Assembly: GCA_964536725.1 (NCBI GenBank)
Contig: CAZHYJ010000005.1
Coordinates: forward strand, 3,084-67,083
Reading direction: 5' to 3'
DNA from: an uncultured Gammaproteobacteria bacterium
GTDB taxonomy: Bacteria > Patescibacteriota > Patescibacteriia > Magasanikbacterales > GWA2-37-8
Length of the DNA: 64,000 nucleotides
The notes beneath the pieces are model-generated. The model was not told the DNA's origin, did no database searches, and worked only from the letters and a program-made list of their open reading frames with translations. Below, one piece after another: positions 1-64,000 of this stretch (the first letter of the stretch is position 1; every line of letters begins with the position of its first letter). The translations under genes and the position numbers were made by a program.

Positions 1-1035
1 TACAAAGAACACGTCGAAGAAGCAATAAAAAATCCCGGTGTGTGTGTAATAAAATATGCTGATTTTGCCAGGAACGCTTTAAGTATTAATAATCTTCCTG
101 AGGGAACAAAAAAGGATAATCTCAGAAAAAAATATGGGCCAGTTATCCAGGAAGTATTTTTGCCGGCTTTTCGTTCCATGTCCGAAAACCACCCCTTATT
201 CAATATTAGAGAAGCGCTTATTTTAGAATTAGAAAAAGCTTACAACGAACAATATTTGGCAGAAAACCCAGTTGAAACCTCCGAAAAAACAGCACAAACT
301 ATCTTGCTTGATTTTCTTGTTGACAATAATTTCCTAACGAGAAATGAAGTAACTTTAATATCTCCTGAAAAAGTTGAGGAGTTGATTGTGAGAACAGCGC
401 ATGACTATGAACATATCCCGAACGAGATTCCACAAATACAGATTGACAAAGCACGACGTATTCTCGGGCTTCAGCCGAATCTTGGTGAAGGCAGAATAGA
501 CACAACAAAAAGGAGTGAGGAAATCAAAAGGCTTACAGATGAAATGAGAAGGTATTTAGAAGAATTTAAAGCACGGTGCCCTGAGGTTTTGGGAGTGATT
601 CTTTGTGGAAGCAGAATGGACTCTGACAAATTACCTGCTCCAAACAGCGATGTAGATACTGTTTTAGTTTTAAAAAAAGGGACTATCACTGACCCTAGCA
701 CCCCGGAAGGTGAAGCACTGTTATATAAACTCAGAGCGTTCTCGGACAGTACGCCAACTGATTCAGGTTTTACCGTTGAACTAGATGAACTTTACTCAGC
801 AGATGACTTGCTGGCAAAACTTAAAAACTCGAACGACAAAAGCAAATTAACATGGGGTTGGAATCCAAGTGCAGTGAAATATATTGGAGACAACATCGAC
901 GACCTAGACGAGTTGGGAGCACAAATAAGAATTCTGGAAGGCATAAATAATCCTGGTGTAGTTAATTTAAAAAAAGAAAAGATTGCCGAAGCTAAAGAAT
1001 TAATCATTCACTATTTGGGACAGATAAAAAAATAA
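1..1035 (+). CDS. Nucleotidyltransferase-superfamily protein (Pol-beta-like NTase fold), 5' partial; the reading frame is open to the window edge and the track start at 40 is GTG
   Basis: C-terminal half has the hG[GS]x9-13[DE]h[DE]h pattern: LCGSRMDSDKLPAPNSDVDTVLVL. The roughly 190 aa upstream region has no recognisable motif. Frame is open from nt 1. Confidence 0.5.
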   Translation, partial: YKEHVEEAIKNPGVCVIKYADFARNALSINNLPEGTKKDNLRKKYGPVIQEVFLPAFRSMSENHPLFNIREALILELEKAYNEQYLAENPVETSEKTAQTILLDFLVDNNFLTRNEVTLISPEKVEELIVRTAHDYEHIPNEIPQIQIDKARRILGLQPNLGEGRIDTTKRSEEIKRLTDEMRRYLEEFKARCPEVLGVILCGSRMDSDKLPAPNSDVDTVLVLKKGTITDPSTPEGEALLYKLRAFSDSTPTDSGFTVELDELYSADDLLAKLKNSNDKSKLTWGWNPSAVKYIGDNIDDLDELGAQIRILEGINNPGVVNLKKEKIAEAKELIIHYLGQIKK

Positions 1036-1046
1036 TTGATAATATT

Positions 1047-1418
1047 ATGGCCCTCTATCTCAAAAATTTAGGTAAAAAAGGACGCGGGGTTTTTACTGAT
1101 AAATTAATACGCAAAGGCGAAGTAATTGAAACTTGCCCTGTCATTCCTCTTTCAAAAGAAGAGATAAAGATAATTAGAAAGACTCGTTTGGTTCACTACT
1201 GGTATTCTTGGAGCAAAGATTTAAGAACTGGCCAATGTATTGTGATGGGCTGGGGCATGATTTACAACCACTCATGCAAACCTAACGCTGATTTCAAGTC
1301 GGACATGAAAAACAAAAATATTATATACTTTGCAATTAAAGATATTTTGCCCGGGGAGGAAATAACGGACGATTACGGTGTAAGATTGTGGTTTAAAGAA
1401 CATGATGAAAATAAATAA
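1047..1418 (+). CDS. Minimal SET-domain protein (putative lysine methyltransferase), 123 aa
   Basis: GRGVF (GxG AdoMet motif), NHSCKPN (the SET NHSCxPN motif) and EEITDDYG (ELxxDY-like). No pre- or post-SET extensions. Confidence 0.75.
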   Translation: MALYLKNLGKKGRGVFTDKLIRKGEVIETCPVIPLSKEEIKIIRKTRLVHYWYSWSKDLRTGQCIVMGWGMIYNHSCKPNADFKSDMKNKNIIYFAIKDILPGEEITDDYGVRLWFKEHDENK

Positions 1419-1420
1419 TT

Positions 1421-1927
1421 ATGAATGAATGCTTAACTACCTGCCGCGGTTGCTGTAAATTTAAAAAAGATGAAATATATTTTGCACCAAAAATCACGCG
1501 CGAAGAAATAGCCACCATAAAATCCAACGGCTCATACAAGGATGTTTTTCGTCCTTTCAAAAAATCCAAAAAAATTTTCCAAATAACTTTGATCAAATCA
1601 GGGCTTACTAAAGAAGTGTTTGTCTGCCCATATTTAAACGAAGCTACACAGGCATGTGAAATATACAATTTCAGACCATTTGATTGTGAATTCTGGCCTT
1701 TTTTATTAATGTATGATAAGAAAAAAGAGAAGATACTTATCGCTCATGTTAATAAAGAAATATGTCCGATCACTGATACGATGAATGAAGGAGAATTTAA
1801 AAATTATCTGATCAAAAAACTTGATAAATTAATGCGAGAAAAAGACGTGATCAATTTGATCAACAAATACCCTGAGTTAATTTGGGACTATGAACCCGAC
1901 ACATTCGTTATTAAAGAAATCGTATAA
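1421..1927 (+). CDS. YkgJ/UPF0153-family cysteine-cluster protein (FliB-like CxxCxxCC domain)
   Basis: N-terminal CLTTCRGCC matches CxxCxxCC. The second cluster FVCPYLNEATQACEIYNFRPFDCEFWPF fits the family pattern. Start lies 3 nt after the SET gene stop. Confidence 0.7.
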   Translation: MNECLTTCRGCCKFKKDEIYFAPKITREEIATIKSNGSYKDVFRPFKKSKKIFQITLIKSGLTKEVFVCPYLNEATQACEIYNFRPFDCEFWPFLLMYDKKKEKILIAHVNKEICPITDTMNEGEFKNYLIKKLDKLMREKDVINLINKYPELIWDYEPDTFVIKEIV

Positions 1928-1954
1928 GACGATTACAAATTAGTTTAACTAACA

Positions 1955-1993
1955 CAAAAAAATATGCCGATCGGACTGATCGGCATATTTTTA
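1955..1993. terminator. Bidirectional intrinsic terminator between convergent genes
   Basis: An A-run, then stem atatgccgat/atcggcatat, then a T-run. It sits between the YkgJ (+) stop and the uvrA-paralog (-) stop. A near-identical stem occurs at 44029-44058. Confidence 0.6.
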
Positions 1994-4579
1994 TAACACT
2001 TTCTTTAAATACTGCCCAGTAAAAGTACCAGCCTTCCGTGCCACTTCTTCGGGTGTACCAGTCGCCGTCACTTCCCCGCCTTTGTCTCCACCCTCCGGAC
2101 CCAAGTCGATTATCCAATCGGCACATTTAATTACGTCTAGGTTGTGCTCAATTACCAACACGGTATTTCCCTGACTAACCAACCGCTCTAATACCACCAG
2201 CAATTTTCGCACATCCTCGTAATGCAGACCAGTGGTCGGCTCGTCTAACAAATACAAAGTTTTGGTAGTACCGTGTTTTGCCAACTCACGACTCAATTTA
2301 ATACGTTGCGCTTCCCCACCTGACAAGGTAGTGGCTGATTGCCCAAGAGTTAAATAATCCAAACCAACCTCATTCAATATTTTCAACTTGTCATAAATCA
2401 TCGGAATATCCCGAAAGAATTCCTCCGCATCTTCGATCGTCATCTCTAAAACGTCCGCGATACTTTTGCCTTTGTAATGAATCTGCAAAGTTTCTTGATT
2501 AAATCTTTTGCCTTTACAAATATCACACCCCACTTTCACGCTGGGCAAAAAATGCATTTCAATTTCCAAATATCCCCGTCCTTCGCAGTTTTCACAGCGA
2601 CCGCCAATACCGCGATGACTACCGTCTTTCGGTGGTAACGACGGAACATTGAAACTAAAACGACTAATACCAAACCCACGCATGCGTGCCTCCGGAGTGG
2701 CTGCAAACAATTCGCGGATAAAATCATAAGCCTTGGTATAGGTGGCAGGATTTGAACGCGGCGTACGCCCGATCGAACTTTGATCGATTGCGATAATCCG
2801 ATCCAAATATTCCATGCCTACAATTTCTTTAAATGCTCCAGTTGGTTTATCTAAATGATTAAATTTGTTAGACACTGCCTTTTCGATAATATCGTGCATC
2901 AAAGTACTTTTACCCGAACCGGACACACCGGTTAAACAAACAAGCCGGCGCAGCGGAATTTCAACAGTAATGTTTTTTAAATTGTGCTCCGTCGCACCTT
3001 TGACTTTCAACTTCGGTGTCGTATTGTCCACCTTACGTCTTTTTTCTGGTGTCGCGATTTTTAATTCACGACGTAAATATTTTCCCGTCAAAGATTTTTC
3101 CGCGCTACCCAAAACCTGACAAACTGGATTACTTGCTTTGTTTTTTGATAACAAACTTATCCGTGGTCCACTGTAAATGATTTCACCACCATGCTTACCT
3201 GCCCCTGGACCAAAATCTACTACCCAATCGCTGGCTAAAATTGTATCTTCGTCGTGTTCCACTACAATAATAGTATTACCAACATCACAAAGATTGCGCA
3301 ATGTTTTTACCAATTGATCATTGTCTTTTTGGTGCAAACCAATTGTGGGCTCATCCAACACGTACAAAGCACCGACCAATCGTGTGCCCACCTGACTGGC
3401 CAAACGAATACGCTGTGCTTCTCCACCTGACAAAGTGCCAGCGGTGCGGTTTAAAGTAAGGTAATGCAAACCCACATCATACATAAACTGCAGACGATTT
3501 TGAATTTCTTTTAAAACTGCTCCGGCGATTTCTTGGTCGCGACTAGGCAGTTCCATTTCTAGTTCCGCAAAAAACTCGCGGACATTGCGAATGTTCAAAG
3601 ACACCACTTCCCAAATATTTTTCCCGCCCACCCGTACGTTCAGTGCGTTTTCATTCAAACGTTTGCCATTACATTTTGGACAAACTTCTTCACTAAACAA
3701 TTCTTTCGTTCCTAAGCCAGTACAATATTCACAATATCCATATGGACTATTAAAACTAAACAAACGCGGCTCAATTTCTGGAAAACTAAAGCCATCCTTC
3801 GGACAAGAATATTCCGTCGAGAAAATTATTTCTTCCTTATCAGGAAAAATCGCGATACACAATCCATTCGCTAAATCCACTGCATTCTCCACCGCCTCAC
3901 TCAAACGCTTTTCAACCTCTGTGGTTAGACCATCGGATAATGAAATACGATCCACCACCACCGCGATATCATGCTTGTCGTTTTTACTCAAAAGCAAACG
4001 CTCGCGCAAACTTTTAAATTTCCCATCCACCCGCACTTCCAAATATCCCGAGTTATACAAATCATACAACATTTGATAATACTCACCTTTGCGCCCCCGC
4101 ACCACAGGCGATAAAATTACTAGTTCATCCTTGCCAGCATGTTTCTTAATTTTTTTAACAATCTGTTCATACATTTCATCTGTTGTCATCTTCTCAATCT
4201 TTGTGCCACACAACGGACAATGCGGCGCGCCGATACGTGCGAACAACACGCGGAGATAGTCATAAATTTCCGTAATGGTTGCTACAGTGGAACGCGGATT
4301 GGCGCTATGTGCTTTTTGATCAATCGAAATGGCTGGTGACAAGCCGTCAATTTCATCCACATCTGGTTTTTGCATGCCGCCCAAAAACTGCCGGGCATAG
4401 GCCGACAATGATTCGATATATCGTCTTTGACCTTCAGCAAAGATAGTATCAAACGCCAAAGAGGACTTGCCTGAACCAGACAAACCCGTAAAAACAATCA
4501 TTTGATTGCGTGGCAACTCCAAAGAAATATTCTTTAGATTGTGCTCGCGCGCTCCTTTGATGATAATTTTGTTTTGCAT
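1991..4579 (-). CDS. uvrA: UvrA-like excinuclease ABC subunit A paralog (862 aa) lacking the insertion domain
   Basis: Two ABC ATPase modules ([18 protein letters not shown]; signature LSGGE twice). Zn module CPLCG..CPKDG..YCEYC..CPKCNGKRL is present. Only about 13 aa separate CEYCTGLG from CPKC, against about 125 aa in the 936-aa paralog at 20622-23432. Confidence 0.85.
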   Translation of the reverse strand: MQNKIIIKGAREHNLKNISLELPRNQMIVFTGLSGSGKSSLAFDTIFAEGQRRYIESLSAYARQFLGGMQKPDVDEIDGLSPAISIDQKAHSANPRSTVATITEIYDYLRVLFARIGAPHCPLCGTKIEKMTTDEMYEQIVKKIKKHAGKDELVILSPVVRGRKGEYYQMLYDLYNSGYLEVRVDGKFKSLRERLLLSKNDKHDIAVVVDRISLSDGLTTEVEKRLSEAVENAVDLANGLCIAIFPDKEEIIFSTEYSCPKDGFSFPEIEPRLFSFNSPYGYCEYCTGLGTKELFSEEVCPKCNGKRLNENALNVRVGGKNIWEVVSLNIRNVREFFAELEMELPSRDQEIAGAVLKEIQNRLQFMYDVGLHYLTLNRTAGTLSGGEAQRIRLASQVGTRLVGALYVLDEPTIGLHQKDNDQLVKTLRNLCDVGNTIIVVEHDEDTILASDWVVDFGPGAGKHGGEIIYSGPRISLLSKNKASNPVCQVLGSAEKSLTGKYLRRELKIATPEKRRKVDNTTPKLKVKGATEHNLKNITVEIPLRRLVCLTGVSGSGKSTLMHDIIEKAVSNKFNHLDKPTGAFKEIVGMEYLDRIIAIDQSSIGRTPRSNPATYTKAYDFIRELFAATPEARMRGFGISRFSFNVPSLPPKDGSHRGIGGRCENCEGRGYLEIEMHFLPSVKVGCDICKGKRFNQETLQIHYKGKSIADVLEMTIEDAEEFFRDIPMIYDKLKILNEVGLDYLTLGQSATTLSGGEAQRIKLSRELAKHGTTKTLYLLDEPTTGLHYEDVRKLLVVLERLVSQGNTVLVIEHNLDVIKCADWIIDLGPEGGDKGGEVTATGTPEEVARKAGTFTGQYLKKVL

Positions 4580-4669
4580 AAAAACGCCAAAAAGCCCCTA
4601 AAACGGGGTTACATACCAGACTATTAAAATACAAAGAACAGCTTAATTATACTAAATTAGTGTGAATTG

Positions 4670-5434
4670 TCAAGCGGCTTCTCTATAGTCTTCTTCTCTT
4701 GGACTAACAGCAACCGTGTCTCTGCCTGTAATTTTTCTTCCACCAAACCCACCTGTCTTAGAAGAGACATCTTCTACATTTTCCGTATTCACCAAAGCGC
4801 CGGAATCGCCATTAAACCACTGCCATACCATTTCAACAGGGAAAGTGTTTGTTTTCATTTCAGCACCCATTTTATAGGTCACTCGAATTTTTTTGCCATC
4901 TTCTATAATATCGTAGATATTTGAAAATCTATCTTTACCACCATCCACTATTCTAATATTTAACAGATCACCTTTGTATTTTGATTTCAATATCGAATCC
5001 AACCATTCAGCTGCTTTCCTGTCTTCTGTTTTATATTTTTTATAATACAAATCCGGATGATTATTTTTACAATCTGATTGGAGAGACAAAAATTCCTTAA
5101 CCCTAATTCTTCTTGGCGGCATGCTTTCATCTTCTTCAAAACCATCTTTAACAAGCGGTTGGACTAACACTAGATCCTCCGTTTGACCAGGCATATTATC
5201 CTTAAGCGGTGCACTAATCATTCGTCCTAACTCATACTTTCCATTAGCCGATGGTATCCAAACAACTTTCCCCATCATCGCCGTTGCTTCTCGGTAGAGC
5301 CGACTTCTTTCTCTTTCATTAACATTTTCCTCTATATTACCCACCGCCGCTGGCCTTGATTCTGGGGACTTTTCCCCTGCTTTAGCATATTTTTCTAATT
5401 CATTATAAAACCCTCCCATCATTCCTTCTCTCAT
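4670..5434 (-). CDS. Hypothetical protein (254 aa) between the uvrA paralog and uvrB
   Basis: Long ORF in the same operon orientation. Gly-rich C-terminal tail (GGFGGRKITGRD). No recognisable motif. Confidence 0.45.
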   Translation of the reverse strand: MREGMMGGFYNELEKYAKAGEKSPESRPAAVGNIEENVNERERSRLYREATAMMGKVVWIPSANGKYELGRMISAPLKDNMPGQTEDLVLVQPLVKDGFEEDESMPPRRIRVKEFLSLQSDCKNNHPDLYYKKYKTEDRKAAEWLDSILKSKYKGDLLNIRIVDGGKDRFSNIYDIIEDGKKIRVTYKMGAEMKTNTFPVEMVWQWFNGDSGALVNTENVEDVSSKTGGFGGRKITGRDTVAVSPREEDYREAA

Positions 5435-5477
5435 ATAAATAAGTTAAATTAACAATTTCAACATAATTACTATACCA

Positions 5478-7544
5478 CTATTTTTTTCCACCGACAATCT
5501 TGTTTTTACCCAGACCTTTCCTCAACACATCAACCTCGTCTCGCAAAATCGCCGCCAACTCAAACTCCAGATCTTTAGCCGCTTCACGCATCTGCTGTTC
5601 TTTTTCTTTGATAATTTCCCCCACCGGACGACCATCGCCCAGCAGATCTAATTCTAAAATATCTTTAATTCTTTCTTTGCCTTTTCTTTTACCTGCTTTT
5701 TCTTTGCTACCAGAAATGCCAAATTCTTCTAAAATATTTCTAATACTTTTCACGATCGTCTTCGGCGTAATACCATGTTTCTTGTTGTACGCCAACTGTA
5801 CTTTCCGGCGACGATCTGTCTCTTCAATCGCGCGTTTAATTGAACCAGTAATATTATCCGCATACAAAACCACCCGACCATTAGCGTTGCGCGCGGCACG
5901 GCCGATAGTTTGAATCAAACTAGTGGTACTACGCAAAAATCCTTCCTTATCTGCATCCAAGATCGCTACGAGCGACACCTCAGGCATGTCCAACCCTTCA
6001 CGCAAAAGGTTGACGCCGATAATTACATCAATCTCGCCCTTGCGTAGGGCGGCGATAATCTCAATTCGTTCAAGTGTTAAAATATCGCTGTGTAAATATT
6101 TTACCTTTACTTTCTTTTGTAATAAATAATCACTCAAATCTTCCGCCATTTTTTTAGTTAAAGTGGTAACCAATACTCGCTCGTTCACTTTAACGCGTTC
6201 ATCAATCATCACCATCAAATCTTCGATCTGCGATTTTACCGAACCATCTTTTTTGCCTGTCACCGGTCGGATGATCACCTCGGAATCAACCAAACCTGTT
6301 GGACGCACCACCTGCTCTACCACTTGTTGGCTAGCAGTTAATTCATATTCATCTGGAGTAGCCGAAACATATACCGTCTGTACCACCCGGCTTTCAAATT
6401 CTTCATAACGCAACGGCCGATTGTCTCGCGCACTCGGCAACCTAAACCCATGTTCCACCAAAATATCTTTACGTGCCTTGTCGCCATTGTACATCCCCCG
6501 AATCTGGGGCACGGTCATATGCGACTCATCGATCACGGTTAAGAAGTCCGGTGAACAATATTTAAAATAATCCAACAACGAAAAAGGCGGCTCACCTGCG
6601 GCGCGATTTTCAAAATGACGGGAGTAGTTTTCAATACCATTACAATAACCAAGATTTTGGATCATTTCCAAATCATAATTCACCCGACGTTTTAATCTCT
6701 CATATTCCAAAACTTTTCCTTCATCTTCAAATTGTTTTAATTGTTCTGCCAACTCCGCTCGAATCGAAAGAACCGCTTTGTCACGTGCCGCCGGACTAGC
6801 GACATAATGCCGAGCGGGAAAAATCCACGCATCCGAAACTTCGCGTTTTACTTTCCGCGTCACCGGATCCACCTGTTCAATCAAATCGATTCTCTCCCCC
6901 ACTTCGAAACGATAGATCATTTCTTCGTTCACCGGCATCAGCTCAAACACCTGGCCATGCAAACGAAAACTACCCCGTTTCAAATCACTGTTAGTTCTTT
7001 CAAATTGCATCTCCACTAATTGTGCCAACAATTCTTCGCGATTGAGCTTTTGATCAACTGTTAGATGCAAAACAATTTTTTCATATTCTGCCGGCGAACC
7101 CAAACCATATATCGCAGAAACTGAGGCGACGATAATCACATCCTTACGCATCAGCAAAGCTTGGGTGCAAGCATGGCGCAAACGATCGATCTCTTGATTG
7201 ATCTGTGCTTCTTTTTCGATGTAGGTGTCAGAGTGTGGTAGATATGCTTCAGGTTGGTAGTAGTCATAATAGGAAACAAAATATTCCACCGCATTGTCCG
7301 GAAAAAATTCACGGAATTCATTGCACAACTGCGCCGCTAAAGTTTTGTTGTGGGCGATGACCAAAGTCGGCAGCTTTACCTCATTAATCACATTGGCAAT
7401 CGTAAAAGTTTTACCCGAACCGGTAACACCAAGCAATGTCTGTTTAGACATTTTTTGTTTCAACCCTGCCACCAGCTTTTCAATCGCTTCCGGCTGATCA
7501 CCGGCGGGCTTCATTTTAGTTTGTAATTTAAAAATCTCTTCCAT
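5478..7544 (-). CDS. uvrB: Excinuclease ABC subunit B (UvrB)
   Basis: GVTGSGKTFTIANVI Walker A; helicase motifs; C-terminal UVR-like coiled coil (EQQMREAAKDLEFELAAILRDE). Confidence 0.93.
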   Translation of the reverse strand: MEEIFKLQTKMKPAGDQPEAIEKLVAGLKQKMSKQTLLGVTGSGKTFTIANVINEVKLPTLVIAHNKTLAAQLCNEFREFFPDNAVEYFVSYYDYYQPEAYLPHSDTYIEKEAQINQEIDRLRHACTQALLMRKDVIIVASVSAIYGLGSPAEYEKIVLHLTVDQKLNREELLAQLVEMQFERTNSDLKRGSFRLHGQVFELMPVNEEMIYRFEVGERIDLIEQVDPVTRKVKREVSDAWIFPARHYVASPAARDKAVLSIRAELAEQLKQFEDEGKVLEYERLKRRVNYDLEMIQNLGYCNGIENYSRHFENRAAGEPPFSLLDYFKYCSPDFLTVIDESHMTVPQIRGMYNGDKARKDILVEHGFRLPSARDNRPLRYEEFESRVVQTVYVSATPDEYELTASQQVVEQVVRPTGLVDSEVIIRPVTGKKDGSVKSQIEDLMVMIDERVKVNERVLVTTLTKKMAEDLSDYLLQKKVKVKYLHSDILTLERIEIIAALRKGEIDVIIGVNLLREGLDMPEVSLVAILDADKEGFLRSTTSLIQTIGRAARNANGRVVLYADNITGSIKRAIEETDRRRKVQLAYNKKHGITPKTIVKSIRNILEEFGISGSKEKAGKRKGKERIKDILELDLLGDGRPVGEIIKEKEQQMREAAKDLEFELAAILRDEVDVLRKGLGKNKIVGGKK

Positions 7545-7546
7545 AA

Positions 7547-8644
7547 TTAGTATCTTTTTTCAATCACACTCTGCACCATCCCAACCATCAAAAGATTAAC
7601 AATCAAAGACGAACCACCATAACTAACAAACGGTAACGTCACACCCGTCACTGGTAATAATCCCAAATTGGCGCCAACGTTGATAACCAACTGACTAAAA
7701 AATACCAGCGTCACCCCACTCACTATTACCGCGGCAAAATCATTATCGGAATGCCGAATAATCCGTATCAGCCGCCAAAACACAAAACCGAATAAACCCA
7801 ACACTGCGGCCGCACCAGCAAAACCTAATTCTTCACCAATCACTGAGAAAACGAAATCAGTCTGTGCTTCCGGTAAAAACCGCAACTGACTTTGCGAACC
7901 AAAACCCAAACCGCGCCCAAAAAACTTACCCGAACCAATGGCGATCGCCGCTTGATTGGTATTGTACCCTGCTCCCAATGGATCCGACGCTGGATTAACA
8001 AAAGTTAACACACGATCTTTTTGATAATCTTGCAAAAGAAAAAACCAACTAAAAACTGCCACCACCATTACCCCCACCATTAAACCAATTAAATACAATC
8101 GTCGTGCGCCGACTAGACACATAATACCAAACCAAATCAAACCAAGTATTACTGCCGAACCAAGATCCGGCTGAAACATAACCAAAACGATCGCCGCTAA
8201 AGTAATCATCCCCGTACCAAAGAAAAAAAGTGGCCGCTCAAAATGCCGACCAAAACGCGACACTACATGAGCTAAAACAAGAACCAACCCCCACTTGGCC
8301 AACTCCACTGGTTGAAAAGAGAATCCCGCAACTGCAAACCAACCACGCGTGCCACGAATGGTGGAGCCAAAAAACAGAACAGCTAACAACAAAATTAGAC
8401 AAATAAGAAAAAACCACTTCGCATAGGAACGAAAAAAACCGCTCTGACGACTGGCGGCGAGGAACATTAAGGTAGTACCGATAAGAAGCGCAATCGATTG
8501 TTTGCGAAAATATATTAATTCCTGACCACGCGAAAGATCCACGCTATAAATCGCCGCCAAACCAATCAAAATCAAAAAAAACACGGCCCCCGTCAATCCC
8601 CAATCAAAATTACGCCATGAAAACTTAGAAAAAATTCCCGACAT
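7547..8644 (-). CDS. SEDS-family cell-wall polymerase (FtsW/RodA)
   Basis: Polytopic membrane protein of typical SEDS length. Stop abuts the uvrB start (3-nt gap). Confidence 0.7.
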   Translation of the reverse strand: MSGIFSKFSWRNFDWGLTGAVFFLILIGLAAIYSVDLSRGQELIYFRKQSIALLIGTTLMFLAASRQSGFFRSYAKWFFLICLILLLAVLFFGSTIRGTRGWFAVAGFSFQPVELAKWGLVLVLAHVVSRFGRHFERPLFFFGTGMITLAAIVLVMFQPDLGSAVILGLIWFGIMCLVGARRLYLIGLMVGVMVVAVFSWFFLLQDYQKDRVLTFVNPASDPLGAGYNTNQAAIAIGSGKFFGRGLGFGSQSQLRFLPEAQTDFVFSVIGEELGFAGAAAVLGLFGFVFWRLIRIIRHSDNDFAAVIVSGVTLVFFSQLVINVGANLGLLPVTGVTLPFVSYGGSSLIVNLLMVGMVQSVIEKRY

Positions 8645-8649
8645 AGTTT

Positions 8650-9621
8650 TTAGCTAGTAGGGGGAAGATATACTGAATTGTCGTAAATGTCAATCAACGG
8701 AAACACCCTCACATCTGTCACATTTAAACCAGTAACAAAACTGCGCAAATCAATCGCTCGAGTAGTACCTGCTACAAAACTGGGCAAGCGCAATTGCAAA
8801 ACACCCATCAACGTTTCGCCCTGAAACAAACCAACAGCAAAGTTTGCTTCTACATAAGAATACGGACTGGCATTATTTAAATTAAATTTAATTATATTCG
8901 CCGCCGCGCCTTCATCAGTATTAATACTACCAGCAGGCTCGAAAGAAAAATCACTCACCTTAAAATTCAAACGCGCTGCCTGCCACGCCGTCACATCGGT
9001 AATTTGATGATTCGAAATACGACGCCATTGTAAATTACTTATCACTAGCTCCGCTCCGCTCGGATATTCTGTTTGATCATATCCTAAATGGGCAATCATC
9101 TTGGTTTCTTCTGGTAAAAGAAAAGCACGTTGTACTGGCGTCGGCGCACCATCAATATTAAAATAATAATCAAACGAAACGTAGAATCGATTGTTAGGAT
9201 TGGACACCTCACCTACCAAATCATATTTCTTTACTCCCCCTTGCAGAATCTGTGTGCCTGCAATTAAAAGCGGTGCCGGAGAATATGCGGGATGGATGAC
9301 CGTGTAATCATAAAAATACGCAAGGTCGCGATCCAATTTACTGCCGCTTTGCAATTCGTAAAGTGCCAAGCTACCACCCCTAATCAAAACATACAACCAA
9401 AAAATCACACTAAGTCCAATCAAAAACCCCACTGCCACGCGATACAACACCACCCGATTGCGCGCAAACCAAAAACCCCACTTAAACTCTGAAGTGGTAA
9501 ACTCAGCGGTTGGATCGGTATAACGAGTAAAACTTGGTTTAGGTAATTTCGAAGCGGAGTCCGGAGTAGGTGTACTAGCACTATCATTATTACCATTTTT
9601 TTGGTTATATATATTAAGCAT
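8650..9621 (-). CDS. Hypothetical membrane-anchored protein (N-terminal TM, extracytoplasmic domain)
   Basis: One N-terminal hydrophobic helix (VVLYRVAVGFLIGLSVIFWLYVLI), then about 230 aa with no motif. First gene of the minus-strand operon. Confidence 0.45.
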   Translation of the reverse strand: MLNIYNQKNGNNDSASTPTPDSASKLPKPSFTRYTDPTAEFTTSEFKWGFWFARNRVVLYRVAVGFLIGLSVIFWLYVLIRGGSLALYELQSGSKLDRDLAYFYDYTVIHPAYSPAPLLIAGTQILQGGVKKYDLVGEVSNPNNRFYVSFDYYFNIDGAPTPVQRAFLLPEETKMIAHLGYDQTEYPSGAELVISNLQWRRISNHQITDVTAWQAARLNFKVSDFSFEPAGSINTDEGAAANIIKFNLNNASPYSYVEANFAVGLFQGETLMGVLQLRLPSFVAGTTRAIDLRSFVTGLNVTDVRVFPLIDIYDNSVYLPPTS

Positions 9622-9727
9622 AGAATAGATTAATTTCGTTATTACTATTATACCTCAAAAACCGTTTTTCTTAAATACACGGCCTTGCCGACCTGGAGTA
9701 TTTATGGTAAAATTAAGTCACTTTTAA

Positions 9728-11959
<2,232 letters not shown>

Positions 11960-11967
11960 AATAGCTA

Positions 11968-11996
11968 TTGACGAAAGTAGCTATTTGTGCTAAGAT
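11968..11996 (+). promoter_or_regulatory. Sigma70-like promoter candidate (TTGACG-17-TAAGAT) followed by a hairpin
   Basis: Consensus-like hexamers with 17-nt spacing. A hairpin at 12015-12037 lies immediately downstream, so its function is uncertain. Confidence 0.3.
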
Positions 11997-12014
11997 ATAC
12001 GCATAAATAATTTA

Positions 12015-12038
12015 AAACGGCCCTTCAAAGGCTGTTTT
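12015..12038 (+). terminator. Hairpin downstream of gyrB, a possible weak terminator
   Basis: Stem aaacggcc/ggctgttt with loop cttcaaa. The T-tract lies within the stem and is followed by A's. Confidence 0.35.
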
Positions 12039-12058
12039 AAAAACCTTAAAAAATATAT

Positions 12059-12132
12059 CCGCTAAAGCGATATATTCTCATTCACTCGGAAATGAAAAAC
12101 TACATTTTTCATTTCTCTCATTCATTTCGAAT
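12059..12132 (+). promoter_or_regulatory. Conserved leader with palindromic operator-like motif ATATAT-CGC-TAAA-GCG-ATATAT, duplicated at 32096-32139
   Basis: ccgctaaagcgatatattctcattcac ... ctcattcatttcgaatATG. The second copy upstream of the sugar transferase gene matches 26 of 28 nt of the core and shares ctcattc..tcgaatATG. The secE copy carries an extra internal hairpin (ggaaatgaaaaa/tttttcatttct). Confidence 0.5.
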
Positions 12133-12327
12133 ATGCAAATATTTTCCGCGATCAAAAACTACTTCGTCAGCTCATACGCTGAAATGAAGAAGGTTTCCTG
12201 GCCAACTAAAAAACAAACTATTAACTACAGTTTGTTAGTTATTGGTCTTTCAATTGGTATGGCGGTGTTTTTCGCTGTCTTAGACTATGTCTTCAACCTT
12301 GGTATCGCCGAGCTCATTACTCGCTAA
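12133..12327 (+). CDS. secE: Preprotein translocase subunit SecE
   Basis: Small single-TM protein (VSWPTKKQT...IGLSIGMAVFFAVLDYVF) immediately upstream of nusG. Confidence 0.85.
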   Translation: MQIFSAIKNYFVSSYAEMKKVSWPTKKQTINYSLLVIGLSIGMAVFFAVLDYVFNLGIAELITR

Positions 12328-12350
12328 GCCCAATATAATTTTAAAACAAT

Positions 12351-12896
12351 ATGGCAAAACAAACACTTAATCTTGGGCGACGCTGGTATGTGCTACACAC
12401 CTACTCCGGTTACGAAGAAAATGTAAAACACAACCTCGAACAACGTGTCGAATCTTTTGACATGCGCGATAAGATTTTTGGAATAATCGTTCCCAAAGAA
12501 AAAAGAATTAAAATCAAAAACGGCAAACGTACCACGGTGGAAGAAAAAATCTTCCCGGGTTACGTCTTGGTAGAAATGATCGTTACTGATGATTCTTGGT
12601 ACGTAGTGCGTAACACGCCAAACGTTACTGGTTTCGTTGGTTCCGGTACTACCCCAACTCCGATTGACCAAAAAGAAGTTGACCAACTTTTGAAACGGGT
12701 TAACTCGGCTGAGCCACAACACAAGATTGATATCAACATTGGCGACATTGTACGCATCTCTGACGGCCCATTCAAGAACTTTGAAGGCAAGGTTTCTGCC
12801 GTTGATGCTGAACGCAGCAAGATCAAAGTCATGGTCACTATGTTCGGTCGTGAGACCCCAGTGGAATTAGACGCTTTACAAGTTAAGAAAATTTAG
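12351..12896 (+). CDS. nusG: Transcription termination/antitermination factor NusG
   Basis: NGN domain (WYVLHTYSGYEENV) and C-terminal KOW (GDIVRISDGPFKNFEGKV). Confidence 0.92.
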   Translation: MAKQTLNLGRRWYVLHTYSGYEENVKHNLEQRVESFDMRDKIFGIIVPKEKRIKIKNGKRTTVEEKIFPGYVLVEMIVTDDSWYVVRNTPNVTGFVGSGTTPTPIDQKEVDQLLKRVNSAEPQHKIDINIGDIVRISDGPFKNFEGKVSAVDAERSKIKVMVTMFGRETPVELDALQVKKI

Positions 12897-12964
12897 GTAG
12901 TATGTTAAACGCGACTGGTATCGAGTTAATCGGTACGCTTCTCAGGCGCATTAAATAATAATAT

Positions 12965-13390
12965 ATGGCAAAAAAACTATTAACTCAAATCAAATTACAG
13001 ATCGTTGGTGGCGCCGCTAATCCAGCTCCTCCAGTCGGTCCAGCCCTTGGTCAACACGGTTTGAACATCCAGGGTTTCTGTAAGGAATTCAACGACAAGA
13101 CCCAAGACAAAAAAGGTGATGTCGTACCAGTAATCATCAACGTTTACGCCGACCGCACTTTTGACTTCGTTATGAAGACGGCTCCAACTGCTGAGCTCAT
13201 CAAGAAAGCGGCTAAGATCCAAAAAGGTTCTGCTAAACCTTTGCAAGAAAAGGTTGGCAAAATCACCAAGGCCCAAGTCAAAGAAATCGCCGAAAAGAAA
13301 ATGACTGACTTGAACGCCAAGGATTTAGGCGGTGCAATGAGAATGGTGGAGGGTACTGCTAAACAGATGGGTGTGACGATTGAAGGATAA
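12965..13390 (+). CDS. rplK: 50S ribosomal protein L11
   Basis: [28 protein letters not shown] is the L11 signature. Conserved order secE-nusG-rplK. Confidence 0.95.
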
Positions 13391-13402
13391 AAAAACAAAA
13401 AA

Positions 13403-13435
13403 ACACTCCGATTTAAGTCGGAGTGTTTTATTTTA
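13403..13435 (+). terminator. Intrinsic terminator after rplK
   Basis: Stem acactccgattt/aagtcggagtgt followed by tttatttt. Confidence 0.75.
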
Positions 13436-13514
13436 TCTCTTTTTCACTTTCAAATCCTCGCCGCTTTCTACAAATTTTGCAAAAAACGGGGAAGGGATTT
13501 GAAGGTGAAGCCCT

Positions 13515-13832
13515 TCAGAAGGTGGGGGGAATAAATACCCCGAAGAGGGAGAGGGCGAACGAGGCAAGACGGCACAATCCATAGGAAAGCCCGTAACCGA
13601 CAGCACCGCTAACGATAGCGACGATGGCGGTAACCACGACCACCACGATCGTCGCAACAGTAGAGAAACCTGCCCACCACACGAAACTGTGCCGACGAGG
13701 CTGTCCGCCCAATCTGGTGGCATGACGAGCCAGGCCAACCACGATACCACAGATGGACAGAACCACCCAGAATGCCACGACCCCCACAATTGCGAAAGTC
13801 ATCGCAGTTGACCAGCAGAGCATGGTTTCCAT
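13515..13832 (-). CDS. Small hydrophobic membrane protein on a GC-rich island; start taken at the internal METM downstream of a GAGGAG ribosome-binding site
   Basis: Local GC is clearly higher than the flanks. GAGGAG sits 6 nt before the ATG. About 105 aa with two or three TM helices (FAIVGVVAFWVVLSICGIVVGLA; VATIVVVVVTAIVAIVSGAVGYG). Confidence 0.4.
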   Translation of the reverse strand: METMLCWSTAMTFAIVGVVAFWVVLSICGIVVGLARHATRLGGQPRRHSFVWWAGFSTVATIVVVVVTAIVAIVSGAVGYGLSYGLCRLASFALSLFGVFIPPTF

Positions 13833-13954
13833 GATTAACTCCTCGAGACAAGAGATGATAGTATACAAACACAAAAAACACCATTTTGTCAAGATTGCAA
13901 ATACCAAGGAAACAAAAAACCGGCCATAAGACCGGTTGCGAACAAAAAAACAAA

Positions 13955-15061
13955 CTAACCCAGACAACTGGCTATGTCTTGTTTAATTTTTTCGTACTCT
14001 GCTTTATCTTTTAAACCATAGTTTACTTGGGTATAACCAAAAGTTAATTTTTGCAGAAAACTCATTGGCTTCTCGGCCAGTTTCTTTAATTCTTTTTTTG
14101 TCTCCTCACCAAGCTGATAACGATCCAACATTCTTCTTATCGCCACTGCATGATCTACACCATTTCCATGTTGCAACGCTGCCGAAGAAGACATTAGAAA
14201 AATAAACAAATCCCGTGCCTGCCTCTCTGGTACTGGCACTTTGGGACTATATTCCGTCTCCGGATCGCAAATATGAACATTCTGATCCTTATCGATAATC
14301 ATATTGGGCAAATTCAGTTCACCCCACTGTACCCCTTGAGTATGCATTGCTTTAGTTTGATCAACAACTTTGTCCAACACCCCCATCAAACCATCCGCAT
14401 CCATGTCTTTAGCAAAATCACACTCACCATAATCTTTAATTAACGAACGATTGGCAAACAAATCATATAAGTTAACATTGGGGAGATAATCCATCACTAT
14501 TGTATTAGGATCGCTGTTGTTAATAGTGGGGATCTGACTACGACGCTCGAAAGTTTCTTTCCATTTTATTGAATCGGCTTTTTTAATTTTCCTACCACTC
14601 AAAGTCTTAAAAATATTATCAAATTTTCTATGAATCCAAGAGGTTGGGTAGTTGAAAACTACAAATAATTTCCGGCCGCTTTCTAAAGTAACGATTTTAG
14701 TTTGTGTGCTATAACTATGAACATGACAATCATATTCAGCCGCCGTGTTATTTCCTTTAATTATCGCCGGCGCACGAAAACCAACTTCTTTTTTAAGATC
14801 TTTAATTTTTCCTTCCAACTCACCCTGCTCCTTGGTTGTTAAAACTGCCCCAGAAATGGTGGCTGGGCTTTCTGGACCTAAAATAGCTGCGCGCACCTCC
14901 TCTATGCGATCTTTAATGTCCGCTTGCTTTCCTTCCCCAACACCACGTAATTCCGCGATCTTTGGTCCAAAATCTGGACCACCATCTTCTACCTTTTGTG
15001 GAGCTTTGTCTTTTCCTCTCTCCGTTGGATGTCCAAGCGGGTCCCTGTCTAAAGTGTCCAT
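13955..15061 (-). CDS. Protein-kinase-like fold protein (APH/Kdo/RIO-like, atypical) with a disordered N-terminal region
   Basis: WGELNLPNMIID resembles the HGDLHxxN catalytic loop and NVHICDPE the DFG-like metal-binding region. A Glu sits where the catalytic Asp is expected. Stop lies 10 nt before the queA start. Confidence 0.35.
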   Translation of the reverse strand: MDTLDRDPLGHPTERGKDKAPQKVEDGGPDFGPKIAELRGVGEGKQADIKDRIEEVRAAILGPESPATISGAVLTTKEQGELEGKIKDLKKEVGFRAPAIIKGNNTAAEYDCHVHSYSTQTKIVTLESGRKLFVVFNYPTSWIHRKFDNIFKTLSGRKIKKADSIKWKETFERRSQIPTINNSDPNTIVMDYLPNVNLYDLFANRSLIKDYGECDFAKDMDADGLMGVLDKVVDQTKAMHTQGVQWGELNLPNMIIDKDQNVHICDPETEYSPKVPVPERQARDLFIFLMSSSAALQHGNGVDHAVAIRRMLDRYQLGEETKKELKKLAEKPMSFLQKLTFGYTQVNYGLKDKAEYEKIKQDIASCLG

Positions 15062-15070
15062 ATAAAAAAA

Positions 15071-16171
15071 TTATTGTATAAACATGGCGTCACCAAAACT
15101 ATAGAAGCGATATTTTGCTTCTACTGCTTTTTGGTAACACTCTAATGTGAATTCCCTACTCCCTACAAATGCTGATACCAGCATTATCAACGTGGACTCA
15201 GGTAAATGAAAATTAGTAATCAACGCATCCACCACTTTAAATTCAAACCCGGGTGTAATAAAAATATTAATATCACCACTAAATGCTTCCAGTCGCCCAC
15301 GTTTAGCAAAAATTCCTTCCAACGATCGCACGGCGGTTGTTCCCACTACGACCACTCGCCTACCTTGCGCTTTAGCCGTGTTTATCAGCTGTGCATTTTT
15401 ATCTGTCAGTTCCACCCACTCTGGATGCATTTTGTGTTCTTCCACCTTTTCGGTCTTCACCGGCAAAAATGTTCCCAAACCAACATGCAAAGTAACTTCG
15501 GCAAATTCGACTCCTTGGTTTTTTAATTGCTCAATCAATTCCGGAGTAAAATGAAAACCAGCTGTTGGTGCCGCTACCGACCCTTCCTCTTTTGCATACA
15601 CCGTTTGATAGCGTTCGTCCAAATTCAATCCGATCGCTTTACCACTCATCTCTTTGATATATGGTGGCGTTGGCACCTCGCCATATTTATTCGCCTTAGC
15701 CCGCACAGTCATATCATCATCTTTAAATTGCACCAGAACAGTGCCGTCTTCTTCTTTGGTAATCACCTCGGCAAAAAAGTCTTCCGCAAAAACAACCTTC
15801 ATTCCCAAACGTAATTTCTTCCCCGGCTTCGCCAACACCTTCCACACCCCAAAATTTTCCATTGGTCTAACCAAAAATATTTCAACACTTGGTGTATTAA
15901 AAATTCTATCCGTTAAATCTTTGCCTTTTATCTCCAACACTTCTTCGTCTAAAAGTAACACTCCCTTTAATCGCGCCTTAAGCACTTTCGAATTGTTCCA
16001 CACCAACAGATCGCCGGGACGTAGATATTCACCGATATTAAAAAACTGGCGATGATTAACTTCTCTCGTTGTGCGATTAATCACCATTAGACGCGACTGA
16101 TCACGTCGCTCGGCTGGCGTTTGGGCGATTAGTTCTTTGGGTAAATTGTAATCAAAATCGGAAGTTAACAT
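15071..16171 (-). CDS. queA: S-adenosylmethionine:tRNA ribosyltransferase-isomerase QueA
   Basis: N-terminal MLTSDFDYNLPKELIAQTPAERRDQSRLMV matches QueA. Length 366 aa. Confidence 0.9.
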   Translation of the reverse strand: MLTSDFDYNLPKELIAQTPAERRDQSRLMVINRTTREVNHRQFFNIGEYLRPGDLLVWNNSKVLKARLKGVLLLDEEVLEIKGKDLTDRIFNTPSVEIFLVRPMENFGVWKVLAKPGKKLRLGMKVVFAEDFFAEVITKEEDGTVLVQFKDDDMTVRAKANKYGEVPTPPYIKEMSGKAIGLNLDERYQTVYAKEEGSVAAPTAGFHFTPELIEQLKNQGVEFAEVTLHVGLGTFLPVKTEKVEEHKMHPEWVELTDKNAQLINTAKAQGRRVVVVGTTAVRSLEGIFAKRGRLEAFSGDINIFITPGFEFKVVDALITNFHLPESTLIMLVSAFVGSREFTLECYQKAVEAKYRFYSFGDAMFIQ

Positions 16172-16174
16172 ATT

Positions 16175-17032
16175 TTAACGTAAATATTTCGCCACGTTAA
16201 CATTGTGCTCTTCCAGTGTCTTCGCGTAATGCATCACTCCGTCGGTGCCACTCATAAAATACCAGTAATCATTTTTTGTTGGGTAAAGTGTCGCATTGAT
16301 TGCTTTTAAACTCGGATTACCAATTGGACCAAGTGGTAGGCCAGGATATTTATAGGTATTATAAAAAGAATCTATTTGACGATCCTCTGCATTGACGGCT
16401 GGGTCATTTTTACCGGTAACATAATTCACAGTTGCACACGATTGCAGTGCCCAGTTTTTTTGCAGACGTCTCCAAAAAATATCTGCCACCAATTTCATAT
16501 CTTCCGCCGATGCCGCCTCCCGCTCTACTACCGATGCCATGGTTAAAATATCAAACCACGTTTTTTTCTGTGCAACGGCTTCAGTGCGCATTTCAGGAAT
16601 AATTTTGTCATCTAAAACAGAAAATATTTTTTTGATAATTTCTTCTGGCTTGGCGTCAGCATAAACACGATAGGTTTCTGGTAAAAAATATCCTTCATAT
16701 GAGACACTGCTGGATTTGTCCGTAAACAATTCAGCCAAAGTCCCGGTCGCTGTCCAGTCCAAAACCGGCGAAACAGTTTTTACCGCACGATAATTTTTTG
16801 CCGGCTCACCCACCAATGCATATAGCTCATCTTCGTTTTTAATCAACCCTTTTTTAACCCAATCAGTAGCAATCTGGCGCAAATTCCACCCGGGGATAAT
16901 AGTGATGTTTATCTCTGGACGTGGTGGCAATGGAACATATTTTGGCCGACTAAAATGACGGTAACCAAAAATACCCAATACTGCCAATATGATTATTGCG
17001 ATTAAAAATGTGTTTATTTTTTGGATATTCAT
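16175..17032 (-). CDS. mltG: Endolytic murein transglycosylase MltG (YceG family)
   Basis: N-terminal TM, then YceG-like motifs (GYFLPETY, YNTYKYPGLPLGPIGNPS). Confidence 0.85.
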   Translation of the reverse strand: MNIQKINTFLIAIIILAVLGIFGYRHFSRPKYVPLPPRPEINITIIPGWNLRQIATDWVKKGLIKNEDELYALVGEPAKNYRAVKTVSPVLDWTATGTLAELFTDKSSSVSYEGYFLPETYRVYADAKPEEIIKKIFSVLDDKIIPEMRTEAVAQKKTWFDILTMASVVEREAASAEDMKLVADIFWRRLQKNWALQSCATVNYVTGKNDPAVNAEDRQIDSFYNTYKYPGLPLGPIGNPSLKAINATLYPTKNDYWYFMSGTDGVMHYAKTLEEHNVNVAKYLR

Positions 17033-17733
17033 TCGATTGTTGGAGGATTAAACTTTTCTTCCGCACGATAATATTTCTCTAGTGTGTCTGTCGGAAACCA
17101 TTGCCCATTGTGACAACAGGAAAAAATTACACCACTCGGAGATAGTTTTTCAAAACAATCACGCTCGATCATACAAAAACCTTCTGGCAACATTTCCAAA
17201 ACGTCTTTCTCCATTACATATCCGCCAGCGTTATTTAAATTTGATGGCGCCTCTTCCACCTTAGGTTTTTCGATAAACCGCTTAATCTTCTCCCCTTCTA
17301 ATTCAGCAATACCAAATTGCGTTACATCCTCCACCGGAAAAAGTGCCAGGGTAATTTTGGCTGGATTGCGTTCATGTGTTGCAATTAATTCCGTCCAGTC
17401 AAAATCCGCCAAATTATCACCATTAATTACCAAAAATTTTTCGTTAATATTTTCTGCCGCTTTACGAATCGCACCACCCGTTCCTAGCGGAGCATCCTCA
17501 ATACAATATTCAATATTCATCCCCCATTTACTACCATCACCAAAATATTCTTTAATCAATTCCGCACGATAGCCAATCGAAAGAATAACATCGGTGATAC
17601 CATGTTTTTTAAAATTTAATAAAGCGTGCTCGATAATTGGCTTACCCTTAATTGTTAAAAGTGGTTTGGGAATATTTTCCGTTAATGGTCGTAAACGTGT
17701 TCCTAAACCACCTGCTAGAATGATTGCTTTCAT
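17029..17733 (-). CDS. Sugar-phosphate nucleotidyltransferase (NDP-sugar pyrophosphorylase family)
   Basis: MKAIILAGGLGTRLRPLTENIPKPLL is the GGxGTRLxPLT motif. 4-nt overlap with mltG. Confidence 0.85.
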   Translation of the reverse strand: MKAIILAGGLGTRLRPLTENIPKPLLTIKGKPIIEHALLNFKKHGITDVILSIGYRAELIKEYFGDGSKWGMNIEYCIEDAPLGTGGAIRKAAENINEKFLVINGDNLADFDWTELIATHERNPAKITLALFPVEDVTQFGIAELEGEKIKRFIEKPKVEEAPSNLNNAGGYVMEKDVLEMLPEGFCMIERDCFEKLSPSGVIFSCCHNGQWFPTDTLEKYYRAEEKFNPPTIE

Positions 17734-18260
17734 AGATCAATAACAATACGTAACCAAAACATTATCACCGTCACCAAACCTGCCAAGGACAACCCGCCAA
17801 CAATATCAAAAGGATAGTGGACGCCGGCATACACTCGCCCCCAACCAACCCATAATGCCATTGGCAACAACATCCAGGCTCCCGGCAAACCCAAAAGTAA
17901 CGCCAGAAACAAAAGTAAGAAGGCAGAAAACGCATGATCGGACGGAAATGACTTCCAACTACTCAAGGGATAGAACAAAAGATGGCTTTCCGGGTGTTTC
18001 ACATGCGGACGAGACTCCTTTACAATCATACCGATCAACAAACTGAGCATTATCCCCATTGCCCACGCACTACCCAAAATCATCACTCCAATGAACATCG
18101 CTTTGCGATCAGGCATGCGTACCATCCACATTCCAACCAAAAACCAAGCGGTCATACCAAAAATCACCCACTCCGCTCCCGCGCGACCAAAGGCGTCAAA
18201 CCAGCGATTTTTCCCGACCAAACTGTTAATTTTCAAAAAAAGACGTGTGTTCCAGTCCAT
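17730..18260 (-). CDS. PAP2-family phosphatase (undecaprenyl-diphosphatase-like)
   Basis: PAP2 motifs KxxxxxxRP (KESRPHV), PSDHA (SFPSDHAFSAF) and a downstream His (AGVHYPFD). Polytopic membrane protein. Confidence 0.75.
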   Translation of the reverse strand: MDWNTRLFLKINSLVGKNRWFDAFGRAGAEWVIFGMTAWFLVGMWMVRMPDRKAMFIGVMILGSAWAMGIMLSLLIGMIVKESRPHVKHPESHLLFYPLSSWKSFPSDHAFSAFLLLFLALLLGLPGAWMLLPMALWVGWGRVYAGVHYPFDIVGGLSLAGLVTVIMFWLRIVIDL

Positions 18261-18363
18261 AGGATATATAATGGATATATCTTAACAAAAAGCAGGCTTA
18301 ATGGCAACTAGGCCAAAACCTTGAATTTTTCTGACTTAATGGTATAATTCCCCCCATCAATAT

Positions 18364-18436
18364 GCGCCCATAGCTCAGGGGTTAGAGCACCGCCCTTATA
18401 AGGCGGGGGTCGATGGTTCGAAGCCATCTGGGCGCA
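18364..18436 (+). tRNA. tRNA-Ile with anticodon UAU (reads AUA)
   Basis: Hand-folded cloverleaf: acceptor gcgccca/tgggcgc, D stem gctc/gagc, anticodon stem ccgcc/ggcgg with loop CTTATAA (34-36 = TAT), T stem gatgg/ccatc with loop TTCGAAG, discriminator A. Body resembles a tRNA-Ile(GAU) sequence (…CTGATAAG… in the standard isoacceptor). No encoded CCA. Confidence 0.75.
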
Positions 18437-18438
18437 CT

Positions 18439-19419
18439 ATGAAAAAACCAATCCCCAACCCAAAAGACATGCCGAAGACACCGATCCAACGGTTAGATGT
18501 TTTTTTAACCGAAACACTAAAAATCACCCGCTCCCAAGCACAAAAGATGTTGGAACGTGGAGAAGTTTTGGTAAACGGTGAACCACCATTTAAAACCGGC
18601 CAGAAAATCGGTCCAAAGGACAAAGTTACTTTTATTAAACCCGCCCCCAAGAAAGACGACAACGAAAGAAAAAAAGTGATCGCCGAAAGAACAAAAAAAT
18701 TCACTTTTAAAGATCTAACTATCACCAAAAAAACTCCCGACTATTTTATCGTTGAAAAACCAACCGGGATGCTCACCCACTCTACTTTAAAAAATGAACC
18801 TGACTCGTTGGCAGAATTAATGGCCAAAAAATTTCCCGAAATAAAAAACGTGGGCGACGATCCTGCTCGTCCTGGTATTGTCCATCGTTTAGATAAAGAG
18901 GCCTCCGGTTTATTGGTTGTTGCCCGCACACAGAAAATGTTTGAACATTTAAAGGAACAGTTTAAAAAACGTACTATCCAAAAAGAATACCTTGTCTTGG
19001 TGCACGACAAAGTTGCTAAAGATTGGGCAGAGATAAACTTCCGCATCGAACGCTCCGAAAATGCCGACCGCATGGCTGCTCGTCCCACATTAGAAAAAGG
19101 CCAACCATCCGAGGCCGGCAAAGAAGCCCTCACCGAATTTTGGGTGGAAAAAAGATTTGTTAACTTCACACTTCTACGCGTAAACATCCACACCGGTCGC
19201 ATGCACCAAATCCGTGCACATATGTTGGCGTACGATCACCCAGTAGTTGGCGACCCACTATATTTCCAAAAGAAACAAAAACGCACCTGGGACATCCGTT
19301 TGGGTCGACTGTTTTTGCATTGCAATAAAATTGCCTTTGAGGATTTAAATGGCAAAACGGTTAGTGCCGAATCACCTTTACCTGAACCACTAGAAAATTT
19401 CCTTAAAACTTTGGCGTAG
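18439..19419 (+). CDS. RluA-family 23S rRNA pseudouridine synthase (RluD/RluC-like); alternative start at 18469
   Basis: N-terminal S4 domain (RLDVFLTETLKITRSQAQKML) and catalytic HRLDKEASGLLVVART. The ATG lies 2 nt after the tRNA. Confidence 0.88.
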   Translation: MKKPIPNPKDMPKTPIQRLDVFLTETLKITRSQAQKMLERGEVLVNGEPPFKTGQKIGPKDKVTFIKPAPKKDDNERKKVIAERTKKFTFKDLTITKKTPDYFIVEKPTGMLTHSTLKNEPDSLAELMAKKFPEIKNVGDDPARPGIVHRLDKEASGLLVVARTQKMFEHLKEQFKKRTIQKEYLVLVHDKVAKDWAEINFRIERSENADRMAARPTLEKGQPSEAGKEALTEFWVEKRFVNFTLLRVNIHTGRMHQIRAHMLAYDHPVVGDPLYFQKKQKRTWDIRLGRLFLHCNKIAFEDLNGKTVSAESPLPEPLENFLKTLA

Positions 19420-19420
19420 T

Positions 19421-20044
19421 ATGAAAGCTGCCCAAAAAAATCCAATTATAATAATTAGCGGCCCCGCTGGTGTAGGCAAAACTACTGTCGCTAAAGCATT
19501 GCAACGCGATTATTCCAACTTAGAAACCAGCGTCACCTATACCACCCGCCAACCCCGTCTTGAAGCCCCAGAAGATAAAAAAATATATTACATTACTATT
19601 CCGGAATTCGAAAAAATGATTGTCCAAGATGAATTTTTAGAATGGGCAAAAGTACATGGCCAATATTACGGCACACACAAAAACAAAACTTTGGAAAAAT
19701 TAAAGAACCATCCGGTAATTTTTAACCTTGATGTTCAGGGCGCAAAACAAATTATGGAGAAGATTACTGACCACCCCTTGGTTAGCATTTTCCTTGTACC
19801 AGAATCAATTGAACAAATCAAAGAACGGATAATCAAACGTGGTCACTCTGATCCGGACGATCTCGCCCGACGTCTCGAGTCGGCTGAAAAAGAGCTAAAA
19901 ACACAGAACATCTATCAGCACCAAATAGTGAACAGTGAAGGCAGAGTACAAGAAACGATTGCTACAATAAAGAAAATCCTCACCCCATATTTAACCCAAA
20001 AAACCTCCATATTTAGCCAAATTCGCACATTTCTGCATTTTTAA
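19421..20044 (+). CDS. gmk: Guanylate kinase
   Basis: P-loop GPAGVGKTT and guanylate-kinase signature TTRQPRLEAPEDKKIYYITIPEFEKMI. Confidence 0.88.
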   Translation: MKAAQKNPIIIISGPAGVGKTTVAKALQRDYSNLETSVTYTTRQPRLEAPEDKKIYYITIPEFEKMIVQDEFLEWAKVHGQYYGTHKNKTLEKLKNHPVIFNLDVQGAKQIMEKITDHPLVSIFLVPESIEQIKERIIKRGHSDPDDLARRLESAEKELKTQNIYQHQIVNSEGRVQETIATIKKILTPYLTQKTSIFSQIRTFLHF

Positions 20045-20054
20045 TTACGACACC

Positions 20055-20083
20055 TTGACAAAAAACAGAAAATTGGCTAAAAT
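20055..20083 (+). promoter_or_regulatory. Sigma70-like promoter for rplS (TTGACA-17-TAAAAT)
   Basis: Perfect -35 hexamer, 17-nt spacer, A/T-rich -10, about 20 nt upstream of the ATG at 20105. Confidence 0.6.
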
Positions 20084-20104
20084 ATGGCAACAATCAATAC
20101 TTAA

Positions 20105-20467
20105 TTGAAATTTATGACCGAAACAAAAGACAACCAAATTTACAAACCTGGCATGTTGGTAAGAGTTCACCAGAAAATTAAAGAAACCAACACTAAGGGT
20201 GAGGAGAAAGAACGTATCCAGATTTTCGAAGGAACCATCATCGCCGCTAAACACGGACAAGAGATTGGTGCCACCATCACTGTATACAAAGTTTCTGAAG
20301 GCGTCGGTGTAGAAAAAATCTACCCAATCCATTCGCCGGTGGTCGCTAAGATCGAAATCGTCAAAGCGTTCCGTGTCCGTCGTGCCAAGCTTGGACATTT
20401 GCGTGATCGCAAGTTCAAACGCAAGTTGAAGGAAGTTAAGAAGGCAAAAGTGGAAGTAAAGAAATAA
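20105..20467 (+). CDS. rplS: 50S ribosomal protein L19
   Basis: Motifs FRPGDTVRVHQKI-like (KPGMLVRVHQKIKE), IQIFEGTIIA, YKVSEGVGVEKIYPIHSP. About 120 aa. Confidence 0.93.
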   Translation: MKFMTETKDNQIYKPGMLVRVHQKIKETNTKGEEKERIQIFEGTIIAAKHGQEIGATITVYKVSEGVGVEKIYPIHSPVVAKIEIVKAFRVRRAKLGHLRDRKFKRKLKEVKKAKVEVKK

Positions 20468-20474
20468 TTAAACT

Positions 20475-20508
20475 AAAAAATCCGGCCTTGTTGGTCGGAT
20501 TTTTTTAT
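20475..20508 (+). terminator. Intrinsic terminator after rplS
   Basis: Stem aaaaaatccggcc/ggtcggattttttt. The same stem family (aaatccgacc/ggtcggattt) recurs at 31676-31706. Confidence 0.75.
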
Positions 20509-20521
20509 TTCTTTTGGGTCT

Positions 20522-20603
20522 TACATTTTAAAAATATTTTATCTCGGAGCCGCGGTCGCTGTGACGCTCCCTAGGCTCCTCAATAAAAATTTTTAAAAAT
20601 GTA
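20522..20603. repeat. Palindromic intergenic element between convergent rplS and uvrA
   Basis: Outer inverted repeat tacattttaaaaat/atttttaaaaatgta around a GC core with nested ggagcc...ggctcc pairing. Confidence 0.5.
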
Positions 20604-20621
20604 GATACTACCTTACTACTC

Positions 20622-23432
20622 TTATAAATACTTTCCCGTCTGGGTTTTTTTGTTTTTCTTGATGTCAGCTGGCGTGCCTTCGGCAATTAATTGACCGCCG
20701 CCTTTGCCTCCCTCTGGGCCGAGTTCGATTACCCAATCGGAGTAGTTGATTACATCTACGTTGTGTTCGATTACCAAAACGGTATTCCCCTTCTCTACCA
20801 ATCGCTGTAACACACCCAAAAGATTTTGAATATCGGCAAAATGTAAACCAGTGGTTGGCTCATCTAAAATATACAAAGTCTTGCCCGTAGCTGAACGCAC
20901 CAACTCTGTCGCTAATTTTATTCTTTGCGCCTCACCACCCGACAATGTGGTCGCTGGCTGACCAAGGCGTAAATAACTCAAACCCACTGCTCGGAGCAGA
21001 TCCAGTTTGTCGGCCAAAGCTGGCACATCATGAAAAAATTTGTATGCTTCTTCCACTGTCATCTGCAAAACATCGGCGATATTTTTGTTGTGATGATGCA
21101 CCTCTAACGCTTCTTGGTTATAGCGCGAACCATTACATTCGTTACACACTACAAACACATCCGCTAAAAATTGCATCGGGATACGAACATAACCCTCACC
21201 GGCACAAGCCTCACATCGTCCACCACCTTTAACATTGAAACTAAACTTACCCGCATCATACCCGCGTAAGCGCGCCTCTTGCAAATTGGAAAACAGATCA
21301 CGGATTAAAGTAAAGATACCGGTATAGGTAGCAGGATTAGAACGTGGAGTCCGACCAATTGGTGCCTGATCTACAGCGATAACCTTATCAATATTGTCCA
21401 TTCCTTTTATCTCTTTGTGTTCGCCCGGTTCGTCTTTGGCACGATAAAACTTCTTGAGCAAGGCTTTAGACAAAACCTCACCAATCAGAGTAGATTTACC
21501 TGAACCAGAAACACCAGTAACACAAACCAATTTGCCGAGCGGAATACCGACAGTAATATTTTTTAAATTAAACGCTTTCGCCCCCACAATCGTCAAACTG
21601 TTTTTGTTTGGCTTTTTCAACTCACCTGCTAAATTCTTCTTACTGACCGGAGCTTTTTCCAAAGTAATTTTTTCTTGACCAGACAAAAACAGACCAGTTA
21701 AGGATGATTTATTTTTCTTCACCTCCGCCACCGTACCCGCCGCAATGATTTCTCCGCCATACACGCCCGCCCCTGGACCAACGTCGATTAGATAGTCGGC
21801 CGCTTCCATCATCGCCGCATCGTGCTCCACCACAATTACTGAATTACCCAAATCACGTAAAAACTTTAATGTTCCAATTAACTGCTGGTTGTCACGGGGA
21901 TGCAAACCCATCGAGGGTTCGTCCAATACATATATCACACCAGTTAAACCCGAAGACAACTGCGAAGACAACCGTACGCGTGTAATCTCACCACCAGACA
22001 AAGTATTTAGTGATCGGTCTAAACTTAAATATTCCAAACCTACTTTTTCTAGATTAGTTAAACGTGGTAATAATTCTTTAACAATCGGCGTAACGATCAC
22101 TGATTTAGCTTTGTCTACACCAATTTTTTTCAACACTACCTGATTTTCCGCCACACTCATACCAGACAAATCAGCGATACTGTATCCACCCAACTTTACC
22201 GCCAAAGATTCCGGACGTAACCGTTTGCCTTTACATTCTGGACACACCATCTCACGCATATATTGTTCTACTTCTTTGCGCACATAATCAGAGGTAGTCT
22301 GCAAATGACGCTCACGCAAATCATTTACCACACCAACAAAAGGAGCCGTTTTGTTTTCTATCGTATACACTTCCTTGCCCGTACCATACAAAATGGTCTC
22401 ACGCACATTTTCGGGTAAATTGTCCCAAGCAATATTTAAAGAAAAATGGTGCTTCTCAGCCACTACTGCCAACATCTTTTGATACCAAACTTGATTGCCG
22501 GTAATGCGAGTCCAGGGTTGAACTGCGCCTTCAGCCAAAGTTAAGCGTGGATTAGGGATAACCAAATTCACATCTACTTCCATGGTTAGACCTAAACCCG
22601 TACAACGCGGACAAGCACCATATGGACTATTAAAACTAAAACTACGCACATCCAATACTGGCAAAGTACGATCACATTTCGGACACAAACCAACAGTGGA
22701 AAAAAATTCTTCTGTTGTATTGTTTTTAGCAATCAAAAGACCGTTGCTAAATTCAAGTGCCAGATCAACTAATTTTGTCGGATTATCTTTTTTAATATCC
22801 TCAATCTTACCAACCATCACCGCAATATCATGAATTACTCCAGGTTTAAATGAGCGCTTGGCGAACTCCGGCAATTTCATCACTTCACCATTAATCATCA
22901 CCCATTCATATCCCGATTTTTCAATCTTGTCCAAAATTACTCGTTGCTCAACCTGACCACAACGCACCAGTGGAGAAAATATTGACACCGCCCCGCGCCG
23001 TGCCATCTTGCGCACATTCTCTGAAATTTCACCGGGAGTATTCGCCAAAACCCGCACCTTACATTCCGGACAATATTGTTCACCGGCGCGCGCAAAAAGT
23101 AAACGCAAATAATCGTAAATTTCTGTTACGGTTCCAACCGTCGAACGTGGATTTTGCGAAAATACTTTTTGATCAATGGCGATCGTCGGTGACAACCCAT
23201 CAATTCCATCCACATCCGGCTTGTCGCGCATTTCCATGAACTGGCGTGCATAGGCCGAGAGTGATTCAGCATAACGACGCTGTCCTTCAGCGTAGATAGT
23301 ATCAAATGCCAAAGAAGATTTCCCAGAACCAGACAAACCCGTGATTACCACGAGTTTGTTTTTTGGAATTTCGATGTTTACGTTTTTCAAATTGTGGACG
23401 CGCGCGCCACGAATAACAATTTTATCTGGCAT
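20622..23432 (-). CDS. uvrA: Excinuclease ABC subunit A (canonical, 936 aa, with insertion domain)
   Basis: Tandem ABC modules ([18 protein letters not shown]), three Zn modules, and about 125 aa between CPRCTGLG and CPECKGKRL. Confidence 0.93.
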
Positions 23433-23440
23433 AGTTAATC

Positions 23441-24805
23441 TTATTTAAACAAATAATCATAGACTTTATAGTCAGCGCTCTCATCCATATCATAAATTTT
23501 TTCTGCGTCAACATTTGCTAACATACCCGATGGATCTTTTAGCTTCTCAAGCGAAATAAAATATTTTTTATTGATTTTATCAGCGTTCTTTAAAAAGAAA
23601 CCCTGATCACCCAGATCGACAACTGACCCATTATCAAAACCAACTAAGTGCGCCTCGTCTTTAGGGTCCCAGTTTTCATTCATCTCAAACATCAAGACAA
23701 AACCCCGTAATCCTTTATGGCTGCCAGCACAACGCTTAGCCGCTTCATCCAAATCAGCCACATCAGCATCAATTAGATAGGTCTGATTTTTATCATCAAT
23801 CTTACCGCCATAATCACCATTACTCACATCTGTTGTATCTCTGTCCTCACAAACTGCCCATAACTCTGATTCACCCACATTTATTGCTGGATAATCCCAA
23901 GTTTCAAGCTTTAAACCTTCAAGAGGGTGAATTTCTTTCTCAAGAGAATTATAAGCAACCTTACCTCCAATCAAACCAGCACGACAAACATACAAATTTT
24001 TCGTCGGCTGTTTGTAGTCTGGAGCACAGAGTTGCATCTTGCTATCACTCCTCGGTTCACAAAAATCCCCCACACAAGTATTGCCCCCACTGTTTTTTAC
24101 ATAAAATTGCCTGCCGCAGGCGAATTCTTTCGTTCGACTAAAAGTTAAATCGAAGGAGGCGGTCTTATATTTATCTTTATCAACTAATTCCCCTGGCTCA
24201 GCAGCAAAAGCAAAGCTAGTAGAAGACGGGATTTTACTACAATAGTCCGGCACTATAGAACTAGATCGCACCATAAACGTCTGTGGCAACCGCAAATTCA
24301 CCAACGCCGGATTGATTGTGCTTAAAATCACATAGGAAAGATACGCGATCAGTAAACCAATCAACGCCCCGCCAATACGTTTCTTTGCGCTACTAATCGC
24401 CTCACTGCTCCCAGCGGAAGTCACCCATTGCACCCCAGCGATAATTATCATAATCGCCGCCAAAATGCCGACCACACTAATAATGTAGTTGTAATTTACA
24501 AAAAGAAACTCACCAATATCTTTAAACGTTGTCTGTCCGCCAAATTTAATTTGTGTTTCTGTCACTCCGGCCGGCAAACATTTTCCCCATCCCGTCTTAT
24601 TACACGGCTCCTCCCCCTGCAGCCAACCACCCTCCAAAACTTGTTGTGTAGCATCCGGATTAAATTGTTTTCTGGCTGCAACACAAGCTTCCTTTTCCCA
24701 ACAAATTGGATTAAACTCGGGAATCAATTCGGTGTCCGCAGCGCGCACAGAAAAAACAGGCAGGAGCAGCGCTCCTAACAGTAATACAAAAAAAATTCGC
24801 TTCAT
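23441..24805 (-). CDS. Secreted Cys-rich protein with a VirB2/TrbC-like two-helix membrane hairpin (paralog of 52418 and 54043)
   Basis: Signal peptide [22 protein letters not shown] and a Cys-rich N-terminal domain. Central [53 protein letters not shown] is nearly identical to the equivalent segments of the other two paralogs. The 280-aa C-terminal domain has about 10 Cys. Confidence 0.6.
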
Positions 24806-24806
24806 A

Positions 24807-25592
24807 CTATTTGCTTAATTTAGAAAAAAACGCTTCCCACGCTTCCCACGGCACCACACCTTCAATCTTTTCACCATTTACAAAGAATGTCGGCGTGCCA
24901 TTCACACCCAATTTAAACCCATCGGCATAGTCACGATTTATTTCCGTCACCATCGTTTGGTTATTAAAACAGTCGGTCAATTTTTTGTAATCCAACCCCG
25001 TCAGACCCGCTACTTCCTTTAGATCATTAGCAGAAATATTCTCGGGCAAACTATCCTGATTTGTATACAACCAATCATGCACTGGCCAAAACAACCCTTG
25101 ATTGTAAGCACAACCGGCCAACTCTGCCATTTTGTTGGCCCCTGGATGCAATGACTCCACGGGAAAATCACGCACAATCAATTTTATTTTTTGCCCATAT
25201 TTTGCCAGCACTCGTTTCATAATCGGCAAAGCTGTTTTACAATTTGGACATTTAAAATCAACAAACTCCACAATCACAATCTCAGCATTGGCATTCCCTA
25301 AAAATGGATCGTCAGTAGTTTCAATTTCAGTGCGCTTAACAAATGCCGGGCCAGTATTACTGCCTGAAGCACTAAATTCACCATATATTTTTTGCGTCAG
25401 TGCCGCTCCACGCCCCGCCTTAATCTCACGCCAGTAATAAAATGTCAGACCACCAAAACCCAAAATACCCGCCACCACCAACGCCCCCAACCCAACCAAA
25501 GCCACTTTCCAACCACTGTGATACCAATGTTTGACAGGAAAAGGTTGATTTTGCATATGTATAGTAATAGTTAGACAAGCATAGTATACCAT
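24807..25592 (-). CDS. DsbA-like thiol:disulfide oxidoreductase (thioredoxin fold, membrane-anchored)
   Basis: N-terminal TM, CxxC active site (FKCPNCK), DsbA-like length. Encoded 1 nt upstream of the Cys-rich protein. Confidence 0.75.
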   Translation of the reverse strand: MVYYACLTITIHMQNQPFPVKHWYHSGWKVALVGLGALVVAGILGFGGLTFYYWREIKAGRGAALTQKIYGEFSASGSNTGPAFVKRTEIETTDDPFLGNANAEIVIVEFVDFKCPNCKTALPIMKRVLAKYGQKIKLIVRDFPVESLHPGANKMAELAGCAYNQGLFWPVHDWLYTNQDSLPENISANDLKEVAGLTGLDYKKLTDCFNNQTMVTEINRDYADGFKLGVNGTPTFFVNGEKIEGVVPWEAWEAFFSKLSK

Positions 25593-25678
25593 AAAAAGGT
25601 TTTTTGCAATACCCTACCTTTGAACAGCAATTGACAAAAATCCACCAAAATGGTATCATACTAACTACTTAAAACCCT

Positions 25679-25897
25679 ATGACTCAAACTATTTTCAACA
25701 TCTTACAAATTATACTCGCTGTTATCATGATTTTGATTGTTTTGATCCAACAAAAAGGCACTGGCCTCAGTGGTGTTTTTGGTGGCTCTTCTAATGTCTA
25801 CAGCACCAAACGCGGAATTGATAAAATTCTTCATTACTCTACTATTGTAGTGTCCATCCTCTTCTTCGTTCTTTCTTTGCTTCGTTTAGTTTTCTAA
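25679..25897 (+). CDS. secG: Preprotein translocase subunit SecG
   Basis: 72 aa with two TM helices and LIQQKGTGLSGVFGG, the SecG Gly-rich motif. Confidence 0.8.
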   Translation: MTQTIFNILQIILAVIMILIVLIQQKGTGLSGVFGGSSNVYSTKRGIDKILHYSTIVVSILFFVLSLLRLVF

Positions 25898-25931
25898 AAA
25901 ACCCAAATACAGGGTGTTGTAATTTACTCCC

Positions 25932-27890
25932 ATGAATTGGAAAGTACTCTTGTCACGCTTTAAAAAACCGGACCACACTGTTGTCCGGAAGAATTTGGAT
26001 AGCAAACTGATTCGTAAAGCTAACTTACATCAGTTACCAAAATTTTCACAATTAAAATATTTGGGACAATTTTTGAATGCCTCTGAAAAGAAAATAGTTC
26101 TTGGTGGTCTAATTGTTTCTCTTGTCGGGCTACTTGGTTGGACCACCGTCTTTTTGGCTCGTCACTACGAACGCGCTCCAAAAACGGGCGGTGAATATAT
26201 TGAAGGTCTGGTCGGACAACCAAAATATATCAACCCAATTTTTTCCACTACCAACGATGTCGATGCCGACATTGTCGGATTGGTTTACGCTGGCTTGTTC
26301 AAATATGGCAAAAATGGAACTATCGAACCAGAGTTGGCAGAAAGTTACAAGTTAAGTGCTGATAAAAAAACTTATACTATAAAATTAAAACCAAATTTAA
26401 AATGGCCTGATAGCCAACCGATCACCAGTCAGGATATTTCTTACACTTTTGAAACGATCCAAAACCCCGAGGTTGGTAGTCCACTATTCGCTGCTGTACA
26501 AGGAGTAAAGATCGAAGTCACTGGCGAGTTAACAATAAATTTTACTTTAAAAGAATCCTTCTCCCCTTTCTTGGGAGTCTTAACTACTGGTATATTGCCG
26601 AGCCATCTTTGGTCTGATACACCAGCGGCCAGTATAAAATTGGCTAAATTAAATTCCCAACCAGTAGGAGCAGGTGCTTGGAAATTTTCTAAATTAGTAA
26701 AAGATGAGGGTGGAAATATTCAAACCATCACCCTAGTACCAAACGATTTATACTACAACACTCGCCCTTATTTAAAAAATCTTACTTTCAAATTTTATAA
26801 CAACTACACTGAAGCGATTAACGGCCTGCGCGGACAGACAATTAATAGTATCGCCTTTGTCCCGCAAAAATTAAAAGATAAAGTCGGTGGAAAAAATATC
26901 TCGCTTTACGATTTTACTTTACCCCAATACAGCGCCATTTTTTTCAACACCAACCAGTCATCTGAATTAAAAGACAAAGATTTACGTCTGGCTTTAAATT
27001 TAGCAATCGATAAGGAAAGAGTTATTCGTGAAGCATTAGACGGTGCCGGTATCACCATTGATTCCCCGATTCTACCCGGTATGCTTGGTTATGACGCCAC
27101 GATTAAGGATGCAGATTTCAACCCAGAATTAGCCAATAAAACATTGGACAAAAAATGGACGCGCATCCAACCGGAAGAATATTTTACAATCAAACAAACA
27201 GCCGAATTAAAAAAATATCAAGTCGAAATCGATGAGGTAAAAAAGAACGCCAGTTCCACTCCGGAGATGGTTTCATCTACAATAGAACGTATCAACAACG
27301 AAACAAAAAGTACTGTGCGCCAAACCATGGACGCCGGCCAAACATTCTACCGCAAAGACAGCAAAGGTAACGTCCTTTCTTTAACCATCACCACTGCCGA
27401 CACTCCCGAATATTTGAAAACCGCTCAAACGGTCGCCACATTTTGGCGCGCACTAGGTGTACAAACTACCATTCAATCACTTAGTGGCTATCAATTAAAC
27501 AAAGATATTGTGCGCGATCGCAACTACCAGATTTTCATCTACGGCGAAATCGTCGGCGCTGATCCTGATCCATTTTCTTTTTGGCATTCTTCACAAGGAG
27601 ACTACCCTGGTATGAATTTAGCAATGTTCTCCAATCGTGATGCCGATAAGATTTTGGAAGAAGCCCGCACTACTTTTGCTGATGCTGAACGAGTGAAATT
27701 GTACAAAAAATTTCAAGATATCTTAGTCAAAGAAATTCCCGCGATTTTCCTTTACACCCCTAAACATTTAATGGCTATTGGCCAAGATATTAAAGGAGTA
27801 AAAATTGAAAATCCGGCAACTCCCGCAAATCGTTTCCAATATTTAAACGAGTGGTACACCAAAACCACTTGGCGTTGGAAAAGCAACTAA
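25932..27890 (+). CDS. ABC transporter substrate-binding protein, family 5 (OppA/DppA-like)
   Basis: N-terminal anchor helix, then GGEYIEGLVGQPKYINPIFSTTNDVDADIVGLVYAGL typical of SBP_bac_5. About 650 aa. Confidence 0.8.
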   Translation: MNWKVLLSRFKKPDHTVVRKNLDSKLIRKANLHQLPKFSQLKYLGQFLNASEKKIVLGGLIVSLVGLLGWTTVFLARHYERAPKTGGEYIEGLVGQPKYINPIFSTTNDVDADIVGLVYAGLFKYGKNGTIEPELAESYKLSADKKTYTIKLKPNLKWPDSQPITSQDISYTFETIQNPEVGSPLFAAVQGVKIEVTGELTINFTLKESFSPFLGVLTTGILPSHLWSDTPAASIKLAKLNSQPVGAGAWKFSKLVKDEGGNIQTITLVPNDLYYNTRPYLKNLTFKFYNNYTEAINGLRGQTINSIAFVPQKLKDKVGGKNISLYDFTLPQYSAIFFNTNQSSELKDKDLRLALNLAIDKERVIREALDGAGITIDSPILPGMLGYDATIKDADFNPELANKTLDKKWTRIQPEEYFTIKQTAELKKYQVEIDEVKKNASSTPEMVSSTIERINNETKSTVRQTMDAGQTFYRKDSKGNVLSLTITTADTPEYLKTAQTVATFWRALGVQTTIQSLSGYQLNKDIVRDRNYQIFIYGEIVGADPDPFSFWHSSQGDYPGMNLAMFSNRDADKILEEARTTFADAERVKLYKKFQDILVKEIPAIFLYTPKHLMAIGQDIKGVKIENPATPANRFQYLNEWYTKTTWRWKSN

Positions 27891-27900
27891 CACACATCTT

Positions 27901-27982
27901 GGGCAAGTGGCGGAATTGGTATACGCGTACGTCTCAGAAGCGTATGGGGAAACCCACAGGAGTTCGACTCTCCTCTTGCCCA
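27901..27982 (+). tRNA. tRNA-Leu with anticodon CAG (long variable arm)
   Basis: Acceptor gggcaag/cttgccc, 3-bp D stem, anticodon stem tacgt/gcgta with loop CTCAGAA (CAG), variable arm tggggaaacccac, T stem aggag/ctcct with loop TTCGACT, discriminator A. Confidence 0.75.
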
Positions 27983-28035
27983 CAAATTTATCTCTCCTCT
28001 AGTCGAAATGAGGGAAAAACTTCTTTTAATTTATT

Positions 28036-28148
28036 GTGAAATTTGTGTGTTTGGTATTTTTTGAGCGGGTTATGAAGCCCACGGCTTCATCCTTTCATCC
28101 TCGCGGATGAAAAAAGCGAAAAAATTACCAAACGCACAAATTTCACAT
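28036..28148 (+). repeat. Structured palindromic element, copy A of a 3-member family (possible cis-regulatory RNA or MITE), in the RNase J leader
   Basis: Outer stem gtgaaatttgtgtgtttggta / taccaaacgcacaaatttcac, conserved core TTTTTTGAGCGGGTTATG, hairpin atgaagcc-cac-ggcttcat, hairpin catcc-tcgc-ggatg, then AAAAAAGCGAAAAAATTA. Ends 14 nt before the rnj ATG. Confidence 0.7.
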
Positions 28149-28162
28149 CACATATTTAATTT

Positions 28163-29941
28163 ATGATTACAACTAATACGCGACGTGAGCCACGAAAATT
28201 CGTGCCCCGTCAAAATCCCCGCGCCCCACATGGACGCAACAATTATCAACCTTCGTTTTCTCGCTTTCGCAACGACGACACCAAACTAAAAGTTATGGTC
28301 GTCGGCGGACTAGAAGAAGTTGGTCGCAACTGCACATTCCTGGAATATGGTAATGATATCATCATTATCGATATGGGTCTGCAGTTTCCCGAGGAAGACA
28401 TGCCTGGAATCGATTACATCATTCCAAACATGAGTTATCTCAAAGGAAAAGAAAAAAACATCCGTGGCGTTATCATTACCCACGCTCACTACGACCACAT
28501 CGGCGGTATTCCCCATCTTATCCCAATGCTCGGCTATCCTCCAATCTATGGTTTGCCTTTGACAAACGCCATTATCAAGAAAAGACAGGAGGATTACAAA
28601 GGTTTAAAGCCACTTAATATTCACAATGTAAAAATTGATGACAAATTAAGATTGGGAAGTTTCGAGGTGGAATTTTTCCATTTGAACCATAACATTCCCG
28701 ATACAATGGGTATCGTAGTAAACACTCCAGAAGGAACAATCGTTCATACAGGTGATTGGAAGTTTGATTATCAACCAGTAGCGGGTGATCAACCAGCCGA
28801 CCTACAGCGCATTGCTCAAATTGGCGCAAAGGGCGTAATGGCACTCTTGACCGATTCCACCAATGCATCACAGCCTGGTCACCAAATGTCCGAATCAGAA
28901 ATCGGTACAAATATGGACGACATTATCGGCAAAGCTCCCGGTCGTTTGATTATCGGCACTTTTGCCTCTCTACTGTCTCGTATCAAACAAATCGTAGACA
29001 TCGCCGAAAAAACAGGTAAGGTGGTAGCGCTCGATGGTTTTTCAATGAAAGGCAATGTGGAAATCGCCAAAGAATTGGGCTACATGAAATTTAATCCTCA
29101 TACTTTTGTCGACCTGACCCGAGTAAAAGATTATCCGGATAACAAGGTGATCATCATCTGTACTGGCGCTCAAGGAGAAAAAAATGCTTCATTAATGCGC
29201 ATCGCTAATGGCGAACATCGTATTGTCACTTTAAACTCTGGCGACACTGTCGTTTTCTCTTCTTCGGTGATCCCAGGCAACGAACGCACAGTTCAACGCT
29301 TGAAAGATACGCTGTTTAGAAAGGGTGCTAATGTTATCCATTATCAAATGATGGACGTACATGCTGGTGGCCACGCTAAAGCTGACGATGTGAAGTTGAT
29401 GATTCGTCTTTTGAATCCAAAATATTTTGTGCCAATTGAAGGCAACCACTATTTACTTCATTACAACGCACGCGTTGCCGAATCGATTGGGTTTGATAAA
29501 GAAAAAATCTTTATCGCCGACAATGGCCAAGTAATGGAATTCAAATCCGGTGTAGGTAAATTAACTAAAGAAAAAGTTCCTTCCGATTATGTATTCGTTG
29601 ATGGCTTGGGTGTATCCGACGAAACCAATGTGGTTTTGCGTGATCGCCAAGTGTTGGCCGAAGACGGTATGGTCGTGGTGATTGCCACCGTTGATTCCAA
29701 AACTGGAAAATTAATCCAGAACCCCGACATCATTTCTCGTGGCTTTGTTTTCTTAAAAGAACATAAAGAATTGATTGAGGATTTACGTCATCGTGTTAAA
29801 AAGATTGTCACTGATTCCGACCCTCTGACTTGGGCGGATACTAATAACATCCGTAACAAGATCCGCGATTACGTTGGCCAATTTCTGTTTACCAAAACCG
29901 AAAAACGACCGATGGTGTTGCCAGTGATAATTGAGGTGTAA
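28163..29941 (+). CDS. rnj: Ribonuclease J
   Basis: Metallo-beta-lactamase HAHYDHIGG and beta-CASP/RMMBL regions. About 590 aa with an Arg-rich N-terminal extension. Confidence 0.9.
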   Translation: MITTNTRREPRKFVPRQNPRAPHGRNNYQPSFSRFRNDDTKLKVMVVGGLEEVGRNCTFLEYGNDIIIIDMGLQFPEEDMPGIDYIIPNMSYLKGKEKNIRGVIITHAHYDHIGGIPHLIPMLGYPPIYGLPLTNAIIKKRQEDYKGLKPLNIHNVKIDDKLRLGSFEVEFFHLNHNIPDTMGIVVNTPEGTIVHTGDWKFDYQPVAGDQPADLQRIAQIGAKGVMALLTDSTNASQPGHQMSESEIGTNMDDIIGKAPGRLIIGTFASLLSRIKQIVDIAEKTGKVVALDGFSMKGNVEIAKELGYMKFNPHTFVDLTRVKDYPDNKVIIICTGAQGEKNASLMRIANGEHRIVTLNSGDTVVFSSSVIPGNERTVQRLKDTLFRKGANVIHYQMMDVHAGGHAKADDVKLMIRLLNPKYFVPIEGNHYLLHYNARVAESIGFDKEKIFIADNGQVMEFKSGVGKLTKEKVPSDYVFVDGLGVSDETNVVLRDRQVLAEDGMVVVIATVDSKTGKLIQNPDIISRGFVFLKEHKELIEDLRHRVKKIVTDSDPLTWADTNNIRNKIRDYVGQFLFTKTEKRPMVLPVIIEV

Positions 29942-29994
29942 GAAAAGTGTTAAACAATTCCGAACAGTCGGGGTTGTTTTTAATTAGTAAAAAA

Positions 29995-30003
29995 TGCTAT
30001 AAT
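29995..30003 (+). promoter_or_regulatory. Extended -10 promoter element (TGcTATAAT)
   Basis: tgctataat lies about 30 nt upstream of the ATG at 30033, preceded by hairpin aacaattccgaacagtcggggttgttttt. Confidence 0.45.
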
Positions 30004-30032
30004 TAAAGCGCTTAAATTAACTAAAAAAAAAT

Positions 30033-31067
30033 ATGCCCACCACCAAAAAACTCCACGTCGTCTTCTATGGCATTTGGCCAGAGATGAAAGAATACGTTCG
30101 CTCCCACATGAGTGGATTTAGTTGTTCGATTATCGAAGAAAAAGATATTACGGAAAAAAATATAAAAAAAGATGCTGATGTGTTGGTGGTATTTGTCGAA
30201 TCCCCTGTTACTAAAAAAACTATTGAGCAGATGCCTCATTTAAAAATGATCGCCACCATGAGTACTGGCTTTGATCATATCGATGTTAAAGCCGCCAAAG
30301 CTCGAAAAATTCCAGTGTGCACCGTCCCCTTCTATGGCGAAAATACCGTTGCTGAACATGCGCTCGCTTTGATTCTCGGATTAACCCGCAAACTTTTCCA
30401 ATCCGTTAAGAGAGTAAAAGAAGGTGTGTACGATTATCACGGCCTACGCGGAGTTGATCTAAAAGGAAAAACTTTGGGTGTTATTGGTACTGGTCGCATT
30501 GGCACCCATCTTGTTCGTATGGCTAAAGGTTTGGAGATGAATGTAATTGGTTATGATCCATATCCTAACAAAGAGATGGCAGAAAAAATGGGTTTTACTT
30601 ATACCACACTAGACAAACTTTTGGCGAACTCCGATGTCATTAGTTTGCATGTTCCCCTATTCCCTGAGACCTATCATTTGATCAACAAAAAAAATATTAA
30701 GAAAATTAAAAAAGGTGCTTACCTGGTCAACACCGCCCGCGGCGGATTAATCGATCCCGAGGCATTGGTTTGGGCATTACAAAAAAACCAAATCGCCGGT
30801 GCTGGTTTGGATGTATTAGAGGATGAAGGCTTCGTCCAAGAAGAAGACAAATTTCTTTCCAGCGACTGCACTGAATGTCAGATCAAAACTAATCTGATGA
30901 ACAACATCATCATCGACCACCCCAACACCATCGTCACTCCGCACAATGCTTTTAATAGTACAGAAGCATTACAAAGGATAATCGATACGACGATCGAGAA
31001 TGTACGTTCGTTTGCAAAGGGTGAGATTAAAAACGACGCGACAGCACCCAAGCCAAAAAAAAAGTAA
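30033..31067 (+). CDS. D-isomer-specific 2-hydroxyacid dehydrogenase (NAD-binding)
   Basis: Rossmann GxGxxG (GVIGTGRIGTHL) and the family catalytic region (NTARGGLID..., HNAFNSTEA). Confidence 0.85.
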   Translation: MPTTKKLHVVFYGIWPEMKEYVRSHMSGFSCSIIEEKDITEKNIKKDADVLVVFVESPVTKKTIEQMPHLKMIATMSTGFDHIDVKAAKARKIPVCTVPFYGENTVAEHALALILGLTRKLFQSVKRVKEGVYDYHGLRGVDLKGKTLGVIGTGRIGTHLVRMAKGLEMNVIGYDPYPNKEMAEKMGFTYTTLDKLLANSDVISLHVPLFPETYHLINKKNIKKIKKGAYLVNTARGGLIDPEALVWALQKNQIAGAGLDVLEDEGFVQEEDKFLSSDCTECQIKTNLMNNIIIDHPNTIVTPHNAFNSTEALQRIIDTTIENVRSFAKGEIKNDATAPKPKKK

Positions 31068-31082
31068 TCAAAAAAGTACGCA

Positions 31083-31109
31083 AAACCCCATAAAATATGG
31101 GGTTTTTTG
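31083..31109 (+). terminator. Intrinsic terminator
   Basis: Stem aaaaccccata/tatggggtttt followed by a T-run. Confidence 0.75.
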
Positions 31110-31119
31110 ATGCTCAACA

Positions 31120-31148
31120 TTGACAAAACCCCAGTTTTATGGTACTAT
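31120..31148 (+). promoter_or_regulatory. Sigma70-like promoter for RNase P RNA (TTGACA-17-TACTAT)
   Basis: Perfect -35, 17-nt spacer, -10 TACTAT. The predicted transcription start, about 7 nt downstream, coincides with the 5' strand of the proposed P1 helix. Confidence 0.6.
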
Positions 31149-31155
31149 CCCCTTG

Positions 31156-31672
31156 TTCATTATTGGTAATCGCTCCCAAGTAATTGGGAAGAGGAAAGTC
31201 CGAACATCTCCAACGCAAGTTGGGAAAAAGACAGTGGGTAACGCCCACCCCCTAACCTGCAAAGTGTTAGGGCGGGAAAGCGGCACAGAGACAATACTAC
31301 TTTGTCCGCCGAAGCCTTGGCGAAGGAGGATCCAACCGACCCACCTCCGCTAAAGCTACGGCGGGCAAGGGAAAGGTGAAAAGCGCATGGAGGTTTTGGT
31401 TCTAGATCAAAGCTACTATGCCCCATCCACAGCAATGTGGAATGGTGCCAAGCCCTGTCTGATGCAAGAGCAGCCTTGCAACTGGAATATCTGGTTACAT
31501 GGAAAAGTTCGCTCGCGTTGATTCCGTTGGTAACAACGGGACAAGATAAATGATTACCTCCTGTTAAAAAAGCCAAGGCCAAAAGATACCGAGAAATCCA
31601 ATACGCGGAAAGTAGCGGTGTAAAATGGTTCGGCTCAACAACAGAAGACAAAATTCGGCTTATAATAATGAA
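31156..31672 (+). ncRNA. rnpB: RNase P RNA (bacterial type A-like), apparently enlarged
   Basis: Conserved blocks AGAGGAAAGTCCG (P4 5' strand), GGGTAACGCC-like, GGGAAAGGTGAAA, GCCAAAAGATACC, ACAGAAGACAAAATTCGGCTTA (P4 3' strand / CR-V). P1 pairs tcattatt with aataatga. Ends are approximate. The spacing between the conserved blocks is about 470 nt, against about 300 nt in E. coli M1 RNA. Confidence 0.85.
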
Positions 31673-31675
31673 ACT

Positions 31676-31706
31676 AAAAATCCGACCTTAATTGGTCGGA
31701 TTTTTT
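31676..31706. terminator. Intrinsic terminator after rnpB (possibly bidirectional)
   Basis: Stem aaaaatccgacc/ggtcggatttttt. The stop of the minus-strand ORF 31688-32047 lies inside the hairpin. Confidence 0.7.
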
Positions 31707-32047
31707 GTCAGCATACTTTTTATCCTTTCCCCTTCTCGTTCTACCACGTCTCCGTCTTTCTCCCCGGCATGCGCCTTTACACCGGCGTAGACCGGTGCCC
31801 GCTGGTCTAAGTGTAGATCAAACGACCAGTTATCGCCTCGATCTTCTACATACACATGAAACCGCGGATACAACATCGTACGATCGGGATGACGGGTGTA
31901 ACTTTTAGTGCCACCATGACGATCAATTTTTAAACCATAGCCACAACGACGGATATATTGCTCTGGATCTACGATTTGAATTTTTGGCAATAGGATTTTC
32001 ATACCTCCACATCCTACCATAATTGGCCAAAAAATCCAATTGACCAA
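31688..32047 (-). CDS. Hypothetical protein (119 aa; alternative start at 32002)
   Basis: ORF with no overlap to other genes. Contains GGTKSYTRHPDRTMLYPRFHVYVEDRGDNWSFDLHLD but no family I can name. Its 3' end overlaps the terminator hairpin. Confidence 0.35.
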   Translation of the reverse strand: MVNWIFWPIMVGCGGMKILLPKIQIVDPEQYIRRCGYGLKIDRHGGTKSYTRHPDRTMLYPRFHVYVEDRGDNWSFDLHLDQRAPVYAGVKAHAGEKDGDVVEREGERIKSMLTKNPTN

Positions 32048-32139
32048 AACTATCCTTTAGCGTAAAATACAAGAAAACATTAAATAAACCTATATTCGCT
32101 AAAGCAATATATTCTCATTCACCTCATTCCTAATCGAAT

Positions 32140-33558
32140 ATGAAACGCTTTGAACTTATCTTCACTTTCCTTCAACTACCTCTAGATTACCTTGCCATTA
32201 TCCTTGCCGGCTTTGCCGCCTATGGCTTGCGTTTTTCTAATATTGTCACCTCCATCCGACCGGTAGTTTTTAATCTAGGATGGGAAAAGTATTGGCCGCT
32301 TGTCTTGATGGTGGGTGTTGGTTGGTTAATTATCTTTGCCCTAAACGGACTGTATAAAATTGACCCCAACCGCAAATTCGCCGCTGACATTTCCCGCATC
32401 TTCATGGCCTGTTCGACCGGCTTTGCTGCCATCACTATTTACGTATTTTTCACTTTACAAAAATTTGATTCCCGCTTTTTGGTTTTAGTGGGTGGAGTTT
32501 TGGCGATAGTTTTTGTGATATTCGAACGCATGGCTATCCGTGGTACTAAAGCAATTCTTTACCATTACGGAATCGGACTACGCAGACTTGTCATTGTTGG
32601 CAATGAAAATATTTCCCAAATAATCGCCGACTCATTTAAACAAAAAAAATATCTCGGCTATTCCGTAGTTGGTATTTTTAACCACTTTGACGAAGAGACA
32701 AAAAAGCAAATTAAAGATCTTCGTCCTGATGAAATGCTTTTAACTGACCCAAAAGCATCTGAAGAAGAATCCCTGCAAGCTGTAGATTTCGCCAACGAAA
32801 ATCACCTTACTTTCAAATATTCCGCTGACCTTTTTGCCACCATTTCCACCAACATGACAGTATATGCAATTGCCGGCATCCCGATCATTGAACTCCGCCG
32901 TGCCCGCATCGGTGCTTGGGGCAGAATCAGCAAACGTTTACTGGATATTATTCTTGGATTGATTTTAATGATCATTCTCTCCCCTGTTTACTTCATCATC
33001 GCTCTCGGAATTTTAATCGAAACCGGTCGCCCGATAATCTACAAAAATGAACGTGTAGGACAAAAAGGAAAAAAATTTACTACTTTGAAATTTCGTTCAA
33101 TGTACCAAAAATATTGTACTGGTACACAATTTGATACACAAAACAAAGCGGCGTTGACTGAAGAAGAAAAACTAATTGCTAATCAAAGTGTGAAAGACGG
33201 ACCAGTATACAAAATTAAAGATGATCCAAGAGTGACCAAATTTGGCCGCATCATTCGTGCCTGGAGTTTGGATGAATTACCCCAGTTTTGGAATATTGTA
33301 AAAGGCGAAATGAGTCTGGTTGGACCACGCCCCCATCAACCCCGCGAAGTGGCGAAATATGAGAAATGGCAAAAGATAGTGATGGTAGCTAAACCTGGTT
33401 TAACTGGCATGGCACAAGTTTCTGGACGCAGCAATCTATCCTTCGACGAAGAAGTAAAACTCGACACTTTCTATATCGAAAACTGGTCGCTGTTGTTAGA
33501 TTTAATTATTTTAATTAAAACACCTTTTATCGTCATCAAACGCAAAGGTGCTTGGTAA
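32140..33558 (+). CDS. Polyprenyl-phosphate glycosyl-1-phosphate transferase (WbaP/EpsL-type bacterial sugar transferase)
   Basis: N-terminal TM helices, then the C-terminal bacterial sugar transferase domain (KPGLTGMAQVSGRSNLSFDEEVKLDTFYIENWSLLLDLIIL). Confidence 0.88.
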   Translation: MKRFELIFTFLQLPLDYLAIILAGFAAYGLRFSNIVTSIRPVVFNLGWEKYWPLVLMVGVGWLIIFALNGLYKIDPNRKFAADISRIFMACSTGFAAITIYVFFTLQKFDSRFLVLVGGVLAIVFVIFERMAIRGTKAILYHYGIGLRRLVIVGNENISQIIADSFKQKKYLGYSVVGIFNHFDEETKKQIKDLRPDEMLLTDPKASEEESLQAVDFANENHLTFKYSADLFATISTNMTVYAIAGIPIIELRRARIGAWGRISKRLLDIILGLILMIILSPVYFIIALGILIETGRPIIYKNERVGQKGKKFTTLKFRSMYQKYCTGTQFDTQNKAALTEEEKLIANQSVKDGPVYKIKDDPRVTKFGRIIRAWSLDELPQFWNIVKGEMSLVGPRPHQPREVAKYEKWQKIVMVAKPGLTGMAQVSGRSNLSFDEEVKLDTFYIENWSLLLDLIILIKTPFIVIKRKGAW

Positions 33559-34681
33559 AACTATGCGAATCGCCCTAGTACATGATTATCTCGCGCAAGA
33601 TGGAGGGGCGGAGCGCGTCTTGAAAGCTCTCCAAGAAATTTGGCCTAGTGCGCCAATTTTTGTGTTGTTTCACGATCCCAAGAAAATCAACTACATCCCC
33701 ACTGAAAAAATTACTGAATCATTTTTAGCAAAAATGCCTTTTATTCGCTCGTCGTTCCCGTGGTACCTATCACTAATGCCGGTGGCCACTGAACGCCATG
33801 ATCTAAGTAAATTTGACATCGTCATTTCTTCTTCTAGTGTCTTCGCTAAAGGTGTAATCACCCCACCACACGCTTTGCACGTTTCCTACTGCCACACACC
33901 CGCCCGCTTCCTCTGGGCAGATGGTCACCACTATTTGTCTGATCTAAAGAGAAGTTGGTTGGTTAAAAAAATCCTACCCATCATAATGCACCGCCTGCGC
34001 CTCTGGGACCAAATGAGTACCCAAAGAGTCGATCGATTTATTGCTAATTCCCACACAGTTCGTCAACGTATTTTAAAATATTATCGTCGTGAAAGTGTTG
34101 TTATCTACCCGCCCGTGAATATTACCCCATCCTCAGTCAACCGAATTGGACAATATTTTATCGCCGGCGGACGCTTGGTCCCTTACAAACGCCTAGACAT
34201 TGCCGTTAAAACTTTCAATCGTTTAGGTTGGAATTTAAAGATATTTGGTACTGGACCAGAATTAAATTATCTCAAAAAAATCGCTAAACCAAATATCGAA
34301 TTTTTAGGAAAAATATCCGAAGAAGAAAAAGCTAATTTGCTTTCTGGCGCACGCGCTTTCATCCACCCGCAACTAGAAGATTTTGGCATCACCCCCATCG
34401 AAAGTATGGCCGCCGGCCGTCCCGTTATCGCCTATGGCCAGGGTGGCGCTACTGAAACTGTGCGCCATAATATTACTGGTGTGTTTTTTCCTGAGCAGAC
34501 TTGGGAATCGCTCTATGAGGCGGTAGTTAAATTTAAACCGTTTGAATGGGACACAGAAAAGATCAAAGAACACGCCACTAAATTTAGCACGGAAAAATTT
34601 AAGACGGAAATAAAAAAACAAGTCGAGGACTATTACGAGGAGTTTAAAAAAGGATGGAATCAGTGCCAGTTGATAAAGTAA
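33548..34681 (+). CDS. GT4-family glycosyltransferase
   Basis: C-terminal GT-B motifs (EDFGITPIESMAAGRPVIA). 11-nt overlap with the upstream sugar transferase gene. Confidence 0.85.
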   Translation: MLGKTMRIALVHDYLAQDGGAERVLKALQEIWPSAPIFVLFHDPKKINYIPTEKITESFLAKMPFIRSSFPWYLSLMPVATERHDLSKFDIVISSSSVFAKGVITPPHALHVSYCHTPARFLWADGHHYLSDLKRSWLVKKILPIIMHRLRLWDQMSTQRVDRFIANSHTVRQRILKYYRRESVVIYPPVNITPSSVNRIGQYFIAGGRLVPYKRLDIAVKTFNRLGWNLKIFGTGPELNYLKKIAKPNIEFLGKISEEEKANLLSGARAFIHPQLEDFGITPIESMAAGRPVIAYGQGGATETVRHNITGVFFPEQTWESLYEAVVKFKPFEWDTEKIKEHATKFSTEKFKTEIKKQVEDYYEEFKKGWNQCQLIK

Positions 34682-34860
34682 AAAACAATAAAATAGCCAC
34701 AGTTACCTAGCGAAGTTTTGCTAAAAAAATAATAAGTTTTTAGTAAAATATCATTGCTTGAGGCCTCGCGGCCGAGTTATGATATTTTACGTAAGAAAAC
34801 TTATTATTTTTTTCAAAACGTAGCGCGGTAACTGTGGTTATTTTATTGTTTTTTATCAAT
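34682..34860. repeat. Long (~180 bp) near-perfect palindrome filling the gap between convergent gene stops, with a GAGGCCTCGCGGCCGAG core
   Basis: Left arm aaaaacaataaaatagccacagttacc...aaaaaaataataagtttt pairs with right arm aaaacttattattttttt...ggtaactgtggttattttattgtttttt. Inner stem gtaaaatatcat/atgatattttac encloses gaggcctcgcggccgag. The same GC core occurs in element copy C (39391-39497). Confidence 0.65.
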
Positions 34861-36103
34861 TAAACCCCAGAAAAGAAGTCACCACCAACGCCACCGTCGC
34901 TGCAATAATACCCAAAATCGTTAACCAAGCGATAATATTACCAATCGGCTTGTTGGTATGCTCCCCCATAATCCGCTTGTCATTTATTATCTTCATCACA
35001 AAAATCAAGATAAACGGCAATAAAATACCGTTAATATCTTGCGACCAAACCATGATTTTAATCAAAGAAATTCCCGGAATTAAGACCATTAATGCCGGGA
35101 TAAAAATAGTGAATAAAATAATGCTGTAAAATATTTTTCCATTCTCCCAAGTCGTATCAAATCCTGACTCCCAACCAAAAGCCTCACAAATTGCATAGGC
35201 AGTGGCCGTGGGTAAGATAAAAGCACCAAGCATCGAAGCCACAAACAAACCGAAGGCAAATAAAAATTGTGCTAAATCACCCGCTAACGGTCGCAAGGCC
35301 TGCGCTACATCTGATACATTATCTATACGAATGCCGTGTTTATATAAAGTAGCAGCCGTACCAATGATGATAAAGAAACTGACAATATTCGTAATAAAGG
35401 CACCGATAAACACCTCAACTTTTTCCGTTTTATAGTGTTTAATTTCCAACCCCTTGTCCACGACATATGACTGGATAAAAAACTGCCCCCATGGCGTAAT
35501 AGTTGTGCCAATTACGGCGATCATCATTAAAAGAAAGGGGGCGTTCCATTCTAATGTCGGCTTAAACATATCTTTCACTGCCGCACCAAAATCTGGGCCG
35601 ACCACAAACCCGTTAATGATGTAGACGATGTAGAAAAAAGAAAATACCAAAAATATTTTTTGTGTGGTTTTAAACGAGCCTTTGTACAGAATAAACCAAA
35701 CCACCAAAGCGGAAATCGGAACGGATAAATATTTACTAACCCCAATCAGAGAAAAAGAAGAAGCCACACCGGCAAATTCGGCGGTGACAGTACCGATATT
35801 GGCCACCAACATCAACAACATCGCTAACGTTGTCAATCGCACCCCAAAACTTTCACGGATAATACCGGCCAAACCCTGACGCGTAACAATACCAATACGC
35901 ACGCCCATCTCCTGAGTAACTGCTAAAGCAAAAGTAATTAAAAGCAACACCCACAACATCTTCGTACCAAAGTGGGCACCAGCAATCGAGTAGGTGGTAA
36001 TTCCACCGGCATCATTATCCGCGTTCGCCGCAATAATACCGGGACCAATCACTCCTAAAAAAAAGACAATTTTGACCCACCAATGACGAAGTTTTCCACG
36101 CAT
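34856..36103 (-). CDS. Nramp-family divalent metal (Mn2+/Fe2+) transporter
   Basis: GPGIIAANADNDAGGITTYS corresponds to the Nramp GPG...DPGN region. About 11 TM helices, 415 aa. Confidence 0.8.
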   Translation of the reverse strand: MRGKLRHWWVKIVFFLGVIGPGIIAANADNDAGGITTYSIAGAHFGTKMLWVLLLITFALAVTQEMGVRIGIVTRQGLAGIIRESFGVRLTTLAMLLMLVANIGTVTAEFAGVASSFSLIGVSKYLSVPISALVVWFILYKGSFKTTQKIFLVFSFFYIVYIINGFVVGPDFGAAVKDMFKPTLEWNAPFLLMMIAVIGTTITPWGQFFIQSYVVDKGLEIKHYKTEKVEVFIGAFITNIVSFFIIIGTAATLYKHGIRIDNVSDVAQALRPLAGDLAQFLFAFGLFVASMLGAFILPTATAYAICEAFGWESGFDTTWENGKIFYSIILFTIFIPALMVLIPGISLIKIMVWSQDINGILLPFILIFVMKIINDKRIMGEHTNKPIGNIIAWLTILGIIAATVALVVTSFLGFN

Positions 36104-36108
36104 ATATT

Positions 36109-37326
36109 TTAAGCTTGTGGCACTAGATGACGCATCACATCATCAATCGTCACCATACCCAACATTCTTTTTTCGTCATCCAACACGACCGCAGTATACA
36201 AATCATATTTTGTCATCACCTTGATTACATCTTCAATATCCTGACCCACTCGCAAGATTGAACTACTTGGAAATGTTTTTAACAACTCTTTAATTTTTTT
36301 ATCTGCATCCGAAACCAACAGCCAACGCAAAGAAATCGCTCCTAAAAATTTATCTTCATCATCCAAGACATAGACATAAAGCACCGAACGCAAAGTTGGG
36401 GACAACTTTTTAACTTCCGCCACCGCCTCTTTAACCACCCACTCTGGTCGCACACGAATATACTCTGAAGTCATCAAACCACCCGCGGTATCGTCCTCGT
36501 ATTTAATCAACTTTTCAATCTTTTTTGCTTTTTGATTTTGCAAGTAAGACAAGAAAATGCGCGCCTCTTCCTTTGGCATCGTTTTCAACAAGTCCACGAT
36601 TTCATCAGTCGACATTTGACCCAAGATACTGGACATTTTTTCTGGACCCAAATATTTTACCAACACTTTCTGTAGATGGGGATCAACTTCTTCCAACACC
36701 TTCGCCGCCGATTTGGCGTCCAAGTTGATAACCAACTGACTACCCGCTTTAACATTCAAATCTTCAATAACATTAGCCAAATCTGCTGGATGCAGACGGT
36801 TCAAGTTTTTCGCTGCCGTATCTAGTTTCAAAATACCACGTACTGGTTGCGTGTGACGCCAATCAATCAAATTCACCTTTAACCAATTACCAAAATCTAT
36901 CCATTCCAAACCCATCCGACGCAACAACCCTTTGGTACTCACATCAATCCCCACAACACTCATTTTTTCCTTAAAAATGTTAAGACGTAAATCATTAACA
37001 CGCACCAAACGTGCGCCCGCCACATCGACAATCTGCTCATCCATTACATCACGCTTCAAATATACCCAACCACTATCGGTGATTTCCGACGTAGTCGATA
37101 TTTTTTTGATTGGAGTTTTTAGAAAAATAAAACGCCGGCTAAAATTGCCGACGAAAGAGTATGGTATCAAAATATTATCACCTGTTTCTTTACTTTCTAT
37201 TACCAAAAACTCTAGAGGTTGATATTCAGAAGCTTTGGAACTAATCAAAATATCTTTTAATCGTCCCACCACTTCATCGGCGCTGTCTTTAACTTTATGA
37301 TTTAGGAGCTCGCTTAAGTATGGCAT
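36109..37326 (-). CDS. Soluble MgtE-N-like plus CBS-pair regulatory-domain protein with no transmembrane channel module
   Basis: N-terminal PRC-barrel-like region, a helical MgtE_N-like middle, a C-terminal CBS pair (YVYVLDDEDKFLGAISLRWLL; VVLDDEKRMLGMVTIDDVM), no TM segments. Its stop lies 5 nt upstream of the Nramp start. Confidence 0.6.
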   Translation of the reverse strand: MPYLSELLNHKVKDSADEVVGRLKDILISSKASEYQPLEFLVIESKETGDNILIPYSFVGNFSRRFIFLKTPIKKISTTSEITDSGWVYLKRDVMDEQIVDVAGARLVRVNDLRLNIFKEKMSVVGIDVSTKGLLRRMGLEWIDFGNWLKVNLIDWRHTQPVRGILKLDTAAKNLNRLHPADLANVIEDLNVKAGSQLVINLDAKSAAKVLEEVDPHLQKVLVKYLGPEKMSSILGQMSTDEIVDLLKTMPKEEARIFLSYLQNQKAKKIEKLIKYEDDTAGGLMTSEYIRVRPEWVVKEAVAEVKKLSPTLRSVLYVYVLDDEDKFLGAISLRWLLVSDADKKIKELLKTFPSSSILRVGQDIEDVIKVMTKYDLYTAVVLDDEKRMLGMVTIDDVMRHLVPQA

Positions 37327-37530
37327 AAAAGTATTAGTTAGACGCCAATATTATATACCAAAAAATGAAAAAAAACAATCTAAAATAAAAAAGAAACAAC
37401 CGAGTGATTGTTTTTTAAATGAGAAAGGCGGTGGGAGGGCGACGCATCTTTCTGAATCCGACATAGCTGTCAGCTCACAGAAAAATATTGCGTCGCCCTT
37501 GCCTTATGGTGGGTGGAGCCGAGGTGGTCG

Positions 37531-37953
37531 TCACTTGGTGAACGGCCGCTCCCGTGGCGGCGCGGGTACGGACGGCTGAACGGCGGGGAACCCCGGGGCG
37601 AGACAGAAGATCTCTCCGCGCAGCCCGCCGGCTTCGTCGCTTGAGTACGCGACGCGGATCTCGTACCCCGGGGGGCAGATCCACTGCGAGGGCACCGGCT
37701 TGCCGGCGACGTCCGTCGCACGACACACCATCCCCACACCGCCCGCACCTCCTTCGTCATGGCAGCTCATCACGGCCTCCGAACGGACCACCACCGACGG
37801 CGTCGTTCGAGAGGACGACGTCCGAAGGGGGGGAAGCTCCTCGTCGTGTTCGCCGGCGACGATCGGCTTTCCGAAAGCCCCGCCACACCACGCCACGAGC
37901 ACGACGATCCCCACAGCCACCAGCACCGCAACCTTCTTCGATCCTTCCGACAT
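37531..37953 (-). CDS. Small secreted Cys-containing hypothetical protein on a GC-rich island
   Basis: Within about 560 bp of roughly 65-70% GC. GGAGG lies 7 nt before the ATG. Signal or TM segment VAVLVAVGIVVLVAWCGGAFG. A GC-rich stem (gggcgacgca...tgcgtcgccc) lies downstream. Other-frame ORFs here are Arg-rich GC artefacts. Confidence 0.5.
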   Translation of the reverse strand: MSEGSKKVAVLVAVGIVVLVAWCGGAFGKPIVAGEHDEELPPLRTSSSRTTPSVVVRSEAVMSCHDEGGAGGVGMVCRATDVAGKPVPSQWICPPGYEIRVAYSSDEAGGLRGEIFCLAPGFPAVQPSVPAPPRERPFTK

Positions 37954-38111
37954 ACCGTTTGCCTCCTGGCAAATCAGCCCACCAATTTGGGCATTGTACC
38001 GAACAAAATACTTCATAAATATTCTGATCGGTAAAATCCCCAAAAACACCATAAGTAACAGCTAAAGATAGCAAACTTTTGCCTTTTTGTCAATATACTG
38101 TTAAAATCAGA

Positions 38112-38219
38112 GTAGAAGTTACACGTTTGGTATTTTTTGAGCGGGTTATGCGCCAAGGCACATCCTTTCGCCCTCGCGGGCGAAAAAAGCGAAAAAATTA
38201 CCAAACGTGTAACTTCTAC
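38112..38219 (+). repeat. Structured palindromic element, copy B, in the GT4 gene leader
   Basis: Outer stem gtagaagttacacgtttggta / taccaaacgtgtaacttctac (perfect), core TTTTTTGAGCGGGTTATG, hairpin 1 atgcgcc-aa-ggcacat, hairpin 2 cgccc-tcgc-gggcg, AAAAAAGCGAAAAAATTA. Ends 8 nt before the ATG at 38228. Confidence 0.7.
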
Positions 38220-38227
38220 GAAACCAT

Positions 38228-39331
38228 ATGAAAATCGGCATCGACGCCCGCATGTATGGCCCTGCGCAAGGCGGCATTGGGCGATATATCGAACAATTAA
38301 TTAAGCAACTACAAAAAATTGACCAAAACAATCAATATATTTTGTTTTTACGTAAAAGCAATTTTGACGAATGCGAAATCACCAATTCAAATTTTAAAAA
38401 AGTATTAGCCGACATTCCCTGGTACAGTCTGAAAGAACAAACCGACTTTTGTAAGATAATCAAAAAAGAAAATATTGACCTGATGCACTTCCCCCATTGG
38501 AACGTGCCGCTGTTTTATCGTGGTAAATTTGTCGTCACCATCCACGATCTGATCATGTACCATTTTCCTCGCACCGAGGCTTCCACCCACGGACCAATTG
38601 TGTACTGGTTAAAAGACAAACTTCATCGTCTCATCTTATCCTCCGCCGCCAAGCGCGCTCAAGCCGTTATCGCCACCAGCGAGTTTACCAAAAACGACAT
38701 TGTTAAAGAATTAAAAATCAATCCAGAAAAAATTACCGTTACCTACCAAGCTCCATTTTCCCAGACTACCTCCATTGAATCACTCCCGACCGAAGTGAAG
38801 AAACCATACGCTTTGTATGTTGGTGCCGGATACCCACACAAAAATCTCCCTGCACTGTTGTGTGCCTGGAAAAAAATTGAAGGGATAAACTCCGAACTTA
38901 ACTTGGTGCTGGCTGGACGAAAGAATTTCTTCTATGATCAACTAACCAATTCCGTTGAATTTAAAAACTGCCAACGGATACAATATGTGTCCAACCCAAC
39001 TGACCCACAGCTCGAAACACTCTATCAAAACGCTGACCTCTTCGTTTTTCCTTCACTTTATGAAGGCTTTGGCCTACCACCACTCGAGGCCATGCTCCGC
39101 AATATACCCGTTGTATCTTCGAACACTTCTTGTCTCCAAGAAATTTTAGGCAACGCCGTTTGGTATTTTGACCCAACAGACACCGAAGACATGGCACGCA
39201 AAATTTTGATGACTTTTGACAACACTGATCTCCGCGACACTCTCCAAAAATCCGGTGTCGAACTACTAAAAAAATACTCTTGGGAGAAACTTACTTATGA
39301 AACACTTCACACTTATCAAAAAAGTGGATAA
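38228..39331 (+). CDS. GT4-family glycosyltransferase
   Basis: GT-B fold with C-terminal EGFGLPPLEAMLRNIPVVSS motif. Confidence 0.85.
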   Translation: MKIGIDARMYGPAQGGIGRYIEQLIKQLQKIDQNNQYILFLRKSNFDECEITNSNFKKVLADIPWYSLKEQTDFCKIIKKENIDLMHFPHWNVPLFYRGKFVVTIHDLIMYHFPRTEASTHGPIVYWLKDKLHRLILSSAAKRAQAVIATSEFTKNDIVKELKINPEKITVTYQAPFSQTTSIESLPTEVKKPYALYVGAGYPHKNLPALLCAWKKIEGINSELNLVLAGRKNFFYDQLTNSVEFKNCQRIQYVSNPTDPQLETLYQNADLFVFPSLYEGFGLPPLEAMLRNIPVVSSNTSCLQEILGNAVWYFDPTDTEDMARKILMTFDNTDLRDTLQKSGVELLKKYSWEKLTYETLHTYQKSG

Positions 39332-39390
39332 CTTCCCAGAAAAACAATGCCAAAAGTTGTAAATTGATGTATAATAATGATAACGAAAAA

Positions 39391-39497
39391 GAAATTACGC
39401 GTTTGATATTTTTTGAGCGGGTTATGAAGTCCACAGACTTCATCCCTGAGGCCTCGCGGCCGAGGAAAGTGAAAAAATTATCAAACACGTAATTTCT
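39391..39497 (+). repeat. Structured palindromic element, copy C, in the leader of the large surface protein gene
   Basis: Outer stem gaaattacgcgtttgata / tatcaaacacgtaatttc, core TTTTTTGAGCGGGTTATG, hairpin 1 atgaagtc-caca-gacttcat (compensatory relative to copy A), hairpin 2 cctcg-cggc-cgagg within gaggcctcgcggccgagg, then GAAAGTGAAAAAATTA. Confidence 0.7.
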
Positions 39498-39514
39498 AGA
39501 AAATCAATTTAAAC

Positions 39515-42052
39515 TTGGTTAAAATGGCAAAGGCAAAAAAACGCCTACAAGTGCGCCGTTGCGCGGTCTGTAACAAGGTGGGACACAACAAATCCACCTG
39601 CCCAAAATACCTCGCAACACTCAAACCAGCAGATCATCCTCGCACGGTTAATTTTTTTGTTCATCACGTTCAACATTCCCCCGCTCAATCACCGCATGTC
39701 ATTGATTTAAAAAGAGAAACCTCAAGTCATTGGAACAACGTGGAAACCGTATCACCTACTGAATCCACCAACCCACTATATCATTTTTATCACGAGGCAA
39801 AATCCGAAGTGGCACAACCAAACCAAAGTCTTTTTTCTGCCCCACTACAAAATGCCGGGCGACCGGAAATGATTGTAGAAGAAAAAACTGTTGAACAGAA
39901 AAAAGTAAAATCATTACCCCAAAAAACAAAACGTCAATTTACTAACCCCTTTAAACTAATCGGCGGAAAAGTCAAAAATACCCACACACAAATTTCCAAC
40001 AAAATCAAAAACAGCCTTACCACTACCAATGATGCAGTTGTTAATACAAAAAATAATTTAAAAAAAGCGCTCCAACCAAATTTGAAAAAGATGGCTTGGG
40101 CAATTGCACTAATGATATTAGCAACCATCGTCCCTGGACCAACTTGGGGATATTATCAAAATCTAAAACACACTACCGCCAACATCGCCGCCGATGGTGC
40201 CGCCGGTTTTATGTCCCTTCAAGATTCCACGACCGCCTTGATGCAAGCCAACATGCCATTGGCACAGGCATCCATCTCCGAAGCGCTAAGCCGTTTTGAT
40301 AGTGCGGTCACCACCATGGAAACAAAAAATAAATTTCTCCAGAGTTTTGCTTCAGCATTACCCTTTATCGGTGACGAAGTTTCTAGCCGACAAAAATTAG
40401 TACTTGCCGGACAACAACTCACATTAGGTAACACATACTTACTCAAAGGCCTAACTGAAAGCCAAAACGCTCCCTCCTCCACTCTCACCGCGCGTGCCAA
40501 TATTATTATCACCCACTTACGAGCAGCCGTTCCCAACTATGAAAAAGCTTTAGAGAATTTGCAAGCCGTCAAACCCGATGTTTTACCTTTGCAATATCAA
40601 GGTGTGTTCAAAGATTACCGCACACTTTTTGCCTCCATCTTCACTGATTTAAAAAACTTGGCCAATTTAGGCGATGCTGTCCAAGAGGCGTTCGGCGGTA
40701 AAGGACTACGCCGTTATTTATTAATCTTCCAAAACGTCAGCGAGATTCGTGCGACTGGTGGTTTCATGGGTAGCTTCGCCATTCTCACTGTGAAAGATGG
40801 TGAAATTATTAATCTAGAAGTCCCCCCAAATGGTACCTATGATTTAAAAAAACAACTGGACATCTACGTCGAGCCACCTCGTCCCATGTTACTATCCAAT
40901 CGCCGTTGGGAATTCCAAGACGCCAATTGGTTCCCTGATTTCCCGGCTAGTGCCGAAAAAATTCTTTGGTTCTATCAACACAGTCGCAATGAAACCGCTG
41001 ATGGTGTGATTGCAATCAACTCCACTGTTTTGGAAAGAATTTTAGGAGTAATCGGCCCCGTGACTGACGAGAAGCGCGGCTTGGTTTTAACCCAAGAGAA
41101 TGCGATCAACACGATCCAACAAAAAGTAGAAACCTGGGACGCAGAGAAAAAAGATTATCGACCAAAACAGATTATCACCGACCTCTCCCAAACCTTCTTG
41201 GAATATTTTAAAAACATCGAACCACAAAATCTTTTACCACTGTTAGTAAACTTACAAGAATCGCTTGGACAAAAAGAAGTCCAGGTATATTTTACTGATT
41301 TCAAAACCGAAAGAGCCATCAAAGATTTTGGTTGGGGCGGACAAATTCTCAACACCAATGCCAATCAAGATTACTTGATGGTAGTAAACACCAACATCCA
41401 AGGACAGAAAACTGACGCCAACATCAAACAGGTTATCAGCCACCAAGCTGTGATTGCGGATGACGGTTCAATCACCGATACCGTGACGATTGCTCGCACC
41501 CACACTGGCATAAACGACGGTAGTTTGTATGGTGGAACCAATATCGACTACATTCGTCTGTATGTCCCACAGGGCACTGAACTAATCTCTGCCAACGGTT
41601 TTACCTGGCCTGAAGAAAAATATTTCCGCGCACCAGATAGCTGGACCAAAAAAGATGCATTTTTGGCAGAGATGGAAAAAGAAATTAAAATCGATGCCCA
41701 AAGCGGCACGCGTATCACGAACGAATTTAACAAAACAGCTTTCGGCAACTGGATAATCACCGAGCCGGGGCAAACTTCGCAGATTGAATTTGTCTATCGT
41801 ATCCCAAGCAATGTATTTTCGACTGAAAAACAATCTGATAAAGTCCAGAAAAAAACTGCACGTTACCAACTAATCACTCAAAGACAGTCTGGTTCAGAAA
41901 CTAGTTTTGAAAGTCAGATAATTTTACCGAATAATTTAACACCGGTTTGGAAAGATGGTCTTGAAACTGAAGTGGCCGCCAATGGCATGGTGATTGCCCC
42001 ACAACAATTGAAGAGTGACCGAATCTGGAGCTTGGTGGCTGAACAAAAGTAA
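39515..42052 (+). CDS. Large membrane-anchored extracytoplasmic hypothetical protein with an N-terminal Zn-ribbon-like motif (probable start ATG 39524)
   Basis: RRCAVCNKVGHNKSTCPKY gives a CxxC..H..C knuckle. One TM (WAIALMILATIVPGPTWGYY) and about 620 aa outside. No catalytic motif recognised. Confidence 0.5.
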   Translation: MVKMAKAKKRLQVRRCAVCNKVGHNKSTCPKYLATLKPADHPRTVNFFVHHVQHSPAQSPHVIDLKRETSSHWNNVETVSPTESTNPLYHFYHEAKSEVAQPNQSLFSAPLQNAGRPEMIVEEKTVEQKKVKSLPQKTKRQFTNPFKLIGGKVKNTHTQISNKIKNSLTTTNDAVVNTKNNLKKALQPNLKKMAWAIALMILATIVPGPTWGYYQNLKHTTANIAADGAAGFMSLQDSTTALMQANMPLAQASISEALSRFDSAVTTMETKNKFLQSFASALPFIGDEVSSRQKLVLAGQQLTLGNTYLLKGLTESQNAPSSTLTARANIIITHLRAAVPNYEKALENLQAVKPDVLPLQYQGVFKDYRTLFASIFTDLKNLANLGDAVQEAFGGKGLRRYLLIFQNVSEIRATGGFMGSFAILTVKDGEIINLEVPPNGTYDLKKQLDIYVEPPRPMLLSNRRWEFQDANWFPDFPASAEKILWFYQHSRNETADGVIAINSTVLERILGVIGPVTDEKRGLVLTQENAINTIQQKVETWDAEKKDYRPKQIITDLSQTFLEYFKNIEPQNLLPLLVNLQESLGQKEVQVYFTDFKTERAIKDFGWGGQILNTNANQDYLMVVNTNIQGQKTDANIKQVISHQAVIADDGSITDTVTIARTHTGINDGSLYGGTNIDYIRLYVPQGTELISANGFTWPEEKYFRAPDSWTKKDAFLAEMEKEIKIDAQSGTRITNEFNKTAFGNWIITEPGQTSQIEFVYRIPSNVFSTEKQSDKVQKKTARYQLITQRQSGSETSFESQIILPNNLTPVWKDGLETEVAANGMVIAPQQLKSDRIWSLVAEQK

Positions 42053-42084
42053 CTAAAATAACTTAAAAAATATTTTAAAAAAAT

Positions 42085-44016
42085 ATGGCTGAAGAAACCC
42101 CTTCTTTTACTACCCAACGTATTTCCAAAGAACCAACAAAACCAAAAAGACGAATAATACGAAAGCGTGCAACAGCTACTGCTGCGCCGCGCGCACGTCG
42201 CCCATCCGTTCCAAAAGAACCATCTATCAACACCGAAAGAATTAATCAGCAACTAAACGACATCTACCGTGATGAAAGCGGCAAAATCCCTGATATGAGT
42301 AGAATAAAAATTAAAAAAGAGGGGTCAATATTCAAGAAGTTTTTTATCTTCTTAATCGTCGCTGGGTTGCTAGCTGCCGCCGCGTGGACCGGTTTTTTCA
42401 TGATGCCAAAAAATAATATCTCCGACACACAAGTTGCCGTCACTATCGAAGGACCAGAGAATCCGGTTTTTGGCGCTACCACTACTTATGATATAGTTGT
42501 CGCCAATCAACAGGCAGTAGGAATTAAAAATATCAACCTCACTGTACGCTATCCTGAAAGCTTTGTCTTTGGCACTAGCACCATATCCCCCACTAATCAA
42601 GGCAACACCGAATGGAATTTGGGTGACTTAGCAGGAAACAAAAACAAAAAATTGCAAATTAGCGGTGTCTACTATGGTGCTCTAGACCAAGACCAGTCCT
42701 GGCGAGCATCAGCACGCTACAAACCAGAAAATTTCAACTCGGAATTGCAACGTAGTGCCGTTAAAACAACGCGTATTACTCGCTCCCCTTTCTCTTTGAC
42801 TTTAACCGGACCGGATAAAATTGCTATTGGCAACGAGGTAACATATCTCATCACTTTAGAAGATCGCGAAGGAAAACCAAATCAAAAATTTGTTATTCAA
42901 AATACCTGGCCAACCAATTTCTATCCCACCAGCTCAACGCCAGCACTAGAAAAAAACAACAGTTGGATATTTGTTTACACTCCCCCAACGTCAACTACTT
43001 CTACTCCAGTCTTACCGATTAAACAAACTTTTAAAATTACCGGCAAGTTTAGTGACAGTGACCAAAAAAATGTCACAATGAAATCTGCCTTACTTTTTGT
43101 CACCAACAAAAACAGCTATCAAATCGGTGATGCTTCGGTGACTACTGAGTTAATCAAAAACTCTGTTTCACTCCAGCTCGCTATCAATGGATCGCTCGAG
43201 AAAATCACCACTCGACCGGAGGAAAATTTAAATGTTACTGTTGCGACAAAAAATGAAAGTGCAAGTAAATTAACTAAAGCGACGATCAATATATATTTCG
43301 ACGCCCCGGCTTACAAAAAAACCAGCGTAATTGACTGGGCGAAGATTACTGACAAGCTGGATGGCGACGTGGTGGGTAAACAAATTTCTGATACTATCCG
43401 CCAAGGAAAAATTACCTGGAACAGCTCCAAATTAAGCACCCTAGGCAACTGGAAAGCGGGCGGAGAAATTCAGTTCGATTTCCAAGTACCACTCAAAGAT
43501 ACCAAAGCGGTTGATTGGAGTACGATTAGCGAGACGAAAATAGTGGCCACCCCAGAGATTGTTTTCACTGACTCCGCTGGCGCAGTACAAACCATTACCG
43601 GTAAACCACTCGAGATTATCATCAATTCCGATCTAAGTTTGGAAGTGAGAGAAGAGATTGAAAACACCGATGGTAAAGATGTCCACAATGTTACTTGGGT
43701 AATTAACAACAGCGTCCATCCACTCAAGAATATTACCCTAAGTGCTGACCTCTACGGCGATATCACAGTAACCAATCCAATTGTCGCTCCAGCCGGTACT
43801 GTCACCTATGACGCAAAAGAGAAAAAGATAACCTGGGAGATACCACAGATGGGTAGTGAGACTGATGTCTTAGCACTCCCCTTCACTATCACGATCAACA
43901 AAAAGAATCCCACGCAAAATCTGTTGGTGAGTAAAGTTCGAGTCCGGGCTGAGGATACGGTCACAGGTGAAAAGTTAGATTTAATGGGCGAAGAAATACC
44001 GTTGGTGACTCAGTAA
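42085..44016 (+). CDS. Large membrane-anchored surface protein (hypothetical; beta-rich repeat-like ectodomain)
   Basis: Basic N-terminal tail (KPKRRIIRKRATATAAPRARRPS), one TM (FFIFLIVAGLLAAAAWTGFFMM), and a roughly 520 aa Thr/Asn/Val-rich ectodomain with recurring motifs (ITLS.DLYGDITVTN; NLTVRYPESF). Confidence 0.5.
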   Translation: MAEETPSFTTQRISKEPTKPKRRIIRKRATATAAPRARRPSVPKEPSINTERINQQLNDIYRDESGKIPDMSRIKIKKEGSIFKKFFIFLIVAGLLAAAAWTGFFMMPKNNISDTQVAVTIEGPENPVFGATTTYDIVVANQQAVGIKNINLTVRYPESFVFGTSTISPTNQGNTEWNLGDLAGNKNKKLQISGVYYGALDQDQSWRASARYKPENFNSELQRSAVKTTRITRSPFSLTLTGPDKIAIGNEVTYLITLEDREGKPNQKFVIQNTWPTNFYPTSSTPALEKNNSWIFVYTPPTSTTSTPVLPIKQTFKITGKFSDSDQKNVTMKSALLFVTNKNSYQIGDASVTTELIKNSVSLQLAINGSLEKITTRPEENLNVTVATKNESASKLTKATINIYFDAPAYKKTSVIDWAKITDKLDGDVVGKQISDTIRQGKITWNSSKLSTLGNWKAGGEIQFDFQVPLKDTKAVDWSTISETKIVATPEIVFTDSAGAVQTITGKPLEIIINSDLSLEVREEIENTDGKDVHNVTWVINNSVHPLKNITLSADLYGDITVTNPIVAPAGTVTYDAKEKKITWEIPQMGSETDVLALPFTITINKKNPTQNLLVSKVRVRAEDTVTGEKLDLMGEEIPLVTQ

Positions 44017-44028
44017 ACAAAAAACAAA

Positions 44029-44058
44029 ATATGCCGATTAAGTCGGCATATTTTTTTG
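44029..44058 (+). terminator. Intrinsic terminator
   Basis: Stem atatgccga/tcggcatat followed by ttttttt, the same stem as at 1963-1987. Confidence 0.75.
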
Positions 44059-44084
44059 TTTTCCAAATATCGCTTAGAAACAAC

Positions 44085-44113
44085 TTACCACCAGCTGAAA
44101 GCCGGTGGTAAGA
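44085..44113 (-). terminator. Hairpin downstream of pgm, a candidate terminator
   Basis: Perfect 9-bp stem cttaccacc/ggtggtaag, followed on the minus strand by ttgtttct. Confidence 0.45.
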
Positions 44114-44196
44114 GTTGACGTTAAAGATTTTACTCTCTAATATCACAATAGTAAGTATAGCACAAAACAACAATTTTGTCAAGTTTTTTAGCTAAA

Positions 44197-45561
44197 TTAT
44201 GCTAAAATAACTCGCTCCACCTCTTTTGTTTTTTCTTGCATCAATATTTCAGTGCGCGCCTCTAAATTCAAGCGCAATAATGGTTCGGTATTGCTTCCTC
44301 GCACATTAAACCACCAATCTGGATAGGTAAAAGTCACACCATCCAATTCGTTAATAACCGCCTCGTGATATTTTTCTTTCAAACGAACCAGTGCACCAGC
44401 CTTATCTTCCACTGTATAATTTATCTCTCCCGAATGAAAATATCTTTTTAAAGGCTCAACATATTCTGCTACAGACAAACCTGACTCAGACAACTCCTGT
44501 AATAATTTTACCGCTACAACAAGTGGTGATTCAAAAGAACCATAAGGGAAACGTACAAAGAAGTGTCCCGAAGACTCTCCACCAAAAACTGCGCCCTCTT
44601 TCAACATTTGCTCTTTAATCAAAGAGTGCCCAACACGTGTTACCGATGGTTTACCGCCACCTTCTAAAATCATATCTTCAGTTATCTTCCCCGGACGAAT
44701 ATCGTAACAAATCACTGCCCCTGGATTGGTGCGCAAAAATATGCGCGCCATTATTCCCCGAACAATCGCCGGCTCAACCACCTTACCTTCATTATCTACA
44801 AAAAATATTCGATCCCCATCACCATCCGTGGCAATTCCCAAATCTGCACCCTCTACTTTTACCCGCTCGCACAGATCATGGGTATTTTCTTCTTGAAAAG
44901 GATCAGGCTGATGACTAGGAAAAGTACCGTCCAGTTCACTATTCATTTTTACCAGCTCTATTTGTGGAAAATTAGCAAAAAGCGGCTCGAGATAAGTAAT
45001 ACCCATAGAATTGGCCGTATCCAACACTATCTTAAACGGCTTAATCTTAGAAAAATCAGCCCACTGTTTGGTGATTTCAACTTCTTCTCTGCCAATATTA
45101 TTATGTTCTGTCACTTTGCCTTTTGTTGCCGCCGCCGTCAACATATTCTCGCGCACAATTTCTTTTAGTTCCTCCATACCCATCCCCTTACCTACCGGTT
45201 TCGACTCTTCGCGCACCAATTTTAGCCCATTATATTCTTTAGGATTATGCGAAGCAGTTACCAAAATACCACCATCATATTTAAAATATGCCACTGCGAA
45301 ATAAAAAGTTGGCGTGGAGGCCAAACCGATATCGACTACGTCACCACCCTGGTCGACCACACCCTGTTTTAGAGCAGAAAACAAAGCTGGCGAAGAAAGA
45401 CGCATATCATGCCCCACCACCAATTTTACACTGTCCCTACCCAATTCTTTTTGACGTAAAAAAGTAAATGCCTGGCCAACCCGATAGGCCAAATCTTCGT
45501 CCAATTCACTCGGGTACAGCCCACGAATATCATAGGCCTTAAAAATATTTTCTGGGAACAT
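44197..45561 (-). CDS. Phosphoglucomutase/phosphomannomutase (alpha-D-phosphohexomutase)
   Basis: Active-site serine loop TASHNPKEYNGLK, metal-binding DGDGDR (ATDGDGDRIFF) and the sugar-binding region. Confidence 0.9.
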   Translation of the reverse strand: MFPENIFKAYDIRGLYPSELDEDLAYRVGQAFTFLRQKELGRDSVKLVVGHDMRLSSPALFSALKQGVVDQGGDVVDIGLASTPTFYFAVAYFKYDGGILVTASHNPKEYNGLKLVREESKPVGKGMGMEELKEIVRENMLTAAATKGKVTEHNNIGREEVEITKQWADFSKIKPFKIVLDTANSMGITYLEPLFANFPQIELVKMNSELDGTFPSHQPDPFQEENTHDLCERVKVEGADLGIATDGDGDRIFFVDNEGKVVEPAIVRGIMARIFLRTNPGAVICYDIRPGKITEDMILEGGGKPSVTRVGHSLIKEQMLKEGAVFGGESSGHFFVRFPYGSFESPLVVAVKLLQELSESGLSVAEYVEPLKRYFHSGEINYTVEDKAGALVRLKEKYHEAVINELDGVTFTYPDWWFNVRGSNTEPLLRLNLEARTEILMQEKTKEVERVILA

Positions 45562-45591
45562 AAAATTGATGAATTTTAAGGTAAATTAGCT

Positions 45592-45620
45592 TTGACGCAC
45601 CACTTAAAATATTATATAAT
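45592..45620 (+). promoter_or_regulatory. Sigma70-like promoter for the clpC-like gene (TTGACG-17-TATAAT)
   Basis: Near-consensus hexamers with 17-nt spacing, about 55 nt upstream of the ATG at 45676. Confidence 0.6.
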
Positions 45621-45675
45621 ACAACCGCCTAATAGGCAAACTTTTTTCGTATTTTAAAACTGTTGCAAGCAAAGT

Positions 45676-48198
45676 ATGAACATCCTCGATCGCTTCTCCA
45701 CCCACCTCAAAAACACCCTTACCAAAGCCATAAAAGTGGCTACAGACTTGAGAAATCCGAACGTCGAACCAATCCACCTTTTGTATGTTTTGTTTGGTGA
45801 AAAAGGGTCAATCGGAGCGGAAGTTTTAAGTCGTTTAAAAATCGGACAGCGTGAAACGGAAAACATCATTTTAACCTTACCCGCTGAGCCAGAAACCGGC
45901 ACGCAAAATACCCCGACAGAGGTCATCGCCCCCCTCTCCCCCTTAACCAAAGGTGCTTTGGAAAAAGCGATGCTCATTGCCGAAGAAAATCACCATAACT
46001 ATGTCGGCACTGAACACTTACTGCATGCTTTGGTTAACTTAGGCGACCAGAAAATTTTAACCCTTTTAAAAACTTGCCACGTCGAGCTAGGAGTAGTTAA
46101 CAAACAGTTGGAAACCGTACTTAACAACGCCACCCAATTCCCCCAAATTAGTGAAGCGATGGATGTTTTGGATAAGTTTACGGGAGATTTGGACAGTCAC
46201 AGGGATCCAGTGTCCGCCGCACCAAAAAACAACAAAAAAAACAACCGCTCCAAAGAAAGTGCTTTGGATTTTTTTGCTACCAATTTAACTGCCAAAGAAA
46301 ACCAAAAAAATATCGACCCGGTAATCGGTCGCGAAAAAGAGATCGAACGCATTATCCAAATAATCTGCCGCCGTACCAAAAACAACCCCGTACTACTTGG
46401 TGATCCGGGTGTCGGCAAAACTGCCATCGTCGAAGGATTAGCTCGCCGCATCACTTTGGGTGAAGTTCCAGACCTGTTGTTAAACAAAAAAATCTACTCA
46501 CTCGACATGGGACTCCTGATCGCCGGCACCATTTACCGCGGTGAATTCGAAGGCCGGCTCAAACAAGTGATCGACGAAGTGGCACAAGACCCCAACATCA
46601 TTCTTTTCATTGACGAAATACACAACATCGTCGGTGCTGGTTCGAACCAAGGCACAATGGACGCCGCTAACATTTTAAAACCCGTACTAGCTCGTGGCCA
46701 AATTCGTTGTATCGGTGCCACTACTCCAGGAGAATTTAAAAAACATATTGAAAATGACGCTGCGTTGGAGCGCCGTTTCCAACCAGTGATGGTCGGTGAA
46801 CCATCCGCTGAGGAGACGATAAAGATAATCGAGGGAGTGAAGAAGAATTACGAACTTTACCATCGGATTAAAATTGAACCGGATGCCATTGAGGCCGCTG
46901 TCCGACTTTCAATGCGTCATATCGCCAACAAATTTTTACCTGACAAAGCGATTGATTTGATTGACGAAACTGCCGCGGCTAAACGTATTAAATCAAAACC
47001 CTTGTCCTGGCAGAACAAATTGTTCCACCTGCGTCAAAAACTTGAACAAACAATTTTGGATAAAGAAAATGCTGCCCGAACAGACAAATTTGATGAGGCA
47101 GTAAAACACAAAAAGATTGAGGAGGAAATTAGAAAGGAGATAATAAAAATCGAAAAACAGGCTGAGGAAAAACAACCAAAGATGATTGGCTCAATTACCG
47201 CCAAAGATGTTGCGGAACAGCTTTCCAAAATTACTGGCGCCAAATTAACTGACTTGAATAAAGAAGAAAAGGTGTCGATTGCCGAAAAATTAAAAACCCA
47301 AATCGTCGGCCAAGACGAGACAATCGAAAGTGTCGCCAAACAAATTCGTCGCGCTGAATTGGAACTGTCACACCCTGACCGACCACTGGCCTCATTTTTG
47401 TTCGTCGGTGCTAGTGGTGTAGGCAAAACTGAACTAGCCAAAGTACTAGCCGAGACCCTCTACCCCGGCCGTGACGCCCTCATCAAATTGGACATGAGCG
47501 AATTCAACGAGGCATTTGGTGTTTCCAAATTACTCGGTTCCCCCGCTGGATATATCGGCTACCGTGAGTCAAACCAATTCACCGACAAATTAAAATTAAA
47601 CCCCTACTCCGTAGTACTGTTTGATGAAATCGACAAAGCCCACAAAGATGTCGCCAAACTACTTTTACAAATTTTAGAAAACGGGGAAATTACTGACTCC
47701 ACGGGCAAGAAAATTTCTTTAAGACATGGTATAATAATACTAACAACCACCGTCGGAGCCGAAGACCTCCAACGGGGAAATTTTGGTTTTAGTGAGACTA
47801 CAAATTTAACCAAAGAAAATCTAAAAAAAGTTACTGAAACGTTAAAACAACATTTCTCACCTGAGGTGATCAACCGCCTTGATCAAATCTGTCTGTTCAA
47901 TCCCCTGACATCCGCCGACTTAGTTAAAATTGCCGAATTAGAAATCAAACGTCTCAATACTCGGCTCACCCACTATCAAACGAATATTGTCGCCGACGAA
48001 AAAATATTAAAACAATTTTTAGTACAATTACCAAAAGAAAAAAACAGTGCCCGTGATTTAAGAAGAGAGGTGCGTGGACAGATTGAGGAATTAATTGCAG
48101 GGGAAATAATGTCCACCAAAGACGAATCCGCCTCGGGCGGAAAGATGAAGAGTAAATATCAATTAACTTTTAAAGATAACCAGTTAGCTTTAAAATAA
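45676..48198 (+). CDS. AAA+ Clp/Hsp100 chaperone, ClpC-like (two NBDs, short middle domain)
   Basis: Clp_N repeats, NBD1 [18 protein letters not shown]2 [15 protein letters not shown], sensor and arginine-finger motifs. The middle domain is about 65 aa, short relative to ClpB. Confidence 0.9.
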
Positions 48199-48199
48199 T

Positions 48200-50497
48200 A
48201 TGCCGGACGAAGCGGCACAGCCAGTAGTCGACAACGACCGAGAAACAGCAAACACAGAGCAACCAAAAGTTGGTAGTGTTAAGGTTGAAGGAGACGATAC
48301 GAAAGTGGAAAAACAAGGTAACGTATACCATGTTAATTTTGGTGGAGAAAAAGAAGTGGCAACTACACAAACCAATAAATCTCCAGTGACGACTACAGAA
48401 ACCAATGAATCTCCAAAAAACAACGTGAGCCCTTTACCACAACCACAATCGCCAACACCAACACCCGCGGCACAAACACTACCTCCGACACACACACCGG
48501 CCAATACTGGTAATACAAAACCAAACAATTCTCAAATAAATAAACAAAATCCAGCAACCAGATCGACCAAACCAGATATAGACAAAAACGCTCCTTCCTC
48601 AGCACCGACTGCCAAAATTCCTTCAACACAAACAAACGGCCAACCTTCAGCAAACCCAGAAGGCGCCACTACAGGCGAAAACCAATCACCGGCTACTCTT
48701 CCTGAACAAAACGAGGGAGAGCAAGGCACACCAACCGAGCAAGCACAAACAGCAACAACACCACCAACCAGCCAACTAAGCCCAGAACAACAAAGAGAAG
48801 CCGGCCAAGAAATGAAAAAAGACTCCTTAGGAAAAAGAATTTCTGATGCTGGAAACAAGCTGGCAGATGTTGGACAAAAAATTGCAGATACTCCAGAAAA
48901 TATTAGAAAAAAAGGCAGGGCCATAAAAAATAAAGCTAAGGCTTTAAAAAAAGGGGCTGCTGCCGCTATTAAAAACCCCAAACAATTCGGGAAAAATTTG
49001 GGAAAAAACATGGGCAAGAAAATTGCCCAATCAGGTGTACGCAACCTAGATAAAATGGCAAAAGGCGCACAAAACAAATTAAAAGACGCTGCCAATAGCC
49101 TGCGTACTAGCGGCATGAAAAAAAGAAAATTATTAAAAGATATAAAAAAAATCGACAAAGAATTAGACGAATTACAAGGCAGTCTTACTAGTTTAAAAGC
49201 TTCAAAAGCACTATTAGCACTAAAATTTTTCTTCCCCGGTCTATACAGCAAAATTGCCGGTGTAACAGAAATAAAGAGCGGTGCATCACAAAAAGTGAAA
49301 GTGGCCAAGCTTGAAGCCCAAGCCACGGCACTCAAATCCGCCAAAGCTGCATTACAAACAGCGCAGTTTGCGGCTGCGGTATTAGACGCCTTGGTGTCCA
49401 TCGGAGAGATGATTGCCTATACATTATCTACGATTTTGCTACCGGTTTTAATTATTCTCTTATCGCCACTATTACTAATGATATTAGTACCAATATATCT
49501 TACACTCGGTGGAAAGTTCTCGAGAATTTTTAAACAATTAGTAACGCAAATAAACAAAGTCCTCGAACCATTAGAAAAAACATTAGTTATAGAAAAAAAG
49601 AAATTAGCACTAATGAACAATAAAAAAGACAAACGCGCTGAAATAACAAAGGTAGGAACCGAAGAAGAGATCCAAAGAAAAAGAGAACAGGAACCAGAGG
49701 CGCAACCAGAACCAAGTAAACCAGAAGAGAAAAAACCTGAAGAAACAGGCGCAAACACAGAAGAAACAAAAGCAACAGAACCAGAAAAAACTCCTGAGAC
49801 AACACAATCACAATCATCAGAAGGAAATGCCCCGCAAGAAGCTCCTGAAGCACAACCAGCAGAAACAGCAAATCCAACAGAAACAGAAACGACTACACAA
49901 CCACAGACCGGAGCCGAAGAAAGTGCAGAAGGAAAAGAGGCGGAAACAACAGAGACACCCAAACCTGAAACACAGGACATTACAAAACCAACGGCACCAA
50001 AACCCGAAGTACAAAAACCAACTGCACCACCAACCGAGGTACAAAAACCAGAAGAACAATCACAAAATAACAACGCAACAAAAGAAGGCGGTCCGGAAAC
50101 AGTCGAACAACCAACACAAAACCAAACACCTGGGAAAACTGCACCACAACCAATGCAAACACCAGCGGCTCAACAACAAAATCAAGTCGCGGCACCGCAA
50201 CCTTCCGTCCAACCAGCTCCACCACCACCTGCAGCAGAGCCGACCGAACAAGCACAGACAGCAGAAGGTCAGCCAGCGAGTGCAGAAGAAAAACCAGCCG
50301 CACCACCAACTGAAGAACAAAAACCAGAAACAACCGAACCACAAGAAACCGAGGTGCAAACCGACGGTCGATCGATTAAAGAACCAAAAATAGAAATGAA
50401 AGTGGACGTAAAAGTAAAAACCAAAGGCAAAGATGGCAAACAGTCAAAAATCAAAGTCGACGAAGAAAAAGGTGAAAACATAAAATTAGCCGCTTAA
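48200..50497 (+). CDS. Low-complexity Pro/Thr/Gln/Glu-rich protein with a central basic amphipathic region and two TM helices
   Basis: 765-aa ORF starting 2 nt after the clpC stop. Long PT/Q/E-rich tracts (PTAPKPEVQKPTAPPTEVQKPEEQ) and TM segments IAYTLSTILLPVLIILLSPLLLMILVPIYLTLG. Antisense ORFs here are low-complexity artefacts. Confidence 0.55.
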   Translation: MPDEAAQPVVDNDRETANTEQPKVGSVKVEGDDTKVEKQGNVYHVNFGGEKEVATTQTNKSPVTTTETNESPKNNVSPLPQPQSPTPTPAAQTLPPTHTPANTGNTKPNNSQINKQNPATRSTKPDIDKNAPSSAPTAKIPSTQTNGQPSANPEGATTGENQSPATLPEQNEGEQGTPTEQAQTATTPPTSQLSPEQQREAGQEMKKDSLGKRISDAGNKLADVGQKIADTPENIRKKGRAIKNKAKALKKGAAAAIKNPKQFGKNLGKNMGKKIAQSGVRNLDKMAKGAQNKLKDAANSLRTSGMKKRKLLKDIKKIDKELDELQGSLTSLKASKALLALKFFFPGLYSKIAGVTEIKSGASQKVKVAKLEAQATALKSAKAALQTAQFAAAVLDALVSIGEMIAYTLSTILLPVLIILLSPLLLMILVPIYLTLGGKFSRIFKQLVTQINKVLEPLEKTLVIEKKKLALMNNKKDKRAEITKVGTEEEIQRKREQEPEAQPEPSKPEEKKPEETGANTEETKATEPEKTPETTQSQSSEGNAPQEAPEAQPAETANPTETETTTQPQTGAEESAEGKEAETTETPKPETQDITKPTAPKPEVQKPTAPPTEVQKPEEQSQNNNATKEGGPETVEQPTQNQTPGKTAPQPMQTPAAQQQNQVAAPQPSVQPAPPPPAAEPTEQAQTAEGQPASAEEKPAAPPTEEQKPETTEPQETEVQTDGRSIKEPKIEMKVDVKVKTKGKDGKQSKIKVDEEKGENIKLAA

Positions 50498-50515
50498 AAT
50501 ATTTAAACAAAATAT

Positions 50516-51751
50516 ATGTCCCCCAACCTAAAACGCATCCTCCTAATCGCCGGCCTCACAATTGTCACTGCGCTGATTGCCTACGGCCTCTATTTTATGT
50601 TTCAAAAGACCGCCCCTGGAAGCAAAATCCCTGGACAAACCACAACTACTACCGGCGGAAAATTACCCACTGCCGGAGAACGCCAGCCGGGTGCCACCAC
50701 CACCCCCGGCACCATTGGTCCAGATGGACAACTACTCCCCACCGCCGGATATATCCCCCAAACCACACCGAACTATTACAAACCAACTCCGGTAACACAA
50801 ATCACTTCTGACTATGCCACCTTTCCTTCTTTAAGTAAAAATAATGCATTGCGCTATTACAATTCATCCGACGGAAAGTTTTATCGCGTTCTACCAGACG
50901 GCTCAATCAAAGAACTGGCCGACCAGGTATTTTACAATGTACAAAAAATCACTTGGGCAAATACAAAAGATGAGGCCGTATTAGAATACCCCGATGGCGC
51001 GAAAATAATCTACAATTTTGAAACAAAAAAACAAGTCTCAATTCCGAGTCACTGGGAAGACTTTTCTTTTTCTCCCGAGAGCAATGAACTCGCCGCTAAA
51101 AGCATCGGCCTCTCTCCGGAAAATCGCTGGTTGATAACTTTTAATGACGATGGTACTGGCACCAAGCTCATTGAACCAATGGGAGAAAACGCGGACAAAG
51201 TACAAATTGCTTGGTCCCCTAGCCGTCAAGTTGTTGCCTTTTCACAAACCGGCGAACCTTTAGGACTAGACAGAAAAGAAGTATTGTTGGTCGGTTTAAA
51301 CGGTGAAAATTTTAAATCAACCATTGTGGAAGGAAATGATTTTCGTCCCCAATGGTCACCTACCGGCAGCCGTTTACTTTACAGCGTCTACAGCGCACGC
51401 AGTAGCTATCAACCAGAATTATGGATTGTTGATGCCTACGGCGAAAACATCGGTGACAACCGCCAATTATTAAAAATAAATACTTGGGCAGATAAATGTA
51501 CTTTTCAAAACAACACGACTTTGTATTGCGCTGTACCACGCAACCTACCAGAAGGATCAGGAATGTTGCCAGAATTAGCTGCCGGTGTTTATGATGACTT
51601 GTACAAAATTGATCTAAAAACTGGTTTAAAAACCGGCATACCACTAGGTGCAGACTACGAAATCAACAATATTTCTTTTGACACTGCGGGAGAAAAAGTA
51701 TTTTTTACTTCCAAAAGTCAAACTGGTATTTTTGAAGTAAAATTAAAATAG
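50516..51751 (+). CDS. Membrane-anchored TolB-like beta-propeller (PD40-repeat) protein
   Basis: N-terminal TM, Thr/Pro-rich linker, then PD40-like repeats (IAWSPSRQVVAFS; PQWSPTGSRLLYS). Confidence 0.5.
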   Translation: MSPNLKRILLIAGLTIVTALIAYGLYFMFQKTAPGSKIPGQTTTTTGGKLPTAGERQPGATTTPGTIGPDGQLLPTAGYIPQTTPNYYKPTPVTQITSDYATFPSLSKNNALRYYNSSDGKFYRVLPDGSIKELADQVFYNVQKITWANTKDEAVLEYPDGAKIIYNFETKKQVSIPSHWEDFSFSPESNELAAKSIGLSPENRWLITFNDDGTGTKLIEPMGENADKVQIAWSPSRQVVAFSQTGEPLGLDRKEVLLVGLNGENFKSTIVEGNDFRPQWSPTGSRLLYSVYSARSSYQPELWIVDAYGENIGDNRQLLKINTWADKCTFQNNTTLYCAVPRNLPEGSGMLPELAAGVYDDLYKIDLKTGLKTGIPLGADYEINNISFDTAGEKVFFTSKSQTGIFEVKLK

Positions 51752-51760
51752 AATAAATAT

Positions 51761-52414
51761 ATGAAACACATCCACAAATTCTATTTGATACTCGGTCTTT
51801 CAGTCTTGGTGCTCGCGAGTATTTTTTTCTGGCAGGCAAAGAAAGCGATTAACATCCGCGTCACTCAAAATGAAACACCCTTAATCAGTGAACAAATCTA
51901 TAATATTTCCCTTGCTGATGATGAAGCGGTGCGCGGAAATCCAGGGGCAGCCATAACCATCATAGAATATTTGGATTTAAACTGCACCGATTGTGTAGAT
52001 AAATACAACGAACTCAACAACTTGGTTGACAAAAATCCGGCCAAATTACGCCTGGTATTAAAATTAGCGGACACTAGCGGACTTTTTGCTCATAACTCAC
52101 AATATGTGAACACTGCTGCATATTGTGCCAACCAACAAAAACGCTATTGGTTATTTTTAGACTCTTTAATGACCAAAGAAAAACGTTGGAGTGAAGAGAC
52201 TATTTTGGCCGCTGCCAGTGAAGCAAAAATCAACCTGACTACTTGGAACAAATGTCGCGAAAACGAAACCACAATCGCCGCAGTAAATTTATCTTTACAA
52301 CTTGCCAAAGAACTGGGTGTAAACACTTCGCCTACCATATTTGTCAACAATCAAAAAATTGACCCTCAAACAGAGGTCAGTTTTACCGAAATAATTAACA
52401 AATTTATCCAGTAA
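51761..52414 (+). CDS. DsbA-like thiol:disulfide oxidoreductase
   Basis: N-terminal TM, CxxC (LDLNCTDCVDKY), thioredoxin-fold length, and an extra Cys pair (YCANQQ...KCREN). Immediately upstream of the two Cys-rich paralogs. Confidence 0.7.
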   Translation: MKHIHKFYLILGLSVLVLASIFFWQAKKAINIRVTQNETPLISEQIYNISLADDEAVRGNPGAAITIIEYLDLNCTDCVDKYNELNNLVDKNPAKLRLVLKLADTSGLFAHNSQYVNTAAYCANQQKRYWLFLDSLMTKEKRWSEETILAAASEAKINLTTWNKCRENETTIAAVNLSLQLAKELGVNTSPTIFVNNQKIDPQTEVSFTEIINKFIQ

Positions 52415-52417
52415 AAT

Positions 52418-54016
52418 ATGACAAAAAAAGTGGCGCAAAAAGTTTTGGTAGTTGCAATATTAATGATTGCTGCCATCTGGCCGCACGCCACTCTTTTGGC
52501 CGCTACAGATTTACCAATCGGATCACCTTGTAAAGATAATTCAGACTGTAGATCGAATGATTGTGAAACAAGTGAAAAAAAAGATGCAAGCAACAACAAC
52601 TTGCGGTTTTGTGACTGTAACGATGCCGGTGACTGCCAACAACAATACGGCGCCCCAGCCAGCGGGGTGTGGAAGTGCGTAGACGGAGCGTCGGTAACTG
52701 CGGATTTGGACTATTGCATAAATGAAGCTAATAATAGAATAGAGTCAACACTGCCTGAATATGAGACTAACACTTCGTTAATGGGCAGACTACACACCGC
52801 TCTTTTTGACACCAAAGCGTTGCAAGCCACCTTGATGCAAGAAGTAATGACTTTTAAGCCCGGACTAGAAATCCGCTTACCTGGATTAGAATTTAGCGAC
52901 TTAGCAAAAAAAGTAGACGAGGAAGGCTTCTTGCATATTCCCTGGATTGGAGAATTTTTAAAAGCAATATACAATTTTGGACTTGCTATAATTAGTATCG
53001 TGGCAGTGGTGATGATAATAATGCAAGGAGCAAAAATTATTGTTTCCGGCGGCGAATCAAAAGTGGAAGGTTACAAAAAAATCGGACAGATTGCGATCGG
53101 TTTGATGATCGCTTGGGGGTCTTATGCCATACTTTATACAATCAATCCGGCGTTGGTTCAGTTTAATAGTTTAAAAGTAAAATATATTGAAAAAAAACCA
53201 TTAACACTTGAATTTTTATCTAATGAGTCATATCAAAAAATCACAGGAAATGCTGTAATGTCAAAATCTGACTCTTTCCAAAAAGCCAAAGAAATGAGCG
53301 CGGCAGCTGGTTTTGATCCTTGTGTTATGCAAGCCATCCTATTAACTGAATCTGGTGGTAATCCGGCCGTAATTGGACACGATGAAAATGCTGGCGTCGC
53401 CAAACCGATACCAGCTCGAAGAGAATTTTTGCTATCAGGAAAAAAATATTCCGGAGCAACATTTGACCCCTCTCCTGGAACCAGTAATAATTTTGATGTT
53501 AATGAGAATAAAAGAAAAATATGGAATGATGATGGTGGAAAAAATTTAAATACCGCCGTTGGCCCACCAGATTATGGACTCGATTGGAGATTCACCCACG
53601 GATTCGGATTAGGACAGATCACAATAACCGGAAAAGAATATTGTTCACCTGGTGTTAGAGGTGCAAAAAGATGTGGTAAGTGCTATACCATTCCTGAGCT
53701 ATTATCTCCACAATCTTCAATTGAAATCTCTATTTGTCTAATGAAAAAAAATATAGAAAAGGCAAAAAGTAAGGGTTGGAAAAGTGAAGACGATATTATA
53801 CGCGCCGCCTTTTGGGGATTTGCTGCTGGACCTGGCAATATACCCAGCCCATCTTCTGGTAGCGAAATACTCTACGGAAAAAAAGCAGACGGCACAAGAA
53901 AACCTGGTGATACAAAATGGGAACCATACAAACAATGTAAAAGTAATCCGACTGTACCAAAAGAATTAACACCCGACCCAGAGGATCCCAAGGAGATTGA
54001 ACCGGAACAATCGTAG
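52418..54016 (+). CDS. Cys-rich secreted protein with a VirB2/TrbC-like hairpin plus a C-terminal lytic-transglycosylase (SLT)-like domain
   Basis: Signal peptide and Cys-rich N-domain (PIGSPCKDNSDCRSNDCETSEKKDASNNNLRFCDC). Hairpin AIISIVAVVMIIMQGAKIIVSGGESKVEGYKKIGQIAIGLMIAWGSYAILYTINPAL. C-terminal LLTESGGNPAVIG ... GFGLGQIT resembles SLT family-1 motifs (ES..NP.A; GLMQI). Confidence 0.55.
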   Translation: MTKKVAQKVLVVAILMIAAIWPHATLLAATDLPIGSPCKDNSDCRSNDCETSEKKDASNNNLRFCDCNDAGDCQQQYGAPASGVWKCVDGASVTADLDYCINEANNRIESTLPEYETNTSLMGRLHTALFDTKALQATLMQEVMTFKPGLEIRLPGLEFSDLAKKVDEEGFLHIPWIGEFLKAIYNFGLAIISIVAVVMIIMQGAKIIVSGGESKVEGYKKIGQIAIGLMIAWGSYAILYTINPALVQFNSLKVKYIEKKPLTLEFLSNESYQKITGNAVMSKSDSFQKAKEMSAAAGFDPCVMQAILLTESGGNPAVIGHDENAGVAKPIPARREFLLSGKKYSGATFDPSPGTSNNFDVNENKRKIWNDDGGKNLNTAVGPPDYGLDWRFTHGFGLGQITITGKEYCSPGVRGAKRCGKCYTIPELLSPQSSIEISICLMKKNIEKAKSKGWKSEDDIIRAAFWGFAAGPGNIPSPSSGSEILYGKKADGTRKPGDTKWEPYKQCKSNPTVPKELTPDPEDPKEIEPEQS

Positions 54017-54042
54017 TTATAAAAATACTAGCTAAACAAAAT

Positions 54043-55686
54043 ATGCCAGTCAGAAAAAAAATATTCCTATCAATAATTTTTGCCTTGCTGTTTTTTGTGT
54101 TACAGACATCTACGACATCGGCTGTTGACAAACTTCCTATTGGATCGCCTTGCAGTGGGCCTGTCAGTGGCAATTCAGAATGCCGTTCAAACGACTGTGA
54201 GGGCAGCCAAAAGAAAGATGCTTCCGGCAAAACCTTAAGTTTTTGTGACTGCGTTACTGCTAATGATTGTAACATTGAATATGGCACCCCGACTACCGGA
54301 AAATGGGAGTGCAGTGATGGTGCTGCGTATACTTATAATTCTGATTATTGTTATAACGCCACCACCAGAGAAGTTAAAACAGCTTCAGGTATAAACAAAA
54401 ATGCCACCCCCATAAGCAAATTAACAGATGCAATTTTTGACTCCCCTGCCACCCAGGCCGCATTGTTAGAAAAAGTAAAAACCTTTACACCTAATTTGGA
54501 AATTACAATTCCTGGAGTTGAATTCAGCAACCTAGCAGACACCACCGACGAAGAAGGGTATTTAAACATCCCTTGGATTGGAGAATATATTGTCGGTGTC
54601 TATACTTACGCCTTGGGTATCGCTGCCATTATCGCAGCTATTATGATTATTATCGCCGGTGTACGCTGGACTACTTCTGGTGGGAACAGCGAAGCAATTG
54701 GCAGTTCAAAAAAACGTATTGGCGGTGCATTAGTTGGCCTACTAATCGCCTACCTTTCTTACGCAGTATTAAATATTATCAATCCCGGATTAACAACGTT
54801 CAAAAGTTTAAAAGTAAAATATATTGAACGAGAAGAAATTCTTTTTGGTGACAATACTATGGATGAAACAGACGACAACACTGGTATTAAAAATACTGAC
54901 AACGCTAGTGATGCTGGATTTTCAGAAAAATTTTCAGAATGTCCAATCAAAATGAGTTCAGGGCCAATTACGAAAATTGGTAAAAATAATAAACCGATAC
55001 CAGATCCAACAGGAAATCAATCTCGAAAACAAGAATTTGTTCAAAAAATATTGGACAACAAAATTCTTACCGGTGACTTCAGCAATCGTGCAATGATGGC
55101 AGCAGAAGCAGCTTCCAAATGTAAAATTTATTTTGGAACCTGCGGACAAGGAACTACTGCTATTTACGCTTTAGCTGGAGTAAACGGTAGTTTCGGCCTT
55201 AATAACAAATGTCTTAAACAAACATGTAATATGGGAGGCGATCCAATAATAAAGAAGCAAACGGTCCGTTCAGTTTACTCTACTAAGATTGGTGGTGTAA
55301 GTGTAGGAAAACTTCTACAAGGCATGATGTGCGAGGGAGTTCCTGTGTGCAAAGGCGCTGGCTGGGATGTAAACTGGAAAGAACAGTGCTTTACAGACCC
55401 AAAAGCGGCATCAAATAAATTAAAGGAGCTACTAAAAACCACCGGAAAATGGGACGAGGAGCAGTGGTTTAATGATTTGAAACCAGGTGATTATTATAAT
55501 ATTGCAAACTGGAACTCTACTTGTTCGCCAACACATTCTGCTATGTTTTTGGGGTGGAAAGACAAAGCAAACCATGTCGCATTTGAAGCAAGCGGAGATG
55601 CAGGAAATTTTTTTCGTATTTCTACGCGTGATTTTGATAAAAAAGGTGTTGTAATTATTATGATTGAAAGGCCTCAAGATAAATAA
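54043..55686 (+). CDS. Cys-rich secreted protein with a VirB2/TrbC-like hairpin plus a possible C-terminal CHAP/NlpC-P60-like peptidase domain
   Basis: N-domain PIGSPCSGPVSGNSECRSNDCEGSQKKDASGKTLSFCDC parallels 52418. Hairpin [57 protein letters not shown]. The C-terminus has a Cys (FGTCGQG), then a His about 115 aa later (THSAMFLGW), then NHVAFE. Confidence 0.5.
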   Translation: MPVRKKIFLSIIFALLFFVLQTSTTSAVDKLPIGSPCSGPVSGNSECRSNDCEGSQKKDASGKTLSFCDCVTANDCNIEYGTPTTGKWECSDGAAYTYNSDYCYNATTREVKTASGINKNATPISKLTDAIFDSPATQAALLEKVKTFTPNLEITIPGVEFSNLADTTDEEGYLNIPWIGEYIVGVYTYALGIAAIIAAIMIIIAGVRWTTSGGNSEAIGSSKKRIGGALVGLLIAYLSYAVLNIINPGLTTFKSLKVKYIEREEILFGDNTMDETDDNTGIKNTDNASDAGFSEKFSECPIKMSSGPITKIGKNNKPIPDPTGNQSRKQEFVQKILDNKILTGDFSNRAMMAAEAASKCKIYFGTCGQGTTAIYALAGVNGSFGLNNKCLKQTCNMGGDPIIKKQTVRSVYSTKIGGVSVGKLLQGMMCEGVPVCKGAGWDVNWKEQCFTDPKAASNKLKELLKTTGKWDEEQWFNDLKPGDYYNIANWNSTCSPTHSAMFLGWKDKANHVAFEASGDAGNFFRISTRDFDKKGVVIIMIERPQDK

Positions 55687-57028
55687 AAATATGAAACAAA
55701 CTATTCTGTTCCATTGTTCCCACTGCAATGCCCAATTCCAAAAATGGATTGGACGTTGTTTGGAATGCGGACAATGGGGAACGATTGAAAAGTCACAATT
55801 GATTGGTGAAAATACTAGTAAAAAAGAGGTTGCCGAATATGCTCCGGTTAAAACAGTTGGATTAAAAGAAATCGAAGGTAAAAACACTCTACGGATAAAA
55901 ACCAAAACCGAAGAGTTGGATCGCGTATTGGGCGGGGGTATCGTCCCTGGCAGCTTAATTCTCCTAGGAGGCGAACCTGGAATTGGTAAATCTACTTTGG
56001 CCTTACAACTCGCCACTCTCCTCTCCCCCACTTTGTATTTCTCCGGAGAAGAATCCGTTGAACAAATTAAATTACGCGCTGACCGTTTAAAAATTTCTGG
56101 CGCTGGTTTAGAAATCGGCAACTCATCAGTGGTGGAAAATATCATTGCTACTATCAAGACAAAAAAACCAAAACTAGCCATTATCGACTCCATCCAAACC
56201 GCTCGCTCCAATGAAGCCGACGGTGAAAGTGGTAGTATCACCCAAGTTCGTGCCGCCACTGTTAAGTTTATGGAAACAGCTAAGACTACTGGTACCACGA
56301 TTGTTTTGATCGGCCAGGTCACCAAAGAAGGTGGTGTTGCTGGACCAAAGACATTGGAGCATCTGGTGGATGTGGTGATGTATTTAGAAGGTGATAAATA
56401 TCATCAATATCGTATCCTCCGTGCTGCCAAGAATCGCTTTGGCTCTACTGATGAAATTGGTGTATTCTCAATGACCGAAAATGGATTAGAAGAAGTGAAA
56501 AATCCTTCTGCCGCCTTTTTGTCCGGTCGTGGAGATCCGGTGCCCGGTACTGCAATCACCTGTCTAATGGAAGGCACCCGACCGATTCTTGTTGAAGTTC
56601 AGGCCCTCGTTACCAAAACCAATTTTGGCTACCCACAACGCCGTGCCTCTGGATTCGATTTAAACCGCTTACAAGTTTTAATCGGTGTTTTATCCAAACG
56701 CGCCAAATTACCACTTGAATCATTTGATGTGTTTTTAAATGTGGTCGGTGGAGTTAACGTGGAAGAGCCGGCTGCAGATCTGGCGGTAATCCTCGCTCTC
56801 GCCTCCGCTTTAAAAGAAAAAACTTTACCGGCTGATTTAGCAGCATTCGGTGAAGTGGGATTAGGAGGAGAGGTACGACCAGTGGCACAACAAAAAAGAC
56901 GTTTGGAAGAAATTAAAAAAATGGGATTAAAATTTGCAGTGACACCAGTAATGAATGAAAAGATTGGTGATATAAAAATAGCACCGATAAAGAATGTGCA
57001 AGAAGTGGTGGAAAAAATAGTGAAATAA
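55664..57028 (+). CDS. radA: DNA repair protein RadA (Sms)
   Basis: Zn ribbon CSHCNAQFQKWIGRCLECGQWG, RecA-like Walker A GGEPGIGKSTL, KNRFG motif and a Lon-like C-terminal domain. Confidence 0.92.
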   Translation: MKGLKINKNMKQTILFHCSHCNAQFQKWIGRCLECGQWGTIEKSQLIGENTSKKEVAEYAPVKTVGLKEIEGKNTLRIKTKTEELDRVLGGGIVPGSLILLGGEPGIGKSTLALQLATLLSPTLYFSGEESVEQIKLRADRLKISGAGLEIGNSSVVENIIATIKTKKPKLAIIDSIQTARSNEADGESGSITQVRAATVKFMETAKTTGTTIVLIGQVTKEGGVAGPKTLEHLVDVVMYLEGDKYHQYRILRAAKNRFGSTDEIGVFSMTENGLEEVKNPSAAFLSGRGDPVPGTAITCLMEGTRPILVEVQALVTKTNFGYPQRRASGFDLNRLQVLIGVLSKRAKLPLESFDVFLNVVGGVNVEEPAADLAVILALASALKEKTLPADLAAFGEVGLGGEVRPVAQQKRRLEEIKKMGLKFAVTPVMNEKIGDIKIAPIKNVQEVVEKIVK

Positions 57029-57047
57029 AAAACAAGCATAAAAAAAT

Positions 57048-57080
57048 CTCCCGACCAGAATATGGTCGGGAGTTTGTATT
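57048..57080 (+). terminator. Intrinsic terminator after radA
   Basis: Stem ctcccgacc/ggtcgggag with loop agaatat, followed by tttgtatt. Confidence 0.7.
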
Positions 57081-57192
57081 AGATAGGACCGACGACGGAC
57101 ACATCCAGTTTGTTGCGCTACGTAAACGCATCAAACTTTTTGTATTCGTCGTCGGGTATGGGCGGAAAAATGCGGGATACACGGGGAAAGGA

Positions 57193-57414
57193 TCAGAACG
57201 AGAGCCGACCCACTACCGGAACGTACTTGAACGTCCGGACGGTAGCTGCCGTCGGAACGACGAGACGTACCCGACGCGGACGACAGCGCGTGACCGGAGC
57301 TGCCCAGCCACAGCGCAGCATCTTCTCCTCGTCCTTGCTGCGGATCTTCCGCATCAAGGACTTCCTGGCACGCCGCTCCAGACACTCCTGCTTCACCTTG
57401 TTGCAAAACCCCAT
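57193..57414 (-). CDS. Small basic hypothetical ORF on a moderately GC-rich island (uncertain)
   Basis: About 350 bp of roughly 58% GC. 73-aa Arg/Lys-rich ORF (MGFCNKVKQECLERRARKSLMRKIRSKDEEKMLRCG...) with a G-rich stretch before the ATG. This could equally be a noncoding element. Confidence 0.25.
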   Translation of the reverse strand: MGFCNKVKQECLERRARKSLMRKIRSKDEEKMLRCGWAAPVTRCRPRRVRLVVPTAATVRTFKYVPVVGRLSF

Positions 57415-57520
57415 TCTTCCCCCCTAGGAAGAAACCAACCCGACCGAAATTGGCAGGAATGAAGGACCTAATGTCCTCACAATTCCCAAGCGGGTTGAAA
57501 ACGAAGCTCAGTATATCAAA

Positions 57521-57554
57521 AAACCGAACAAAAGTCAATGTTTGCTCGGTTTTA
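57521..57554 (-). terminator. Intrinsic terminator after recG
   Basis: Minus-strand hairpin aaaaccgagcaaacattgacttttgttcggtttttt followed by a T-run. Confidence 0.65.
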
Positions 57555-57576
57555 ATGCAAAATATATCCATTAACC

Positions 57577-59649
57577 TTATTCCCAGTGCACCCCATCAAT
57601 TTTCTTGAAATTCTTTAAAACTTGCGCATATTTTTTCGGTTCTTCTACCACTTTGGTCGCCCAAACTCGCGCATCTTTTATTATTTCCCTGTCCCCCAAA
57701 TTTGCCAATTTCAAATCCATCTGCCCACTCTGCTCAACACCATACACCTCCCCCGGACCGCGCTTCGACAGATCATATTCCGCTAATTTAAATCCGTCCA
57801 GGTTCTTTTCAAAAAAATTCAGTCGCTCCAACACACCACTACTATCATTTCCAGAAAAAACCAAACAATACGACTGATGAACACTGCGCCCCACTCGCCC
57901 ACGGAACTGATGCAGTTGCGCCAGACCAAAGCGCTCTGCCCCCTCAATCATCATCACACTCGCATTTGGGATATCTACCCCCACCTCAATCACCGCCGTC
58001 GAAACCAAAATATCAATTGCGCCATTTTTAAATTTACTCATCACCTCTTCTTTTTCCCGACCCAACATTTTCCCATGCAAATACCCAACACGTAAATCAG
58101 AAAAAATTTGTTTAGATAATTTTTCGTATTCTGTCAAAACACTTTTCTTTTCACTTCCCAAATTTTTATCTTCAATCAACGGACACACCACGAATGCTTG
58201 ACGACCGCTTTTTACTTGGGCACGAATAAAATCATATGCCTTAATACGATTCGCCGCTGAAACAACACGGGTGATAATCGGCTTACGCCCCACGGGCAGC
58301 TCATTGATAACCGACAGATCTAAATCGCCATAGACCGTCAGTGCTAGCGAACGCGGGATTGGCGTGGCAGTCATGCTTAAAAAATGCGGCCTCCTGCTAT
58401 CTGCCATTTTTTCTTTCAATGCTTTCCTTTGTTCCACCCCAAAACGATGCTGTTCGTCCACCACCACCATACCTAAATTTCTAAAATTAATTTTTTCACT
58501 CAGAAGAGCGTGTGTACCGATTACCAAAAGCAACTCACCCGCATTAGTTTTTTCTACTAAAAGATTTTTTTGTTTGGCAAAACTTCCACCTAATTCTTCT
58601 CCACTAACCCGCGCCTGACTACGTGTTAACAGGCCAATTTTTATTGGCAATTCAGAAAACAACTGATTTAATGAGTTAAAATGCTGAGTGGCCAGTATCT
58701 CGGTTGGGGCCATAAATACGGTCTGCAGACCATTTAACGCCGTATTGTACCCTGCCAGAGCTGCTACTACAGTTTTTCCTGAACCAACATCACCCGACAA
58801 CAAACGGTTCATTGGATGACCTTTTCCCAAATCACCCAAAATCTCCCAAGCCGATATTTTCTGTGATTTAGTCAAAGTAAACGACAGGCTGTCCACAAAT
58901 TCCTTAATCTCTTTTTCTTGAAATTTTATCGCTACTGCTTTTTCTTTTTCGCGTCGCGAACGTTCGATTGCCGAATGTATCTGCAGAGAAAACAGTTCGT
59001 CAAATTTAAGGCGGCGCAAACATTCGGTTAAGTCTTTTTCGTCAGTGGGAAAATGCAGCCCCTTAATCGCCGCACCAATCGGTACCAAATCTTCACCTTC
59101 TAAAATATCACTCGGCAACCACTCCGGGATTTTACTTACTAGCGGTAAAACCTGACTAATCAAAAAGCGCAATTGCTTTTCCGACAAACCTGCAGTCAGA
59201 GGATACACCGGCACTAGACGCGCCGTGTGGGTCGTTTCTTTTTTGCCAATCTTTTCATACACCGGACTGACAAATTGCACCCCCAACATATCACCAGTCA
59301 CCTTGCCGGACAAAGAAATATCATCACCAATTTTTAAAACTTTTGTTAGATACGGCTGATTAAACCAAATCACTCGTACCGCACCCGTACTATCCTCAAC
59401 CAAAGCTTCTGTAATATTTTTTCGCGTTTTAAAACTTCTTCGGCTAGCGATTAAATTTATCCGACCATTCACAGTCACCACATCGTCCGGTTTCAGATCT
59501 TTAATCGCTACAACTTTGCGAAAGTCGTCGTAGCGAAAAGGGAAATAATACAAAAGATCCCGGGCAGTTTTAATACCAAGATTTTCTAGTTTTTTAACAA
59601 GCACTTTGCCAATACGATTGAGTTGCGAGACAGAATCTGACAATTCCAT
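57577..59649 (-). CDS. recG: ATP-dependent DNA helicase RecG
   Basis: Wedge/OB N-terminal domain, helicase motifs (DVGSGKT; DEQHRFG; QFRGRVGRS). About 690 aa. Confidence 0.92.
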   Translation of the reverse strand: MELSDSVSQLNRIGKVLVKKLENLGIKTARDLLYYFPFRYDDFRKVVAIKDLKPDDVVTVNGRINLIASRRSFKTRKNITEALVEDSTGAVRVIWFNQPYLTKVLKIGDDISLSGKVTGDMLGVQFVSPVYEKIGKKETTHTARLVPVYPLTAGLSEKQLRFLISQVLPLVSKIPEWLPSDILEGEDLVPIGAAIKGLHFPTDEKDLTECLRRLKFDELFSLQIHSAIERSRREKEKAVAIKFQEKEIKEFVDSLSFTLTKSQKISAWEILGDLGKGHPMNRLLSGDVGSGKTVVAALAGYNTALNGLQTVFMAPTEILATQHFNSLNQLFSELPIKIGLLTRSQARVSGEELGGSFAKQKNLLVEKTNAGELLLVIGTHALLSEKINFRNLGMVVVDEQHRFGVEQRKALKEKMADSRRPHFLSMTATPIPRSLALTVYGDLDLSVINELPVGRKPIITRVVSAANRIKAYDFIRAQVKSGRQAFVVCPLIEDKNLGSEKKSVLTEYEKLSKQIFSDLRVGYLHGKMLGREKEEVMSKFKNGAIDILVSTAVIEVGVDIPNASVMMIEGAERFGLAQLHQFRGRVGRSVHQSYCLVFSGNDSSGVLERLNFFEKNLDGFKLAEYDLSKRGPGEVYGVEQSGQMDLKLANLGDREIIKDARVWATKVVEEPKKYAQVLKNFKKIDGVHWE

Positions 59650-59906
59650 ACCAACTCATTATATCAGATAGACAGCAAAAAACCACCAACTTGGTGGTTT
59701 TCAAAAACATACTATCCACATCAACTAAGAAAAAAATTCTTAACTAATACAGATCAGGGACGGCCATTAGCGCCGTCCCTAGTTATGCTCTTTTATCAAC
59801 TTTGCACACCCGAAAGTGCCGCAAGGTTAGAACAGGCCGAGCAGGCCTTGAGGTTAGTCACCTCTTTTTTCCACACCACCTCTTTGGTGTGGAGAGGTTG
59901 AAGAAT

Positions 59907-60581
59907 TCACTCACAGCACCACCGCCGCGAGTATTCTTCGTGATCGAAGATCGACCAGTATTTCAAGTCGTGAAGATTAGGCTTCACCGACTTGAACCAC
60001 TTGGCCACCTCCTGCCAGATCCGGAAACGGGAGCGGTACTCGGGAGCGGCCCAGACGAAATGGGACTCCGCTTCCACGAGAACCAACCAGATGGCCTCCT
60101 GCTTCCCCACGAGATCGTCGAACGCATCCATCGACGATCCGAGGTCGGCACAGACATCCGCCTCCGGACCGAGGACCAGTCGACATCCCTCGAGCACCAT
60201 ATCCAAGTTCACTCTGAACTGGACGGCTCGATTGATGTCTTCTGACTGGTCGTCACAGTCCGAATCCGTTTCCAGACCGACACCACCCTCATCGATCACG
60301 ACCACCGCCTTCAACAGCCGAACGAGATGCTCGTCCAGCTTACCAGCGAAACCGTCGTGATCTTCAAGGAATGTTCCCGCCCATTCGACCAGGTGGTCCC
60401 TGAGCTTCTCGGCCCACTCCTGGGCCTCGCTCTTCATCCCCAAGAACACCATCGTGCCCAGCACACTGAGCACGGACGTCACCGCCGACAGTTCTCCACC
60501 CACCGCCTCTTCCAGGATCTCCCTGGAAAGAGAAACGAGCTGGTCGTCCGCGGTCCACGTGGTCCCCTGAGCCTTTTCCAT
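59907..60581 (-). CDS. Acidic hypothetical protein on a GC-rich island (start at MEKAQG downstream of AAGGAG)
   Basis: About 700 bp of roughly 60% GC. AAGGAG lies 5 nt before the ATG. 225 aa rich in Asp/Glu with a Trp-rich C-terminus (FVWAAPEYRSRFRIWQEVAKWFK). Flanked by GC hairpins (agggacggc/gccgtccct at 59757-59785; ccacacc/ggtgtgg at 59873-59895). Confidence 0.5.
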   Translation of the reverse strand: MEKAQGTTWTADDQLVSLSREILEEAVGGELSAVTSVLSVLGTMVFLGMKSEAQEWAEKLRDHLVEWAGTFLEDHDGFAGKLDEHLVRLLKAVVVIDEGGVGLETDSDCDDQSEDINRAVQFRVNLDMVLEGCRLVLGPEADVCADLGSSMDAFDDLVGKQEAIWLVLVEAESHFVWAAPEYRSRFRIWQEVAKWFKSVKPNLHDLKYWSIFDHEEYSRRWCCE

Positions 60582-60867
60582 AACACTCCTTTGCCAAACG
60601 CTTTTGCGTTGGCGAAAAATGTGAAAGAACACTCCCTCCCACCCCTTTCTCTCTCTAGAAGAGGCGAGAGGAAGGGAGACACTTTGTCCCCGCATCCGTT
60701 CTTTAATCAGCAACTTGCGAACAAACAGCTAATCAAAGACCCTACATTCTATCATTTTATATATCCACTGTCAATCTTAAACGGACTATTTATACACATT
60801 ATTCAAAATACTTTTTAATATAGCATTAAATTTGGCTAAAATATCCTAATACACTGTCAGAATATAT

Positions 60868-60896
60868 TTGACAATAATCATAAAACATGCTAATAT
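60868..60896 (+). promoter_or_regulatory. Sigma70-like promoter for the TrmB-family regulator gene (TTGACA-17-TAATAT)
   Basis: Consensus -35 with 17-nt spacer, about 20 nt upstream of the ATG at 60918. Confidence 0.55.
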
Positions 60897-60917
60897 ACCT
60901 ATATTATTAACAACAAT

Positions 60918-61679
60918 ATGTACGAAAACCTCCTATCCAACCTCGGACTAAACAAAAACGAGGCCCTACTATACGAAACACTCCTGTCCCAAGGCCCCCA
61001 ATCAGCCAAGCAGCTTTTAGGTAAAGGATCATTAACCAGAAGCAATATATATAATGTTATGGAGGGGTTGAAAAAGCTCAATTTAATAACTGAAACCCTG
61101 GATAAATCGAGAAAAATAGTTTTCCGTGCTGAACCACCAGCAAAATTAGAAAAAATCCTCGCCGACAAAGAACAGACAATATCCCTATCAAAAGCAGAAT
61201 TTTACGCCCATTTACCAACGCTGGAACAAATGTTTCTCTACACCCAAGATAGGCCGGTCATAAAATACTACGAGGGATACGCTGGGGTAACAAGAATTTA
61301 TAATGAGACACTAACCGACCAACCGGATGAAATGTGGGTTATCGTTTCAAAATACAGTTTTACAATTATGGATTCTTTTCTACATGATTACATAATTAAA
61401 AGGAAGGAACTTGGTATTAGAACAAAAATAATTTCTAGCAAACCAATTACACCAGAGATGTTGATAAAAGATAAAGACAATAACCTGGAACGAAGGTTTT
61501 TTGAGACACCCTTCCCTACTGAAATTAATATCTTTAAGAACAAAGTCGCACTACTTTCCTATCGAGAAAAACTCCTTGGCATGATAATCGAAGACAAAGA
61601 CTACGCCGACGCTATGCGTATATTATTTACCACTCTTTGGTCAACTGCAAAAAATCCATATTTAAAAAACAACCAGTAA
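60918..61679 (+). CDS. TrmB-family transcriptional regulator
   Basis: N-terminal wHTH typical of TrmB (LGLNKNEALLYETLLSQGPQSAKQLLGKGSLTRSNIYNVMEGLKKLNLI) and a C-terminal effector domain. Confidence 0.7.
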   Translation: MYENLLSNLGLNKNEALLYETLLSQGPQSAKQLLGKGSLTRSNIYNVMEGLKKLNLITETLDKSRKIVFRAEPPAKLEKILADKEQTISLSKAEFYAHLPTLEQMFLYTQDRPVIKYYEGYAGVTRIYNETLTDQPDEMWVIVSKYSFTIMDSFLHDYIIKRKELGIRTKIISSKPITPEMLIKDKDNNLERRFFETPFPTEINIFKNKVALLSYREKLLGMIIEDKDYADAMRILFTTLWSTAKNPYLKNNQ

Positions 61680-61693
61680 TTAAAAACTGGTTG
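61666..61693. terminator. Bidirectional hairpin between convergent genes
   Basis: Stem aacaaccagt/actggttgtt with an A-run on the left. Confidence 0.5.
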
Positions 61694-61719
61694 TTGTGTG
61701 AATAAAAGAGTCCACCCAC

Positions 61720-63165
61720 CTACCATCTTGGCTTTGCTTTAAAGTCATAATTACGACTATAAAGATTAGCAGACTTCTTATCACTAAATTGATCTGAAGC
61801 TATTTTCCCTAGACTAATCGCTATATCACAGTTTGTTTTTAACTTTTGACCATCATTAGTATTTTCCCAGTCGTCATATGCTTTTTTTGCATCATTGATT
61901 TTTTCAATTATTACTTCAATTTTTTTCATAATTCCATCTACTTTTTTAGATATAAATTCTAAAAAGGCAGCTGGTCCATAATCATTGATCATGCGGTCAA
62001 CATTATCTTGGCGCATTTCTGGGTCACCGAATAATAATGGTTGTAAGAAATTTATCATTTTATTCACTTCTGTTGTCCTTGTTACAAACTTTGATGTAAA
62101 GTCAGCTCTTACACTATGAACTAAATTATCAAAATTCTTTTTTACTTCACCCATTTTGAAAAAAGACTTCTTAAAATCACCCTCGATCGTTCTTGCTTGA
62201 GCAATTCTAAACTGTAGAAGTGGTAAAACAGTGTCTTTGTATTCTTTTAATTTTCCGTTAATTTTCTCAGCAGTCCCCATTATACTACTATCCACACCAT
62301 AAGGAGAATCTCTAAAAAAATAACCTCTAAGCGATAAAGCAAAATCGATCGGATCTTTTATGTTAGACACAGAATCAAAATGTAGTAAATCTGGCGGCTG
62401 TTTATAATCAATTGAATGTTTTAAAGTAGGATCCTCCAATTTTTTATTTATATCACTACAACCAAGTGAAGCTATTGCCTTTTTGTAAATATTATTAGAT
62501 TCCTCATTCGTCTCACTAAGCATTTCTATCGCTATTTCAACGAGCCTCTCTCTTACTGTATTTGCTAATTCCATGGTATGTACATCTTTGTTCTGTGGAA
62601 AAACCAAGCGTTTAATTTCTTCAATTACATTTTCATCCCCGTCTATGATATTTCTGATTTTAGTTCTAACAAATTCATCACCTTGCCACCTATCCAGAAT
62701 AACCTTGATATACTCATGATTCAATCTAATTTCCTCCTCATTCCTTAAATCAGCGAATTTTTTTAATGTTTCGGGAGGTAATTCAGATCTCCAATGTGGC
62801 TTACCGATCTTATCAATATATTCAATTTCACCAACTTCCTGTTGTAAAACATTAATTCTATTTTTTAAATCCTCTACAACATCTCTTAATTCTTTCTTAT
62901 TCGCCTCACTGACATTAAAATCTCCGAGCATCTTTCTAATTTGCTCTACTGTATCTGATATTTGTTTGATTTGATCTCTTTTATCGGGTAAAGAATCTGT
63001 TTTATTTGCTTGTTCTTCTAATTCAGATCTTATTTTAAAAGCTTCAGCATCAAGTTGATTATCAGCTATTGCAGCCGCTGCCTTTCTTCTTACTTCAGCC
63101 TCAGCCTCAGATTTTTTCAAAACTCCTTTTGCTACCACCAAAGCGTCTCGATAATTTTCTGGCAT
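61720..63165 (-). CDS. Hypothetical coiled-coil-rich protein (481 aa)
   Basis: Long ORF with charged helical heptad-like regions. No enzymatic motif. Confidence 0.45.
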   Translation of the reverse strand: MPENYRDALVVAKGVLKKSEAEAEVRRKAAAAIADNQLDAEAFKIRSELEEQANKTDSLPDKRDQIKQISDTVEQIRKMLGDFNVSEANKKELRDVVEDLKNRINVLQQEVGEIEYIDKIGKPHWRSELPPETLKKFADLRNEEEIRLNHEYIKVILDRWQGDEFVRTKIRNIIDGDENVIEEIKRLVFPQNKDVHTMELANTVRERLVEIAIEMLSETNEESNNIYKKAIASLGCSDINKKLEDPTLKHSIDYKQPPDLLHFDSVSNIKDPIDFALSLRGYFFRDSPYGVDSSIMGTAEKINGKLKEYKDTVLPLLQFRIAQARTIEGDFKKSFFKMGEVKKNFDNLVHSVRADFTSKFVTRTTEVNKMINFLQPLLFGDPEMRQDNVDRMINDYGPAAFLEFISKKVDGIMKKIEVIIEKINDAKKAYDDWENTNDGQKLKTNCDIAISLGKIASDQFSDKKSANLYSRNYDFKAKPRW

Positions 63166-63362
63166 ATATTTTAATTATATCTTTAATAATACATATTGAT
63201 ATTATAGAGCCAACCAATCATCTAGTCAAGAAAAAACTGAGATCAGTTTCTTTTTATCATACTTCGTGTGTTTGGTTTGGATCATGCCAAGATTAACAAA
63301 CACCACCTTTGCAAAATATGGTTTTGTTTAGTAAAATACTACCTTTTTAAGGTGGTATTTTG

Positions 63363-63434
63363 TGCGCCCATTAGGAGTCGAACCTAAATTTTCGGCTTCG
63401 CAGGCCAATGTCCTATCCATTGAACGATGAGCGC
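63363..63434 (-). tRNA. tRNA-Arg with anticodon GCG (isotype inferred from the anticodon)
   Basis: The plus strand shows the reverse complement of a tRNA 3' half (ggagtcgaacc). Minus-strand fold: acceptor gcgctca/tgggcgc, D stem gttc/ggac, anticodon stem ttggc/gccga with loop CTGCGAA (GCG), T stem ttagg/cctaa with loop TTCGACT. Confidence 0.65.
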
Positions 63435-63505
63435 CTGAACAAATTAACCCCGCTTCACCAACCAGCCAAGCTAGTTTAAGCAAAGCAGGGTTAATTTGTT
63501 TGATT

Positions 63506-63901
63506 TTAAATTTTGAATAAACGACTAATACTGTCACTAAATGGTTCTTCTTCTTGGTCCAAATCTTCCTCAACAAACTGTTCAAGATGCTCCCGAATCG
63601 GACGCGGATCATTGTCAAGCAATGGCACCTGCACCCGATGTCGCAGCACACTATCTAGACCAAAATATAAATTCTTTATCGCTGGTGGGTCATAAATCAT
63701 CCAAAAACTCTTTAATTCACTAAAACGATAATATTTTTTACCAACAACTACGCCTGTTTCTGTGATGAGCACCGGCACTTCCATCGGTTCCACCATATCA
63801 TGCATAAACAGAATTATTCCAAACAATACTATCACTAGCGCAAATAAATAATTTCCCGAAATAAGCGCATAACCTACCAAAGATACACCTACAATCCCCA
63901 T
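63506..63901 (-). CDS. Hypothetical small membrane protein
   Basis: Two N-terminal TM helices, then an acidic C-terminus. Near the window edge. Confidence 0.4.
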   Translation of the reverse strand: MGIVGVSLVGYALISGNYLFALVIVLFGIILFMHDMVEPMEVPVLITETGVVVGKKYYRFSELKSFWMIYDPPAIKNLYFGLDSVLRHRVQVPLLDNDPRPIREHLEQFVEEDLDQEEEPFSDSISRLFKI

Positions 63902-64000
63902 TAGGATATACCATCGACGCTCACGTTCAGGCTGTTCGTATTCCTTAACTGTCCATTCAAAAACAACGTCGCCGATATCTACCTCATTTTTGATTATATC

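What the first reader, a model, noticed from the sequence alone, without database searches (positions are those of the whole stretch)
37430..37990. ~560-bp island of very high GC (about 65-70%) carrying a small secreted Cys-containing gene with a strong GGAGG ribosome-binding site
The local composition contrasts sharply with the AT-rich flanks. The minus-strand gene (37531-37953) has GGAGG 7 nt upstream of its ATG and a GC-rich terminator-like stem downstream. The native housekeeping genes in this window lack SD motifs (for example tcgaatATG before secE and ttaatttATG before rnj). Composition and a different translation-initiation signal both point to recent horizontal acquisition from a high-GC donor. 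If the organism is an epibiont, this could be its host. The less interesting alternative is a chimeric assembly or contaminating read patch.
Basis: seen in the sequence. Interest (0 to 1): 0.6.

Follow-up and report, generated by a model that had tools for sequence, protein, structure and literature searches.

The report
Foreign high-GC gene islet, CPR bacterium
A 575-bp GC-rich patch in an AT-rich genome of a candidate-phyla-radiation bacterium is a real, foreign-looking gene for a small exported cysteine protein; it sits in an intergenic slot that related genomes leave empty or fill with other GC-rich orphan genes, and it evolves far faster than its neighbours.

Summary
Window 37425-38000 is the only stretch above 70% GC in a 41.7% GC window. 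It holds one minus-strand gene (37531-37953, 140 aa) with GGAGG 8 nt before the ATG and a 64-nt hairpin after it. It is not an assembly artefact: four independent run assemblies reproduce both junctions at 100% identity.

Foreign origin is supported. GC3 is 0.80 against 0.40-0.45 in native genes. None of 44 native genes has an SD-like motif, while three of four high-GC ORFs do. Five relatives have an AT-rich spacer with no cassette at this site.

"Recent" acquisition is not supported. A sister lineage (about 8% flank divergence) carries a homologue in the same frame, with conserved promoter, leader, RBS and hairpin. The proteins are only 32-36% identical, against 98% for the neighbouring MgtE-like protein. 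Two other relatives carry unrelated high-GC orphan genes in the same slot.

No donor was found, so the host-donor idea is untested. A full HMMER scan of 1.84 billion proteins gave only that one homologue.

Best reading: an older horizontal acquisition at an insertion hotspot, encoding a fast-diversifying, membrane-anchored or secreted two-disulfide protein. The kind of event is known, the gene family is new, and interest is moderate.

The parts
37380..38075 (-). Whole insertion relative to empty-site relatives (about 0.7 kb): AT-rich leader, GC-rich block and AT-rich terminator. Boundaries are good to about +/-10 nt.
   Evidence: Comparison of the GT4|MgtE spacers of the window, L008, L005 and L010 with the empty spacers of L012, L015, L016 and L017.
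37425..38000 (-). GC-rich block (RBS region, coding sequence, long hairpin); 0.60-0.80 GC in 30-nt windows.
37531..37953 (-). Coding sequence of 140 aa. It has an N-terminal signal or anchor helix (residues 3-23), a disordered Pro/Ser/Thr linker (28-52), a four-strand beta domain with four conserved Cys (55-118), and a Pro-rich tail.
   Evidence: GC3 0.80; AlphaFold pLDDT 63; 70-81 over most of the beta domain; homologue P0004/L008 with the Cys conserved. The 173-aa upstream extension is not conserved in frame in L008, where the leader has indels.
37962..37966 (-). Shine-Dalgarno GGAGG, 8 nt before the ATG. TTTGCCAGGAGGCAA is identical in L008.
37954..38064 (-). 5' leader, about 110 nt and mostly AT-rich. 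It is 86% identical in L008 and absent from empty-site relatives.
38065..38093 (-). Sigma-70-like promoter TTGACA-17-TATCTT with a TG-extended -10, pointing at the island gene. The -35 region is shared with L005 and resembles the empty spacers.
37436..37499 (-). Long three-tier hairpin 3' of the coding sequence (outer stem GGGCGACGCAA/TGCGTCGCCC). It is conserved in L008, and its apical stem differs there but still pairs.
37385..37413 (-). AT-rich stem-loop (AAACAATC...GGTTGTTT) followed by a U-run; the likely intrinsic terminator. It is part of the insertion: present in L008 and L014, absent from empty sites.
36109..37326 (-). Downstream native neighbour: PRC-barrel / MgtE_N / CBS protein, with its own TATAAT promoter region conserved in all relatives.
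38228..39331 (+). Divergent native neighbour: GT4 glycosyltransferase. Its promoter-like site TTGCCT-17-TAAAAT lies at 38079-38107.

Best explanation
The island is a genuine chromosomal insertion of about 0.7 kb in the spacer between two divergent native genes (GT4 and an MgtE_N/CBS gene). The genome is a Patescibacteria (CPR) genome.

Shown:
- The GC-rich part is a complete foreign-type gene unit: its own Shine-Dalgarno site, a coding sequence with GC3 of 0.80, and a strong 3' hairpin.
- The insertion predates the split of at least three lineages that differ by 7-8% in flanking DNA.
- The leader, RBS and hairpin have stayed 86-95% identical between lineages, while the coding sequence has fallen to 32-36% amino-acid identity. 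The five Cys and a few motifs are kept.

Inferred:
- A sigma-70-like promoter at the GT4-proximal edge drives the gene.
- The source was a high-GC, SD-using organism or mobile element. The genome itself does not use SD.
- The divergence comes from diversifying selection combined with exchange of old, diverged alleles by recombination through the conserved flanks.
- The product is exported. It has an N-terminal signal or anchor helix, a disordered linker and a small beta domain that probably holds two disulfides. The genome encodes two DsbA-like oxidoreductases that could form them.
- The protein most likely acts at the cell surface in an antagonistic or recognition interaction, with the host cell, with phage or with competitors.
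- The same spacer is a recurrent landing site. Related species carry unrelated high-GC orphan genes there or none. The window also holds at least three more small high-GC orphan ORFs, and one of them is a lineage-specific insertion.
For: Real and in place:
- Logan contigs from SRR11845635, SRR11845636, SRR11845626 and SRR27197514 match window 35786-38190 at 100% across both junctions.

Foreign signature:
- GC3 is 0.80 against 0.40-0.45 in MgtE, GT4, Nramp, UvrA and RecG.
- SD-like motifs occur before 0 of 44 native genes and before 3 of 4 high-GC ORFs.

Insertion polarity:
- L012, L015, L016 and L017 have GT4 and MgtE 108-112 nt apart with no cassette.
- The more distant L020 has an AT-rich 353-nt spacer.
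- A neighbour-joining tree of MgtE DNA puts the window, L014 and L008 in one clade, beside an L012 (empty) plus L005 (type B) clade. An all-empty L015-L017 clade and L010 (type C) lie further out.

Shared frame, hypervariable coding sequence:
- L008 has the same promoter, leader, RBS and hairpin.
- Flanking genes are 91-93.5% identical in DNA and the leader 86%, but the coding sequence is about 50% identical in DNA and 32-36% in protein.
- MgtE is 97.7% identical in protein.
- At amino-acid-conserved fourfold sites 12 of 27 third bases differ (44%), against 22% of all MgtE third positions.

The gene is coding and constrained:
- The only true homologue in 1.84 billion proteins is P0004 (E 1.3e-7; pairwise E 3e-16). 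It has the same length, the same AWC motif and the four domain Cys.

Hotspot:
- L005 carries a 192-aa orphan (GC 0.56) and L010 carries other ORFs with GC3 of 0.91 in the same slot. L011 has an IS there.

Same behaviour elsewhere in the window:
- Islet 59702-60630 is absent from the sister lineage (L019).
- In a 99.6% identical strain, 8 of 12 substitutions plus a codon indel fall within that islet's 675-nt gene.

Other support:
- DsbA-like genes lie at 24807-25592 and 51761-52414.
- The taxon follows from the names given to MgtE-like homologues: Buchanan-, Magasanik-, Gracili- and Peregrinibacteria, and 'Patescibacteria group'.
Against: - No donor or any outside homologue was found for this gene, so foreign origin rests on composition, the SD signal and presence/absence alone.
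- The second islet gene (59907-60581) is also an orphan: it has no homologue outside its own cluster in the 5.8-billion-protein search, and the phage, plasmid and IMG/VR searches gave nothing significant.
- None of the eight high-GC ORFs tested hits Pfam, NCBIfam, PHROGs or PADLOC at a meaningful level.
- Only two alleles are known, so selection was not tested formally. Relaxed constraint cannot be fully separated from positive selection.
- The 27-site synonymous comparison is small.
- Export, disulfides and surface function are inferred from sequence and a mediocre model (pLDDT 63).
- Expression is not shown. Whether this organism's ribosome can use an SD is unknown, because there is no 16S rRNA in the window.
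- There is no target-site duplication, recombinase or other trace of the insertion mechanism.
Confidence: 0.65

Rival explanations
1. One reading: a recent, single horizontal transfer from a high-GC donor that is the epibiont's host.
For: The foreign composition and SD are real. The organism is a CPR bacterium, a group in which epibiosis and DNA uptake are common (PMC12455944). A second islet (59702-60630) does look lineage-specific and therefore younger.
Against: The cassette frame is shared with lineages 7-8% divergent in flanking DNA, so it is not recent. No homologue exists in any high-GC organism among 1.84 billion representative proteins. All eight high-GC ORFs tested are orphans in the profile libraries, which fits mobile-element or very fast-evolving sources better than ordinary host chromosomal genes.
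Confidence: 0.15
2. The coding sequence diverged in place from one ancestral copy, purely by accelerated point-mutation evolution (positive selection or loss of constraint), with no allele exchange.
For: The two alleles have the same position, frame and length, and conserved flanks. The Cys scaffold is kept.
Against: Third-base differences at conserved fourfold sites (44%) are about double the MgtE third-position value (22%). Selection on protein sequence alone does not produce that. Islet 2 shows eight substitutions packed into 80 nt in an otherwise 99.6% identical strain, which looks like a recombination tract. The island gene is invariant in four samples of the window strain, so there is no ongoing hypermutation.
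Confidence: 0.25
3. Integron-like or other site-specific capture of promoterless cassettes at a dedicated expression site.
For: Three unrelated GC-rich genes sit in the same spacer downstream of a shared -35 region. Each is followed by a long imperfect hairpin near the 3' boundary of the insert.
Against: No integrase, transposase or reverse transcriptase was found among the 52 long ORFs of the 64-kb window that were scanned. The three hairpins differ in sequence. By eye I saw no RYYYAAC/GTTRRRY cores next to the window and L008 hairpin in the sequences; this was not a formal scan. There is one cassette per site and no array. The inserts carry their own unrelated AT-rich leaders.
Confidence: 0.05
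4. Native gene whose GC content is an effect of amino-acid composition or RNA structure, not of transfer.
For: No donor was found. The gene sits in the same place in sister lineages.
Against: GC is highest at the third codon position (0.80), so it is not driven by amino acids. The gene is absent from five relatives. It carries an SD in a genome where 0 of 44 native genes have one.
Confidence: 0.04
5. Chimeric assembly or a contaminating read patch.
For: The composition break is sharp. Two JGI contigs end inside the island (L009 at 37537, L013 at 37559).
Against: Four assemblies of separate runs cross both junctions at 100% identity. A homologous allele sits in the same frame in another lineage. 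The block is embedded in a working promoter, RBS and terminator layout.
Confidence: 0.01

Closest known systems
Single-gene genomic islets at chromosomal integration hotspots (horizontally acquired orphan genes); HGT islands reported in Patescibacteria (PMC12455944)
   Same: Atypical GC and codon usage, presence/absence polymorphism among close relatives, different cargo at the same inter-gene position, and orphan cargo.
   Different: It is very small (one gene) and lies next to no tRNA, integrase or direct repeats. The cargo brings a Shine-Dalgarno site into a genome that otherwise shows none. The cargo coding sequence is hypervariable while its untranslated flanks are conserved.
Integron gene cassettes
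   Same: A short ORF with its own RBS, followed by a long imperfect hairpin and apparently read from a promoter at the edge of the site, with different cassettes in different genomes.
   Different: No IntI was found in 64 kb. I saw no attC core sites by eye. There is no cassette array, the hairpins are unrelated in sequence, and each insert has its own AT-rich leader.
Fast-evolving small disulfide-bonded secreted or surface proteins (effector-like, adhesin-like or bacteriocin-like)
   Same: Signal or anchor helix, a short Cys-scaffolded beta domain, extreme sequence divergence with the Cys spacing kept, and Pro-rich linkers.
   Different: There is no sequence or fold match to any such family. 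No partner, immunity or export genes lie beside it.
Diversity-generating retroelement targets
   Same: A hypervariable coding region between conserved flanks, in a phylum where I recall DGRs being common (own knowledge, not checked here).
   Different: No reverse transcriptase was found among the scanned ORFs, and a repeat search of the window found no second copy of the island that could act as a template repeat. Divergence covers the whole coding sequence with indels. There is no variation among four samples of the same strain.

Membership tests
Horizontally acquired genomic islet | Base composition and codon usage atypical for the genome | tested here: met
   GC is 0.68 and GC3 is 0.80, against 0.40-0.43 and 0.40-0.45 in five native genes. 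The peak is 4.9 sd above the window mean.
Horizontally acquired genomic islet | Patchy presence among close relatives, with an identifiable empty site | tested here: met
   Sites are empty in L012, L015, L016 and L017, and there is no cassette in L020. The site is occupied in the window and L008, and L014 holds the 3' end of the frame.
Horizontally acquired genomic islet | Identifiable donor lineage or homologues outside the recipient clade | tested here: not met
   Only the gene's own cluster and the L008 allele were found in 5.8 billion and 1.84 billion proteins. Nothing was found in phages, plasmids or IMG/VR.
Horizontally acquired genomic islet | Mobility hallmarks (integrase, tRNA target, flanking direct repeats) | tested here: not met
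   No recombinase was found among the scanned ORFs. The nearest tRNA genes are more than 9 kb away. No flanking direct repeat was seen.
Integron gene cassette | Adjacent IntI tyrosine recombinase with attI and Pc | tested here: not met
   No integrase domain was found in any scanned ORF of the 64-kb window. A promoter-like site exists.
Integron gene cassette | attC site with R''/R' core sequences and conserved extrahelical bases | tested here: not met
   A long hairpin is present. By eye I found no RYYYAAC...GTTRRRY cores at its ends in the sequences; this was not a formal scan. The L005 and L010 hairpins are unrelated in sequence.
DGR variable protein | Nearby reverse transcriptase and a template repeat differing at adenines | tested here: not met
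   There is no RT domain among the scanned ORFs and no second copy of the region in the window. The island is identical in four samples.
SpaA/Cna-B, CBM14 or Ig V-set domains (suggested by weak HMMER hits P0002, P0003, P0005) | Match to the Pfam model above threshold, or a fold match | tested here: not met
   The island protein has no Pfam hit at E<=0.01. The three hits are to three unrelated repeat proteins, with scores summed over 6-8 repeats. Foldseek against PDB gave a best E of 0.064 and TM of 0.2.
Sec-exported or lipoprotein class | N-terminal signal peptide; for lipoproteins a canonical lipobox [LVI][ASTVI][GAS]C | tested here: inconclusive
   An n-region and a 15-residue h-region are present, and a helix is predicted at residues 3-23. 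The conserved LAWC has Trp at -1, which does not fit the canonical lipobox. No signal-peptide predictor was available.
Known RNA families (rival: structured RNA rather than a gene) | Rfam covariance-model match | tested here: not met
   There was no hit at gathering score. Only chance-level hits (E>=0.075) occur in 37250-38300, and none lies in the GC-rich coding block or the long 3' hairpin.

The most novel reading that the evidence does not exclude
The GT4|MgtE spacer, and perhaps other spacers in this CPR clade, acts as a capture-and-expression slot. Promoterless, SD-bearing gene units taken up from a high-GC partner organism or its mobile elements would be repeatedly installed behind a resident promoter there. 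They would then be swapped and diversified as surface molecules of the epibiont-host interaction. If so, the cargo would be a molecular record of host identity for an uncultured CPR lineage.
Probability: 0.1. Interest if true: 0.8.

Novelty: new member of a known kind. Interest (0 to 1): 0.42.

Why it matters
CPR bacteria are mostly uncultured, and the hosts of most lineages are unknown. This clade shows small high-GC orphan genes at three of ten relatives' GT4|MgtE sites and at three or more other places in 64 kb. One of those other islets is shown to be a lineage-specific insertion.

These genes carry Shine-Dalgarno sites into a genome whose own genes show none, and the two examined in detail evolve much faster than their surroundings. 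That gives three concrete handles:
- where CPR bacteria get new genes from;
- whether SD-led mRNAs are translated in an SD-poor CPR organism;
- which exported proteins are under conflict-type selection.

As it stands, the event is an ordinary kind (a horizontally acquired islet at a hotspot) with an unknown donor and an unknown function.

Tried and rejected
- Donor and homologue searches all came back empty.
  - Word-indexed search of 5.8 billion proteins.
  - Full HMMER scan of 1.84 billion representatives.
  - tblastn against phages and plasmids.
  - IMG/VR scan with the two-allele alignment.
  - PDB sequence search.
  - Pfam, NCBIfam, PHROGs and PADLOC.
- The three other hits were rejected as artefacts of scores summed over repeats. 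They are P0002 (SpaA repeats), P0003 (CBM14 repeats) and P0005 (Ig V-set repeats). They belong to unrelated families, match different parts of the query, and the same proteins give 'significant' whole-protein scores to many unrelated Pfam models.
- DGR: rejected (no RT, no template repeat, no within-strain variation).
- Integron: rejected as membership (no IntI; no attC cores seen).
- Rfam: nothing at the island.
- The 173-aa upstream-extended ORF called by automatic annotation (P0001) was rejected as the true start. The extension is not kept in frame in L008, and the SD sits before the internal ATG.
- Looking for paper mentions of the run or sample accessions, to learn the habitat, found nothing.
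- No homology exists among the different high-GC ORFs, so they are not one family and there is no evidence for a single donor.

Full report
**1. The observation**

The window is 41.7% GC. For 150-nt windows the mean is 0.417 and the sd 0.064. Only one region exceeds 0.70: 37413-38015, with a peak of 0.733. A 30-nt profile places the GC-rich block at about 37425-38000.

The block contains a minus-strand ORF, 37531-37953, of 140 aa. GGAGG lies at 37962-37966, 8 nt before the ATG.

Downstream there is a 64-nt three-tier hairpin at 37436-37499. The 86-nt segment that contains it folds at about -41 kcal/mol (z -6.5). About 20 nt further on there is an AT-rich stem-loop with a U-run at 37385-37413.

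None of 44 long native ORFs has GGAG, GAGG or AGGA between -20 and -4, and their leaders are A/T-rich.

**2. Not an artefact**

The automatically called form of the protein (P0001, 173 aa) occurs on four Logan contigs from four sequencing runs: SRR11845635, SRR11845636, SRR11845626 and SRR27197514. All four match window 35786-38190 at 100% and cross both composition junctions. A second high-GC islet in the window is likewise reproduced with both junctions in SRR27197516 (L018, 99.6% identity).

**3. What organism**

The neighbouring genes are these:
- Nramp (34856-36103, -);
- a PRC/MgtE_N/CBS protein (36109-37326, -);
- GT4 (38228-39331, +);
- a DUF4012 protein (39515-42052, +).

Homologues of the MgtE-like protein that carry names are from Candidatus Buchanan-, Magasanik-, Gracili-, Peregrini- and Jacksonbacteria, and from 'Patescibacteria group'. 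The window is therefore a CPR/Patescibacteria chromosome. The rest of the window is ordinary housekeeping: UvrA (two copies), UvrB, GyrB, RecG, RNase J, NusG, L11, L19 and RNase P RNA.

**4. Foreign signature**

GC at codon positions 1/2/3 of the island gene is 0.69/0.56/0.80. MgtE, GT4, Nramp, UvrA and RecG have GC3 of 0.40-0.45. The excess is largest at the third position, so it is not a by-product of amino-acid content. The pattern GC3 > GC1 > GC2 is the one I would expect for a real coding frame from a high-GC genome (own knowledge).

The window has three further small high-GC ORFs:

| ORF | Strand | Length | GC measure |
|---|---|---|---|
| 13515-13832 | - | 105 aa | GC 0.57 |
| 57193-57414 | - | 73 aa | GC3 0.76 |
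| 59907-60581 | - | 224 aa | GC3 0.75 |

Three of the four high-GC ORFs have a clear SD: CAGGAGG, AAAGGAG and CGAGGAG. Against 0 of 44 native genes, my Fisher exact test gives about 2e-4.

**5. The slot in relatives**

I collected ten other loci that carry the MgtE-like gene.

| Locus | Source | State of the GT4\|MgtE spacer |
|---|---|---|
| L012 | SRR22388067 | Empty, 108-112 nt |
| L015 | SRR27197509 | Empty, 108-112 nt |
| L016 | SRR27197516 | Empty, 108-112 nt |
| L017 | ERZ15185865 | Empty, 108-112 nt |
| L020 (MgtE 67% aa) | SRR22388086 | AT-rich 353-nt spacer, no GC-rich insert |
| L005 | CAZHTA010000002.1 | Unrelated 192-aa ORF, GC 0.56 |
| L010 | Ga0172367 | Other ORFs, GC 0.64-0.66, GC3 0.91, running to the contig end |
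| L011 | Ga0233423 | IS transposase and a different upstream gene |
| L008 | SRR8925740 | Homologue of the island gene |
| L014 | SRR32414324 | Contig starts inside the AT-rich terminator that belongs to the insertion |

A neighbour-joining tree of MgtE DNA groups the window, L014 and L008 (7-8% apart). Beside them is an L012 (empty) plus L005 (type B) clade. An all-empty L015/L016/L017 clade and L010 (type C) lie further out.

The simplest reading is an ancestrally empty, AT-rich spacer with three independent insertions of different high-GC DNA. The conserved MgtE promoter region (about 53 nt before the ATG) and a TTGACA-like element next to GT4 bound the variable segment.

**6. The sister allele**

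In L008 the flanking genes are 91-93.5% identical in DNA to the window. The leader is 86% identical, and TTTGCCAGGAGGCAA and the long hairpin are conserved. Between the ATG and the hairpin, identity drops to about 50% in DNA. The proteins are 32% identical by BLASTP (E 3e-16) and 36% in the MAFFT alignment.

What is kept:
- the LAWC motif at the end of the hydrophobic helix;
- four Cys in the C-terminal domain;
- the motifs CRAxDxxGxPV, GYE and RG(x)3C.

MgtE over the same comparison is 97.7% identical in protein, with 22% third-position differences. At amino-acid-conserved fourfold sites of the island gene, 12 of 27 third bases differ (44%; 68% would be expected at saturation).

So the coding sequence is both far more changed at the protein level and roughly twice as diverged at silent sites as its flanks. 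I read this as old alleles exchanged through the conserved flanks, together with diversifying selection. Simple in-place acceleration remains a live alternative. The island is invariant in four samples of the window strain, so there is no ongoing hypermutation.

**7. The same behaviour at a second islet**

In the sister lineage (L019, same run as L008) the sequence jumps from window 60631 to 59701. About 0.93 kb containing the 224-aa gene is absent there, replaced by 13 nt and with no target duplication. That insertion is therefore specific to the window lineage.

In strain L018 (99.6% identical), 8 of 12 substitutions and a codon indel lie inside that 675-nt gene, and the 8 substitutions lie within about 80 nt.

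**8. The protein**

AlphaFold from the two-sequence alignment gives:
- a helix at residues 3-23;
- a disordered region at 28-52;
- four strands between 55 and 118;
- overall pLDDT of 63, with block means of 62-81 across the strand region.

There is no Foldseek hit in PDB (best E 0.064, TM 0.2). There is no PDB sequence hit and no hit in the family libraries.

The genome has two DsbA-like genes, so extracytoplasmic disulfide formation is plausible. I infer, but have not shown, an exported or membrane-anchored small two-disulfide domain. Its rate of change suggests a role in recognition or conflict at the cell surface.

**9. Expression layout**

A promoter-like site TTGACA-17-TATCTT (38093-38065, TG-extended) points at the island gene. 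TTGCCT-17-TAAAAT (38079-38107) points at GT4. The TTGACA element is shared with L005 and L008 and resembles the empty spacers.

**10. Donor**

None was found:
- the 5.8-billion-protein search returns only the gene's own cluster;
- the full scan of 1.84 billion representatives returns only P0004 as a credible relative;
- phages, plasmids and IMG/VR give nothing.

The second islet gene is equally orphan: only its own cluster in the 5.8-billion-protein search, and no significant hit in phages, plasmids or IMG/VR. None of the eight high-GC ORFs examined has a meaningful family hit, and they are unrelated to each other.

This argues against ordinary chromosomal genes of a well-sampled host. It fits either mobile-element or phage-type cargo, or genes that evolve too fast to be traced. 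HGT, genomic islands and competence genes in Patescibacteria are already described (PMC12455944).

**11. Verdict**

The island is real and foreign-looking, but it is not recent, and its donor is unknown. It is one instance of a recurrent pattern in this clade: small, SD-bearing, high-GC orphan genes inserted in intergenic spacers and diversifying quickly. The kind of event is known. The gene family and the hotspot are new, and the functional claim is inferential.

Noticed in passing
window 28036-28147, 38112-38219, 39390-39497 (+): A structured repeat of about 112 nt occurs in three copies. Each is on the + strand and ends roughly 8-20 nt before a + strand start codon (RNase J, GT4, DUF4012 gene). 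It has a long outer stem and two inner hairpins: 46 predicted pairs, nine with compensatory double changes, and conserved loops (TTTTTTGAGCGGGTTATG, CCTCGCGG). There is no Rfam match. The copy before GT4 is precisely absent in the sister lineage L008, so it is either a MITE-like mobile element or a dispensable leader RNA. Most metagenome contigs I recovered at this locus end or start inside the copy before GT4 (L001-L004, L006).
   Followed up: partly
window 59702-60630 (gene 59907-60581, -): A second high-GC islet (GC up to 0.65, GC3 0.75) with SD AAAGGAG encodes a 224-aa acidic orphan protein that has no homologue outside its own cluster. It is absent from the sister lineage (L019). In a 99.6% identical strain (L018), 8 of 12 substitutions and a codon indel fall inside this gene.
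   Followed up: partly
window 57127-57459 (ORF 57193-57414, -): A third high-GC patch (up to 0.67) just downstream of recG has a 73-aa basic ORF with four Cys (GC3 0.76). A G-rich purine tract precedes it. It has no meaningful family hit.
   Followed up: partly
window 13486-13837 (ORF 13515-13832, -): A fourth GC-elevated patch (up to 0.61) has a 105-aa very hydrophobic ORF preceded by GAGGAG. It has no significant family hit.
   Followed up: no
whole window: None of 44 long native ORFs has an SD-like motif upstream, and the leaders are A/T-rich. This CPR genome appears to initiate translation without SD.
   Followed up: partly
L005 5264-5842; L010 1-470: Related species carry unrelated GC-rich orphan ORFs in the same GT4|MgtE spacer: a 192-aa protein in L005 and two Cys-rich ORFs with GC3 of 0.91 in L010. 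Each is followed by its own long hairpin.
   Followed up: partly
L009 (starts at window 37537), L013 (starts at 37559): Two JGI contigs of the same strain (99.6% identical) end inside the 3' part of the island gene, although Logan assemblies run through it. The cause could be low coverage of GC-rich DNA or allele heterogeneity. It is unexplained.
   Followed up: no
window 31154-31678 (+): The RNase P RNA (bacterial type A, 138 bits) spans 525 nt against a 367-position model, so it carries large insertions. This explains the moderate GC bump at 31200-31456.
   Followed up: no
window 18364-18437 (+): A tRNA-Ile gene with anticodon TAT, which I recall being an uncommon way of reading AUA in bacteria.
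   Followed up: no
window 1991-4579 and 20622-23432 (-): Two UvrA paralogues lie 19 kb apart, and their 3' parts are about 71-81% identical in DNA.
   Followed up: no
window 24807-25592 (-), 51761-52414 (+): Two DsbA-like thioredoxin-fold genes indicate extracytoplasmic disulfide formation in this CPR organism.
   Followed up: no
window 48200-50497 (+): A 765-aa ORF with no Pfam match has a strongly A-rich strand bias (AT skew up to 0.69) and 46-nt imperfect repeats encoding Pro/Thr/Lys-rich segments. It is probably a repetitive surface protein.
   Followed up: no

Follow-up and report, generated by a model that had tools for sequence, protein, structure and literature searches.

A pilin-like protein family with a conserved VirB2-like hairpin and exchangeable, partly hydrolase-like C-terminal domains in a Magasanikbacteria-type bacterium

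The source bacterium is read here as an ultra-small organism of Magasanikbacteria type. In the window, which is the whole 64,000-nucleotide stretch of DNA that was analysed, all of the predicted ORFs were present at their predicted positions. The main locus is embedded in a tightly packed gene string running from clpC to radA. The best match to a sigma-70-like promoter, TTGACG-17-TATAAT, precedes the string (45592..45620, +; consensus match only), and a ClpC/ClpB-type double-AAA chaperone opens it (45676..48198, +; AAA_2 4.5e-54, Clp_N, ClpB_D2-small). After a 1-nt gap follows a 765-aa low-complexity protein rich in P, T, Q, K and E with a central, very hydrophobic segment (48200..50497, +; TM-like segment at residues 398-439). 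No match to it was found in Pfam, NCBIfam or PHROG, and relatives carry a protein of variable length in its place (573 aa and 313 aa were seen). The next gene (50516..51751, +) encodes a protein with a membrane anchor and weak signals of a PD40/TolB-like beta-propeller. It is located directly upstream of a DsbA gene here and in relatives, and its homologs in loci L001, L002 and L060 reached E 2e-216 to 4e-160. It had been predicted as a TolB-like propeller. Its score against TolB TIGR02800 was 23.4 bits, far below the cut-off of 343, over a match of only about 70 residues, and TolB identity was therefore rejected. What stood was a PD40 signal (E 0.011, one sub-threshold repeat), making it at most a PD40-like propeller.

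DsbA1 (51761..52414, +; Thioredoxin_4 1e-19, DSBA 1e-7), a DsbA-like thiol:disulfide oxidoreductase that has a CTDC motif and is anchored by an N-terminal TM segment, is followed by pilinA (52418..54016, +) and, 26 nt further on, by pilinB (54043..55686, +). The end of pilinB overlaps by 23 nt with radA (55664..57028, +; ORF and Pfam scan), which closes the string, and the best match to a bidirectional terminator-like hairpin lies just 3' of radA (57048..57072, +; consensus match only). The order propeller, DsbA, pilin, RadA was found in four genomes. The third gene, pilinC (23441..24805, -), has immediately upstream of it DsbA2 (24807..25592, -; TM anchor, CPNC, Thioredoxin_4 1e-27, DSBA 5e-16) and directly downstream uvrA (20622..23432, -), which is conserved there. 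Both DsbA proteins contain one N-terminal TM segment and a CxxC motif, match a thioredoxin fold model and are located outside the cytoplasm; the DsbA-like genes predicted beside the two loci are real. The linkage also extends to related genomes: wherever a species-level locus included upstream DNA (47 of 47), DsbA was directly upstream of pilinC and the order DsbA–pilin–UvrA was kept.

The three pilin-like proteins belong to a family of proteins of 450-550 aa with the hairpin in the middle, between two folded extracytoplasmic domains. All three begin with a signal-like hydrophobic segment whose end is of AxA type, in agreement with the signal peptide proposed for them, and share two strong hydrophobic helices joined by a loop of 14-16 residues ending in KK(R/I) (in pilinB, ...SGGNSEAIGSSKKR...). 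When the six-frame ORFs of the whole window were searched by phmmer with the hairpin as query, exactly pilinA, pilinB and pilinC were returned (E 1e-44, 3e-26 and 9e-17), and the family HMM also found only these three. A Cys-rich N-domain had been claimed for all of them. The domain with PIGSPC..CRSNDCE..FCDC is limited to pilinA and pilinB (48% identity), whereas pilinC has a different, smaller domain with four Cys (PEFNPICW...C...PC...GWGKCLP). In the AF2 model of pilinC, helices 96-128 and 133-163 lie between two folded domains; its hairpin is encoded at 24308-24517 and its C-domain at 23444-24307. Across Magasanikbacteria and related Patescibacteria, pilinC is conserved as a single-copy ortholog. 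The Cys counts of the N- and C-terminal parts are 8 and 6 in pilinA, 8 and 9 in pilinB, and 4 and 8 in pilinC. All are even except in pilinB, where the surplus Cys is the putative catalytic Cys367; such counts agree with Cys paired in disulfides and a single catalytic one left free.

Conservation in the family peaks in the hairpin, where the commonest residue has a mean frequency of 0.84, compared with 0.61 for the N-domain and 0.43 for the C-domain. Many Gly, Ala and Ser residues and a 16-residue loop are invariant, which is more than would be expected of a plain anchor. The segment had been described as near-identical among the three proteins, and this applies only to the pilinB and pilinC cores (65% identity over 72 residues). 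The pilinB hairpin (aa 179-248; 54577..54786, +) is a 'type 2' variant whose nearest relative is that of pilinC, while the pilinA hairpin (aa 177-244; 52946..53149, +), a 'type 1' variant, shares 46-49% identity with either of them. Of the 47 residues that the pilinB and pilinC hairpins have in common, only 20 use the same codon, which indicates purifying selection on the hairpin; recent gene conversion between them was rejected on the same count.

Against PF18895 (T4SS_pilin), pilinB scored 22.5 bits (E 1.2e-4) and pilinC 23.1 bits (E 8e-5), with a gathering cut-off of 26.6, and pilinA gave no match at E<=1. Among full-length homologs of the pilinA C-domain, 27 of 28 matched the model (best E 1.3e-10), and for the pilinB C-domain 64 of 96 homologs did so (best E 2e-10). 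Precomputed PF18895 matches exist on many pilinC orthologs, and NCBI already names such homologs 'pilin'. The hairpins of the family align without ambiguity, and the window proteins have the PF18895-type layout, in which a signal peptide precedes two hydrophobic helices with a short, positively charged loop between them. At the family level, these sequence comparisons support membership of the hairpin in the T4SS-pilin family through its homologs, and they bear out the prediction of a conjugative-pilin-like segment to the extent that the hairpin does not fall in an unrelated family. TrbC/VirB2 PF04956 itself did not match the window proteins and gave weak matches in 2/29 and 2/97 of the scanned family members (E 2e-4 and 1e-3). 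When a 139-sequence hairpin profile was compared by hhalign with six genuine VirB2/TrbC proteins, TM1, loop and TM2 were in register, with a probability of 12% and an E of 0.0025 to which compositional bias may have contributed. The scores of the window proteins under the gathering cut-off, the lack of any match for pilinA and this non-significant profile match count against reading the proteins as pilins. We know of no PF18895 protein for which pilus formation has been demonstrated.

The C-domain of pilinA (53192..54013, +) is a divergent domain resembling SLT/family-1 lytic transglycosylases. It contains the motifs TE311SGGNP, with the putative catalytic Glu311 encoded at 53348-53350, and GLGQIT; in C-domain numbering, E57, S58, G143, Q146 and T148 do not vary among 29 sequences. 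The E-S motif is separated from GLGQ by about 85 residues, which include further invariant motifs (GHDEN, NDD and YGLDWR); in canonical SLT domains this stretch is much shorter. While pilinA reached 14-16 bits against SLT PF01464 (cut-off 21.3), five homologs of its C-domain passed the model (best E 3.7e-12); the best PDB sequence match was EmtA around the catalytic motif (E 0.15). The head of pilinB has a papain-like fold and is NlpC/P60/CHAP-like by structure. Its Cys367 (55141-55143) opens helix 106-117 and is present in 96/97 sequences; His498 (55534-55536), at strand 236-246, is present in 96/96. PGD is kept in 95-96/96, and a third polar residue shows no clear conservation. No Pfam family, PF00877 and PF05257 included, matched the C-domain in the window protein or its 96 homologs; if it belongs to the NlpC/P60-CHAP group, it would be an undescribed subfamily. 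The 8-Cys C-domain of pilinC showed neither a detectable relative nor a hydrolase signature. The original prediction thus held for all three heads, including the uncharacterised third, with a hydrolase fold in two of the three, and none of the outcomes named beforehand as refuting it was obtained for the hairpin, the heads or the DsbA adjacency. Relatives carry Amidase_2, M15_4, VanY, M23 (weak) and C39_2 heads, and those of Amidase_2, M15_4 and C39_2 pass curated enzyme models.

These heads bear on whether the proteins might instead be surface adhesins on a pilin-like stalk, with C-domains that are catalytically dead or are non-enzymatic wall-binding or adhesin modules. The pilinC head, without a known fold relative, would suit such modules, the small Cys-rich N-domains could bind ligands, and the analogous modular type IV pilins bear mostly binding modules (PMC8179133). 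However, the putative catalytic residues are conserved in both the SLT-like and the NlpC/P60-like heads and relatives' heads pass enzyme models, and we consider the adhesin explanation very improbable.

Identity matrices of the N-domain, hairpin and C-domain were incongruent, indicating that the modules have been shuffled independently among relatives; overall, SLT, NlpC/P60, Amidase_2, M15, M23 and C39_2 heads were seen. The motif LKVKYIE marks the boundary between carrier and head in pilinA (53171..53191, +) and is the recombination breakpoint in pilinB (54808..54828, +). A strain with 98% identical flanks on both sides has an unrelated Amidase_2 head instead of the NlpC/P60 head, and the break falls exactly after LKVKYIE. 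The swapped cassette comprises the pilinB head and the first ~17 codons of radA (54828..55714, +). At locus L009, the Amidase_2 gene is followed by radA 1 nt later.

A conserved N-terminal part, a sharp junction motif and unrelated, interchangeable C-terminal heads are also what polymorphic antibacterial toxins would show. The N-terminal part and hairpin would then be a trafficking module, and the C-terminal hydrolase, freed for example by cleavage at or near LKVKYIE, would kill competitors. Amidases, NlpC/P60 peptidases, M23 peptidases and lytic transglycosylases are known wall-targeting effector classes of T6SS, T7SS and X-T4SS, and the heads overlap with them. Yet no immunity gene follows any head, pilinA being followed by pilinB after 26 nt and pilinB running into radA, and no orphan cassettes were seen. 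In addition, the N-domain is variable too, and the conserved part is a membrane hairpin, in contrast to the soluble trafficking domains of polymorphic toxins (Rhs, CdiA, LXG, XVIPCD). Cleavage at the junction is pure conjecture, and interbacterial killing would seem of little use to a tiny epibiont that is assumed to live on one host. We regard this explanation as improbable.

Both loci lie in housekeeping neighbourhoods, clpC...radA and secG/dsbA...uvrA, core-chromosome strings that are kept across the order. No VirB4, VirB6, VirB3 or coupling protein (VirD4) was found in the window by Pfam scan of its ORFs, nor did the related loci show T4SS components over about 10 kb (L001 and L002 by Pfam, L060 and L021 by ORF listing). 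The head begins only about 15-40 residues past TM2, so short a linker that a membrane-embedded protein would hold its head beside its own cell's wall. These observations fit housekeeping autolysins, in which a conserved, perhaps oligomerising hairpin anchor holds hydrolases at the cell's own peptidoglycan for growth, division or insertion of envelope machines, with neither a pilus nor a partner cell. The lack of adjacent immunity genes also agrees with autolysins, and an exchange between NlpC/P60 and Amidase_2 could make no difference provided that any hole-making enzyme serves. On the other hand, the hairpin and its cytoplasmic loop are conserved far beyond what would be expected of an anchor, and they belong to the T4SS_pilin family. 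Moreover, heads and N-domains turn over fast and are mosaic between close strains, which is typical of proteins facing another organism and not of division autolysins with an unchanging substrate. We hold the autolysin explanation possible, though on the unlikely side.

The reading that we prefer, with about even confidence, is that the three genes encode modular VirB2-like pilins, in which a constant helix-loop-helix carrier of the T4SS_pilin family bears exchangeable peptidoglycan-hydrolase heads and would be linked to a pilus apparatus. The proteins would be exported through their Sec signal peptides and the hairpin would insert with its basic loop in the cytoplasm, which places the N- and C-domains both outside the membrane. 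There the membrane-anchored DsbA encoded immediately upstream would form their disulfides. The heads would act as a lytic transglycosylase in pilinA and an NlpC/P60-type cysteine peptidase in pilinB, a role that the Amidase_2, M15, M23 and C39_2 heads would fill in relatives; the pilinC head is conserved. We infer that the hairpin serves as a docking or polymerisation module for a Patescibacteria T4SS-type pilus apparatus, presenting the enzymes at or on an envelope-spanning surface structure where they would cut peptidoglycan. The targets may be the cell's own wall, opened in cis in a VirB1-like job, and, most probably, the wall of a partner or host at the contact site, and a head swap at LKVKYIE would retune the bond specificity. 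Besides the sub-threshold profile scores, the absence of T4SS genes and of adjacent immunity-like genes, the housekeeping neighbourhoods and the head's closeness to its own cell's wall, the pilinC head without a hydrolase signature counts against these modular pilins, and a VirB2-type filament may have little room for subunits that each bear a large domain at both termini.

In a bolder and rather unlikely version, the VirB2-like hairpin would serve generally to load wall-degrading heads, one interchangeable with another, onto a Patescibacteria T4SS-type pilus, the filament being an enzymatic drill through host peptidoglycan at the contact site and head swaps tracking host wall chemistry. If true, it would suggest a role for the essential, so far unexplained T4SS/pilin arrays of epibionts. 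In either form, the fusion architecture yields a testable idea on the function of the enigmatic 'pilins' of these bacteria. The architecture had been thought undescribed, and no paper describing a fusion of a pilin hairpin with a wall hydrolase was found in the literature searched, while the proteins are public under the bare name 'pilin'.

Several known systems share part of this design. The virB1 gene of classical MPF_T loci, which encodes a lytic transglycosylase, adjoins virB2, and a pilin-transglycosylase fusion would thus join partners already known to cooperate. VirB1 of Gram-negative and PrgK, TraG(pIP501), CwlT and TcpG of Gram-positive T4SS use similar enzyme classes (SLT, NlpC/P60 or CHAP, M23), and their wall-opening job matches the one proposed here. 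However, each of them is a protein of its own, with a plain signal peptide or single TM anchor, encoded inside T4SS operons, whereas the hydrolases of the window are fused behind a pilin hairpin, exchangeable between strains and outside a recognisable T4SS operon. Modular type IV pilins, such as PilB of Streptococcus sanguinis, follow the same principle of a small conserved carrier with diverse effector modules and are abundant in Patescibacteria too (PMC8179133). They are an unrelated filament family with a class III signal peptide and one N-terminal helix instead of a VirB2-like hairpin, and bear mostly binding domains, with no DsbA linkage or cassette junction described, rather than a panel of wall hydrolases.

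Another related system is the VirB2-like pilins (PF18895) of Patescibacteria, including the Southlakia epibionticum array, which share the hairpin family, signal peptide, helices, basic loop and phylum, and whose genomes also have several divergent paralogs (PMC12102498, PMC10633639). According to the accessible parts of these two sources, their arrays adjoin virB4 and enzyme heads are not mentioned, whereas the window pilins are hydrolase-headed with no virB4 near, have an adjacent dedicated DsbA and carry the hairpin between two folded domains. In favour of the pilin reading, VirB2-like pilins and pilin arrays are described as widespread in Patescibacteria, the only array tested, that of Southlakia epibionticum, as essential, and T4SS loci of class ABY1 as commonly including or adjoining recG and radA (PMC12102498, PMC10633639). 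Two Magasanikbacteria genomes are flagged as VirB4-positive in Table S1 of the Patescibacteria T4SS paper.

The three pilin-hairpin proteins of the window, pilinA (52418-54016, + strand), pilinB (54043-55686, + strand) and pilinC (23441-24805, - strand), were present as ORFs as the original prediction described. Each begins with a signal-like segment that ends in an AxA-type site. An N-domain follows, then a pair of strongly hydrophobic helices with a loop of 14-16 residues ending in KK(R/I) between them (the hairpin), and last a C-terminal domain (the head) of roughly 280-300 residues. A search of the window ORFs confined the hairpin to these three proteins. The N-domain with the pattern PIGSPC…CRSNDCE…FCDC had been predicted for all of them and was absent from pilinC, whose N-domain is different, shorter and contains four Cys. 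A shared hairpin was confirmed, while its description as near-identical was overstated: the hairpins of pilinB and pilinC are 65% identical, and that of pilinA is 46-49% identical to either. Since only 20 of the 47 identical residues of the pilinB and pilinC hairpins use the same codon, recent gene conversion was rejected and we attribute the likeness to selection. The Cys number is even in all outer domains except the pilinB head, where the odd Cys is the invariant putative nucleophile. The sequences directly imply Sec export of all three proteins, and a topology predicted to place the basic hairpin loop inside and both the N-domain and the head outside.

The hairpin was compared with known pilin families. 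PilinB and pilinC scored 22.5 and 23.1 bits against PF18895 (T4SS_pilin), just below the threshold of 26.6, and weakly matched the NCBIfam Mbov_0395 model of a pilin-like conjugal transfer protein; pilinA alone matched neither model in the Pfam and NCBIfam scans. PF18895 was found in 27 of 28 full-length homologs retrieved with the pilinA head (best E 1.3e-10) and in 64/96 retrieved with the pilinB head (best E 2e-10). A few of these homologs matched TrbC/VirB2 (PF04956) or DUF6112, and several bear the NCBI name 'pilin'. Judged from these profile matches, assignment of the hairpin to the T4SS_pilin family is solid at the family level. Homology to classical VirB2 is plausible: hhalign placed TM1, loop and TM2 of the hairpin profile in register with six genuine VirB2/TrbC proteins of MPF_T plasmids, at a probability of 12%, which is not significant.

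Across the pilinC family, the commonest residue has a mean frequency of 0.84 in the hairpin, 0.61 in the N-domain and 0.43 in the C-domain, and the invariant hairpin positions include many small residues and most of the cytoplasmic loop. Conservation in the hairpin far exceeds that in the rest of the protein, which speaks against a generic two-TM anchor. An AF2 model of pilinC showed a helix-loop-helix (residues 96-128 and 133-163) flanked by two confidently folded domains. A holin/endolysin origin was without support, since a PHROGs search with five proteins found no phage relatives.

The pilinA head matched the SLT model weakly (E 0.008-0.04), and its best PDB sequence match was EmtA, across the catalytic E-S motif (E 0.15). 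EmtA was the sole relevant pilinA match in the PDB sequence searches, in which pilinB gave chance matches, and pilinC and the A2 profile gave none. The E-S and GxGQxT motifs are invariant in 28 homologs of the pilinA head, and five of these homologs reached the SLT threshold (best E 3.7e-12). Between E-S and GxGQ lies a stretch of about 85 residues that has invariant motifs of its own, and the pilinA head, by its motifs, is a distinct subfamily of predicted lytic transglycosylases. Wall-hydrolase folds with intact catalytic motifs are directly implied for the heads by sequence, and two putative wall-hydrolase subfamilies are defined that present Pfam models miss or barely detect. That the heads are instead non-catalytic adhesins appears very unlikely, the least probable of the readings we considered.

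Modules have been recombined among the relatives. The N-domain and hairpin of pilinA and pilinB, and the junction motif [SA]L[KR][IV]KY[IV]E, are retained in their close relatives, while the heads vary among Amidase_2, Peptidase_M15_4, VanY/M15, M23 (weak) and Peptidase_C39_2; the N-domain of one relative is a metallophosphoesterase. Homologs of the pilinA/B N-domain, searched for by itself, amounted to one fragment, and the head census for this N-domain is therefore small. Separate identity matrices for N-domain, hairpin and head were incongruent. Two related proteins, P0002 and P0003, share 82-85% identity with pilinB in the head and only 46-51% in the hairpin, and their N-domains are unrelated to the pilinB N-domain. 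Likewise, hairpins bearing Amidase_2 or M15 heads share 86-89% identity with that of pilinA, and the pilinA head is 71% identical to that of P0006, a protein with a hairpin of the other type.

One replacement was seen at the strain level. The related contig L009 is 98.3% identical in DNA to the window over 52622-54827, shows no detectable similarity for the following ~0.9 kb, and returns to 98.1% identity in radA (55715-55921). The block replaced is exactly the pilinB head plus the first ~17 codons of radA; its L009 counterpart codes for an Amidase_2 head. On the left, the break is within the last codon of LKVKYIE, the junction between carrier and head; the right breakpoint lies inside radA, an essential repair gene, since its first codons were also replaced. 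The radA start reads MKGLKINKNMKQTILFHCSHC... in the window (55664-55714) and MKKNINPIYTCSHC... in L009 (3109-3138). Exchange of heads by recombination at a fixed junction is directly implied by these alignments. Released polymorphic toxins would be another reading of such variable C-termini, which we consider improbable.

PilinA and pilinB are the fifth and sixth of seven + strand genes (45676-57028) with intergenic gaps of 1, 18, 9, 3, 26 and -23 nt in order. The string begins with a ClpC/ClpB-type chaperone (45676-48198). Next come a low-complexity protein of 765 aa that has a hydrophobic stretch at its center (48200-50497), a protein with a membrane anchor and weak PD40/TolB-like signals in Pfam/NCBIfam profiles (50516-51751), and a membrane-anchored DsbA, identified by profile and bearing a CTDC motif (51761-52414). 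After pilinA and pilinB, the string ends with radA (55664-57028). By consensus match only, the best promoter-like sequence of the region (45592-45620) lies just 5' of the chaperone gene and the best terminator-like hairpin (57048-57072) just 3' of radA. The 765-aa protein had no family match in Pfam, NCBIfam or PHROGs; it has no Cys, is very rich in P/T/Q/K/E, and its central hydrophobic block spans 40 residues. Its counterparts at the same position have 573 aa in L002 and 313 aa in L060, two related loci. A sequence search of solved structures gave no meaningful match for the propeller protein. In Bacillus subtilis, clpC and radA are direct neighbors in a single operon, clpC first; in the window, the envelope genes (those for the 765-aa protein, the propeller, DsbA and the two pilin fusions) look inserted between the clpC-type gene and radA. 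L060 shows this layout too, and L001 and L002 show part of it.

The order propeller-DsbA-pilin(s)-RadA…RecG recurs in relatives with differing heads: L001 has an Amidase_2 head ahead of radA and an SLT-like one behind it, L002 has an Amidase_2 head, and L060 has a C39_2 head and is preceded by the same PGM(-)/ClpC-like genes. At the second locus of the window, on the - strand, a DsbA with a CPNC motif (24807-25592) directly precedes pilinC, and uvrA (20622-23432) follows it. We scanned for this locus in one genome per species; most of the 50 loci returned were from Candidatus Magasanikbacteria (GTDB class ABY1) and other Patescibacteria, which makes this lineage the very probable origin of the window. 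Conservation of the DsbA adjacency was strongly borne out, with DsbA directly upstream of pilinC in 47/47 loci with upstream DNA. All 46 loci with downstream DNA have uvrA after pilinC, at a few nucleotides except in two, where the spacing is 1.3-1.6 kb. Pairing of the Cys-rich outer domains with an adjoining dedicated membrane DsbA is directly implied by this predicted gene content.

Taken together, we give about an even chance to a hairpin that docks to, or is polymerised by, T4SS-type pilus machinery and presents wall-cutting heads to the cell's own wall and probably a partner's. Such docking or polymerisation would explain the extreme conservation of the hairpin, and the enzymes would be displayed at an envelope-spanning or surface structure, cutting peptidoglycan. 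The cell's own wall may be opened in cis, as by VirB1 for VirB2 pili; the virB1 and virB2 genes adjoin in the classical MPF_T plasmid loci that we inspected. The partner's wall would probably be cut too, which would account for rapid head turnover. The main rival, that the cell uses the heads as autolysins of its own, mounted on a conserved anchor, is possible at a clearly lower probability; it is favored by the housekeeping gene neighborhoods, the short linker to the membrane, and T4SS and immunity genes not being found nearby. A pilin module fused covalently to several kinds of peptidoglycan hydrolase suggests a concrete hypothesis, that enzymes carried by the pilin breach the wall. It agrees with the dedicated DsbA and with the head replacement between strains, and it is open to biochemistry on recombinant heads without cultivating the organism.

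Of the window ORFs put through domain scans, none had a VirB4, VirB6 or VirD4-type domain, and none was seen in the L001 and L002 flanks, L060 and L021 being covered by ORF listing; an exact-protein look-up beyond the 64-kb window gave only 6.6-kb contigs, and this negative extends as far as recG. Passages of a 2025 T4SS survey describe recG and radA as common in ABY1 T4SS loci, and published work flags two Magasanikbacteria genomes as VirB4-positive. According to excerpts of further reports, PF18895 pilins are widespread in Patescibacteria, frequently as arrays (PMC12102498), the T4SS and pilin array of S. epibionticum are essential, the sole ones tested genetically (PMC10633639), and a 2024 perspective calls the Saccharibacteria T4SS role 'completely unknown' (PMC11665869).

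Patescibacteria VirB2-like pilins, T4SS-associated wall hydrolases and polymorphic C-terminal cassettes were known already. A VirB2-like hairpin as constant carrier of exchangeable hydrolase heads is not described in the accessible portions of the Patescibacteria T4SS survey, reviews and full-text search results. What appears to be new is the combination of a VirB2-like carrier, exchangeable wall-hydrolase heads, a dedicated DsbA and core-genome loci. Modular type IV pilins (PMC8179133) share the modular principle with pilinA, pilinB and pilinC, which would extend it to an unrelated filament family. The fusion proteins are already in public databases, as 'pilin' or nameless, and many entries called just 'pilin' are predicted to be multi-domain enzymes.

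Variants of the pilin loci were also observed. In one Magasanikbacteria genome (L044, 5613-8885), the interval from DsbA to UvrA contains two pilinC paralogs in tandem. A more distant genome (L007, 8318-11191) encodes a pilin-hairpin protein of 271 aa whose tail is Cys-rich, and a fusion of pilin with VanY/M15, both 3' of a pyruvate:ferredoxin oxidoreductase operon; the DsbA gene nearest to the fusion is non-adjacent, 3.6 kb upstream. The Magasanikbacteria-type SecG/DsbA/pilinC/UvrA locus is also carried by L011, L013, L016, L020-L024 and other records titled 'uncultured Gammaproteobacteria bacterium', a title that for such MAGs is almost certainly a placeholder or wrong taxonomy.

Elsewhere in the window, a second UvrA-like gene (862 aa, 1991-4579), called by N-terminal sequence alone, lies <20 kb from the 936-aa uvrA, called by Pfam scan. 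Upstream of the main locus, two large genes (39515-44016) encode proteins with surface-protein-type domains: one has 845 aa and DUF4012, the other has 643 aa and matches DUF11 weakly. ARAGORN found a tRNA-Ile with anticodon TAT (UAU) at 18364-18437, whereas in most bacteria AUA is read by a CAU tRNA modified with lysidine. A bacterial class A RNase P RNA was located at 31154-31678 (138 bits; ~525 nt against a 367-position model), overlapped on the opposite strand by long spurious ORFs.
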